Origin: Eledone cirrhosa
Lineage: Eukaryota
Assembly: GCA_964016885.1 (NCBI GenBank)
Contig: OZ024742.1
Location: 153,078,001 to 153,142,000 of the forward strand
Direction: 5' to 3'
DNA length: 64,000 bases
Every line of letters begins with the position of its first letter. The stretch's first letter is position 1. Shown here one piece after another: positions 1 through 64,000 of this stretch. Both the position numbers and the translations under genes were made by a program. The notes under the pieces are model-generated. The model did not search any database. It saw nothing but the letters and a program-made list of their open reading frames with translations, and had not been told where the DNA came from.

Positions 1-513
1 TGTATTCTAGTTTGTCGGTGTGGCCAGCCCGTTCTAATGCAGTGTTGTAATATTCAGCGTGTCGATCAAATGTGTTGGTTAGATGAGAGGCGGGATATTC
101 TAAGTGATATACTATGTGGCACGGACCTTATAATAGATAGTGGGTGGTTAGAGCTAGTGTGGATGTATGTGGGGTTCTCATTGTTTTTGTGAAAGGGTGT
201 GATAATTTGGGTGTTGAGGTTGAAGGTGGCATCTAGGAAGTTAACTACTTTGGTACTATATTCGTAGGTGATTTAAGGCCAAGGCTATCTAGGGTTCTTC
301 TAATGCTCTTACGGGTTCGCTCTATGTTTTGTTTATTCATGTTTTTAACTAATAGGAGAGCGTCATCTCTATATATTCCGCCTTGAAGGTAACTAAATTT
401 ATTATGTAAGGTGTGGGCTATGTATATACCAACATTATCCGTAACTTGTGCTGAATCATTAGCACCCATGGTTATGTCAAAGTTATCTATTCTATCCTTA
501 GAAGAACAATATA
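1..513 (-). mobile_element. Penelope-like element RT fragment (frameshifted, runs off the window start)
   Basis: Minus-strand translation FDITMGANDSAQVTDNVG...GGIYRDDALL...VNFLDATFN...SSNHPLSII aligns with the PLE RT at 13188-15326 (FDITMGSSDSAQITDLVG, GGLYRDD, VVNFLD, SNHP). Confidence 0.88.
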
Positions 514-2966
514 CGTAATCTCTTTAACCAACATAACCTAAAAATTGAATTTGATAATAGTATCAAACTAGCTAATTTCTTGGATGTATCTCTTAATCTT
601 GACACTGGTCTATATTACCCTTACCATAAAAACAATGAGAACCTTAATTATGTTAACTTTAAATCTAACCATCCTACCAATATCAAGAATGCTATAGTTA
701 ATAATATTGGAAATAGAATATCTAACATATCTTCTAATAAAACATCTTTGATGCTAACGCCAATTACTATAATAACGCACTTTCTAAAGCCGGCTATCCA
801 GATAAAATCAAATATAATAAAGAAACAAATTCTAGAAAAACTTACAGTAGAATAATTAATCATGACCATTCCAATAATTTTAATAAAAGACCTAGATACA
901 AAAACATAATCTGGTATAATGCTCCTTTACCCATCTCTATTAATAACAATATTCCTAAATTATTTTTTAGTGCCTTAAATAAATGCTTCCCTCCCTCACA
1001 TATCTATAGTAAAATATTTAACAAACACACCATCAAATTTTCGTATTCTACATCCTCCAATATTTCCAACATCATCTCTAAACACAACAACAAAATACTA
1101 AATACTAATTCTCTTCCTTCCAATATTGAATTTCATAATAACAGTAATAGTACTCCCGACGTCATTGTAAACCCTAGGCTAACTTCTGTAAATCCAAATA
1201 CAACGTCAAACACAACATCGCTAAATGTTCATAATCCAACTCTAAATCAAGAAACTATTATTCCTATTATTCCTATCGCAAACAACTTCTCCAATCCAAT
1301 TCCTTCTATAGATAACACTAGATCACCCATTAATAATCTCTCTAATTGCAACTGCCGCATTAAAAATAAATGTCCTCTCAACAACCATTGTCTCGATAAA
1401 AACTTAATTTATGAATGTAAAATTATAACTAGCACCAATTCCTTCACCTATTTTGGCTCCACTTCCACCTCTTTTAAAGCTCGTCTCTATAATCATCATT
1501 CATCTTTCAAATACAAACTTAAAAGAACTAACACTGCTCTCTCAGAACTCATATGGTCCTTAAAAGACAAAAACATTAAATATACCATCTTTTGGAAGAA
1601 GATTTCTTCTGCATCCTCATACTTGAACAGCTCTCTATCTAAAATCTGTAATCTCTGCCTAAATGAAAAAATTACCATTATCTCTAACCTAGATTCTATA
1701 ATAAATAGACGCTCAGATTTGTTTTCTATCTGCCTGCATAAATTCCATAGAACTTTTCACAAAGTATACAGTTAATATTCAATTCTTTATCAATTTAGAA
1801 TCTTTTCTCAAAGGCACATATACATACACTTCTTTAAAATATACCCATCTACCCTACTTTAAAGGGCATTATACACTCTATAATACTCGTTTACTCATTA
1901 CCCTCATTCTATCTTCTTGTAAAATCATAACATTTGTTTTGCCATTAGAATATTCATCCGCAATCATTATTATTTTTTCTCTCTATTATAAATCTTTTTA
2001 ATCTCAATTTCATCCTTAATTTATTATTATTTTTTTTCTCCCCATCAAAGAACTCATTATTAATACATATTAACTCTTTATTCGCATATATTATCAATTC
2101 AATCAATATACAAACTTTAACTTCACATTATTTTTCTCAAATCCTTCTACACACAAACCTTAACAATTTTTCTCTTCGCTAATTTTGAAATTGCCACAAT
2201 ACATACATTTCTTTTTTTGACGTTAGAATATTCACCCACAATTATTAATTTTTTCTCTCTATCTTCATACATAATTTCCCTTCGTTAATTTTCAAATTCC
2301 TTTAATTTATACATTATCTTCCAACGGTTCCCAACCTCTCTATATTAAAACAATATATCTTTTTCTCAGTCATAAAAACTATCTCTTTCTCTCTATCACC
2401 CATCTCTCCCTCTCCACCTTCACTCTCATCTCCTCCCCCTTTTTTTCATCCTTTCCACCCCCCCTCCCTAAATAAAATATTTTTTCCTCGCACATATCCT
2501 CCCTTCGTTAATTTTCAAAATGTTTAATTTATACAGTATCTTCCAACGGTTTTCAACCTCTCTATGTAAAAAATATATCTCCTCTCAGTTGTAAAAACTA
2601 TCTCTTTCTCTCTATCACCCATCTCTCCCTCTCATCTCCTTCTCTTTTCATCCCCCCCCCTCTCTAAATAAAATATTTTTCCCCATATCACACATCAATC
2701 TAAAACCACTTTTCATATGTTGATTTAAAACTGCACTATCCACAAGTGCTTTTTAGCCTTCATATCATGTTCTCCTGTTTTATCTGATGAAAACACAAAT
2801 ATTATTGCATGATGATGTCTGTTTTTGAAATGCGCATAATAAAATATATGGAACTCCTTTAACCATCTTTTGATCTTATATTATGCATACTCCAGTCCCA
2901 CAACTGTAGAGTGCTTCTTATCCGATATCTGCATTGCTTTATTGTACTACAATTAAACTCACCTCC

Positions 2967-2968
<2 letters not shown>
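500..2968 (+). mobile_element. 5'-truncated Penelope-like element: RT C-terminus, linker, GIY-YIG endonuclease (stop ~1775), 3' UTR/pLTR ending in (TA)n
   Basis: NFLDVSLNLDTGLYYPYHK, SNHP, IIWYNAP, CNCRIKNKCPLNNHC, IYECK...TYFGST...FKARLYNHH, CNLCLNEK; one frameshift near 745; hammerhead near the 3' end; internal ~223-bp UTR duplication (2277/2500). Confidence 0.9.
2776..2846 (+). ncRNA. Type I hammerhead ribozyme (PLE pLTR)
   Basis: tgttttat-CTGATGA-aaaca...tgtttt-GAAA-tgcgca-TA-ataaaata: 8-bp stem I, palindromic stem III TGCGCA, AUA site. Confidence 0.85.
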
Positions 2969-3015
<47 letters not shown>

Positions 3016-3023
3016 GTTTGTAT

Positions 3024-3310
3024 ATGGCTTTGTGGTTAAGTTATTCGACTTAGAATCGTAAGGTTCCGAGTTCCATTCCCGGCGGCACTTTGTGATTATG
3101 AGGCAATTTATTTCACGTTGGTCCAGTCCACTCAGCTGGCAAAAATAAGTTGTGCCACTAATTCTGTGTCACGCTGAATCTCGCTGAGAACTACCTTAAG
3201 GTGACGTGTGTCTGCGGCATGCTCAGCTACATGCATATTAATTTCATGAGCGGGATTTTCCGCTGATAGGATCAAAATGGAACACTCATCGTCGTAACCG
3301 ACCTAGTGCC
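3024..3310 (+). mobile_element. tRNA-derived SINE (old copy)
   Basis: A-box-like tggctttgtggttaag, B-box-like gagttccattcc, central ccagtccactcagctgg; ends at (CA)n. Confidence 0.7.
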
Positions 3311-3311
3311 T

Positions 3312-3360
<49 letters not shown>

Positions 3361-4234
3361 TACACACACACACACGCATATATATATATATATTTCTATA
3401 AATGTGTGTGTGTGTGTAAGTGTATGTTTGTGATTGTGTATGTGTGTGGGGGCTGATACGTGCTTATTACGTACATTAGAATTAAGTCTTAATAAAAAAA
3501 ATCTTAACCAATGCGAATATTTCTTAATTTGATACAACAATTACATCTTCTAACTTTTGTGGTTTCTCAATTTTTGTTTAGATAGGATAGATATAAATGG
3601 AAAAGGCGACAAAAAGTAAATTGAAACTCATCTTTTAATATAATGTTAAAAATACAGAGTAAGCAAGAATATGAGATACGCCACCGGAAAAAAAAGTCAC
3701 ACACACTGTAACAGACAACGTACCGAAGCTTTTAAATTTTATTTTACTAAAAATAGGAAATTACAAAAGGCTAGGCTATGATCATTCGCCTAATGGAAAT
3801 AAATTGTTTATTTTTCTGTATACAAGAGTTTTCTGGAAGGGCATTTACATAATACGTATCAACAAATTATATAAATGAGCTTTTAAAGAGATTTTTGAAG
3901 GCTTGCCCTTGAATTCCATTAAATAGTTTTATGTTTCTTGTTTTAAAAGGTAAAAACCTATAGTATTCATTTTTTTTCGAATCGTGTTCCGCTTGGTGTA
4001 TGAGTGGATAAAATTAGTTAATATATATAGATTCTCGGCAGATTTGTAACTCATTTTCTTGAAAATCTTTAATAAATGAAGAATATTTACTTTTATTGTC
4101 CATAGATATATTTCTAGAGAATAGATTTTAACGTTTTCGTTCAGGTCACTTTATTACATATAAGAAAACCGCTAACAAATATTTACTAAAGCTTGATCTA
4201 CACAAATAAATTTCCATATGCATGCAAAGAGACT

Positions 4235-4315
<81 letters not shown>

Positions 4316-4345
4316 GTGTGTATATGAGGAAGAGAGAGAGGGAGA

Positions 4346-4405
<60 letters not shown>

Positions 4406-5210
4406 GAGAGTTAATTTTTATGTCGTGCAATCCATTGTTAAATATCACTTAAATATAGGTTGTAGGTTGAAATCACCGGTGAGAGACTGAAGGGAAGTCT
4501 CCGACGCAGTTCTGTAATAGTATAGGTAGAGATTCATTTTTAGTTTTAGGGTGTGCATCATTGTGTATGATTTTGTATTCTAATTAAATGTTAATTCCAT
4601 TGTTTATATTGTAGCATTTTTTCTGGGAATATAGTTATGTTTCTACCTATATTAGTTTCTATTTTCTACTCTGTTTATTTTGTCTTACATTATTCCAGTG
4701 TCAAAATAATACGAGTGAAGTATAACGGAATGTACCTCATTGTTCTTCTAACAACTTTTCTATCTATGTGTTTTTGTAAAATCAGCATTACTATAAATAT
4801 TTTAAATATTTAATTTTTTCTTTTTAAGTATTAATTCAGTACATGAGTAAATGAGTTTTTAAAGTGCATTTTGAAAATTGTTGTACACGTTTTAACATGA
4901 AAACAACGTTACTAACATTATTTATTTAAAAAAAAATAACACTTCATCTTCATTCCATTAGGATATGAACAAAAATATGCACTTTCGAATAAACAGTGTT
5001 TGTTTAATGATTTGTGGGGTAGGATTGATAATGTGACTCAGAATATAATTGAAGATATACTGTAAAACGTATTTGTAGAATGTTATTGTTTTATCAAAGT
5101 GCATTATAGGCAAATTTCAAACATATATTTATTTATATATAATCTTTTCATTGATTAATTCACTTCAAAAGTACGAATGAACTCTACAATGACATGTTAT
5201 TATTGCTATT

Positions 5211-5420
5211 TGGCTGTATCAGTAGAGCGTCGGACAACATGCTTTGCGGCATAGATTTTAGGAACCTTTATGTTCTATGCTCAAATCCTGCTGGGGTTAG
5301 CTTTGCCATTTATCCTTACGAGGTCGATAAAATAAATAACCAGTCACGCACTGGGATCGTTTAATCGACTTTTCCCTCCCCCCAAATTACAGGTCTTGTG
5401 CCTATCGTAGAAATCATTAT
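5211..5420 (+). mobile_element. Octopus-type tRNA-derived SINE (diverged)
   Basis: Homologous to the SINE at 15334 (tggctgtatcagtagag...tcaaatcctgc...ctttgccatttatccttacgaggtcgataaaataa...tcgtagaaatcattatt). Confidence 0.8.
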
Positions 5421-5893
5421 TACTCTGGATTGCTAAATAGGTAGAACAAAAGGAAACCTACTTTCAGATATTTAGTTAGGTCTCTTGATATTCAGTTCAA
5501 ATCCAACCAAGATAAATCTTCAAATATATTGTTCCGGTTTAAAGAATACAAATTACAAATTGGGTACATCCAAGAATATATATATTTGACATTTTTAGAA
5601 ATGGTTACTACTCGCATTGCACTATATATTTACAGCTGGGATTCCTAGGTAAGAACCAGAACAAAATCGATCATGTCCATTGCAGTATTGCTTCTCAATT
5701 CACATCCAGGCGATGTCAACTTTGCGTTTTAGCACAAAGTAGCATCATGTTTGTGCTAAATGTTTCATAGGTTGACTATGAAATAATGATGATAGAGCTA
5801 TGAAATCATTGCAATAATTTCAATTTTTCTGATTGTTAACTAAATTGTTTTCCTTTTCAGGGACTATGATGAAATATAAATCACTTTTGGTCA

Positions 5894-6203
5894 TTCCATA
5901 AGGTAATCTTGGTCAGATAATTAACGTTTCAGCCAATGAACTTATCAATGTACTGGGGTCCATGTAATCGACGTAATAAAATTGTAAATCATTACTAAAT
6001 TCATTGCTATAAAATGTTATATTTGTAAATATTATAATCTTTAAAAATATAAGATTTTATAACAATGAAATTAGTAATGATTTACAATTGTATTACAAGC
6101 CCAGCAAGTTGTGGTAAAGTGGGAGTCGATTACATGGACTCCAGTACATTGATAAGTTCATTGGCAGAAACGTTCATTATCTGACTAAGATTACCTTATG
6201 GAA
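5894..6203. repeat. Fold-back inverted repeat, ~140-bp arms, ~30-bp extra sequence in the right arm
   Basis: ttccataaggtaatcttggtcagataat... pairs with ...attatctgactaagattaccttatggaa; centre near 6033; includes a SINE fragment. Confidence 0.9.
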
Positions 6204-6590
6204 ACATTTGATAATTATCAAATGTTTCATATATTTTCCATTCTAATAATTGTATTATCACAGGTTTTTCAATGATAAATATATAACTTATACAATTTTC
6301 TTTGTGCATTGAAATATTAATATATATATTTGTTTCTGCTTACAGTAAGTTATAGCTACAAACTAATTTCAAAAAAGTACATAGCATTTTTGGTTTACTC
6401 ACACTCAACTGCACAAACACAGATACCCCCCCCTCACACACACACATACTCTCCCCCTATCTATCTCCCTCTCTCTCTCACAATCTCTCACTCACACACA
6501 CACACACAATTATACGAGTAAAGAAAATTATTGGTTAACTCACGCACGCCCTCACAGACATACAATATATGTATATGTATATATATATAT

Positions 6591-6808
6591 CAAGTAGAGG
6601 GTCTGAAAAGTTCCTGGTTTTAAGAGATATGCGAAAGGCCAGGTAGGGGCGAACATTTCGAGTTATTTTTAAAGGGCTTAGAAAAACTGAAAGACCGCTG
6701 CAATGAGTGTGTGGATCTCAGAGGGGACTAAGTTGAATAAAATTATAATTAACAGATCCTTCTGTTTTTCATTTTACGCCAAGCCAGGAACTTTTCAGCA
6801 TCCCCTCG
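6591..6808 (+). mobile_element. Mariner-derived MITE in (TA)n
   Basis: TIR core ctgaaaagttcctgg / ccaggaacttttcag, right end ...cccctcg-TA; interior encodes a transposase C-terminal remnant KGLEKLKDRCNECVDLRGD*VE*. Confidence 0.85.
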
Positions 6809-6892
6809 TATATATATAGTTTAACTTATTGTATTAAGAAAGACAGGCAAGAACTGACAAGGAATTTGAAGAAAGATATATTTGATTAAATA

Positions 6893-7007
6893 ATTTAACA
6901 CGCGTTTCATTGCCGATTACCTAATCATCTACCAGAGCTGTATAGAATCTTTTACCAATTCCTTCACTCGCCGAATGTCAGTGTTCGGCAAATCTTCATA
7001 GATAAAT
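6893..7007 (-). ncRNA. Degenerate hammerhead-like motif
   Basis: Minus strand: C(TA)TGAAGA-tttgccga...tcggcaat-GAAA-cgcgtg-TT-aaat; the core is interrupted by a 2-nt insertion. Confidence 0.45.
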
Positions 7008-7039
7008 GAAATAATATATAGTTTTAGGCATATTTGTGT

Positions 7040-7435
7040 AGACGTTGTTGAAGTCCCTGAGGTCTCATTTCTTCGGCAGTTTGATTTGCGATCCCCACCT
7101 TCCATTGGATCGGGATATCTTCCTTCTCTCAGATCTTACCGAGTTGGATGTGTAGCATGTTGACGGCTGTCACTATGTCTGCTTTAATGGTTTCTGCTGC
7201 TATTCCGTTCGGCCCTAAAGCTTTCCCATTTTTCCGTGTCAGGATGGCTTTCCTGATCTCTACTTTTGAGGGTTTATCACAGTGAATGTGTAGTTGAATC
7301 TTTGCTGGTCAGGTGTATGGTGGTATTTTAGGGGTGGGGCAGTTCAGCAACTCCATGAAGAGCTCTGTTCATCGTTTCAGTTGTTACTCAGTTGTTGCCA
7401 ATGTGTTCCCACACTTAGCCTTGTCTGGATTCTCG
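7040..7435 (-). mobile_element. RTE-clade LINE RT fragment (degenerate)
   Basis: PSKVEIRKAILTRKNGKALGPNGIAAETIK...KI*EKEDIPIQWKVGSQIKLPKK*DLRDFNN, with stops. Confidence 0.85.
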
Positions 7436-7869
7436 AATGCACATATTCATACACACACAGGCGCAATTATTAACATGTTCTCAAACTATTACTACTACCA
7501 CCTTTGTAACTCTCCCGTGGCCACTGGTCAGCTATTATTAGAATTGATATGATTGTCGAACGCCAAGATGTAACCACAATTTCTACGACGGCCTATCAAT
7601 AAAAGCAGACTTCATGCCTAAAGAAAACGTATTGAATAATCTTTGAATAACGACATTCCTACACCTCCGATCCGAAATATACATTACAGTATGACGTATT
7701 AGAATAAAACGATTTTGAACATGTGATACCGTCTCTCTGCCTTTTCTTAATATTGATATTCAGTTTACCGCCATATACGTGATAATTTGTGGTATCCATG
7801 ATGTCTAGTGCTTCAGCTAGAATAACTTTGTTAGTTGGGTGACTGAATCGGCAAACATTTTTCATTATA

Positions 7870-7964
<95 letters not shown>

Positions 7965-8018
7965 TAAACAAATAATGAATAAAACAATGAAACAGTTCCT
8001 TATATTAAACAAAAAAAG

Positions 8019-8172
8019 TTCATTATTTAACGATCGTTTCTAGGATATATATGTGTTAGAATTGGCATGCATATTCAACAGATCTATGTACAAAATTATA
8101 CAAAATTATACAAACTATCAAGATTAAATATACATACCAACACATATATACGCCGTCTTCAGAAATAATGAA
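8019..8172 (-). ncRNA. Type I hammerhead ribozyme with long stem II (left-arm copy)
   Basis: Reverse complement of the motif at 19173-19326. Confidence 0.82.
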
Positions 8173-8795
8173 ATATATTTATTGATAATAACAACAATTC
8201 AAAATTTCAGGTCCGTTTGGGAACAAAATTGACCAATGAAAATACAAAAGGTTTTATGCAATTCGGTGTGTGTATATACATGCAACTACCCCGTACATAT
8301 ATTTACACAAAAATGTATGCTCAACATGCATACGCACACCAAAAAGATGCATGCAAATACAAAATTTCAAGGTTAATGTCTCTGTAAGTTTATAATGCAC
8401 AGATAAGATGCGTATAGACACATAAATATGAAATAAGTGTATACACATATTCTCATACTCACACATATCCGTACAATCACACACACGCGCGCGTATATGC
8501 ATTAACATACACATAATTACGAACATACATACACACACACACACCCCCACACACATATATATATGTGGATATAATATTATCATAAGCACATGGATATTAA
8601 TTCACTCACATAAACACTGCCACACACATTTAGATCAAGATACAGAAATTAGGTGGGAGGGGGGGAGAGGTCAGTATTCAACGGTTTGGGCAGACTGCTT
8701 ATTTATAGATGTATCTATAAACTAAGAAATAAAAAATAAAAATTAAAAAGGAAAGAAAAGAAAAAGAAAAAAGAAAAAAGAAATATATCAAGAAA

Positions 8796-8884
<89 letters not shown>

Positions 8885-8978
8885 CACATACACACATCTA
8901 CACTTAGAACATACATACACACACATATATAAACATATACATATACACACATACACACATATACACACATACATATAA

Positions 8979-9011
<33 letters not shown>

Positions 9012-9287
9012 TACACATATAATCACACATACATATATAGACACACATATATATACACATACACGCACATATACATACACATACATACTTATATACATAC
9101 AGATATATACATACATACCTATATATACACACAAATACATACAGACATACATACATACATACACACAAATACTTACGCATCCATATATCGGTATATACAT
9201 ACAAACACCTCTACACTCTCACGCAGCTCAGACATACAAAGAAAAAGGTATATACCTATACACATATACATATACAAATAGAGATAC

Positions 9288-9348
<61 letters not shown>

Positions 9349-9539
9349 CACATATACACACATATATATACATACACATACATACATGTACACACACATA
9401 CATATACATACATACACACATACACACATACATATATAGTCATACACACACATACACCTACACGAACATACATATACACATATATAAAGATATATATACA
9501 CACACACACATACACACTCACACATATATATAAAATAAA

Positions 9540-9579
<40 letters not shown>

Positions 9580-10475
9580 CACATATACATAGACATATAT
9601 GTACATACATACACATACATACATACATATACACACATATATATATATATATATACACACATAGACACATACATACATACACACACAACATACATAGATA
9701 CACATATATACTCATACATAGACATAGATATATATTTATACATACATACGCACTTACATATACTCATATATACAAATACATACGCATCCATATATGCGTA
9801 TATACATACAAACACCACTACACTCTCACACAACTCAGACATACAAAGAAAAAGGTATATACATATACATATATACACACATTAATAGAGATACATATAC
9901 ACATATATATATATATATACACATACATTTATATATATACACCCACACACACATAGAACCATAAACACACATACAAACACACACATACACACATATATAC
10001 ATACATATATATACACACACACAAAAAAAAAACACACATACACATATATATTTTTTACACATATATATACACATATATATACATATACACACCCTCACAT
10101 ATACACACATACACATAAGTTATATTATAATAATAAATAATATATATATATATATATATACACATACGAATATAGACATATATACACACATAGATATACA
10201 TATATATATACATATACACACACACACACACACACTCACATATATATGTGCGCACACGTACATATATACACATACACACATATACACATAAACACATACA
10301 TGTGCATACATGTACACACACACATATACCCACATAGATACGAAGATAGACATATATATAGAGAGACATACATATATATACACACATATATATATATATA
10401 CATACATACACACACATATATATATACATATATATATACACACACACATACACGCCCACACACATATACACATAT

Positions 10476-10510
<35 letters not shown>

Positions 10511-11233
10511 CACATATATATACACACATGCATATATACACATATATATATACATACATACACACATATGTATACACACACAATCTTACATTCTTATTTG
10601 CATGCGCATATATGTATTTTTATATTCAGATATAAATACCCAAACATATATACACCTACCTACATATATATTCATACATACACGCTTACAAACACAGATG
10701 ATAATAGTATGGGGGAAAGGGGGGGGTTGGAGAAGGGGATTATAGTAAATATATGTTTCAAGAAACATAGAATATTATCTGTATATGGATCCAATGTATG
10801 TTTTTACATAGTTTCAGTGTTAGGAAATACAAGAAATAAGGCAAAATTTATGCATTTCAAAATAATTATACCATTAATTATATGTTAACTAAACTAAAGA
10901 TAGTTAACATATTGATTTCTAAGGTGTAAATTAGTTAGGTTTATAATATTTGAAGCAGAATTTTGAAGTTAAATAGTAGTAGAGTATTAATTATAGTATA
11001 ACTAAATTAAAGTTATTAACGTTATGGTATCAATATTAGGAAATGAATTTAGTAATAGGGAAAAAACAAATAAAGTATTACATCGGTAGTAGAATATACA
11101 TTATAGGTTAACTAAATTAAAAATTATATATTAATTTCTATAGTATATGTTAATTAGGTATATAATAAATAAAACAGATATTTTATTTTATCAATAGCAG
11201 AATATAATTATATGCAAATAGAAATCAAAATTA

Positions 11234-11264
<31 letters not shown>

Positions 11265-11277
11265 CACATACATATAT

Positions 11278-11320
<43 letters not shown>

Positions 11321-11804
11321 TACACACATACACATACATATACATACATACATATACATATTTTTTCAAAAATTGCAAAGAATATATTAACTAGGTATAC
11401 ATCCAAAACACATCCCATTCTATGATTACATGACACTCTGCAATCCGTCTGTATAAGGATACTAATTTTAAGCCAATTGAATTAAATTTTTAGGTTGACT
11501 AAATTTAAAACCAAATTATAAATATATTTCTAAAATGTATATTAATTAGGTCTATAATACTAAAAATTATTTCTCTGTACTTGGATACACGATATTTTGT
11601 TATATTTTATCTGTAAAGGAATTTTAATAAAAGGTTTAAATAAATTAAAATTAATCTATAAATTAAATTACTAAGTATATATTAGTAATATTTAAAGGTT
11701 TTTCACAATTTATGATTACACAATATTTTATATTCTCATCTGTAGTAGAATTTTAATTAAATTAAATTTATAGGTTAACTAACATTTAAATTAAATTAAT
11801 TTCT

Positions 11805-11989
11805 AAAATAATTGTTTCTACTATTGGCACAAGGCCAGAAAATTATCCAGTACATTACTGGTACTTTATTTTATCGACCCCGTAAGGATGAAAGGCAAAG
11901 TTAACCTCGGCGGGATTTGAACTCAGAATGGCAAGGGCCGTAACTCTATGCGTCAAAGCATGGCGTCCGAACCTCTACCGATACTGCCA
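11805..11989 (-). mobile_element. Octopus-type tRNA SINE, young subfamily (in left arm)
   Basis: Near-identical to the copies at 15334 and 41576. Confidence 0.88.
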
Positions 11990-13231
11990 AATGTTATTAA
12001 TTAGGTTTATAATATTTAAATGTTTTTTTAGTTTATGATTACACGATATAATTAATTCCTGTCGTTTATTTAATAGGATATCCTTAGATTTCATTATTTC
12101 AAATAGTTCTTGGGAACATAATCTACATTCATTTCTATTATTTTGATAAGGGGTGGCTCTTTTGAGCACACTCCAGGTCAAATCATATTCTATATTCTTA
12201 TTTTTATAACTATTGATTTTTTCTGCTAGAGATGTTGTATTAGCCAGTGCCGCATTTTTAAAACTATGCTTGTGGGTATTAAACCTTGTCTTAAAATTGT
12301 TAGAGGTAGCTCCTATATATGAGCAAATAGAATCTTTAGTTTTAACATTACATTTATAGACTATGTTGTTAACAAGACAATTCCTTTTTAATGGGCAGTT
12401 TGCTTTGTTTCTACAGTTACAACCTTTCGTTAATTCTGTATTTGAGGAGATATTATGGTTAATTTGATGTACTGGTGGTATACTTATGGTTTTCTTACAT
12501 TTATATGCATTATAGGCACTTATATTTTGTTTTATGTTATTTGTTGTAGAGTATGAGAATTTAACTGTAGACCTATTTAAGATTTGATGGTATTTGTGGT
12601 TTGGCGGGAAGTTTTTCTCTAGGATATAAACATTTTTTTTAGCAATATTATCCTTAATTTGTAAATTAAATGGAGCATTATACCAAGTAACCTGTCTATT
12701 ACGGTTTCTATGTTGTTTATTATTTTTATTATTTTTATAGGTTGTATCGTGATGTTTACTAGGAGGATTAATGTTAATGATCTCACCACAACCATTTTTA
12801 GTTATATTTGTAGATTTAGGTGTTTTATCCTTTTTATTAGGAGTTTTATTATTAATATTTATTAGAGTTGTATGATGAGTAGTTTTTTGAGAGTTACTAT
12901 ATTTTATATTAGAAGATTTGGTATTTTGGGGTATAGTGTGGGTGGCATTTAGGTGTGTACTTTTCATTTGGTGTTTGTTGGTAATATTAGGTTGTATGCT
13001 TTTAGTATTTTTAGTAGAAGGTATATATTCTAATCTATTTTTGTGGCCACTTCTATCTAGAGCTTCGTTATAGAAGGTCGCATTTTTATCAAATACATCT
13101 TGGTTAGAAGAAAGGTTAGAAATTCTAAGTGATATATTATATGCAAGGTTTTTAAGGATAGATTTAGGGTGATTAGATTGTGACCTATTGGACCTAAAAA
13201 AGTCTAAAAAAATCCATGTCCACTCGGACAA
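11975..13231 (-). CDS. Chimeric RT-less ORF: 16 antisense-derived residues fused to the PLE thumb/linker/GIY-YIG (418 aa)
   Basis: From SQSNHPK onward nearly identical to the C-terminal part of ORF 13188-15326; the ATG comes from the antisense strand of the spacer; a 1-nt deletion shifts the stop into the SINE. Expression is unknown. Confidence 0.5.
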   Translation of the reverse strand: MSEWTWIFLDFFRSNRSQSNHPKSILKNLAYNISLRISNLSSNQDVFDKNATFYNEALDRSGHKNRLEYIPSTKNTKSIQPNITNKHQMKSTHLNATHTIPQNTKSSNIKYSNSQKTTHHTTLININNKTPNKKDKTPKSTNITKNGCGEIININPPSKHHDTTYKNNKNNKQHRNRNRQVTWYNAPFNLQIKDNIAKKNVYILEKNFPPNHKYHQILNRSTVKFSYSTTNNIKQNISAYNAYKCKKTISIPPVHQINHNISSNTELTKGCNCRNKANCPLKRNCLVNNIVYKCNVKTKDSICSYIGATSNNFKTRFNTHKHSFKNAALANTTSLAEKINSYKNKNIEYDLTWSVLKRATPYQNNRNECRLCSQELFEIMKSKDILLNKRQELIISCNHKLKKHLNIINLINNIWQYR

Positions 13232-15326
13232 AACTGGTAACTTGTATCATATGGATATTGAACATTATAATGAGTTCATATATAAAGAACTCAGAAAAAA
13301 TTATAAAAAATCTAATAATGCGTCACTCACCAACATCAACAACAAAACACACAACATAGTAAAAAAACTAAACATTGAAGATAGAACTGAACATTTGGCA
13401 TTGAAAAGACCACACTTCAACCTGAAGGATCATAAATCAAACTTTAACTCAAATCCTTCTATTAGACTTATATGTCCCTCCAAATCAGATATTGGAATAA
13501 TTAGCAAAAAAATTTTGGATAGAGTCATCCCACAAATAAGAAAACACGTTATTTTACCACTCTGGGAAAACACCTCCCAGGTAATTAACTGGTTTAAAAA
13601 TATTAGATGTAAATCTTCTGCTTCATTTCTACAATTTGATATAGATAATTACTATTCTTCTATATCACCTATACTCCTGAACAAAGCATTGATATTTGCT
13701 AAAAATAGATCTAACTTAACTTTGGATGACATTAATATTATTACACATGCTAGACTAACACTTATTGAATTTCAGAATGAATACTGGACCAGAAACACAT
13801 ATAGTAATCTATTTGATATTACTATGGGTTCAAGCGATTCCGCCCAAATTACTGATCTTGTGGGCCTCTTTCTCCTTTTCAACATAAATGCCTCCTTTCC
13901 CCACCTCAAAGGTGGTTTATATCGTGATGACTGTCTTCTTCTTTCTAACAACCTTAGCCTTTCAGAAATCGAAAAAAACAAAAAACATATTAGAACTTTC
14001 CTTAAAGACTATTATAATCTTCATATTACTTTTGAAAAAACAAGTAACGTAGTAAATTTCCTAGATATAACTTTAGATTTAGCTACGGGTATCTACCAAC
14101 CTTACCATAAACCAAACCAAAACTTACATTACATACACTCACAATCTAATCACCCTAAATCTATCCTTAAAAACCTTGCATATAATATATCACTTAGAAT
14201 TTCTAACCTTTCTTCTAACCAAGATGTATTTGATAAAAATGCGACCTTCTATAACGAAGCTCTAGATAGAAGTGGCCACAAAAATAGATTAGAATATATA
14301 CCTTCTACTAAAAATACTAAAAGCATACAACCTAATATTACCAACAAACACCAAATGAAAAGTACACACCTAAATGCCACCCACACTATACCCCAAAATA
14401 CCAAATCTTCTAATATAAAATATAGTAACTCTCAAAAAACTACTCATCATACAACTCTAATAAATATTAATAATAAAACTCCTAATAAAAAGGATAAAAC
14501 ACCTAAATCTACAAATATAACTAAAAATGGTTGTGGTGAGATCATTAACATTAATCCTCCTAGTAAACATCACGATACAACCTATAAAAATAATAAAAAT
14601 AATAAACAACATAGAAACCGTAATAGACGGGTTACTTGGTATAATGCTCCATTTAATTTACAAATTAAGGATAATATTGCTAAAAAATTTTTTTATATCC
14701 TAGAGAAAAACTTCCCGCCAAACCACAAATACCATCAAATCTTAAATAGGTCTACAGTTAAATTCTCATACTCTACAACAAATAACATAAAACAAAATAT
14801 AAGTGCCTATAATGCATATAAATGTAAGAAAACAATAAGTATACCACCAGTACATCAAATTAACCATAATATCTCCTCAAATACAGAATTAACGAAAGGT
14901 TGTAACTGTAGAAACAAAGCAAACTGCCCATTAAAAGGGAATTGTCTTGTTAACAACATAGTCTATAAATGTAATGTTAAAACTAAAGATTCTATTTGCT
15001 CATATATAGGAGCTACCTCTAACAATTTTAAGACAAGGTTTAATACCCACAAGCATAGTTTTAAAAATGCCGCACTGGCTAATACAACATCTCTAGCAGA
15101 AAAAATCAATAGTTATAAAAATAAGAATATAGAATATGATTTGACCTGGAGTGTGCTCAAAAGAGCCACCCCTTATCAAAATAATAGAAATGAATGTAGA
15201 TTATGTTCCCAAGAACTATTTGAAATAATGAAATCTAAGAATATCCTATTAAATAAACGACAGGAATTAATTATATCGTGTAATCATAAACTAAAAAAAA
15301 CATTTAAATATTATAAACCTAATTAA
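13188..15326 (+). CDS. PLE reverse transcriptase / GIY-YIG endonuclease (712 aa, N-terminally truncated, TTG start)
   Basis: SDKTGN, LKDHK, FDIDNYYSSI, ITMGSSDSAQITDL, GLYRDD, VVNFLD, CNCRNKANCPLKGNC, IVYKC...SYIGATSNNFKTRFNTH, CRLC. Confidence 0.93.
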   Translation: MDLKKSKKIHVHSDKTGNLYHMDIEHYNEFIYKELRKNYKKSNNASLTNINNKTHNIVKKLNIEDRTEHLALKRPHFNLKDHKSNFNSNPSIRLICPSKSDIGIISKKILDRVIPQIRKHVILPLWENTSQVINWFKNIRCKSSASFLQFDIDNYYSSISPILLNKALIFAKNRSNLTLDDINIITHARLTLIEFQNEYWTRNTYSNLFDITMGSSDSAQITDLVGLFLLFNINASFPHLKGGLYRDDCLLLSNNLSLSEIEKNKKHIRTFLKDYYNLHITFEKTSNVVNFLDITLDLATGIYQPYHKPNQNLHYIHSQSNHPKSILKNLAYNISLRISNLSSNQDVFDKNATFYNEALDRSGHKNRLEYIPSTKNTKSIQPNITNKHQMKSTHLNATHTIPQNTKSSNIKYSNSQKTTHHTTLININNKTPNKKDKTPKSTNITKNGCGEIININPPSKHHDTTYKNNKNNKQHRNRNRRVTWYNAPFNLQIKDNIAKKFFYILEKNFPPNHKYHQILNRSTVKFSYSTTNNIKQNISAYNAYKCKKTISIPPVHQINHNISSNTELTKGCNCRNKANCPLKGNCLVNNIVYKCNVKTKDSICSYIGATSNNFKTRFNTHKHSFKNAALANTTSLAEKINSYKNKNIEYDLTWSVLKRATPYQNNRNECRLCSQELFEIMKSKNILLNKRQELIISCNHKLKKTFKYYKPN

Positions 15327-15333
15327 TAACATT

Positions 15334-15517
15334 TGGCAGTATCGGTAGAGGTTCGGACGCCATGCTTTGACGCATAGAGTTACGGCCCTTGCCATTCTGA
15401 GTTCAAATCCCGCCGAGGTTAACTTTGCCTTTCATCCTTACGGGGTCGATAAAATAAAGTACCAGTAATGTACTGGATAATTTTCTGGCCTATTGCCAAT
15501 AGTAGAAACAATTATTT
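15334..15517 (+). mobile_element. Octopus-type tRNA SINE inserted just after the PLE stop codon
   Basis: A-box tggcagtatcggtagag, B-box gagttcaaatcc, conserved ctttcatccttacggggtcgataaaataaagtacc, tail agaaacaattattt. Confidence 0.9.
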
Positions 15518-16001
15518 AGAAATTAATTTAATTTAAATGTTAGTTAACCTATAAATTTAATTTAATTAAAATTCTACTACAGATGAGAATATAAAATATT
15601 GTGTAATCATAAATTGTGAAAAACCTTTAAATATTACTAATATATACTTAGTAATTTAATTTATAGATTAATTTTAATTTATTTAAACCTTTTATTAAAA
15701 TTCCTTTACAGATAAAATATAACAAAATATCGTGTATCCAAGTACAGAGAAATAATTTTTAGTATTATAGACCTAATTAATATACATTTTAGAAATATAT
15801 TTATAATTTGGTTTTAAATTTAGTCAACCTAAAAATTTAATTTAATTGGCTTAAAATTAGTATCCTTATACAGACGGATTGCAGAGTGTCATGTAATCAT
15901 AGAATGGGATGTGTTTTGGATGTATACCTAGTTAATATATTCTTTGCAATTTTTGAAAAAATATGTATATGTATGTATGTATATGTATGTGTATGTGTGT
16001 A

Positions 16002-16044
<43 letters not shown>

Positions 16045-16057
16045 ATATATGTATGTG

Positions 16058-16088
<31 letters not shown>

Positions 16089-17153
16089 TAATTTTGATTT
16101 CTATTTGCATATAATTATATTCTGCTATTGATAAAATAAAATATCTGTTTTATTTATTATATACCTAATTAACATATACTATAGAAATTAATATATAATT
16201 TTTAATTTAGTTAACCTATAATTTATATTCTACTACCGATGTAATACTTTATTTGTTTTTTCCCTATTACTAAATTCATTTCCTAATATTGATACCATAA
16301 CGTTAATAACTTTAATTTAGTTATACTATAATTAATACTCTACTACTATTTAACTTCAAAATTCTGCTTCAAATATTATAAACCTAACTAATTTACACCT
16401 TAGAAATCAATATGTTAACTATCTTTAGTTTAGTTAACATATAATTAATGGTATAATTATTTTGAAATGCATAAATTTTGCCTTATTTCTTGTATTTCCT
16501 AACACTGAAACTATGTAAAAACATACATTGGATCCAGATACAGATAATATTCTATGTTTCTTGAAACATATATTTACTATAATCCCCTTCTCCAACCCCC
16601 CCCCCTTTCCCCCATACTATTATCATCTGTGTTTGTAAGCGTGTATGTATGAATATATATGTAGGTAGGTGTATATATGTTTCGGTATTTATATCTGAAT
16701 ATAAAAATACATATATGAGCATGCAAATAAGAATGTAAGATTGTGTGTGTATACATATGTGTGTATGTATGTATATATATATGTGTATATATGCATGTGT
16801 GTATATATATGTGTATGTGTATATATATATATATATATATGTGTATATGTGTATATGTGTGTGGGCGTGTATGTGTGTGTGTATATATATATGTATATAT
16901 ATATGTGTGTGTATGTATGTATATATATATATATGTGTGTATATAAATGTATGTCTCTCTATATATATGTCTATCTTCGTATCTATGTGGGTATATGTGT
17001 GTGTGTACATGTATGCACATGTATGTGTTTATGTGTATATGTGTGTATGTGTATATATGTACGTGTGCGCACATATATATGTGAGTGTGTGTGTGTGTGT
17101 GTGTATATGTATATATATATGTATATCTATGTGTGTATATATGTCTATATTCG

Positions 17154-17194
<41 letters not shown>

Positions 17195-17751
17195 TATTAT
17201 TATAATATAACTTATGTGTATGTGTGTATATGTGAGGGTGTGTATATGTATATATATGTGTATATATATGTGTAAAAAATATATATGTGTATGTGTGTTT
17301 TTTTTTGTGTGTGTGTATATATATGTATGTATATATGTGTGTATGTGTGTGTTTGTATGTGTGTTTATGGTTCTATGTGTGTGTGGGTGTATATATATAA
17401 ATGTATGTGTATATATATATATATATATGTGTATATGTATCTCTATTAATGTGTGTATATATGTATATGTATATACCTTTTTCTTTGTATGTCTGAGTTG
17501 TGTGAGAGTGTAGTGGTGTTTGTATGTATATACGCATATATGGATGCGTATGTATTTGTATATATGAGTATATGTAAGTGCGTATGTATGTATAAATATA
17601 TATCTATGTCTATGTATGAGTATATATGTGTATCTATGTATGTTGTGTGTGTATGTATGTATGTGTCTATGTGTGTATATATATATATATATATGTGTGT
17701 ATATGTATGTATGTATGTGTATGTATGTACATATATGTCTATGTATATGTG

Positions 17752-17807
<56 letters not shown>

Positions 17808-17998
17808 TTTATTTTATATATATGTGTGAGTGTGTATGTGTGTGTGTGTATATATATCTTTATATATGTGTATATGTATGTTCGTGTAGGTGTATGTGTG
17901 TGTATGACTATATATGTATGTGTGTATGTGTGTATGTATGTATATGTATGTGTGTGTACATGTATGCATGTGTATGTATATATATGTGTGTATATGTG

Positions 17999-18061
<63 letters not shown>

Positions 18062-18337
18062 GTATCTCTATTTGTATATGTATATGTGTATAGGTATATA
18101 CCTTTTTCTTTGTATGTCTGAGCTGCGTGAGAGTGTAGAGGTGTTTGTATGTATATACCGATATATGGATGCGTAAGTATTTGTGTGTATGTATGTATGT
18201 ATGTCTGTATGTATTTGTGTGTATATATAGGTATGTATGTATATATCTGTATGTATATAAGTATGTATGTGTATGTATATGTGCGTGTATGTGTATATAT
18301 ATGTGTGTCAATATATGTATGTGTGATTATATGTGTA

Positions 18338-18380
<43 letters not shown>

Positions 18381-18468
18381 GTATGTGTGTATATGTGTAT
18401 ATGTGTGTATATGTATATGTTTATATATGTGTGTGTATGTATGTTCTAAGTGTAGATGTGTGTATGTG

Positions 18469-18558
<90 letters not shown>

Positions 18559-19172
18559 CTTGATATATTTCTTTTTTCTTTTTTCTTTTTCTTTTCTTTC
18601 CTTTTTAATTTTTATTTTTTATTTCTTAGTTTATAGATACATCTATAAATAAGCAGTCTGCCCAAACCGTTGAATACTGACCTCTCCCCCCCTCCCACCT
18701 AATTTCTGTATCTTGATCTAAATGTGTGTGGCAGTGTTTATGTGAGTGAATTAATATCCATGTGCTTATGATAATATTATATCCACATATATATATGTGT
18801 GTGGGGGTGTGTGTATGTATGTTCGTAATTATGTGTATGTTTATGCATATACGAGCGCGCGTGTGTGATTGTACGGATATGTGTGAGTATGAGAATATGT
18901 GTATACACTTATTTCATATTTATGTGTCTATACGCATCTTATCTGTGCATTATAAACTTACAGAGACATTAACCTTGAAATTTTGTATTTGCATGCATCT
19001 TTTTGGTGTGCGTATGCATGTTGAGCATACATTTTTGTGTAAATATATGTACGGGGTAGTTGCATGTATATACACACACCGAATTGCATAAAACCTTTTG
19101 TATTTTCATTGGTCAATTTTGTTCCCAAACGGACCTGAAATTTTGAATTGTTGTTATTATCAATAAATATAT

Positions 19173-19326
19173 TTCATTATTTCTGAAGACGGCGTATATA
19201 TGTGTTGGTATGTATATTTAATCTTGATAGTTTGTATAATTTTGTATAATTTTGTACATAGATCTGTTGAATATGCATGCCAATTCTAACACATATATAT
19301 CCTAGAAACGATCGTTAAATAATGAA
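19173..19326 (+). ncRNA. Type I hammerhead ribozyme with ~115-nt stem II extension
   Basis: ttcattattt-CTGAAGA-cggcgtatatatgtgttg...taacacatatatatccta-GAAA-cgatcg-TT-aaataatgaa: 10-bp stem I, palindromic stem III CGATCG, GUU site. Confidence 0.85.
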
Positions 19327-19520
19327 CTTTTTTTGTTTAATATAAGGAACTGTTTCATTGTTTTATTCATTATTTGTTTAATATTTTATCTTGACTCTGT
19401 ATACCGTTTATCTTTCACCGAAAGTGATTTTTCATTACATCTCTTCTTTCCATGATATCCGGAATACATTGAGTTCTTCATACGGATTGGACACTACCGT
19501 AAACTCTTGGTAGATTTATC

Positions 19521-19563
<43 letters not shown>

Positions 19564-19640
19564 AGCGTAAACCTCTTCAAATGAAGTCGATGTTTATTAC
19601 GGTATGTCGAATATATTTATCTATAAAACTGTTTATATTG

Positions 19641-19706
19641 TATTTTGTCTGATGAAGGCATAGCATATTGTTAATATGATATCCCCGAAATATATATAAT
19701 GAAATA
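19641..19706 (+). ncRNA. Type I hammerhead in a solo pLTR (~19558-19840) between (TA)n tracts
   Basis: tattttgt-CTGATGA-aggcatagcatattg/ttaatatgatatcccc-GAAA-tatata-TA-atgaaata. Confidence 0.8.
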
Positions 19707-19856
19707 AATATGGTTTTATAAATATAGTTTTCCATTTATTTAATATTGTAAATATACTCCAAATATTTGTCGAGTGCTTTTATATCAGTTATAAATATTT
19801 ACTAGTTGTAACCCAACAATTTTAAATATAACTTTACATGTATATATATATATATA

Positions 19857-20163
19857 TATATTTCGTTTCTGAATTTGTTTAGCAAGATTCTTTATCTGAA
19901 AACGTGTGTCGAACCCGATATTGTTATGCTTTGGGAGGGTCATGTTGCCAATAAGAAACACACGCACCAGTTGCTTTCACTTCAATTTATTATAAATAAC
20001 ATTTATAATTTAGGAATTTATAAATTTCCGGTTGGTTGGTTGGTTCCACAACCGGACGATTGTTCATATATTGTCAAAGTTCTTTCGTCACACATTGTTT
20101 AACTTGAAGAGAAAGCAACTGGTGCGTGTGTTTCTTATTGGCAACATGACCCTCCCAAAGCAT

Positions 20164-20170
<7 letters not shown>
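19857..20170 (-). mobile_element. Short pLTR-only insertion with fold-back (same family as 28893-29957)
   Basis: 19857-20097 matches 28893-29132; 19918-19986 is inverted at 20104-20170; (TA)n on both sides. Confidence 0.85.
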
Positions 20171-20217
<47 letters not shown>

Positions 20218-20307
20218 ATAATAATAAATTTGAAGACTAAAATCCAAAGAGGGCTCGATCAGGATAAATATATAATATCAAATATATAAGAACCGTAGAG
20301 CAAATAT

Positions 20308-23111
<2,804 letters not shown>

Positions 23112-23610
23112 CTGTGTGTGTGTGTGTGTGAGTGTGAGTGTGCATGTGTGTTTGTGTGTGTGTGTATGAAGCTAGATAAGAATTTGTTAATGTATATCAG
23201 GCGTGAATGCTTGAACAAGAAAGTTGCTTGTAAATAAGTTGATATGTCAATGAAAATGGAATGAAATGTAGTCAGTTAGTGTGAGAACAGAGAGGAGAGG
23301 AGGGAGTGGGGGTTAAACGTTTCACATTATTAATCTGTGTGGTGTGATGTGAACGAATTATTCTGAGACCATTGGTATGGGTGAAGGTTTTATATTTACA
23401 ATATATGGTCGAGAGGGTGGAGGAGGTTTACAGAGAAGGACAGAAAAGGAGAGGGTAGAAATTAAGAGTAGGGTAGCGTGGGTAGGAAAGAAAGGAATCA
23501 AGAAAATGAGATTGTTTTTAATATTACTGAATTCTTTGGTTTGGTATAAAAAGTTTATGTGCCACAGGAAATGTACTATATAGGATGTAGTAAAACCTAG
23601 GTATTAGAGA

Positions 23611-23885
23611 TCAAATCTTCTTCTGGTACAGTTTGTATTTAGCGAAGGTTTTTAGAACCTTGTGTTGGCAATTAATTATTCTATCCTGTAGGGAATTTAG
23701 AAGGTCCTTTTCGATCGCTATTTCAATTACCTCCGCCAAACATTATTCTCTCCGGTATGGATTGGCGAATTTCAGCACGGAACATTGTAATGTGTATTGA
23801 ATATTAGCGCGCTTCAGATCCCAGATTCCTTGCGCCTGGGTCGTAGATCTAGCTAAACTGGGGATTTGAAACGTGTTTGAGGTGG
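23611..23885 (-). mobile_element. PLE GIY-YIG C-terminal fragment
   Basis: GIWDLKRANIQYTLQCSVLKFANPY...CLAEVIEI...LLNSLQDRIINCQHKVLKTFAKY aligns with the C-terminus of ORF 13188-15326. Confidence 0.78.
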
Positions 23886-25348
23886 CACCCACATATATAA
23901 ATATACGAAGTGAGTATCAGAATTAGTAAACTTATTAGAATAACTAAAAAGACCTGACATATAATGATACTCTCTCTCCACTTAGAAGACTTATATTTCA
24001 TCATAAATAGAACAAAATAAAGTTGATTTTTACCTCAGGAACAATCATGAACTTATTGGCTTTCATTTGAAATCATTTCACACATGTACATTTTTGCCAT
24101 AAATGATTAGAATATTTTCCGTCTTCAGTAATAAGTAATGTGCTTTCGAACCAAGAAAAACTGAACATGGCATTGCTGACATCTAGATGTGACTCTGAAA
24201 TCGGTATTAATTCAATAACTAACATATTAAAGAAAGAAATTCAGATTGATTAATATAATCCAAAATGCACCGTCTGAACAAAATATGGAATATTTATAAC
24301 CAGACATATTTGATATAAATCAGACATGATATTAATTCTGTCATTATATTCGCAGATGGATGTAATTCAAAATCCTTCTAGCTGTACGAAGGAGAAAATA
24401 TATCTTTATCAAATCACGCGCTACTACCTCAAAGAAAAACATAAAATGCTTGAATACATCATGGAATAATCTTGGAGAAAACTATTTGAATTCCACTAAT
24501 ATTTTAATGATAATCTCGTAAAGGATAGACATACTTCTAAAAACAGCAGAGACATCTTATTCAATCACATACTAATATGCACAAGATAGAAATACTCTTT
24601 GGATAATATTGACAGAAAAGTATGTTCCAATGAAATATTTAATAACACGACTGAAGCGTCTTTGATCATAGATAGGTTTTATAAGAGGTGTACTAGGATT
24701 AAAGAACGAGATCAATACACATACGACTTAAACAAACTATTAATGCAATTCATAAAAACAGTTATCTTTGTGTAAATTTAAATCTCAAGTTTAATAAATA
24801 GATATTCTGTAAAATATTCATAATAATATGACATTCTTGTATTATAAAAACGACTTCATTGTAGATGTTCTGAAAATTCGGATAGATAAGTGCTGAAGTA
24901 TAAAATACAAAAGCCCTCAAATCTAGCCGCGCGCAATGTATTTCTAACGAATTACATTTCTAATTCATCAAGGACAAGTATACTCAAACGAATATATCTG
25001 AAATATCTCAATATTCTTTTAGACATCGTTAGTATTTTGCCATATGATTTACACAGAAGCATCTCGGCACGATAGCCCTAGTCCTTCTAAATTTTCTCCA
25101 CTCACAGACACTGTGAAAGCGAGGTTCGGAGAACAGACAAAGGCAACCGCCCGCCAGCATTTGTGATGCAGCATTCTCACGTGATGCGAAAAGTTTATGA
25201 ATAGTCATTAGCTGTCAGACAAACCAATCCACATTGAATGTAAAAGTATTACCGACTGTACGACAATTTTTTTTCCTTCGTATCTCATAACTTCTGGCTC
25301 TCTGTCTGTCTGTCTGTTTGTCTCTCTCTCTCTCTCTCTCTCTCCCCC

Positions 25349-25413
<65 letters not shown>

Positions 25414-25443
25414 CATATATGTAATACTAAACATGTATATGTG

Positions 25444-25535
<92 letters not shown>

Positions 25536-26569
25536 TACACACACACGCACACACACACATATATATATATATATAGAATAGAAAACGAAAAATCAGTGAT
25601 GCATTTTTCACTTTCTATTCTATCATACACTGCTCTGTTTTATTGATATTTTACATAAATACGTGACCTCTGAAGTAGATTTGAGTAGCTAAACACCTGT
25701 CACGGTAAATTTGCTATAAGTGAAAAAAAGTTGATCAAAATTGTGTCTTGGGTTATTGCCCTTTGCAACAGCCTCAACGTGTCTTCAAGTATGGTTTGTT
25801 AATTTGTTGTGGAACTAAATCCACTTTCGTCAAATCGGACCGAGGAAAAAATATTTCCATTTGTCTTTCCAGCTGGTGTACCCGGTTACACTCGGGGCTA
25901 TAAGGCGCTGGATTTAAATGGGTCTGCACTAAATTCCAGCAGGATGCTTTAACCGAAACAAATGAAGAACAAACGTATCTATTTGTGCTCCAATCAGTGA
26001 TATTGGTATTTTGAAAAAAATAGTTCACAAATATCCAAGGAGCATGTGTAACGCATGTATCAGGTTATGAAAAAAAGGGTTTTCCATTCTCCATTCATAA
26101 GATACCAAAAAATTGCACGCTAATAAACCGGGATTTTAAGGCACTGCCCATTCATAGTTGAAAGGTAAGAATCAAGTGGAATAATGTTTTGCGACATTGT
26201 TAAGTGTACAACCGTACAAAAGCAAAGGATATAGCCATTGAAATCTAGGTAGACCAAAGAATAAGGTGGAGTTGTATATCAGAGGATTGTTTTCCTTGTG
26301 ATTCGCGTCTAGCCTACAAAGTGAAGTTAGATGATTGTAGTTGGTGTTGTATCAATAAAAAATAAAAGCATACGGAAAACTGAACACTTACGAATTAAGT
26401 GAAAATCCCGTTGATATTCCTATCGGAGCAATATTTGTCGAAAAACCTGACGGACTGTTGTGTCAATATTGAAATCGTAGAAATTGCGAATCCCGACTTC
26501 TAAGATGTAATGGATCTGCCTTGGAGGTGAAGAGGAAGAATTGGTACAATTGTTTTGCTGAAGATGTTG

Positions 26570-28340
26570 ACCATTAATGTAAATAGACTTACGCAGCATA
26601 ATCGTGCGGTTTTGTTGTTTATTGCCTAGAATGAGGGCCAGTTAAACGCGGCAGAAAAATAAGCCATGCTGATGATGTTTAGGGTCGTCGCAGGGAATAG
26701 AATCGGCGTTGTGAGTCAATTGTGGGGACAGTGGAAGGCACGCTGATCGCTTGAGAAGATGCGATGCTACACAGAATGCTTCTCGGCCATAATTGACAGA
26801 AAGGCATGTCAGGAGAAATGAAAGAGTTGCTATTCATCCTTTGCTTAGCATGATGAACATGTAATTAAAAAGATTTACCATGGACTTTCGTGTACGCTGG
26901 TATTGTGTTTAGCCTGCGAAAATCGGTGGTCAAATGGGGGGCAACAATAAGCCATGCTGATGACGTTTAAGCGGATGGCAAGGAATTGATGCAGCATAGA
27001 TAGCCATGGGAGTCTCGAACGAGAACGGCGGTCAGGCAAAAGAAAGGGCCGAAGAGGGGATGGTGGCTGACAGTGCATGGATGCGGCACCCTGAGGCATG
27101 ACGATGCAGTGGGACGACGGCCAGCAGGCAAGGAAGGGGGCATGGGTGGACGGTGGCAAGGATGCCGCATGGTAAGCCATGGCAGTCTTGAAGGAGCACT
27201 GTCCCGATGAGGCATGACGAAAGGGCAGGGTGCATGGCGGCTGACAGGGCGTGGGTGCGGCATGCCAATTGTGTTGCATCTCGAGAATGTAGAGATCACC
27301 GGGAGGCACGATGATTGTTTGAGAAAACTGGGTGCAAGGCAGGATGTTTATCGGCCATACATGATCGGTAGGCTTTGGAGGAGAAAGGGATGAATTTGTG
27401 TTTAATTTTGTTAAATATGCTCAAAATGAATGTAAAAAGACTTACACAGGATCGTTTTCATGCTCGGTGCTATCTTTGGTCTGAGATAATGGGTGGTTAT
27501 GTGCGGCGCAGGAATAAACCATGCTGATGACATTTGAGCAAGTTTCTGACAGGGCAGGAATGGTGAGCCATGGCAGTCGTGAGGGACCAAGGGGTGCTGG
27601 CAAGGCAGAAGGCAGGGGTTGAGAGCGGCAGAGATGCGGCTTGGTTAGGCATGGCAGTCTTGAAGGAGCACGGCGGGCAGGCAAAATAAAAGGCTGAGGA
27701 GGGGATGGCGGCTGACAGAACATGGATGCGGCATGGTGAGGCATATCGATGCAGTGGGTCGACGGCGTGCAGGGAAGGGAGATGGCCGGGATTGACGGTT
27801 GCAGGGATTCCGTATGGTGAGCGATGGCACTCGTGAAGGGTCAAGGTGCGCGGGTAATGGAGAGGGCAGGGGAGGGCATCGTGGCTGACAGAGCATGGTT
27901 GCGGCATGGTGAGGCATGACGATGCAGTGGGACGACGGCGTGCAGGGAAGGGAGAGAGCAGGACTTGATGGTGGCAGGGATGCGTCTTGGTTAGGCATGG
28001 CAGTCTTGAAGGAGCACGGCGGGCAGGCAAGAGAAAGGGCTGAGGAGGGGATGGTGGCCGACAGGGCAGTAATGCGGCATGGTGAGGCATGACGATGCAG
28101 TGGGACGACGGCGTGCAGGGAAGGGAGAGGGCAGGGGTTGACGAATGCCTCATTATGTTACGGTAGTGGGACCACGGGAATGAAGAGAATGCATGGAGGC
28201 TCGATGATCGTTTGAGAATACTGGGCACATTACAGGATGATGCGCGGCGGTATAGTCTTTATAGTCCTTATATGAGAAATGGAAGAATCGGCATACAAGT
28301 TTTGCTGAATATGGTGAGCGTTAATTTAAAGAGGCTTACG
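26570..28340. repeat. GC-rich nested tandem repeat (three units of increasing length)
   Basis: ccatgctgatga anchors at ~26665, ~26952 and ~27519; recurring sub-units gaggcatgacgatgcagtgggacgacggc and ggcagtcttgaaggagcac. Confidence 0.85.
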
Positions 28341-28464
28341 GTGGATAATCCTCATAGATTGAACGTTTTTTGCATCGCTGGATTCGCAACAAATGGAAGC
28401 AAGAAGAATGGCGCTTTTCGGTTGTCGGATCTTTGCTTCTGGGGTCCGATTAATTTTCAACCGA

Positions 28465-28580
28465 TATTTACGAAACGTGTCTGATTCCAATGAAATTTGA
28501 CGTAGGTATGTATTTTGATGCGGGGATCAAAATACATACCTACGTTAAATTTCATTGGAATCAGACACGTTTCGTAAATA
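28465..28580. repeat. Near-perfect palindrome, ~54-bp arms
   Basis: tatttacgaaacgtgtctgattccaatgaaatttgacgtaggtatgtattttgat-gcgggg-atcaaaatacatacctacgttaaatttcattggaatcagacacgtttcgtaaata. Confidence 0.95.
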
Positions 28581-28892
28581 ACGATTTTTGCCTCTGGTGA
28601 TCAAATTATCTATTTTTCGAATGTAGCCCACGTTCATCCCCGGATCAAAATACACATTTACGCCGAGTTTCATCGAAATCAGACGAATTTTGAAAATATC
28701 GATTTTTGGCTTCTGGGGGCCTTATTATCAATTTTTCCAAAAATTTCAAGTAGCCTATTCCAATTTACGGGTCGAGTTTTATATATGTGTGAAGTGTCAT
28801 GAAAATTGGAAAAACGGTGTAGCCTGCAAGTTCGGGACACCAAACAAACAAACAAACAACGCCCAACTTCACTTTATATATGATATATACAT

Positions 28893-29957
28893 ATATTTCG
28901 TTTCTGAATTTGTTTAGCAAGATTCTTTATCTGAAAACGTGTGTTGAAACCGATATTGTTATGCTTTGAGAGGGTCATGTTTCCAATAAGTAACACAGGC
29001 ACCATAGATTTCACTTCAATGTATTATAAAGTAAATTTATAAATTTCAGAATTTATAAATTTCCGGTTGGTTGGTTGGTTCCACAACCAGACGATTGTTC
29101 ATATATTGTCAAAGTTCTTTCGTCACACATTATGTGATCTCTTCAGTGACTGGGGATTCTTTTCTTTGTTTTTGCCTCTCCTTTGTTCTGTCCTACGCCA
29201 TCTTGTTTTTGTGTGTGTTGTGTGCTTAGTTTGCGCATGTGTTACATCCGGGTGTCTGTGTGTGTTTATATTTGTTTATTTATTTGTTTATTTATATGTT
29301 ACTGGTTGGTTGTTTGTTCTATGTGTGTGTGTGTTATCATTTTTCCTTAATTGTAAGTTGTGATGTTGCTATTCCATTCATATTTTCTATTTCATTGCCT
29401 CTATGATTTGTCTAAACATTGCCTCTTTTCTGTGTGAAGATTTTATTTTTATTTCTATGTTCTCTAATTTAAGCTATATGTTCTATTTTAGCATGTTGGT
29501 GGAGTACAGATGATTCTTTACTATCTTGAAGCTCTCGCCAGTGTTCATTTATCCGTTCCCCTATACTACGAGCTGTCTCACCTATGTACACTATATTCTT
29601 ATCTCTACATCTATGCTATATACTACATTTCTAGTTATACAGTTAATATGGGGGCTTAGTTTATAGATTATACATTTCTTATCTATACAGGGAGGTCTTT
29701 GAAAAGGGTATGTATTGCTAATAAGTGTTTTTATGGAACAAAGGAGAGGCACACAAACAAGAAAATAATCCCCAGTCACTGGAGAGGTCACATAATATGT
29801 GACGAAAGAACTTTGACAATATATGAACAATCGTCTGGTTGTGGAACCAACCAACCAACCGGAAATTTATAAATTCTTAAATTTGATTCATAATAAATTG
29901 AAGTGAAGCATCTGGTGCGTGTGTTTCTTATTGGCAACATGACCCTCCCAAAGCATA
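28893..29957 (-). mobile_element. 5'-truncated PLE of a second clade (Neptune-like GIY-YIG) with inverted pLTR
   Basis: Minus strand 29735->29390: RPPCIDKKC...INCITRNVVYSID...VYIGETARSIGERINEHW...SVLHQH; 29736-29957 is the reverse complement of 28957-29189; flanked by (TA)n-like sequence. Confidence 0.85.
29108..29150 (-). ncRNA. Minimal type I hammerhead; inverted copy at 29775-29817 (+) has core mutation CTGGAGA
   Basis: gtca-CTGAAGA-gatcaca taatg tgtgac-GAAA-gaac-TT-tgac. Confidence 0.72.
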
Positions 29958-30136
29958 AACATATATATATATACATATACATATATATATATATAATATA
30001 TATATACCTATGTGTGTGTGTGTGTGTATGTGTGTATGATTGTAGGTGTGTGTGTGTGTATGTATCATCGTATATATGGATGTATATATATATACACATA
30101 TGTGTGTGTGTGTATATGTATCATCGTATATATACA

Positions 30137-30253
<117 letters not shown>

Positions 30254-31139
30254 AATTGACAGGACCAGCATGGGTTTCACTGCTAGTACGGATGCATGTC
30301 AGCGCAGTAATGCATGTCAGTAGGTAATGTAAAATTCCAGAGTAGACACAGTAATTCGCTTCAATACGACACAAGCCCATGGCTACCTTCAATCTATACA
30401 CGTACTCGAGTTTCGGCCATACTTAATGCAGCAATATATTGCACAGCATCGACTGCCAGCATTTATGCAATAATACACCATCGACTCATGTGGCATCATC
30501 CGTAGGTTTTGCCTAATCAATAACCAATCAATCGAGATAATTCGATTCTAGTCCGCGTCGGCTATGAGAGTGAATGCGACAGCCGACACAGTAAAGCATC
30601 AGCAACTGAAATCCTTACGCGTCATCTCAATACTGTCAAACTATTGGCTAATTGTTCCGAAACTTACGTGGAAGCAGGAGACGAAATTCAAATAGTTCCG
30701 CTCCCGCCATAAGCACTCAGCCAACGTATCCCAAACACAAATTAACAAGTGAGTGAAAAATCGGTTATTAGAGAAAATCAGTCTCCAATCGCTGTACAAT
30801 TGAATGGTAGCATTTGATTTCAGTATACAAGCACCATGAAGAGAAATAGTCCGACAGTAACAATTGTAGAGCCTAAAACCTTTCCCGATATTTAATGCCA
30901 CCAGGTGTTTAGACAGCGATACAGTATTAGCGAGCTGGTTAGAATTCGAAGTCTATATATTTCGACCAACCACTTGCGTAACCCATTCTATATCACAACT
31001 AACACGATTCAACAGGTGAGTGAGACAGGCAGATATACCATGTATTGAAGTGCATATTAAACAAAACAATAAAAAATGCGGAAAATTGTTCAACCGTACA
31101 CAATGTATATATACATATATATATATATATACATACATA

Positions 31140-31266
<127 letters not shown>

Positions 31267-31410
31267 AGGGAGTGTAAAGTGAAGTTACTGTAGGTTCACT
31301 CAGTTGAGCACCCGATGTTTAGGTTCACGTGTGTGGCGAGGTGGAGTGGTAGACAGCATGTAATATAATAATACGACAACGATTTGATAAGCCTGTCATT
31401 GTTACAACAG

Positions 31411-31480
31411 ATGTCTGATGAGCCTTTGATCGATACAGATCAAACCTTGAGCTGATTAATAGCAAAACACGCGTCACGAA
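31411..31480 (+). ncRNA. Degenerate hammerhead-like motif inside a short inverted repeat (31362-31390 / 31505-31533)
   Basis: CTGATGA-gc-(tttgatc/gatcaaa hairpin)...gc-AAAA-cacgcg-TC; GAAA is mutated. Confidence 0.4.
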
Positions 31481-31558
31481 TCAATAAACGTAATGAAGGT
31501 TTCACAAATCGTCCTTGTATTACTATTATTATAGTGTATATATGTATATATATATATT

Positions 31559-32255
31559 AATAAATTTAGTCCTTCATCAGTGATCTTCCAACCTTCATTG
31601 GTATGTCCTCGCTTTAAAGACCATATACCTCTGGTTGGTGCGAGCAACGGCTAAAGAAAGTCGTTGGAACACGTAAATAGGGGGAACGAGCGAGACAGTA
31701 AACAAACAAAGATGCTAATGCAACGAAAAGTAAGGAAGAAGGTGTCAAGTCCCAGAAATCGATGAATATAAGTTCTGTGAAATCGTGGACGAGAGAGAAT
31801 AAAGACCATCAAACCTACTCGAAATGTGAGCAAGGAAAGAATTTCGCACAGGTCAAACGGGAGGAAGAAGGAGTCTAGTCCCTGGATTCGGTGAACATAA
31901 GTTCTGTGAAATCGTAGACGAGAGAGAAAAAAAAGGAACAACCAACCTGGTCAAAGTGTGCGTGAGGAAATAATTTCGCACAGGTCAAACGGGAGGGAGT
32001 AGGAGAGGGAGTAGCAGAGAGTGAGTGAGTGAAAGTGTGAGGAAGAGGCTAACAGAGAGAGAGTGACTTGTAGTGGGGGTAAAAGGAAGTGAGAGATACA
32101 GAGAAAGGGGGAAGCAGTAAGAAAGAAACAGACGGGCCACAGCGGAGGAAAATATATATGAAAAATATGAAAACATGACGTGCTGCGTGGTTGCAAATGG
32201 GTTACATATGAATAAATTTAGTCCTTCATAAGTTATCTTCCAACCTTCATTGGTA
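31559..32255. repeat. Unclassified repeat with ~45-bp terminal direct repeat (period ~652); same family as 45158-46099
   Basis: aataaatttagtccttcat...ccaaccttcattggtat at 31559 and 32211; shares cattggtat..cctcgc..taaagac, agtaaacaaacaa, caggtca.acgggagg and gtgagtgaaagtgtgaggaag with the 45-46 kb copies. Confidence 0.8.
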
Positions 32256-32305
32256 TTAACAAAATAAATATCCGATGGCATGGTATAAATTTCCGATCAT
32301 TTTAA

Positions 32306-32379
32306 TCACGACACTTGTTTCAATATGAGATAGATCGATCGTGCGGCCATGATCGATTGTCACTGATCTCGTCAGGTGA
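32306..32379 (-). ncRNA. Type I hammerhead ribozyme (intact core, GUC site)
   Basis: tcac-CTGACGA-gat...atcgatc(atggccgcac)gatcgat...att-GAAA-caagtg-TC-gtga. Confidence 0.8.
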
Positions 32380-32384
32380 AAATG

Positions 32385-32446
<62 letters not shown>

Positions 32447-32838
32447 ATGTGTGTGTGTGTGTGTATGTTTTTGTATATATACATATATATGTACGAATAG
32501 GAAAGGGAAACAACTTAGGAAAAACACCGTTAAATGAAGAAATATATTTCTTTAACGCTTGATAGTGTAGGAAAAGTGTTCGTCAGAAGATATGAGAAAT
32601 AAAAGTCGAAATAGAAAGTAGACAGAACAGATGTTTTCGAAAAATCATGTGGATAGTCAATATGTATTCATACTGGTTCAACATGTTATAGGTTATATTT
32701 AAATGTAACGGCAGTGAAAATTGTTGCAATACAACTTGCCAAAAGGAGAATTTATATGCTGTACATATTTTAAATCAGTCAAGTGTTGAAGCTCTTCAAT
32801 TATATATATGTACCAACTCCCCTATATATATATATATA

Positions 32839-33711
32839 TATAATAACTAAAGATTGATTAACATATAAATAAACATGAATAATCACAGGAGATAATTTTA
32901 ACAAGTGTGTAACCACACATAACACATAATCATATTATAAGATATCTATTTTTTAAGTACTGGTCAACTTGATTTAGTTACCTACCTAGCTATGTGTGGT
33001 TACACACTTGTAAAAATGATCTCCTGTGATTATTCATGTTTATTTATATGTTTATCAATCTCTAGTTATTATAAAATGCTAGGACCTACTCGTTAGAATG
33101 TTAGAGCTTATTTTGTGGGTGATATGGTGCATGTCTTTTTGGCATGACACCCATCATTTTGATTTGGATTAAATTCATTTGATTTATCTTAATTTTGGAT
33201 ATATATATATAAATACGGCTCCTTAATTGTAGAGCTAACTCTGTTGAAAGGACTCGACTGCTGTTTCTAGTTGTCGATAGCCCTATTCACGCCACTGGGA
33301 CGAAGCTAGTATGATGTGTGTATTTTTAGTAAATACAACACGTGCTGGCCAGTCGTTGATTTGAACTTGAAGTGTAAACACGGATTGCTGGAACTTCTTC
33401 ATTGTTGAAAATCCAAGTCTCCACTTCTGTGGTTTACCATCTGATTAATTGGTGAACTATATTTCTTTAATGGAATATATACAGGGAAGATTAATCATAT
33501 TATACGGTATCTATTTTTAAAGTTCTGGTCAACTTTATATAGTTGCCTACCTAGCTATCTGTAGTTACACACTTGTAAAAATTATCTCCTGTGATTATTC
33601 ATGTTTATTTATATGTTAACCAATCTCTAGTTATTATAAAATGCTTGGACCTACTCGTTAGAATCTTAGAGCTTATTTTGCGGGTGATATGGCTCATGTC
33701 TTTCTGGCATG
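32839..33711. repeat. Inverted partial copy plus direct repeat (period ~567 bp), PLE-like architecture
   Basis: 32839-32921 is inverted against 32991-33073; 32927-33147 is repeated at 33493-33711; starts in (TA)n. Confidence 0.85.
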
Positions 33712-33724
33712 CATATCCACCAGG

Positions 33725-35030
33725 TATACACACTTAACATCAATAATTAACAACCTTGTGTATTCATTTCTGCAGGAAAGTATCTTACCACTAGAACAAA
33801 AAGGATGTAAAGGGGTATCATATGGTAATAAAGACCACCTATTAACAAACCAAATGACATTAGAAAACTGCTCTACAAAGAAAGGGAATTTAAGCTCAGC
33901 CAGGATAGACTACCGTAAAGCCTTTGATAGAGTCATCCATTTACAGATTCTTTAATCTCTGGAGATTTACAAAATATCCCCCAAAATTATAAAGTCTTTA
34001 AAGAAATTATGGTTTCAACGGAAACAACTCTTTTCTTGAAATACAGCACAGGGACAACAAATCCTCATATGCAGAAGGATATTGCAGGAAGATTCATTGT
34101 CCTCCCACTACTCTTTTATATAATATTAACCCCTCTTTCTCATGGACTAAGGAATTCTATATATGACAACAAACTTAAAGAAATCATTTTCAGTCATCAG
34201 TATATATATATGCTCTTAAGCTCTTCACTAAAGGTAATAACAAATTAGAGGATCTGCTTAAGACGTTTAAATATTTTAGTGATGACATAGTCATGTAATT
34301 TGGTCTTCATAAGTGTGTAAAACTGCCATTGAAGAAAGACAAAGTAACTGCAAGTTCCAAAATCGATTTCACATAAACACATAAACAAGAGAAATTGATC
34401 AAGATGCCACCTACAAATATCTTCGCATCTGTGAACACAGCTCATTTCAAACAACAGATTATCTGCAATAAACAGCATAGCAGTACCCGTTGTTTAACAT
34501 AGTTAAATGGACAAACAGGGTATCAAAAGAATGGACACTGATACCCGTAAATACTTCTCGTGTCACCGTATGCATTACCCTAAAGCGTACGATGAGCGCC
34601 TCTAGCTATCCAAAGCTCTAATCAAATTGGAGCTATACTAAAAGACAACAACAATTAGCATGGACCAATATCTCGTGGTAACCAATAATTGGATGATGTA
34701 GGCAGTTTAAAAACATGAAGTCAGCAAAAAGTATTTACTCTGTGATAAAAGAAAGCACCAAATATAAGTGCGGAAAGAATCCAAGTGCAGATGTGACACA
34801 ATTATCTCCTCTTTCACTAACAGCTACACAATAAAGCAAAGGGATCAACACGCAAACAGATGACTGATAAATGGCAAAATAAGCCACTTAATAGCCAGTA
34901 CATTACTCGAATCAGACAAGCTGTTGTAAGCAAAACCTAAACCTATCAGTGGCTGCGCAGTTCAGGATTGGAAGCCGAGATAAGTTTTATATTAGCTGCA
35001 GAAAACCAATGTCTTTTCACAAAAAATTAT
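33725..35030 (+). pseudogene. Degenerate R4/Dong-like non-LTR retrotransposon RT fragment
   Basis: ILPLEQKGCKGVSYGNKDHLL...IDYRKAFDRV...YQWLRSSGLEAE, with many stops and frameshifts. Confidence 0.85.
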
Positions 35031-35360
35031 CATATTTGGAAAACAAGGAAAATATACGGAGAAGGAGAAGGAATGAAGAATAAATAAGATATTTTGTTAT
35101 GAGACAATGGTTTAAAAAGCAGCAGCAACTTCACTAATTTCAGACATTACAAACAATTAGTATTTGAATACGATTTTAAATTAACATCAAATTCAATCAG
35201 TCCAATTTAATTGTTATAACTATTTACAATTCTACCCGTAGTATATTTATATGAAGATTGACTTCAGAACATTTTTTTGAATGAAAATAGAGAAACAAAA
35301 GTGAATGAAAAAAGAAAACCAGGTGTGTGAAATAAGAGTGGGCAAATTCTAAACCCTTAC

Positions 35361-35541
35361 CTGCACCCAGTAGTCGAGATGGTAAAAGTATATTTGTGGA
35401 TGACATCCAACAATACTTTCGGCATGTGACATTCCATTTCACTAGGTTTCTCCTTCTGGTGTGATACTTTTGACATGATTTACTGGAGAAAACAGCAGCC
35501 CGGAGATCTAGGCTTCAGGACAAGCCAATTGCAACTGATAC
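35361..35541 (-). CDS. Candidate first coding exon of an unidentified host gene (ATG at 35476)
   Basis: Acceptor ttccatttag|G, donor CAG|gtaagg, in-frame TAA just upstream of the ATG, open frame MSKVSHQKEKPSEMECHMPKVLLDVIHKYTFTISTTGC to a phase-2 donor; lies in non-repetitive sequence. No homology recognised. Confidence 0.35.
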
Positions 35542-36471
35542 CTAAATGGAATTTTTTAAACAATGTCTGGTAATTTTGCGAGATTCAATGCTTTTTGGGG
35601 GGTTCTGGTTTGAACAAGAGCAGTTTGAAAATTATATAAAGAAACGCTTTTTAGGAGGGTGCAAATACGTGAAAGTGTTATATTTGTATTTAATTGTCAT
35701 GGATAGATCTAGAAATATTATTTATGTTCGTAATTTATGTTACAATGCCTTATATGACCACTCCTTTATTCAGTTTGCAAGTGAAATGGATTTGCTTTAC
35801 CTTATTTTTTCCTGTTTGTTTTGTTGCTTGTGATGTTTTTATCCATGACTTAACAAATATATCATCTAAGGTAAATCTAAAAGCATCTAATGAATTATTT
35901 CCTATCATTTTAAAGAAGATACAGTTATATACATACAGGCTTTGCAAAATTTTACAAGCAATGGAAATGTATAAACGCTAATCTGTAGGATGGTCGTCGG
36001 CACATATGATAGAAAAAGGAAGCGAGGATGACCCGAGTGAATAAACGTAATCTGCCCATGCACAAATAAGTTGGAGTGTTCAGCAGTGAGATGGGTACTT
36101 TTCTATAGTAATGTTGGTAATCGGGGTTATTTCGTATCTGGGGAGACCTAAAATGCACAGGGCTGGGTCAAAACCGATATTGGGGAATTTCTGTTATTAT
36201 TTTTTCTTATTGTCTATTTTTCTTTTCACTCAAGTGTATTCATTTTCATTTGTATTGCCCTTTGTGTTTCGGTCATGTTATCATTAAAATCATTATCTAT
36301 TTTACAAGTATTGTTACATTCAGTAAACGTTTGTTGATTCCGAAAATGTTTTCCTTACTCTGTGTTGAAATTCGTCCTTGTATTGATCCCATCGACATTG
36401 GCTGGTGTAGTCAAAAGACGTAAATATTATTAATATTATTATCATTACACTACAAATGGAGAAGGATTAAC

Positions 36472-36670
36472 AGTATCGGTTGAGCGTCGGAAAACACTCG
36501 TTGCTGCATAGAGTTACGGCTTTCGTTCTGTGTTCAATTCGCTCCTATGTTAGCTTTGTCTTTCAACCTTACGCGGTCTATAAAATAAGATGTCGGTACC
36601 GAACTGGAGTCGACTTAATGGCCTTTCCCTTCTTCCTGAATTGTTGGCCTAGTGCCTAAATCAGAAGCAA
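36472..36670 (+). mobile_element. Octopus-type tRNA SINE (diverged)
   Basis: cagtatcggttgagcgtcgg...catagagttacggc...ctttgtctttcaaccttacgcggtctataaaataa. Confidence 0.78.
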
Positions 36671-37761
36671 ATATTGTTAGATCAAAAAATAGCGAAGCAT
36701 AACATATTAATACAATACAAGTACTGGTTAATATCTCTAGAGATCGGGTCGATTGCTGCATAAACAAAATAGTTAGTGACTAAACACAATATCTTATTTC
36801 TCCAGAAAGCTGACGCAAAGTTCACTTCGAAAACCTGATATGTTTTTTACAACTGCTGAAGACCGAATGTGTAATACAGCACGATTTGGTAAAAACAGAA
36901 ATAATAATGCATTTTAGTTGTACATCCTACGGCATTTTAGAGTAGAAAACTGTTTAAACACATATACAATGTAGAATAATACTTACTCTCTCACGGATAC
37001 AGCCACACATATATACGTCTATGTGTGTACATATATATATATACACATACACACACACACACGCACACATACACACACATATATATATATATATTTATAT
37101 ATATGTATATATATAATACATATATATATATACATATATATACATATATATATAAATATATATATAATATAGGTACCCATTTTACGTGTGTTGTATTGAA
37201 GCGAATAACTATGTGCATACTCTGAGAATGTATCTTGCATTGCCTATTGAGTACGCTGAGACACAACCGGTCCTGGGTCCGTCAACTCCTTATTATTTAT
37301 ATATATATATATATGTATGTGTGCGCGCGCGCATGTGTGTGTGTGTGTGTGCGTTTGCAAGAATGAACATGCATTTATGTATTAATATTTTCTTTAAGTA
37401 TTTTTAAGTTAGTCTTCGATAACTATCTGAATATCTGATGAAATTTATTTCACTACACCATTCGTCATTCAAAGCATCACTATAGGCGATTTATATAAAA
37501 CATAGGCAGTGAATAAAATATTTGTTTTTCTAAAACATTGCCATTAATATGATGCTTTAATGGACGACAAATCTCTCCCATGATCATATTGATCTCATAT
37601 ATTTGCATCTTTATTGTTGTAAACTTCCTGCAAATACATATTGTGTATATGAGCCGATTGGACGAACTGCAATTCTCTAATGAATATGCATATATATGTG
37701 TACGTGTGGGAAGTTATAAATGCACGAGTCAGCCTCGTATTTCTCTCCTTCCCTCTCTTGC

Positions 37762-37872
<111 letters not shown>

Positions 37873-37940
37873 GTGCGTGTGTGTGTGTATATATATATGT
37901 GCGTGTGTATATATATATAAGTGTGTGTATATATATATAT

Positions 37941-37995
37941 ATGTAAGTATGTATGTATACGTACATACATATATGTATACAGACGTACAGTAGCA

Positions 37996-38047
<52 letters not shown>

Positions 38048-38416
38048 CATACAGGTACACATACATATATGCACGCATCAGTTTAGCGGACGCTTATTAT
38101 AACGTCGCTTTGTTCGTTTGTAAACAAACTGAACAACCTGAATGCAAATTAGGCTGCTCAGCCGTTAATTTTCATAAGGAAAGTATATACTTTCGAACGT
38201 TCAACTATCTGGCAGATGGGTATACGGTGCTGATGATAGCTAACAAGCTTGAAACTAGTACATCGTTCCTGTGTCAGTGTTGAACAAAAAGGTGACGTGG
38301 TTGCCTTAACACCGTATGGCATAAATTCAGGCTGTTCAGTTTGTTTACAAACTTACAAAGCGGCGTTATAATAAGCGTCCGCTAAACTGATGCGTGCATA
38401 TATGTATGTGTACCTG

Positions 38417-38486
<70 letters not shown>

Positions 38487-38920
38487 TGTTAGTGTACGTC
38501 TGTATAAATATATGTATGTACGTATACATACATACTTACATTTAAGTAAGTGCCATACTAAGAGTGAGAAATGAAATTTCGTTTTCATTTTTTTTTTCAA
38601 CTTATCGTTTTCGGTATACCTGACCGATTTAACTCACTCAATATGCAAATTAGGCTGCTCAGCCGTTAATTTTCATAAGGAAAGTATATACTTTCGAACG
38701 TTCAACTATCTGGCGGATGGGTATACGGTGCTGCTGATAGCTAACAAGCTTGAAACTAGTACATCGTTCCTGTGTCAGTGTTGAACAAAAAGGTGACGTG
38801 GTTGCCTTAACACCGTATGGCATACATTCAGGCTGTTCAGTTTGTTTACAAACGAACAAAGCGGCGTTATAATAAGCGTCCGCTAAACTGATGCGTGCAT
38901 ATATGTATGTGTACCTGTAT

Positions 38921-38986
<66 letters not shown>

Positions 38987-38987
38987 A

Positions 38988-39029
<42 letters not shown>

Positions 39030-39143
39030 TGCTACTGTACGTCTGTATACATATATGTATGTACGTATACATACATACTTACATTTAAGTAAGTGCCATA
39101 CCTAAGAGTGGGAAATGAAATTTCGTTTTCATTTTTTTTTCAA

Positions 39144-39144
<1 letters not shown>
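37941..39144 (+). mobile_element. Non-coding hammerhead-containing tandem element (retrozyme-like): inverted partial copy plus two 501-nt units
   Basis: Units start at 38142 and 38643; 37941-38144 is the reverse complement of 38826-39083; one hammerhead per unit; (TA)n flanks. Confidence 0.82.
38225..38265 (+). ncRNA. Minimal type I hammerhead (GUA site); second copy at 38726-38766 has CTGCTGA
   Basis: cggtg-CTGATGA-tagc taacaa gctt-GAAA-ctag-TA-catcg; palindromic stem III CTAG. Confidence 0.85.
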
Positions 39145-39225
<81 letters not shown>

Positions 39226-39241
39226 TTTATACATATATATG

Positions 39242-39275
<34 letters not shown>

Positions 39276-39477
39276 GTTATACTTGGGGAGGGTCATATTT
39301 GTGTAATATTGCCAGAATTAATAACAGAACACACTCACTGTTTGGTTGGTTTTCGATTTTCGCTTCTGTGTTTTATATCGGTAATCTAATATACTCGGTC
39401 CTCAATGTTGCCATTGACTGACCGATGGTCAAAAATAATACAGATACAATATAGACACAAACACATATATATAGTTT

Positions 39478-39519
39478 ATCATAACTCTTTCGTTGCACAT
39501 CTGCAACATCGTCAGTGGT
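39478..39519 (-). ncRNA. Minimal type I hammerhead in a solo pLTR (~39275-39575)
   Basis: acca-CTGACGA-t-gttgca gatg tgcaac-GAAA-gagt-TA-tgat; the surrounding segment shares ggagggtcat and ttggttggtt with the 28893 family. Confidence 0.72.
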
Positions 39520-39833
39520 GCTATTGTTTCCTCCTGTTGAATTGTATGGCTACGCCATTTTTATTCAGTCTGTCTATATATATATATATATGTCTGTATA
39601 TATACATAACTCCAATTGTGTTCTTAGCACGTGGCCTGAATTCCTTTCAAAATTCATTGTAACGCGTATGTATTGTTTTTTTGGGCGGTAATTCACTTCC
39701 TCCTTTTTTAATCAGTTTGAGCACTTATGTAGAACTGCTGGACTGGCAACCTGACAGATACCTCAGGCACAGAAAGTGATTATCGCTAAATGCTGATGTT
39801 GGTTAGATTATCAATATTAGTATTAATGGGGCA

Positions 39834-39960
39834 CCCACTGATGAATTATAGGAGCCCACTTGAATATATATCTATTGATGGTATACAAGCTCCTACATAA
39901 ATTGGTATAATTTCACCCAAATTGTAGGAATCCTACAATGAAACGAGACGTCCGTCTGGG
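39834..39960 (+). ncRNA. Type I hammerhead ribozyme, GUC site at 39956
   Basis: ccca-CTGATGA-attatagga...tcctacaat-GAAA-cg-agacgtc-cg-TC-tggg. Confidence 0.87.
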
Positions 39961-40537
39961 AAGAGATATATTAGATATGTCTCATATGAAATAATACAGC
40001 CAATTTTCCACGCAATACTTTTAGTTAGCACCCCGAACGCATAATTGGGAATATAATCTCTTATTTCCTAATGTTTGTTGAGTGAGTTTGAATTTGGCCG
40101 GAGTATCGCTAAAAAACTATCTCCGATATTGTATTTATTTATTTACTCTGGGCGCATCAGATTTGAAAGAATTCCCGGTATAAGGTTAGCAATTCTTTGT
40201 TTATTTTTTATATATGAATATTGATTGTTCCTTATATCTCATTCTGTTATTTTGCCCGAGAAAATATCTGTGTGTGTCATCTAATGTTGTACACACATAG
40301 ATATTTTTTCAATTTCCAATTGAGTTCTTAGCACGTGGCCTGAATTCCTTTCAGAATTCATTGTCACGCGCATGTATTGTTTTTTTTGGCGGTAATTCAC
40401 TTCCTCATTTTTGGAATCAGTTTGAGCACTTATGTAGAACTGCTGGACTGGCAACCTGACAGATACCTCAGGCACAGAAAGTGATTATCGCTAAATCTGA
40501 TGTTGGTTAGATTATCAATATTAGTATTAATGGGGCA

Positions 40538-40664
40538 CCCACTGATGAATTATAGGAGCCCACTTGAATATATATCTATTGATGGTATACAAGCTCCTAC
40601 ATAAATTGGTATAATTTCACCCAAATTGTAGGAATCCTATAATGAAACGAGACGTCCGTCTGGG
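40538..40664 (+). ncRNA. Type I hammerhead ribozyme, GUC site at 40660
   Basis: Same as 39834, with a perfect 9-bp stem II base (attatagga/tcctataat). Confidence 0.88.
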
Positions 40665-40884
40665 AAGAGATATATTTGATATGTCTCATATGAAATAATA
40701 CAGCCAATTTTCCACGCAATACTTTTAGTTAGCACCCTGAACGCATAATTGGGAATATAATCACTTATTTCCTAATGTTTGTTGAGTGAGTTGGAATTTG
40801 GCCGGAGTATCGCTAAAAAACTTTCTCCGATATTGTATTTATACATATATATACATATATGTGTGTGTATGTGTGTATGTCTGA

Positions 40885-41130
40885 AGGCGCTTATCTTACT
40901 GGTTAGAGCGTTGGGATTACAATCGGGAGGTTGTGAGTTCGAGCAAAACACTTTATTTCATTTGATCCGGGTTACTCAGCTGCATCGCCCATTGCCCTCT
41001 TCTTGCACAACGTCGGTGGCCTGGAGAGAGGAGACCGGTATGTATTGGCATATGATGGTTTTCTACAAGCTAGCTCGTGCTTCGAAGGGGACTTTTCTAA
41101 GTGCAAATCCTATGGTATCTGCACCTAGAA
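40885..41130 (+). mobile_element. tRNA-derived SINE (diverged)
   Basis: ggcgcttatcttactggttagagcg...gtgagttcgag...actttatttca...actcagctg. Confidence 0.65.
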
Positions 41131-41224
41131 AGTTCCTCTCCAGGGTACATGTACACCAGACAAACACCACACACACTCACTCACGCTCACACATACACAC
41201 ACGCGCGCCCCCCGCCCCACGCCC

Positions 41225-41331
<107 letters not shown>

Positions 41332-41575
41332 AGAGAGACATTCAGAAGGCTGTGAAGGACGAAGAAGGATGAGAATAAATCTCATATGTTTCATTGTATC
41401 GTTCAGTTTTAAATACGGATATACAACAGTCTAGTCTAATATATTAACTTAGTTTCTCCATGATCAACTAATTACATTCTTGCATTAGAAATATATGGAA
41501 AACCTGACGGGAATATCACTTAAATCTGTGCTTTTCATGTAGACGGTGTACCTGGAATATATTACAATGCCATTT

Positions 41576-41870
41576 TGGCAGTATCGGTAGAGGTTAGGAC
41601 GCCATGCTTTGACGCATAGAGTTACGGCCCTTGCCATTCTGAGTTCAAATCCCGCCGAGGTTAACTTTGCCTTTCATCCTTACGGGGTCGATAAAATAAA
41701 GTACCAGTAATGTACTGGGTAATTTTCTGGCCTTGTGCCAATAGTAGAAACAATTATTTTACCCTCCGTGGTTAAATTTGACTTTCATCCTTACGGGGTC
41801 GACAAAATAAAGTACCAATAATGCACTGGAATAATTGTTGGCCTTGTCCCCAAACTAGAAACAATTATTT
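41576..41870 (+). mobile_element. Octopus-type tRNA SINE, young copy (41576-41760) plus tandem duplication of its 3' half
   Basis: Near-identical to 15334-15517; ctttcatccttacggggtcga...agaaacaattatttt is repeated at ~41762-41870. Confidence 0.88.
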
Positions 41871-42287
41871 TAATTTGAATATGTCGAATTCAAGTACTTT
41901 ATCTTTTCAGTTAGATCCTCTTAGTTGTGTTAAGTATGAGTAAGACAATACTTCATCTAACACGTCTCTTTGCATTTGTCCCGGTATGGCTTTTAAAAAA
42001 TTAAAACTGCGACGACCGCACAGGCGTCAGGAAAATGCTTTGGGAGGTGATGAGGATAGTGCAGTGAATTTCGTTGGCTGTTCTCTACATCAATACTTTC
42101 GTCAACTTATCCGCGGGGATGAAACAGTATGCGCTAAGAGGGTTGTCGAATCTGCCTTCCTTTTACGGATTCTCTTTATCTTCATTATGTAAAACGTGTT
42201 CATTTTTCTAGCAGATTATGTGAAATATTTACGTAACTATAATTGTCTAAATTATAAAGATTGTCTTTAAACAGAAGGCTTGTTAGA

Positions 42288-42506
42288 CCGGTACTTTTCC
42301 TTGTTTCATGCATGAAGCGACTGAGAGTACAATACATTCCCCCGGACAGGACGCCAGTCCCTCCTGGGGTAAATCTCCAGTACTAATCTTTAGCTGAATA
42401 TACCGGAACAACGTGAAATGAAGTGTTTTGAAGAAGAACAGAACACGCAACTCAGTCCAGGAATCGAACCCACGACATTGCGCTCAAACTTTCAAATTCT
42501 TACCAC
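42288..42506 (-). mobile_element. tRNA-derived SINE (diverged)
   Basis: Minus-strand B-box gggttcgattcctgg, then ttcatttcacgttgttccggtatattcagc and gactggcgtcctgtccgggg. Confidence 0.7.
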
Positions 42507-43107
42507 ATTATGCACATTTTCCCATTTGAAACGTGTGGATACGGGTATTGTATCCTCATGCCAATATCGCAAATTTTCTAGACAATGAAAGTTTTACCTA
42601 GCATCAAAATTATTTTAGCCACTCAATCGTCTAGTAATTACGAGTAAAGCAGAATATCGCTGAGACAGTCTAACAAGTTGATCCTCTATTGAGATGTGCC
42701 ACATTATAAACTAACGGTGAGCCTCACTCCCCTATTAATGTCTCTATTTAATTTTCTATCTATTTGAACATCTTAATTCTGTTATTTAGTTGGAATTATC
42801 ATAGGTGTGGACACACACACACGCACACACACACACACACATATATATATAACGAAGGAATTATGGTAAGGAACCAGATGGAACATAACGCACCAAAGTA
42901 CTCAATACTTAAGGTAGTAGAGTGGGTAATAGGAAAAAGTATGACCCCGACAGCAGGGCTCAAGCCATTTCGACGGCTATTTCTGGACTAAATAAGAATG
43001 TTTAGCCTGGTAAATAGATAGCCAAACTTCTCAGGGTGTATTACCTGATATGGGAAGATGGTAATTGTCAAGCGGATTGGTCAAAAATCATCTGTCAAAA
43101 CGAGTTT

Positions 43108-43186
43108 GTTTCCTGATGAATTCGAAGCTCGAGATTTTATACTTAATAGGATATTTCCAAATGCGACGAAACCCGAGGGTAGAAAT
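43108..43186 (+). ncRNA. Type I hammerhead ribozyme (GUA site; imperfect stem II base)
   Basis: gtttc-CTGATGA-attcg...cgac-GAAA-ccc ga ggg-TA-gaaat. Confidence 0.7.
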
Positions 43187-43980
43187 ATATTCCGGGTATG
43201 TGTATAAGTATTTCTTCTAACTTTAATTTTATACCTAATTGTGTATGGTTGACGGTATATTTAATCGATATCCACGTGCTGTTGAAATGTTTGGTAAAAA
43301 TTATATGGCGGTTGGCCGCGAAGTGATTGCTGTCGTTCATTTAGCTACTATTTCTTCATAGGTGCTTTTTAATCTTATAGCCTGGTCCAATTGACTTTTT
43401 GTGTGGTTAATTATGCTTATTGGGAGAGGAAATGGTGTATATATATTATCAAATGATTCTATGGACATACTTTATAGTATATATATATCTCTCTATATAT
43501 ATATATGTGTGCACACACACATACACACTTTTTCTCGTTCTCTCACACATGCACACCTGTGTATGTATGTATTAATTTAGCTGCAGCGCCTTCAATCCAA
43601 TCCGATCCTAAGAAATACCTAAAACCTGCATGATCAATCGTGCTACATACATTTAATCAGTGACAAATTGATATTTGAAGTGTTGTAAATTTTATTTAAT
43701 TTAATGTTGTTACTATACAGGGTGATGTTTTCTAAATACATCAAAGAATATATTCATTGATTTTAATCGAAACTCTACAGAGGTGTATTAAAAATATACA
43801 CCGTATTAAATATAAAGTTTGAATCTGAAATAATTCGTAATGATATTATCTGATACCACAATTTCATTTTTTCTAAAAACATTTAATGGCTTTCTCCGCA
43901 CCAGGATGTGGTTTCCAATTCAATTATGTTTTAGAATCGAAAAGAAACAACAAAATAATACATAAAAAAACAAAATGTAC

Positions 43981-44034
<54 letters not shown>

Positions 44035-44321
44035 ACAGACATCCACACATTCCCAAGTATACATGTATATATGTATATATATATACGTGGGAGTGTGAGG
44101 GTGTCTCTGTCTATGTTTGTCCTATGCTGTAGTGACTGGCATAAAAAGAAAACAAAATCAAAATCAAAAAGAGACAACTTAACTAATCGACACATTTGAA
44201 GGAATAATTATTTGCATCGATATGATCAATTAAATCAAGGCGGTGCCACAACATGGCCGATGTATGGTAATTAAAATCAGTAACACACACACATGCGCAC
44301 ACATACACAGGCAGACATACA

Positions 44322-44359
<38 letters not shown>

Positions 44360-44382
44360 AAACACTGCTAATTCCATCATAC

Positions 44383-44627
44383 TTTAATTTACATATGTTT
44401 CAGCCTTAATATTGAATACTCATTAATAGAATTCTTCAGATTTACATAAGATATGAATACCTCATCCAGAACATTCCGTCTAAAACGGAACATATTGTTT
44501 ACATTTTATACCGTTACGGTCTCTCTTTAGACGGAATATTCTAGTGGAGGTATTTATATCTTGTTTAACTCTGAAGTTAACTATTTTTGATTATTCAATA
44601 ACAATGATGAAACATATGTCAATTAAA
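44383..44627. repeat. Old fold-back inverted repeat with a decayed hammerhead in each arm
   Basis: Arms ~44383-44484 and ~44526-44627; plus strand CTGAAGT...GAAA-catatg-TC-aattaa; minus strand CTGAAGA...GAAA-catatg-TA-aatta. Confidence 0.75.
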
Positions 44628-44822
44628 TATGATGCAGTTAACAAAGTTTGGTATTATTTTAAATATAATATTTGCTCTACGTGTGTACATAATCTTACAT
44701 ATTAGGAATTTATTTAAAAAATCCTATGAGGACATATGTACAATTTATTGTTATACATGTCGTATTTTCGAGCTGATACAACTTCACTTTCACTTTTCCT
44801 GTTTTTGTATTTGAAAATGAAC

Positions 44823-44868
<46 letters not shown>

Positions 44869-45107
44869 TATATGTGTGTTTATTAATGCATAAAGCAAAC
44901 ATAAGTAACAAAGCAAACGACACAGCAGAATGAACAAATATATTAGTTTTACGTTCGATATAGTAGCAAAAGTGTCTTAACTTTTAGGACGCTAGCCCTT
45001 CATCAGAGTGCGAAATTAAAGGAGAAACAGACAGGTAGGGGAGAGTTGCACTAAAATAAAAAAAATATTTGAATAAACACAAGTCCATTCACGCCTCCAT
45101 TTCTATG

Positions 45108-45157
<50 letters not shown>

Positions 45158-45161
<4 letters not shown>

Positions 45162-46099
45162 TGAAAAATGGCGTGCTGCGTTGTTGCGTATATGAACATA
45201 TGAATTAGAATATACCGAGAAACAGGAATGTCCATCATCAGTAGCCTGGTGATTATCACTGGTATGTCTTCGCATTAAAGACTAGATACCTAAAATCAGT
45301 GCGAGTGATAACTAAATTAAGTTATCGGGACAGAGGAAAGTAAACAAACAACATGGTAGTAGTGCAACGTAAAGGGAAGAACAGATAGACAAGTCAATGA
45401 ATCTTGTGGGCTTAAGTCCGACAAATCAAATGACGAGAAGCGACAGACACGTCCGAGCTACTCGAAAAGTGAGAGAGGAAAGACTTTCACGCAGGTCAGA
45501 CTGGAGGAAGTGAGAAAGGAGGGGTAGCATAGAGCGAGTGAGTGAAAGTGTGAGGAAGGGACCAGCTGAGAGTGTGTGATCAGCAGCGGGGGTGGAAGAA
45601 AGCAAGAGGTAATGGAGAGAGAAGTGGGAGAGAGAAAGAGGATAGCAGTAAGGTTACAGAAAAAATACGAACCACAGCGAAGGGATAACTATATATGTGA
45701 ATGAAAAATGGCGTGCTGCATTGTTGCGAATATGAACATATGAATGAAAATAGACCGTGAAACAAGAATGTCCATCATCAGTAGCCTGCTGAATATCATT
45801 GGTATTTCCTCGCATTAAAGACTAGATTCCTAAAATCAGTGCGAGCGATAACTAAATTAAGTTATCAGGACAGAGGAAAGTAAACAAACAACACGGTAGT
45901 AATGCAATGTAAAGAGAGGAAAAGAGAGATACATCAATGAATCTTGTGGGCTTAAGTCCGACAAATCAAATGACGAGAAGAGACAGACACGTCCGAGTCA
46001 CGCAAAACGTGAGAGAGAAAAGATTTTCACGCAGGTCAGACGGGAGGAAGTGATAGAGGAGGAGTAGCAGAGCGTGAGTGAGTGAAAGTATGAGGAAGG
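45158..46099. repeat. Unclassified tandem repeat, 540-bp period x ~1.75
   Basis: tgaatgaaaaatggcgtgctgc at 45158 and 45698; starts in (TA)n. Confidence 0.88.
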
Positions 46100-46879
46100 T
46101 GTAAAAAGGTATAAATAAAAAACGATAATCTGTCGACAATTCAGAAATAAAAGAAATTATAATAGAACTGCAAAACAAGATAAGAGGCTCAACATATTTA
46201 TTTGCCAAGAAGAGGAGGTAAAAATGTATCAGTTTATAGTGTGGTACTTTACTGTTTTTATTGGTAAGATATGATAAGCTCGATACACTTTACCATCACC
46301 TGATTTTTAATACTTACCCATATATATTCCTACTTACGTTTTACGCATACCTGTTGGTGTGTTTTCAACTTGCAGATAATAGGTAGATGGATTTTTCCTA
46401 AATTTGTGGATCATTCTGACTAGTGAACCACGTATCTGTTAATATATCAGCTCGGCTTTCTTTTGCTTATTTTACGGTTCATTTGACCTAAAGCTTTCCT
46501 AAAACTGTAAGCTATTTTGACAGAACGGGTAGCGGAAACAATTATTAGCTCCTAGAAATTGTTGTCATGGCATATGTTTACATTATATAACTTCTAACTT
46601 ATACATTCTAATCTACACTGGAGTTCATATACAACTGAGGTATACTTTGCATTTCATCCGTTCACGTTGATTAAGAAAACCTGGCCAACTTGAATGATAG
46701 AAAGGCAGATTTGTAATTGCATAGAGCGAGATGCGTTCGACGAATTAAGTCTATAATTACAGGCTGGGTAATTTTAATCCAATCCTATAAAAAGAAAATC
46801 ACTATCTCTCATATCAACACAACAGGAGGATATACGAACCATTATGTCAATAATACATGGAGATTAGACACCTTTCAAA

Positions 46880-48960
46880 ATCACCAGAATACCGTTAACT
46901 TCACCTTTCGCAATAGAGACATATAAGCTGAAATCCAACCAATGCAATGCGGAATATATAGGGACGACACCCTATTTGCAGTCCACAATTGCATTAATCG
47001 AGGCATCCACTTTCTCAAAAAACAATTACATAAATCTTTTAAAAATAACGGCCTCTCTGTCACCATCGAACCGAACCATAAGGTAGTAAGCTTCCTGGAA
47101 GTTACCCTAGATCTTAACAATAACTTATATTACTCTTATCATAAACCAAGTGAAATACTTACATATATTATCCCACACTCTAACCACACACCGGCAGTCA
47201 TTAGAGCAGTAATTAAATCTATCTCTTATAGGATCTCCATGCTATCCGCTAATGAGGACATATTTATGAACCATGCGCCATATTATAATAAGGCCCTTTC
47301 TGAATCTGGTTATGAACAGTCCAATTATTACATACCTAAATGCCATAACACAGAACTTAACCACAACCATAATAATTTTAAAGTTAGAACTAGAAATACA
47401 ATAGCATGTAGCCAGATACGCCGGTATTTTAGCAGTAACAGCACCTAAACAGGGAACGGTAATGGTGGTAGAGGCTTACTTCCCACTCCTAGTAGCAGAC
47501 TCAGAATCAACCCTAGAATAGGAACCAGCAATGGGATAACAAATAATAAACGCCCAGGTAATAATAACCCTAAGAAAGCCCTTGCCAACTCCACTAGTAC
47601 TCCTAGAAGAAATAGGCCTAGAAATATCACCTGGCTTAAACCCCTTTCTCATATTATTTAGCCACTAATATCCCTAAACGCTACTTCTCTATCGCGCCCC
47701 CTAATCATAGATACTACAAACTCTTTAATAAAAAACAACATTAAAATCTCATTCTCCACAACACCTAACCTAGCTAGCCACATCGCATTCAGTAACCATC
47801 ATAAACTAAGACAGTATAACTCCCACACCGCGGTACTACTACCCCACTCAAATACACCACGCCTCTACACAAATACTTACTCTAGTAGCATACATCCCCC
47901 ATCTAATCCTTCTAGCACACACCAGCCGCATAGTTTAAACAACCCTAACCTTATTAGCCGCAGCAGTAATTGCAATTGCCGCTACCCTAACGCATTCCCA
48001 CTAAACGGACAATGCCTTACACCCAATATAGTATATACGGGCACTGCATCACACACTAGCTCCTATATTGGCTCTACCTCGAACCCTTTTAAGGTACGCA
48101 CTATTTTTCCTTCCGTGACCCTAGCAATAGATGTTCAATATCTCTAGCTAGACTCGTTAAAAACCTTAAATTAACCAAAACTGAACACTCAATAAAATGG
48201 GATATCTCAGCTAGAGTCCAAGCATTCAATGGACGAAGAAACTGTTGTGATCTCTGTGTTACCGAGGTCTATTACATAACTCTATCACAACCACAACCTA
48301 TAAACGATAGAAACGAGACAAGTATTAGGTGTCAACATCGAAGGACAAATTCCTTCGTCAATAGAACATTTGACGCAACATAATCATATAATCTCAACTT
48401 TACATATAGCTAACAATGACTTGGATAATTATAAGTTACCTCCCCAACACTATCTCTCACTTAAGCTCTAGAGCATTTCTTAGCTATAAATAATCTAAAT
48501 TTCTAAATTCTCAAGGAGTTAATTCCCTTGAAACCTGTCTCTAATTAGTAAGGTAAATATCTCCAGGCGGCCATATTGTTATGCATAGGCAAACATCGCT
48601 TAATACAGCCTTGACAGATAAATAATGCTTGCCTATAACAGAAATTAAATAGATCCAAAACACCGTCGTGAAATACCAATATATGGAACATTACATTCAT
48701 GTAACCTTCTATCTTTACTTACTTTATATTTCTTATTCCATGGTATATTTATCAATATTTGTATTATCCTTTGAAGTTCTGAAGAGCGCTCCATTTTTTA
48801 CCTAAGTTACTTATCTTCATTTGAACCAGATCAATAATGATCTATAATCAATTGATCCAGAAACATTATATGGAGTAGCGAACCAATTGTAAACGGACAT
48901 TATTATTATCATCATTAACATTCCTTACATTAAACTATAATTACACTCCTTATTATTATA
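46880..48960 (+). mobile_element. Degenerate 5'-truncated PLE with hammerhead-like motif at 48776-48894
   Basis: GIYRDD, VVSFLEVTLDL, SNHT, CNCRYP...GQC, SYIGSTS, CDLCVTE; gtt-CTGAAGA-gcgctccat...atggagtagc-GAAC-caattg-TA-aac. Confidence 0.87.
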
Positions 48961-49085
48961 ATCACACTCCTTATTATTATTATTATTATTATTATTATTG
49001 TTATTGTTATTCCTTGAATCTCAGTCATTGATGTTGGTTAACTGGAAAGTCCGTTGGATTGAATATCAAGCCACTACCTGCAGCC

Positions 49086-52000
49086 TCAGATATTCAGGAC
49101 GTATCGGAGGGTTCTTGCCGTTCCAAGCAAGCATGCCTTTTGAAGCGTTCCAAAAAGCGTGAAGGGGCCGATTTTCTTTAACCATCCCTGGAAACCTTTG
49201 GAGATAGTCCCCAGTGCGCCTATGACAATCGGGATCACTTTGACTTCATGGCAGTTCCAAATCCTTTTCACCTCCCACTTTAGGTCCTGGTATCGGTTAA
49301 TTTTCTCCCTCTCCTTCTCTTGCACTCTCGTGTCGAACGGGCAGGCCACATCCACAATCAGGCACGATCTTTTTTCTTTGTCCACAACCACCAGGTCAGG
49401 TCTATTGTGTTCCAGTTTTTTGTCCGTCTGTATCCTAAAATCCCACAGCACCTTCACCTGATTGTTCTCCATCACCGCCTCTGGCCTATGCTCATACCAT
49501 TTCTCAGAATGTGGTAGATTGTTTACTTTGCACAGGTGCCAGTGGATCACCCTGCCCATCACATCGTGTCTCCAGCCCTTATAGTGGGTCTGGGCTAGGT
49601 GTTTACACTCGGATACAATGTGAGCCACAGTCTCCTCTCTCTCTCCACAGATCCTGCACAGTGGGCTAGCCTCCTCCTTGTAGATATGGTGCTTCAACCA
49701 CTTCGTTTTGAGGGCCTGCTCCTGCGCAGCCATTAGCATTCCTTCTGTAGCCTTTTTGAGGTCTCCTCTTCTCAACCAGTTCCATGTCTGTGGATCTCTA
49801 AATTCAGTTTTCTCAAAGAAGGTACTATGAAGGGATTTTCCCTTAAGGCTGCTCTTCCTCCTTGATGTTATTTCCTCCTTGGGTATCCCCTGGCCTACTG
49901 TCCCCTCCTTCAGTACAGCTCTGAGCATTGGCTCCTTACTATAGGTCACGTATTTGTATAGGTTGTTTTTCTCCATCTGAACACAGTCCTCTATGCTGAT
50001 AAGACCTCTTCCACCCTCAGATCTCCTTAGGTAGAGTCTATCGACATCACTCCTCTTGTGGAACATGTTGTAGATAGTCAATAGCTTCCTAGTCTTCCTA
50101 TCCATTTCTTTTTGTTCAGCAACATTCCATCTCAGAATTCCCGCACTGTACCTAATAATAGACACAGCTCGGGAATTTACTGCGCTTATGGCATTTCTGC
50201 TGTTCAGATGTGACTTCAATACGCTCCTTACTCTCCGAATGTATTCAGTTCTTAACAATTCCTTCATTTTTTTGTTCTTTATGCCATCAGCCTCCAGAAC
50301 GCCCAAATACTTGTATCCTTCCTCAGAGTCAATTTCCTTTATCATCTCACCTGTTGGTATCTGGATCCCGTTACTTCTGCTCAACCTACCCCTCCTCATC
50401 ACAATGACTCCACATTTACCAATACCAAACTGCATACATATATCACTGCTGAAAATACGGACAGTGTCAACAAGCACATCCAACTCCTTCTCACTTTTCC
50501 CGAAGAGCTTAAGATCGTCCATGAAGAGGAGGTGATTGATGGTAAGCTCTCCCCTTCCCAACTTGTATCCTGCTCTCACTTTTCGCAGCATAATGGTCAA
50601 GGGCATCAGGGCAAGGACAAACAACAGAGGGGACAGGCTATCTCCCTGGAAGATACCTCTCTTGATCTTCACGCTTCCCAAGGATACTCCAGTTGATGTC
50701 AACTCTGTCTCCCAGGACCCCATACTCCTGCCCAGCAACTGTCTGATGTTATCTGCCACCCTGAAGATCTCCAGGCTTTTGGTGATCCAGGAATGAGGCA
50801 CCATGTCAAATGCCTTTCTGTAGTCTATCCATCCCATGGCAAGATCAGTGTGTCTCCTCCTGCAATTCCCCATTACCATCTTATCAATAAGCAACTGGTC
50901 CTTTGTACCACGTGACTTCTTTCGGCATCCTTTCTGTTCGTCCGGCAACAAGTTGTTTGTGTGGAGGTGATGGTAGATTTCCTCACACACAATGCTCGTC
51001 AACAGTTTCCACATTACGGGCAGACATGTGATAGGTCTATAGTTGGTAACATCATTACCCTTGATTCGGTCTTTCATTATCAGAACTGTGGTACCTTTTG
51101 TCAACCACTCTGGCACCTCACCCGACACCAAGCAGTCATTGAACATGGCCGTCAGCTTCGGGTGGAGGGATGTTAAATGTTTAATCCAATACCCCTGCAC
51201 ACCATCTGGGCCTGGTGATTTCCAGTTGGTTAGTTTTTTGGCTTGCCCCTTAAGAGTTTCAACTGTGATACTCAAATCAGTCTGTTGCTGTGCCTGCTCA
51301 CCGATCTCCCTCTGTACTGTCTCAATCCACCCTGCCTGGGCATTGTGTCTAACATCCTGCTCCCATATTCCTCTCCAGAATGTTTTAGCTTGTTCCGCCC
51401 CAGGGATCAAGTCGTTGCCTCTTTCTTTCCCCTCAAGCTGTCCAAACAGCATCTTCTGGTTGTTGTCGAACATGCGGTTCTGTTTATACTGACTGACTCT
51501 GTTCTCGTATCGCCTGATTTTGGCACTCTTTGCTACAATGCGTTGCTTCAATTCCTCTATGATAATATTTAGCTTTTTACTCCTAGTTTTGTATTTTATT
51601 TCCAGTCTATTTTTAGTGCCTATGTTTTTTAGTGTCCCATTCAGTAGTGACTCAAGCTTTCCTATGTCATTTCTCATTTCCCCGATTTGCCCACTCAATC
51701 GCTTCTTCCACCACGGCTCTGCTCTTTCTTGTCTGTTGTTTCCTCTCGCTTTTATACCAAGTAGTTTCCTCACCGTATTTGCTGTTGCTTCGAGGATATT
51801 GTTGCACTGGTGAAGACTCCTCGCCTCAAGGTATGGGATGACTTTGTTTACCTTAGCTGTTGTTTCTTTTAACTTTTTCCTGTCTACAAATCTTAGGTTC
51901 ATAGGTCTCCCACTATCATTGTTCAACTCATCTACCACTAAATTTAGGATGTCAACCGAATCTTGTCCTAGCCCGTCAGCATTCATCTCCTCAGTGGCCG

Positions 52001-52478
52001 TATCTCTGTTCCAGGTATTATTTATCTCAGTATTCAGATCATTGTCTGCTTCGGGTGGTTCCTCCGTTCTCAGGACCTCCTCACCTTCATTTCCCGCCGG
52101 CTCGCTTGTCTGGCATACTACACCCGCCATCTCCAAGCCATTCTCTCTGCTCAGTTCCTCCAGTTCCAGCTCGCTTATCCACCCATTAGTTCTTATTACC
52201 CGAGCCTGCCCGGCCAATTTTTGTTCATCTAATTTAAATAAACCAATCTCGTTCCAGATGTTATGCATCCGTCTCCTGTAGCCCCTCTCCTTGGGGTTAC
52301 TTTTCAGGTAGCATTGCATAACAGTTCTATTCAATTCTTTCGTCCAGTTGGTTCTGGCCCCTTTCCTTCTTCTTCTTCCTCCAACATCAGCAGTATTTGG
52401 TTGACAGTCAGGTTCCTGCTGCTGAGCCAGGGGGCACCTGTTGGGTGAGAGTCTGTCACATGACGTTCTAGTCTCCAT
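49086..52478 (-). CDS. R4/Dong-type RT, CCHC zinc finger and restriction-like endonuclease (1130 aa, intact)
   Basis: KSPGPDG, YRPITCL, EQKGC, WIDYRKAFD, GIFQGDSLSPLLF, LFMDDLK, YKYLG, CRIC...HIVSEC, RHD, RPDLVV...DVACP, ERE-K. Confidence 0.95.
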   Translation of the reverse strand: METRTSCDRLSPNRCPLAQQQEPDCQPNTADVGGRRRRKGARTNWTKELNRTVMQCYLKSNPKERGYRRRMHNIWNEIGLFKLDEQKLAGQARVIRTNGWISELELEELSRENGLEMAGVVCQTSEPAGNEGEEVLRTEEPPEADNDLNTEINNTWNRDTATEEMNADGLGQDSVDILNLVVDELNNDSGRPMNLRFVDRKKLKETTAKVNKVIPYLEARSLHQCNNILEATANTVRKLLGIKARGNNRQERAEPWWKKRLSGQIGEMRNDIGKLESLLNGTLKNIGTKNRLEIKYKTRSKKLNIIIEELKQRIVAKSAKIRRYENRVSQYKQNRMFDNNQKMLFGQLEGKERGNDLIPGAEQAKTFWRGIWEQDVRHNAQAGWIETVQREIGEQAQQQTDLSITVETLKGQAKKLTNWKSPGPDGVQGYWIKHLTSLHPKLTAMFNDCLVSGEVPEWLTKGTTVLIMKDRIKGNDVTNYRPITCLPVMWKLLTSIVCEEIYHHLHTNNLLPDEQKGCRKKSRGTKDQLLIDKMVMGNCRRRHTDLAMGWIDYRKAFDMVPHSWITKSLEIFRVADNIRQLLGRSMGSWETELTSTGVSLGSVKIKRGIFQGDSLSPLLFVLALMPLTIMLRKVRAGYKLGRGELTINHLLFMDDLKLFGKSEKELDVLVDTVRIFSSDICMQFGIGKCGVIVMRRGRLSRSNGIQIPTGEMIKEIDSEEGYKYLGVLEADGIKNKKMKELLRTEYIRRVRSVLKSHLNSRNAISAVNSRAVSIIRYSAGILRWNVAEQKEMDRKTRKLLTIYNMFHKRSDVDRLYLRRSEGGRGLISIEDCVQMEKNNLYKYVTYSKEPMLRAVLKEGTVGQGIPKEEITSRRKSSLKGKSLHSTFFEKTEFRDPQTWNWLRRGDLKKATEGMLMAAQEQALKTKWLKHHIYKEEASPLCRICGEREETVAHIVSECKHLAQTHYKGWRHDVMGRVIHWHLCKVNNLPHSEKWYEHRPEAVMENNQVKVLWDFRIQTDKKLEHNRPDLVVVDKEKRSCLIVDVACPFDTRVQEKEREKINRYQDLKWEVKRIWNCHEVKVIPIVIGALGTISKGFQGWLKKIGPFTLFGTLQKACLLGTARTLRYVLNI

Positions 52479-53047
52479 TTCACCGTTATTCGAACTGTTT
52501 ATGTTCGATATTTAAACACTCTTATCGAGGATTGGCGAATGTATGTTTACATAGCCATCTGTGGATCCGCCATCCCACTTGGCCCTTGTGTGGCATTATC
52601 ACCACGCTGTATACGGACACACATAAACAAACAAACACACGGGCAGAAAGGGCCCCAAAAATGAATAAGCATAAGTTTCATTGTAATGTAGTATTCGAAT
52701 GTCTGACTTAGTTTTTGTTTTTTAAGTTTTACTTTTTCCCCCCTCTTCTCTGTCCGTCCGCCTGCTTCTCTCTTCATTCTTATTTTCTTTACGTTTTTGG
52801 GGTTTCTTTTTTTGTTTTTGTTTTTCTCTGTTTTTCTCGTTTTTTACTGTTGTTGCTGTGCTGCTTTTGTTGTTTGTTTTTTCTTTTTTCTTTTGAGTCT
52901 ATCTATATATTTTGATGCCTTCCTCTTTGTTAGTAGTAGGAATTCTATAATGTGGAAGTGGTAGCCAGCAGAGACTGGCGGCGTTGGCGATACTGAGACA
53001 GTGGTGGTGGTGATGTCGATACCGAGGCAGTGGTGGCGGTGATGCGA

Positions 53048-53691
53048 CCGTATTACTGTAGTGATGGTGCTGTAGCGGTGGCAGCAGCAGTGAAGGAGTC
53101 AGGGGGTGGTGGCGGCGGTGATGAGATAGTGGTGGTAATGATGGCCGTAGTGAGCGGTGGCGGTGAAGGTGAAAATGCTGTTGTGTTTAGTGTACACAGA
53201 TGATGGGGTGGGTGGTGTATCTGGTTTCTGGTGTTGGTGAGTTTCGCTGTCCTATATAGTGTAGCCAGAGGAGAGGAGGGGGGGGGGGGTTCTCCTTCCA
53301 TTTATAGCCATTTTATTTTTTTTTGGATATACAGTGTACAATACAAAGTTGAATATTTGAATATTTGAGCCGTATTACTGTAGTGATGGTGCTGTAGCGG
53401 TGGCAGCAGCAGTGAAGGAGTCAAGGGGTGGTGGCGGCGGTGATGGGATAGTGGTGGTAATGATGGCCGTAGTGAGCGGTGGCGGTGAAGGTGAAAATGC
53501 TGTTGTGTTTAGTGTACACAGATGATGGGGTGGGTGGTGTATCTAGTTTCTGGTGTTGGTGAGTTTAGCTGTCCTATATAGTGTAGCCAGAGGAGAGGAG
53601 GGGGGGGGGGGTTCTTCTTCTTCCATTTATAGCCATTTTTTTTTGGATATACAGTGTACAATACAAAGTTGAATATTTGAATATTTGAGCC
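53048..53691. repeat. 322-bp tandem duplication in the putative Dong 5' UTR
   Basis: ccgtattactgtagtgatgg at 53048 and 53370; near-identical units. Confidence 0.93.
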
Positions 53692-53857
53692 TTATAACAA
53701 TATATTTTGGGTCCGAATTTCTTTGGGGCTCAAGCCGGGTGCTTTACGTAGCATTTGTACTAAGAGTTGTTATTTCACAAATGATTTAAATATGTTAAAA
53801 ATTCAAAACTTACGGGAGCGATTTCATGACCTCCGTCACCTCGTGCGTCTTCTTCCC

Positions 53858-53917
<60 letters not shown>

Positions 53918-53918
<1 letters not shown>

Positions 53919-55920
53919 AGTTGCATTTATCTTGCTTTATGTTCATACGAGTTATCACCAAGTCACAACCAGTAACCTCAAGAGACAACAAGGTCCGCCA
54001 TGTTCAAGAAAGAACATACATATTCACACATGCATCTTTAGTGTTTAGACTTGTGATGTACTTATATTGACAGAATCTTCCTTAGTATATGGGCAGTTCC
54101 CATTAGTACTATCTTTTGTATTTCTCCTATACGCGGGTTTCCTGGGATTTGCGATAAGTAATCATTAGACCCCTTAGATATCATTCCCAGAGAGCCCACA
54201 ACCACTGGTATTGTTTTAGTTCTCAATTTCCACATTTTCCCAATTTCTATCTCCAGGTCCTTATACTTGCTCAATTTTTCAAACGTTTTTATAGATACAT
54301 TCTTGTCTATTGGAACAGACATATCAATTAGCAGGCATACCCTCTTTTGAAAGTCTTTAAATATTATATCAGGTCTGTTTGCATCTACTTTTCGGTCTGT
54401 TTGGATTCTAAAGTTCCACAAAATTGAGATGTGATCTTTTTCAAGTATGGGAGGTGGTTGATGCTCCCACCAATACTTTTGATGGGACAGGTCGAAATGC
54501 TTACACATTATCCAATGTATGTATTGTGCAGCTCTGTCATGCCTGTTTAGGTATTCGGTTGGAGCTATAGGACTGCACATTGAAATTATATGGTCAATGG
54601 TCTCTGGTTGTTTTTTGCATACACGGCATAATGGGCTGCACCCATTTTTTATTATGTTGGCTTGGTAATTTTTTGTTGGCAGACACTGATCTTGTGCCGA
54701 TATAATCAGTCCTTCAGTCTCCGATTTCAGTCCAGAGGATGCCAACCACTGATGGGTTAGAGTTTTGTCAACATCAGGATTGTTAGCTCGCTCTGGGTAT
54801 TTTCCATACAGAGGCTTTTCTTGCCATTTCTTAGCCAGTTTCTGTAGCAGTTCTTTCTTTGCAGTTACTTTTACCTGCTTTGCTTTTTCTGTGTTTTCCA
54901 TTTCAGCAGTAAATGGGACTTCTGAAATTTGTAGTCCATTACTGTATCTTTGTGCATCTTTTGTAATGGAACATGATCTTTTGATACTTTCGTGTTTAAA
55001 AACGAGTTTGATCATCCAATCATGTGATTCCCTTAGATATGTAGATAATCCAATTGTTGCAGTTTTCAACGCAATGTCTAACTGGATTAACCCACGTCCT
55101 CCTTCTTTCCTAGGGAGATATATTCTATCTATATCTGCCTTAGGGTGATGCATTCTGTGCATGGTTAAGAATTTTCGAATTTTTGTATCGAGCCTACGGA
55201 TCTCTGTGCTTGACCAGTTGATGACATTGTAACTGTAGGTTACTACTGGTATGGCAAGCGTGTTTATGGCATCGATCCTATTCCTTGCCTTCAATTCCGT
55301 TCTTAAGATTGCTCTTACTCTGCGGTAACATTCCTTCCTTATCCTTTCCCTCATTGTCGAGTGCTTGATTCCGTCTCCTTCAAAAACACCTAGATATTTG
55401 TAAGTTTTTTCTTGATCAAGTTCTCATATCACGTTCCCCCGATCAAGATTAATGTCTGAACTCTTCAGCAGCTTTCCTCTGGTGAACGTTGCTTTGGCGC
55501 ATTTATCTAGTTCAAACTCCATTTTAATGTCATCACTGAACTGCTTCACAGTGGATAATAGCCCTTGCAATTGTTCATCATTTTTTGCAAATAGTTTCAG
55601 GTCATCCATGTAGAACAGGTGATTAATGGTTTTGTCATAGACTTTATATTCATGTTTTGTTTCATTGAGCATTTTACTTAATGGTATAAATGCGATGCAG
55701 AATAAAAGCGGTGATAAAGAGTCACCCTAAAAAATTCCACAATTAATATTAACTTCTCCAGCTTCCAGTGATTTTGTTTCACTATTCAAAAGGAGGTTCG
55801 TTTTACATGTCTTCATACTGAATGACAAAAACCTCCTGACAACGGGGGATATTTTGAAAATCTCTAAACATATTTCAATCCAACTGTGTGGCAAACTATC
55901 GAATGCTTTTTTATAATCTA
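53918..55920 (-). mobile_element. 5'-truncated R4/Dong-like element, family B
   Basis: IDYKKAFD, LFYMDDLK, CRVC...HIISMC, RHD, RPDII, KYKDL; disrupted ORF; (TAA)n on both sides. Confidence 0.9.
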
Positions 55921-55937
55921 TTATTATTATTATAATC

Positions 55938-55985
<48 letters not shown>

Positions 55986-55999
55986 TATTATTGTTATTG

Positions 56000-58900
56000 A
56001 ATGCCATGGTTGACGAAGACTCGTCTCTGTAAGGTATTGTAAATTTTCACCACTATAACAATTGTAAATTGTTTAAAACTTTAACCAACTTGTAGACAAA
56101 AATACCCGCTTCCTCGTGAGAGGTGTCTTTCTGCCCGTTATTTGGCCCTTCGGAGTTAAATAACCTCTTATTGTGGTTTTCAGCACAATATTTATTTTAA
56201 ACAAAAAAAACATGGCTACGAAAAAGAATTTTCACAAGTCACTCCCACTCATTCCGTCTTCTTCTTCCTCAATCGTCACTACAGCAGAGAGAAGATTGTC
56301 TCTCTCCCTCCCTTCTCTAAATGTGTCTCTCTCCCTCCCTTCTCTTTCGCAAGCGACGCCAGTAAAGAAAAATCACGTGCAAAGCATGGAACATTTCTCC
56401 ACGACGACGACAGCGACGAAAAAGGTGTGCGGTAAATACAAAAACCCATCTCATTCGTCTGACGTCATGAATAATAGCAGTAGCAGCCGTAATAACAGCA
56501 GCAGCAGCAACAGTGACAAGGAAAACAACAGTAGCAGCCGTAACAGCATCAGCAGCAGCATAAACAACAACAGCATTAGCAGCAACAGCAACAACAACAG
56601 CAGCAGCAGCAACAACAACAACAACCACAGCAACAGCGGCGGCGGTAGTAGTCGTAGTACCTGCAGCAAGAACAAAAGTGACAGCAGCTCTGACGCCAAC
56701 AACAACAACAGCAGCAGTAAAGAAAAACCAATCTCGTTTGCAGGTATCGCAAAGAACCTGGAAACCATCCTCATAACAAATGAGGAATTAGAGGAAGCGA
56801 AGAAGATGGTGACGAAAATCGGACACCGAGCAATCTGCAAGGCAGCCTAAAACATATTCGAAACCCAACAGCACTGTACGTTTACGTACCGTACAGTAAG
56901 CACAAAATCCCGTAGGTTTGAAAGAGCCACAGAGGTTCAAATACAAAAAGCCTCAGGGTCTGTGTGGCAGCGGAAAACGCATATCACCCGAGCCAAGAAA
57001 TATGCCACCGTAGACGTGCTTTTTGCCACACCCCAGGAGGCAAAGGCCCAATCTTTAGTGACCCTAAGGAGCGAGGAAATGGTGTTGGTGCCCTCCTACT
57101 GCGGGCAAATAATTGTGAGGGTCAAACTGACCCCCCCCCTCCGGGATGGGCCCTTCTTGGCTGGCCGCGTCTGTCCTCGTCGGATCAAGGACAAAACAAC
57201 TGTATTGCAAGTACAGAAAAAATAAGAGAAGATTGGTTCGGCACCTCCATTGAGATGTTAATCCAAACCAACCAGGAGTACATCGAAGCTATCCCGGATG
57301 TGATAGACTTCGATAACGGCACTCAACTGCCCATATGTGTTGAGGGCAAACGCCCGAAATGCTTTCGCTGTGGATCGAAGACTCACCTCAGGGCCTTCTG
57401 CAACGAGAAGATCCTGAGAAAGGAGAAAACCCCCCTCCTTCCGAAACCGGCTCCACGGCTACCAGCAACAGGACAAGCGGCAACCAGGAACGATAGGTCC
57501 GTAGCACCCATACCCACGGCACGAAAATCAAGAACAGCAGTAGCAGTGTAAGTATTAACAACAACAACAGTAATACCAAATGCAGCTGCAACAGAGACTC
57601 CACTGCAAACATCACCAACAACAACAAGTGAAAGAGTGGAGCTGGTACCCCTCCCCGATCTCATATAATCAGACATGGAGTGTGATGTGGGAGAGGGATG
57701 GCAAAATGTCGCAAGAAGGCACAAAAGCAGAAGCAGGGCATCGTCGCCTTCGAGAAGGGAAAAAAAGAAATGAAAAAAGGGTAAAGGCTACTGCAAAGAG
57801 ACTCACAGCAGCAACACCACCAACACCATCACCACCCACACTAGCACCAGCATCACCAGCGGCGACAACCCCACCGCCAACAACAACAACACCTTCAACA
57901 CCACAAGCACCAACATCGCAAACACAACAAAACACACACACCCAGCAACAACGACAAGAAAATAGCAGATCCACACCCAACCCCCAGAAAAACAAATGCA
58001 CGGCAATAAATACACACAACAATGACTTACATAATTGAACACACGACTACATAATACCAGCACCAATCAAAACGCCAACGAACATAAGATTGGTAAAAAT
58101 AGCACAAAAACAATACACAAACGTTAAAACGAAATTCCCCAACGCAGTTGGTGATTTCAGAGACCTAGGATAGACTCTCAACCGGAGAGTATATTCGGAC
58201 ATACTCATAGAAGAGCCGACGACCAGCCGAAGGGACGATTCAACGGTCCCTTCACCAGAAGATAAAGTGAAAAGAGATGGAGAAACCATCCTTCCTCTCG
58301 AAAAGTACGGTAAGTGGTCTTTCCCATCTTTTCCACTCCATTTCAACATGACCTCACTCAGAATAGGCAGCATAAATGCGCGTGGCTTGGGGTCGTCATG
58401 GAAGCAGGGCCACCTGCTCAAAGACCTCAGGTCACTAAACATAGATGTAGTGGCCATCAGCGAGACCAAAATCTCCGAAGCACGGTCCTTCGCACACATC
58501 CTCGGCGGCTACGATGTGTACGCATCTCCCAGCCGTCCTGGATCGGGGGAAGAGTTGCTGTGCTTTTTCGGAGAGGTTTGGATCTCGCCATACGGGGCAT
58601 CTTCCTGGACCCAGAGGGTAAGTTGGTGGTGATGGACGTGACCAGCGGAGACGGGCAAGCTTTCAGGCTAGTGGCCGTCTATGCCCCGACAGGAGCAGGG
58701 CGGCCTGATTTCTTCCGGCGTCTGGAGACCTTTCTTGGAACGTCCGGCTCTTTAGTGTTAGTGGGCGACTGGAACGGGATCTTAGATACACGCTGGGACT
58801 GTGTGGGATTAGCGAATAGGGGAGGAGGGTGTAAGAGCCTCACCAACCTGCTCAGACGTTTTGAACTGTCTGACAGGTACCGATTGGATTTGCTGAATGT

Positions 58901-61900
58901 GCCAATGTGGACTTGGACAAATCGCATAGGTTCATCCAGATCATATCTAGATAGAGTATTTTATAGGGAAATAGATAGGTCTAGCATAGGCTGTCCACAA
59001 TTGAAGATAGTCAGCTACACGGACCACAAATTCGTGATCTGTGTGCTTGACTTAGATAGGCTTCATAGAAGAGGACCCGGCTACTGGAAGCTAAACGCGT
59101 CCTTACCAGCGCGCAAGGCCTACAGAGACCGGATTAAGGAACTAGTTAAGCGGGAGTTGACGGGGGCCATCGTCAACAACAAGTGGGGGTTTGCTCTGAA
59201 AAGAGCGATTAGAATAGAGTCCATTAGGTTTAGTAAGGCTTTAGCAATAGAGAAAAATAGAGCAGAGGGAGAACTAGTTAGAACATTAGACGAGGGGCTT
59301 AGCAAAGGCATCGCGACCGACGTACTTGCGGCGAAATTGGCCCTTGACCAATTCTTCAATGCAAAGCACGAAGGCTGCGTTGTCAGAGCTAGGGTGCGTG
59401 CTCTCAGACACGAGGTGACGAAAGCCGTTCAATAGGCCCGAGTGGCTTAGGCGCGTCGTGGCAACAAAGCCACGATCCGGTCTTTGGTGGACAACGACGG
59501 GCGCATGCTACTAGATCCCGGGCAAATGTGTGAAGCTTTTCAGCGACAATTCGCTCAGCTGTTCGGGCGCAGCGGTGGGGCGGGTCGAGGGATGGACTTT
59601 AGTGTCTACCACGACGGACTGCCGCGGCTTTCGGCCTCTGAGGCGGAGTGTTGCGAAAAGCCGATAACAGCCGCTGAAGTACGGGAGGCAATGACTGGCT
59701 GCACAAGGTGTAAATCGCCTGGTTTGGATGGTCTGCCCTATGAACTTTACGTACAGATGCCAGACTTGTTCGGAAGCCTCTTGGCGCACGTCTTCTGCAA
59801 CTGGCAACAGAACGGGAGAATTCCCAGCTCTGAGCCGAGGAGCCGTGGCGCTGCTGAGAAAGGATCCGAACAAGGGGGATAACATAGTTCATTTCAGGCC
59901 CATAACTCTGCTAAACAAGATTTGGCCAAGGTGCTAGAAAAGAGATTGGCGCTTGTCGTTGATGGTCTGTTGGGAGAGGCGCAGACATGCGCCATTCCCG
60001 ACAGATCCATCCACGACAACCCCCACCCCATGCGATACATCGTAGAGAAGTTATCTAGGGAACCTGGCACGGGTGGGTCCTTGATCAATTTAGATAAGTC
60101 GAAAGCTTTCGATAGGGTCGACCATCGTTACCTAGCGGCAGTCCTGAGGGCGGCTGGCTTTGGAACCGTCTTCAGAGGTAGGATCGCTGCCATGCACAGC
60201 GACATCTGCTCTGTGATGAGAGTGAACGGTCACCTTTCGGAACCGTTAAACTTCATGCGCTCTGTCCTCCAAGAATGTCCCCTCTCGTCCCTCTTGTACG
60301 TATTGAGTCTCGAGCCATTACTGCACACACCGGAGACGTTGAGGGGCGTCTCGCGCCAACTAGGATGCAGAAGATCCGTGTCAGAATATGCGGACGATGT
60401 CACCGTAGTGGTGTCTAACGCCAAACACATAGAGGCGATCGGCACTACACTAAGAAGCGGTGATAGGTGCAATGATCAACCAGGAAAAGTAAGTGGGCTT
60501 GCAGCTCGGCACCTGGAGAGGCAGGTCCATGCCATCCAACGGCGTAGTCGGACGCTGGACGTACGGACCGGTTAAATTGCTCGGGGTCTGGTTCGGTCCG
60601 GACCTCCAGACGGAGAAAAACTGGGACGAGGCGACGAGCAGGGTGGCTTCTCTCACCCAGAAATGGACAGAGTGGAAGCTATCCCTGAAGGTCGAGCGGA
60701 GGTGGCTAACGCGTATATCGCCTCTGTCATCTACCGCCAGACCGTCGTACCTTGTCCTAATCCACGCCTGACTGCGCTGGATCGTTTGCTCTTTCGATTT
60801 TTGTGGAAGGGACCCGCACCGATGGTCAGGCGGTCCATCTGTTGTCAACACCCGCTACATGGAGGGCTGGGCATGTCGTGGCTGATGTGGCACAGGGACA
60901 CGCTCAGGCTACGACATCGCCAACTCTTCCTCGACGGTGATCAGGTGTGTTCGCCGTTTGCTAGACACGTATTTCCCCCACTCGTTTCCTTGACGGAGCT
61001 GCAGTCCTGGGTCAAACGAAGACCGAGAGGGAGCGCCTGGAGACTGGAATGTCTTCAGGCGCTCACAGCCCTCGACCAATCGGGCAATGTGATCGGTGTA
61101 AACTCCACCTCGGCGTTCTATAGAGGATTAGTGGAGGGGAAAATGACGGCATACTTGGGGAAAATCTAGGCGTCGACGAAAATCAACTAGCCAATCTCTT
61201 TGGAAGAACTTTCAGGCCCGGGCCTATGGACAACTTCCAGAAATCTCTGGCCTGGCAGTGCTACCGAGGAGCCTTGCCAGTTCGGAATACACTCTACAGG
61301 CATGGAGGTGCCGTAAGCCAGGCATGTCCGAGATGCGCACAGGGCGACGAAACGGTCCTTCACACATTCGTCCAGTGTCCGAAAATTGCTGACTTGTGGG
61401 TTTATGTCGAACACCTGCTGTCGCGTGTAGGACGGATCCGGCTATCATCTGAGTCCATCGTGAGGATTGCCCCGCCCTCCTCCTTTAGCCGGGAAGGGCA
61501 GGCAGTTTTTATATGTCTGGTGGCCATGGCGAAAGAGAGAGTATGGTGGACACGTTTGAAAGGGCTGAAGACGAGCACTTACCTCTTCGGTGATGCCCTG
61601 ATTGACTTTTTCAAATTTCATTTGAAAAGGAAAATCAGAGTAGAGAGGGAAGTGCTCGCTTCCCAGCATTTTGTTGAAAGATGGGTGAGAGAAGCAAGAA
61701 TGGCCCGAGTGAATGGGCCTACTCTGAGTATATATCTGTAAATTAAAGGTGGAAAACTGGGAGAGGGCACTTGCCTTGGTGGTCAGGGTCACGGTGGCCT
61801 TTTACTGGGCTTTCTTCACAAATGTCCCTCCGAAGTCTCACCCCTATTGGGGAATTTTTCATTGTTATTTTTTGTTACATCCTCTGTTTTTGTTTTTTAC

Positions 61901-61991
61901 GCACAGAAATGCCAATTTGTACCGTCCTGTATTGTCCTGCACTGTCCTTAATGTCTACTTTATGTAAACCCTTGTGGTTAATAAAGGAATC
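56000..61991 (+). mobile_element. Near full-length degenerate Tx1/L1-clade LINE flanked by (TTA)n
   Basis: ORF1 from ATG 56212 with zinc knuckle CFRCGSKTHLRAFC; ORF2 from 58348 to 61741 with APE (SINARG, ISET, VYAP, GDWN, YLDR, TDH), RT (KSPGLDGLP, KAFDRV, YADD) and CPRC...HTFVQC; many frameshifts; AATAAA at 61980. Confidence 0.92.
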
Positions 61992-62025
61992 ATTATTATT
62001 ATTATTATTAATATTATTATTATTA

Positions 62026-64000
62026 CAGCTGCATTTATCTTTCTTTATGTTCATACGAGTTATCACCAAGTCACAACCAGTGACCTCAAGAGACAACAAG
62101 GTCCGCCATGTTCAAGAAAGAACATACATACTCACACATGCATCTTTAGTGTTTAGACTGATGTACTTATATTGATAGAATCTTCCTTAGTATATGGGCA
62201 GTTCCCATTAGTACTATCTTTTGTATTTCTCCTATACGCGGGTTTCCTGGGATTTGCGATAAGTAATCATTAGACCCCTTAGGTATCATTCCTAGAGCTC
62301 CTACGACCACTGGTATTGTTTTAGTTCTCAAGTTCCAATTTCTATCTCCAGGTCCTTATACTTGCTCAATTTTTCAAATTGTTTTTATATATACATTCTT
62401 GTCTATTGGAAAAGACATATCAATTAGCAGGCATACCCTCTTTTTAAAGTCCTTCAATATTATATCAGGTCTATTTGCATCTATTTTTCGGTCCGTTTGG
62501 ATGCTAAAGTTCCACAAGATTGAGATGTGATCTTTTTCAAGTATGGGTGGTGGTTGATGCTCCAACCAATACTTTTGATGGGGCAGGTCAAAATGCTTAC
62601 ACATTATCCTGTGTATGTATTGTGAAATTCTGTCATGCCTGTAGGTATTCGGTTGGATCTATATGACTGCACATTGAAATTATATGGTCAATGGTCTCTG
62701 GTTGTTTTTTACATACACGGCAGAATGGGCTGCATCCATTTTTTATTATGTTGGCTTGGTAATTTTGTGTTGGCAGACACTGATCTTGTGCTGATATAAT
62801 CAGTCCTTCAGTCTCCGATTTCAGTCCAGAGGATGCCAACCACTGATGGGTTAAAGTTTTGTCAACATCAGGATTGTTAGCTCGTTCTGGGTCTTTTCCA
62901 TACAGAGGCTTTTCTTGCCATTTCTTAGCCAGTTTCTGTAGCAGTTCTTTCTTTGCAGTTACTTTTACCTGCTTTGCTTTTTCTGTGTTTTCCATTTCAG
63001 CAGTAAATGGGACTTCTGAAATGTGTAGTCCATTGCTGTATCTTTGTGCATCTTTTGTAATGGAATATGATCTTTTGATACTTTCGTGTTTCAAAACGAG
63101 TTTGATCATCCAATCATGTGATTCCCTCTGATATGTAGATAATCCAATTGTTGAGGTTTTCAACGCAATGTCTAACTGGATTACCCCACGTCCTTCTTCT
63201 TTCCTAGGGAGATATATTATATATGTATCTGCCTTAGGGTGATGCATTCTGTGCATGGTTAAGAATTTTCGAATTTTTGTATCGATCTCTGTGCTTGACC
63301 AGTTGATGACATTGTAACTGTAGGTTACTACTGGTATGGCAAGCGTATTTATGGCATCGATCCTATTCCTTGCATTCAATTCCGTTCTTAAGATTGCTCT
63401 TACTCTGCAGTAACATTCCTTCCTTATCCTTTCCCTCATTGTCGAGTGCTTGATTCCGGATCCTTCACAAAGACCTAGATATTTGTAAGTTTCCTCTTGA
63501 TCAAGATTAATGTCTGAACTCTTCAGCTGCTTTCCTCTGGTGAACGTTGCTTTGGCCCATTTATCTAGTCCAAACCCCATTTTATTGTCATCACTGAACT
63601 GCTCCACAGTGGATAATAGCCCTTGCAATTGTTCATCATTTTTTGCAAATAGTTTCAGGTCATCCATGTAGAACAAGTGATTAATGGTTTTGTCATAGAC
63701 TTTATATCCATGTTTTGTTTCATTGAGCATTTTACTTAATGGTATAAGTGCGATGCAGAATAAAAGCGGTGATAAAGAGCCACCCTGACAAATTCCAAAA
63801 TTAATATTAACTTCACAAGCTTCCAGTGATTTTTTTTCAATATTCAATAGGAGTGTCCTTTTCCATGTCTTCATACTGAATGACAAAAACCTCCTGACAA
63901 CGGGGGATATTTTGAAAATCTCTAAACATTTTTCAATCCAACTGTGTGGCAAACTATCGAATGCTCTTTTATAATCTATCCAAGCAATTGTTAGATTTTT
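62026..64000 (-). mobile_element. Second copy of R4/Dong-like family B (runs off the window end)
   Basis: Highly similar to 53918-55920 including the 3' UTR; small deletions; (TAA)n-like tract at 61992-62025. Confidence 0.9.

What the first reader, a model, noticed from the sequence alone, without database searches (positions are those of the whole stretch)
7956..19389. 11.4-kb palindrome made by one Penelope-like insertion, with a ribozyme near each outer end
Seen: near-identical 5.2-kb arms (7956-13183 and 14139-19389) around a 955-bp spacer holding the RT core. Both arms carry the endonuclease region, a SINE, ~4 kb of UTR and a hammerhead whose site lies 73 nt inside the arm end. The arms differ at several codons (RQV/RRV, KNV/KFF, KRN/KGN, SKD/SKN) and in microsatellite lengths. 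Known: PLEs often carry an inverted 3' segment at the 5' end, usually pLTR-sized. Inferred: fold-back or second-priming synthesis on an unusually large scale. Read-through transcription could form ~5 kb of dsRNA, a substrate for ADAR editing or small-RNA production.
Basis: partly seen in the sequence, partly recalled or inferred. Interest (0 to 1): 0.75.

Follow-up and report, generated by a model that had tools for sequence, protein, structure and literature searches.

The report
Twin-armed Hydra Penelope insertion, one donor
This 11.6-kb palindrome is one insertion of a young, abundant Penelope-like jumping gene whose sampled copies often lie head to head, and four marks found only in its two arms suggest that both halves were likely copied from one donor in one event, a clue to how this class inserts.

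Summary
The palindrome is real in the assembly: arms 98.5% alike around a 955-bp spacer. The insertion runs on to about 19526, because the right arm alone carries a ~137-nt 'tail'. It is a Hydra-clade Penelope-like element (PLE) with a 6.66-kb unit, inserted in (TA)n. The size is not unusual here: 16 outward pairs among the first 100 of 1,484 endonuclease-motif matches suggest about 240 such giants. In 52 of 54 inverted loci one arm ends at a fixed short site and the other at a fixed long site. Particular to this locus: a SINE insertion, a 2-nt swap, a small deletion and a 3' haplotype each occur exactly twice in the 3-Gb assembly, once per arm. Both arms therefore share one template history. 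Best reading: both strands of the target primed copying of one donor's RNA, and the two cDNAs were joined head to head. Fold-back with later central deletion, and arm-to-arm conversion, remain open. No independent read spans the junction; no RNA data. The scan reached the two-primer reading before, on shorter palindromes in this genome.

The parts
7870..7955 (.). (TA)n microsatellite, left half of the target site (start approximate)
   Evidence: sequence; all classified ends of the family abut TA-rich repeat
7956..13183 (-). Left arm: 5'-truncated inverted copy, unit positions 6664 to 1544, ending at the family's fixed short end (no tail)
8021..8170 (-). Hammerhead-like motif, left arm; predicted cut near 8029; activity untested
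   Evidence: mirror of the right copy
11813..11989 (-). SINE insertion, left copy; 100% identical to two SINE copies elsewhere; 3-bp ATT duplication
12023..13183 (-). ORF remnant (thumb region, linker, CxCx5C, endonuclease) with a 1-bp deletion near its end
13183..13184 (.). Central head-to-head junction, blunt: no overlap and no added bases (unit 1544 joined to unit 589)
13184..14138 (+). Unpaired 955-bp spacer: the RT core, part of the right (longer) copy
13184..15326 (+). Open but 5'-truncated RT-endonuclease ORF of a Hydra-clade PLE; lacks about the first 100 of 813 codons
   Evidence: motifs compared by eye with Hydra-1_Obim
15334..15510 (+). SINE insertion, right copy, sense to the ORF, just after the stop codon; this junction occurs only in the two arms genome-wide
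15327..19389 (+). About 3.9-kb microsatellite-rich 3' region, an intrinsic part of the 6.66-kb unit; holds the private marks at 15742-15743, near 16450 and at 19047-19087
19175..19324 (+). Hammerhead-like motif, right arm; predicted cut after 19316; activity untested
19390..19526 (+).
19527..19557 (.). (TA)n microsatellite, right half of the target site

Best explanation
This is a single insertion of a Hydra-clade Penelope-like retroelement in a (TA)n repeat, likely made when both strands of the cut target each primed reverse transcription of RNA from one donor copy, one at the short end site and one at the long end site ~137 nt further on, after which the two 5'-truncated cDNAs were likely joined head to head. 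Shown: family, unit, target, the two fixed ends, their strict pairing, the sister relation of arms, and four marks private to this locus and present in both arms. Inferred: that the marks, including the SINE, were already in a donor that is absent from this assembly; that priming was on both strands; that the centre was closed by end joining. Not resolved: one RNA molecule read twice (the trailing RT would displace the leading cDNA) or two RNAs of the same donor. The arms are long only because the family carries ~3.9 kb of 3' sequence before its end sites.
For: Ends: 52 of 54 outward end pairs are short/long, 1 short/short, 1 long/long; the ends meet TA-rich repeat. Orientation: of 39 neighbour pairs within 15 kb among the first 100 of 6,716 hammerhead-motif matches, 32 face outward and 2 inward. 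One template: arm-to-arm distance is below the median distance to other copies in 32 of 33 pairs, and no sampled copy is closer in 24 of 33, this locus included (0.33% against ~2.4%). In the ORF the arms share 247 subfamily variants and disagree at 16 (19 pairs, one locus counted twice). Four marks have 2 exact matches each in 3.0 Gb, both in this locus; 29 of 29 other copies lack the SINE. Against simple fold-back: the short-end arm reaches further 5' in 12 of 23 long loci, and in 10 of these it has no tail for the other arm to copy. For donor origin of the marks: none lies in the 1,148 ORF sites of the arms, where arm-private changes (5, 0.22% per arm) match the unpaired spacer (2 in 887, 0.23%); the SINE copies have diverged like the rest of the arms; four other long loci keep an apparent foreign insert in one arm only (4 of 37). 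Biochemistry: an anole PLE protein cleaves and extends both target strands and starts RT at two adjacent internal sites that match the genomic tail ends (PMC11167929).
Against: The donor with the SINE is not in the assembly, so its existence is inferred. The ORF-versus-3'-region contrast in shared marks is weak (0 against 5 SNP events plus SINE and deletion; P about 0.06-0.13, my own arithmetic). Shared-private ORF changes across loci (12 non-synonymous, 5 synonymous) do not separate donor origin from conversion. In vitro both strands used both start sites alike, which does not by itself explain the strict pairing. In this locus the tailed arm is the longer one, so fold-back is not excluded here. 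A perfect fold-back followed by deletion at the centre would also make either arm the longer. The in-register test on tandem loci was inconclusive. No independent read bridges 13183/13184.
Confidence: 0.6

Rival explanations
1. Fold-back: one cDNA primed at the long end snaps back and copies itself, the copy is cut or stopped at the fixed short end and joined to the target, and later deletions at the unstable centre make the spacer.
For: Explains all shared marks with no second template. Fits this locus (the tailed arm is longer). Several stubs have perfect centres with a 2-nt self-complementary overlap at unit 6451-6453. Self-priming was proposed in PMC3846280 (passages), and endonuclease resolution of the tail in PMC8557442 (passages).
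Against: Needs an extra central deletion in at least 10 of 23 long loci, and in loci whose tailed arm is only 50-120 nt of tail with no overlap to the other arm (L039, L062, L063, L082, L099). The two tail ends are RT start sites in vitro, and both strands are extended. The junction here is blunt, with no inverted microhomology.
Confidence: 0.2
2. The two arms were inserted together, but the shared private marks, including the SINE, arose later in one arm and were copied to the other by arm-to-arm gene conversion.
For: All four marks tested are unique to this locus, and no donor or sibling carries them. Arm-private changes are fewer per site in the 3' region (5-7 in 2,313 sites) than in the ORF (5 in 1,148).
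Against: Shared marks and arm differences interleave, and one difference lies inside the SINE. There are no shared marks in the ORF part, where arm and spacer rates match. One-arm inserts persist in 4 of 37 long loci, while a both-arm SINE occurs in 1 of 37.
Confidence: 0.15
3. Assembly artefact from fold-back reads or a mis-joined second haplotype.
For: Long palindromes are a known assembly hazard (recalled; PMC8557442 passage notes assembly problems for PLE inverted structures). No independent read bridges the junction.
Against: 22 plain substitutions between the arms. The inversion stops exactly at two different element ends and leaves out the flanks. The same short/long rule holds at 52 of 54 loci. 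The spacer is 955 bp of single-copy sequence.
Confidence: 0.03
4. Two independent insertions into the same (TA)n hot spot.
For: (TA)n tracts here do collect nested PLE insertions (right flank 19563-19850; L080).
Against: No TA at the junction, the orientation bias is 32 to 2, ends pair strictly, and private marks are shared.
Confidence: 0.02

Closest known systems
Hydra clade of Penelope-like elements (PMC8557442; Hydra-1_Obim, Penelope-13_HM)
   Same: One ORF with C-terminal endonuclease, DKT, CxCx5C linker, CxxC and CxH motifs, CUGAAGA hammerhead core (as listed for Hydra-1_Obim), (TA)n target; Penelope-13_HM is annotated with a 966-nt inverted 5'-truncated copy.
   Different: Unit 6.66 kb against generally under 3 kb; ~3.9-kb microsatellite-rich 3' region; 115-nt stem II; RWR for RWK; arms of about 5 kb; tandem arrays of whole units.
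Canonical EN+ PLE insertion with inverted 5'-truncated copy and one-sided tail (PMC8557442 Fig. 2 legend; PMC3846280)
   Same: Head-to-head inverted copy next to the 5' end, tail on one end only, partial tandems.
   Different: Tail ~137 nt against 30-40 nt; arms of kilobases against pLTR size; the strict pairing of end types and the single-template origin are counted here and are not stated in the passages read.
Anole Poseidon PAc in vitro system (PMC11167929)
   Same: Both target strands nicked and extended; two internal RT start sites that define the tail; AT-rich target; predicted dimer.
   Different: Other clade; start sites lie ~7-40 nt apart inside the ORF start; the paper does not explain inverted arms and saw no strand difference in start site.
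LINE-1 twin priming (recalled, not from a call)
   Same: Both ends of the cut target prime cDNA on one RNA; the centre is closed by microhomology joining.
   Different: L1 twin priming inverts a 5' part without duplicating it, from a variable second site; here the second site is fixed and both arms hold the same 3' sequence.

Membership tests
Hydra-clade PLE | Single ORF, RT followed by a C-terminal GIY-YIG endonuclease | tested here: met
   813-codon ORF in intact copies; RT and endonuclease blocks match the printed Hydra-1_Obim rows by eye. Pfam, PDB sequences and a single-sequence fold gave no independent support.
Hydra-clade PLE | DKG modified to DKT | tested here: met
   HSDKTGNLY (definition)
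Hydra-clade PLE | N-terminal RWK motif | tested here: inconclusive
   RVRWRAY in intact copies: a conservative variant; the region is lost in this truncated copy
Hydra-clade PLE | Linker CxCx5C; CxxC and CxH around the conserved E and N; no CCHH | tested here: met
   CNCRNKANC; CRLCSQE...NKRQELIISCNH; absence of CCHH judged by eye
Hydra-clade PLE | Hammerhead motif near the 3' end | tested here: met
   Motif present in both arms and in 139 sampled copies that pass the pattern; not found by Rfam; cleavage not tested
Hydra-clade PLE | Insertion into (TA)n | tested here: met
   Both flanks here, and TA-rich flanks at the classified ends of 54 pairs
Hydra-clade PLE | Generally short (under 3 kb); descriptive, not a strict criterion | tested here: not met
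   Unit 6,643-6,662 bp in a tandem array
Hydra-clade PLE | Placement in the Hydra clade of an RT tree | not tested
   Reference proteins were seen only in a paper's supplement; no tree was built
EN+ PLE inverted insertion | Inverted 5'-truncated copy adjacent to the 5' end, tail on one end | tested here: met
Active hammerhead ribozyme | Self-cleavage at the UH site | not testable with these tools
   Core letters intact, but the core-proximal stem II pair is C/A with an extra U in nearly all copies

The most novel reading that the evidence does not exclude
A PLE dimer reads one RNA molecule twice: both target strands prime at two fixed sites, and the trailing RT, which has no RNase H (recalled), displaces the leading cDNA, so nearly every insertion is born as a palindrome. 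With several such families active, these insertions would be a main source of the exceptional long-dsRNA potential and hyper-editing reported for octopus (PMC5625713); this one family already puts at least 0.11% of a 70-Mb sample into paired arms.
Probability: 0.25. Interest if true: 0.75.

Novelty: new variant of a known kind. Interest (0 to 1): 0.46.

Why it matters
How PLEs make their inverted copies is described as still undefined (PMC8557442). Short stubs cannot show whether the two arms come from one template; 5-kb arms with private marks can. This genome holds an estimated 240 palindromes with the endonuclease region in both arms from this one family, so one-template versus two-template, priming versus fold-back, and conversion become testable with population long reads. 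It also shows that multi-kilobase, near-perfect palindromes persist by the hundreds in an animal genome. If they are transcribed, they are a candidate source of octopus hyper-editing substrates, which the passages read in PMC5625713 explain for the frog but not for the octopus. The locus itself is one typical, well-marked example, not a singular object.

Tried and rejected
Rfam: only microsatellite-driven miRNA noise, no hammerhead. Pfam on the 717-aa ORF: 0 families; PDB sequences: nothing significant; AlphaFold without an alignment: pLDDT 33, unusable, so no fold search. A Pfam scan of a full-length copy and an Atlas search gave no result. Sequencing runs: no RNA holder listed. Contigs and RAD reads of 7 of the 22 listed runs hold the family but run on as ordinary copies at 13183/13184 and differ by several percent; none bridges the junction; they are other individuals or relatives, so no verdict. 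In-register test on tandem loci (is the lone arm closer to the outer unit?): of 12 cases, L151 5:0, L071 3:1, L104 and L137 near even, L142 4:18 (a nested locus), 7 without informative sites; inconclusive. An empty target site could not be found: the left flank is unique among the fetched loci and the right flank is another repeat. 'SINE is part of the family' rejected. 'SINE captured by template switch' is not needed: it has an ATT duplication, and its 5' truncation point recurs in other SINE copies. 'Stub ends are ribozyme cuts' rejected for this family: 36 of 110 5' ends fall at unit 6445-6460, the 5' side of stem I, ~140 nt before the predicted cut. Four paper searches listed no paper that counts paired end types or tests single-template origin of PLE arms; subscription papers and the preprint's supplements were not visible, so older Drosophila Penelope work may say more.
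Full report
Observation. The arms differ by 28 mismatches (22 outside microsatellite register shifts) and 12 indels. One correction matters: element sequence continues past 19389 to 19524-19526 on the right only, then meets (TA)n; the left arm meets (TA)n at 7956. The insertion is about 11.57 kb, with a one-sided tail of ~137 nt.

What the element is. The spacer has at least 40 near-identical copies in the genome (40 of 3,100 candidates scored). A tandem array on C6 gives the unit: 6,643-6,662 bp, an 813-codon ORF at unit 290-2728, ~3.9 kb of microsatellite-rich 3' sequence, and the hammerhead motif at unit 6450-6600. The protein has DKT, CxCx5C, CxxC and CxH, the marks of the Hydra clade (PMC8557442 section 11), and its RT blocks match the printed Hydra-1_Obim rows by eye (supplement rows). 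The Hydra label came as a lead from earlier scan notes and was checked here by motif only; no tree was built. The host is likely an octopus, inferred from that likeness and those notes. The family is longer than the described members (generally under 3 kb).

How common the structure is. A 27-nt hammerhead motif has 6,716 exact matches. Among the first 100 (70 Mb of C1), 39 neighbours lie within 15 kb: 32 outward, 2 inward, 5 in the same direction; 13 outward pairs span at least 4.4 kb and 4 at least 9.5 kb, against 11.3 kb here. An endonuclease motif has 1,484 matches; the first 100 hold 16 outward pairs and no inward pair within 10 kb, which extrapolates to about 240 palindromes with that region in both arms (one chromosome end sampled, so rough). 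Fetched examples of 10-13 kb include L071, L103, L109, L111, L133, L135, L147 and L149. The locus is typical of its family.

End rule. All 61 clusters of the first sample and 22 chosen groups (this locus included) were classified by motif. Of 54 outward end pairs found, 52 join a short end (unit 6664) to a long end (unit 6801), 1 is short/short and 1 long/long; 34 of the 61 unbiased clusters hold such a pair, and the rest show one end only within the stretch fetched or miss the motif. Central junctions show 0-4 nt of overlap in 28 of 55 cases; the other 27 show added bases, some clearly templated from nearby, others only poor alignment to a diverged subfamily (L060 and L154 counted twice). The junction here is blunt.

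One template. Arms are closer to each other than to the median other copy in 32 of 33 pairs (exception L111), and no sampled copy is closer in 24 of 33. In the ORF, arms share 247 subfamily variants (142 synonymous, 96 not, 9 gap sites) and disagree at 16; arm-private changes look neutral (30 non-synonymous or stop, 8 synonymous). At this locus the SINE is missing from 29 of 29 other copies. It is a young element with 99-100% identical copies elsewhere, inserted with a 3-bp ATT duplication; the label tRNA-type SINE rests on box-like motifs seen by eye. Its junction, a 2-nt swap, a small deletion and a 3' SNP haplotype each give exactly 2 exact matches in the assembly, one per arm (4 of 4 patterns tried). 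So the arms share one history: one donor, a self-copy, or later conversion.

Choosing among these. Fold-back requires the shorter arm to be a copy of the longer. In 23 long single-junction loci the short-end arm reaches further 5' in 12 and the long-end arm in 11; in 10 the longer arm has no tail to give. Fold-back survives only with an added central deletion; it is not excluded at this locus, where the tailed arm is the longer. Conversion predicts shared marks spread like arm differences; here there are none in 1,148 ORF sites against 5 SNP events, the SINE and a deletion in the 3' region, and ORF arm differences (0.22% per arm) equal the spacer's private rate (0.23%). That is weak evidence (P about 0.06-0.13). 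Four of 37 long loci keep an apparent foreign insert in one arm only. The missing donor and the lower arm divergence in the 3' region count in favour of conversion. An in-register test was inconclusive. The anole PLE protein nicks and extends both strands and starts at two sites that match the tail ends (PMC11167929, parts 1-2 of 4 read), which fits two-strand priming, though in vitro the strands did not differ in start site. I put two-strand priming from one donor at 0.6, fold-back 0.2, conversion of the marks 0.15, artefact 0.03, independent insertions 0.02. My two-primer reading was written down before the look-up; several earlier notes on shorter palindromes in this genome say the same, which is not independent support. 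A word search of the notes for shared-SINE, single-template arms found nothing.

Ribozyme and dsRNA. The motif folds well (z -6.8) and recurs in 139 sampled copies that pass the pattern, but the pair next to the core is C/A and Rfam does not score it. The common stub end at unit 6451 is not the predicted cut; earlier notes read such ends as the RNA start, which I did not test. A transcript across the locus would pair over 5 kb; none was found or excluded. This family alone places at least 76,924 bp of 70.17 Mb (0.11%, including one nested palindrome of another family) in paired arms. PMC5625713 (passages) reports an exceptional long-dsRNA potential (4.4e-3, another measure and species) and hyper-editing in Octopus bimaculoides. 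The link is inference.

Literature seen. PMC8557442: passages, section 11, supplement rows. PMC11167929: parts 1-2 of 4. PMC3846280: passages. PMC5625713: passages. bioRxiv 10.64898/2026.07.22.740005: passages, supplements not seen. Inverted 5'-truncated copies and tails are known; the largest inverted piece seen in these texts is 966 nt. Searches listed no paper with the end-pairing count or a single-template test.

Verdict. A real, family-typical PLE insertion of a known kind at a larger scale, with private marks that make it a useful test case for an open mechanism. Interest 0.46.

Noticed in passing
window 2-481 (-) and 502-1757 (+): A second, diverged Hydra-like PLE, also head to head, at the window's start; its protein resembles the family nested in L080.
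   Followed up: partly
window 20593-22028 (+), 23632-23895 (-), 46918-48356 (+): Further decayed Hydra-like PLE ORFs, 30-49% identical to the focal protein.
   Followed up: no
window 19563-19850: The right flank is a stub of another very young repeat family (at least 40 copies at 99-100%), many with a shorter inverted partner: the same two-end pattern.
   Followed up: partly
L080 2525-11155 (G000:C1, about 54.093-54.101 Mb): An 8.6-kb palindromic insertion of a second PLE family (4-kb arms, 99.1%) nested inside an insertion of the focal family.
   Followed up: partly
G000:C6:49524893-49566392 (L104-L108): One 41.5-kb insertion: five whole tandem units plus a partial one on the short-end side and a 5.5-kb inverted arm on the long-end side.
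   Followed up: partly
L154-L156 (G000:C4, about 191.71-191.73 Mb): The same inverted insertion with an identical central junction appears twice, 12 kb apart: local duplication or assembly duplication.
   Followed up: no
unit positions 577-602 (window 13184 = unit 589): A weaker cluster of 5' truncation points (this locus, L077, L109, L137, L149, L157, L165); partly biased by how loci were found.
   Followed up: no
window 15492-15493: The 2-nt change in the right SINE copy turns a near-palindrome into a perfect small hairpin, as a template-switch mutation would.
   Followed up: no
L034, L047, L149, L159 central junctions: Added bases that repeat nearby sequence, like the templated insertions of polymerase-theta end joining (likeness recalled).
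   Followed up: no
window 41574-41761 (-): Another copy of the same young SINE, 98.9% identical and truncated at the same 5' point.
   Followed up: partly
window 49086-52511 (-), 54062-55423 (-), 58314-59435 (+); repeat 53881-55921 / 61989-63979: LINE-type ORFs (RVT_1, zf-RVT, Exo_endo_phos) and a 2-kb direct repeat at 93%.
   Followed up: no
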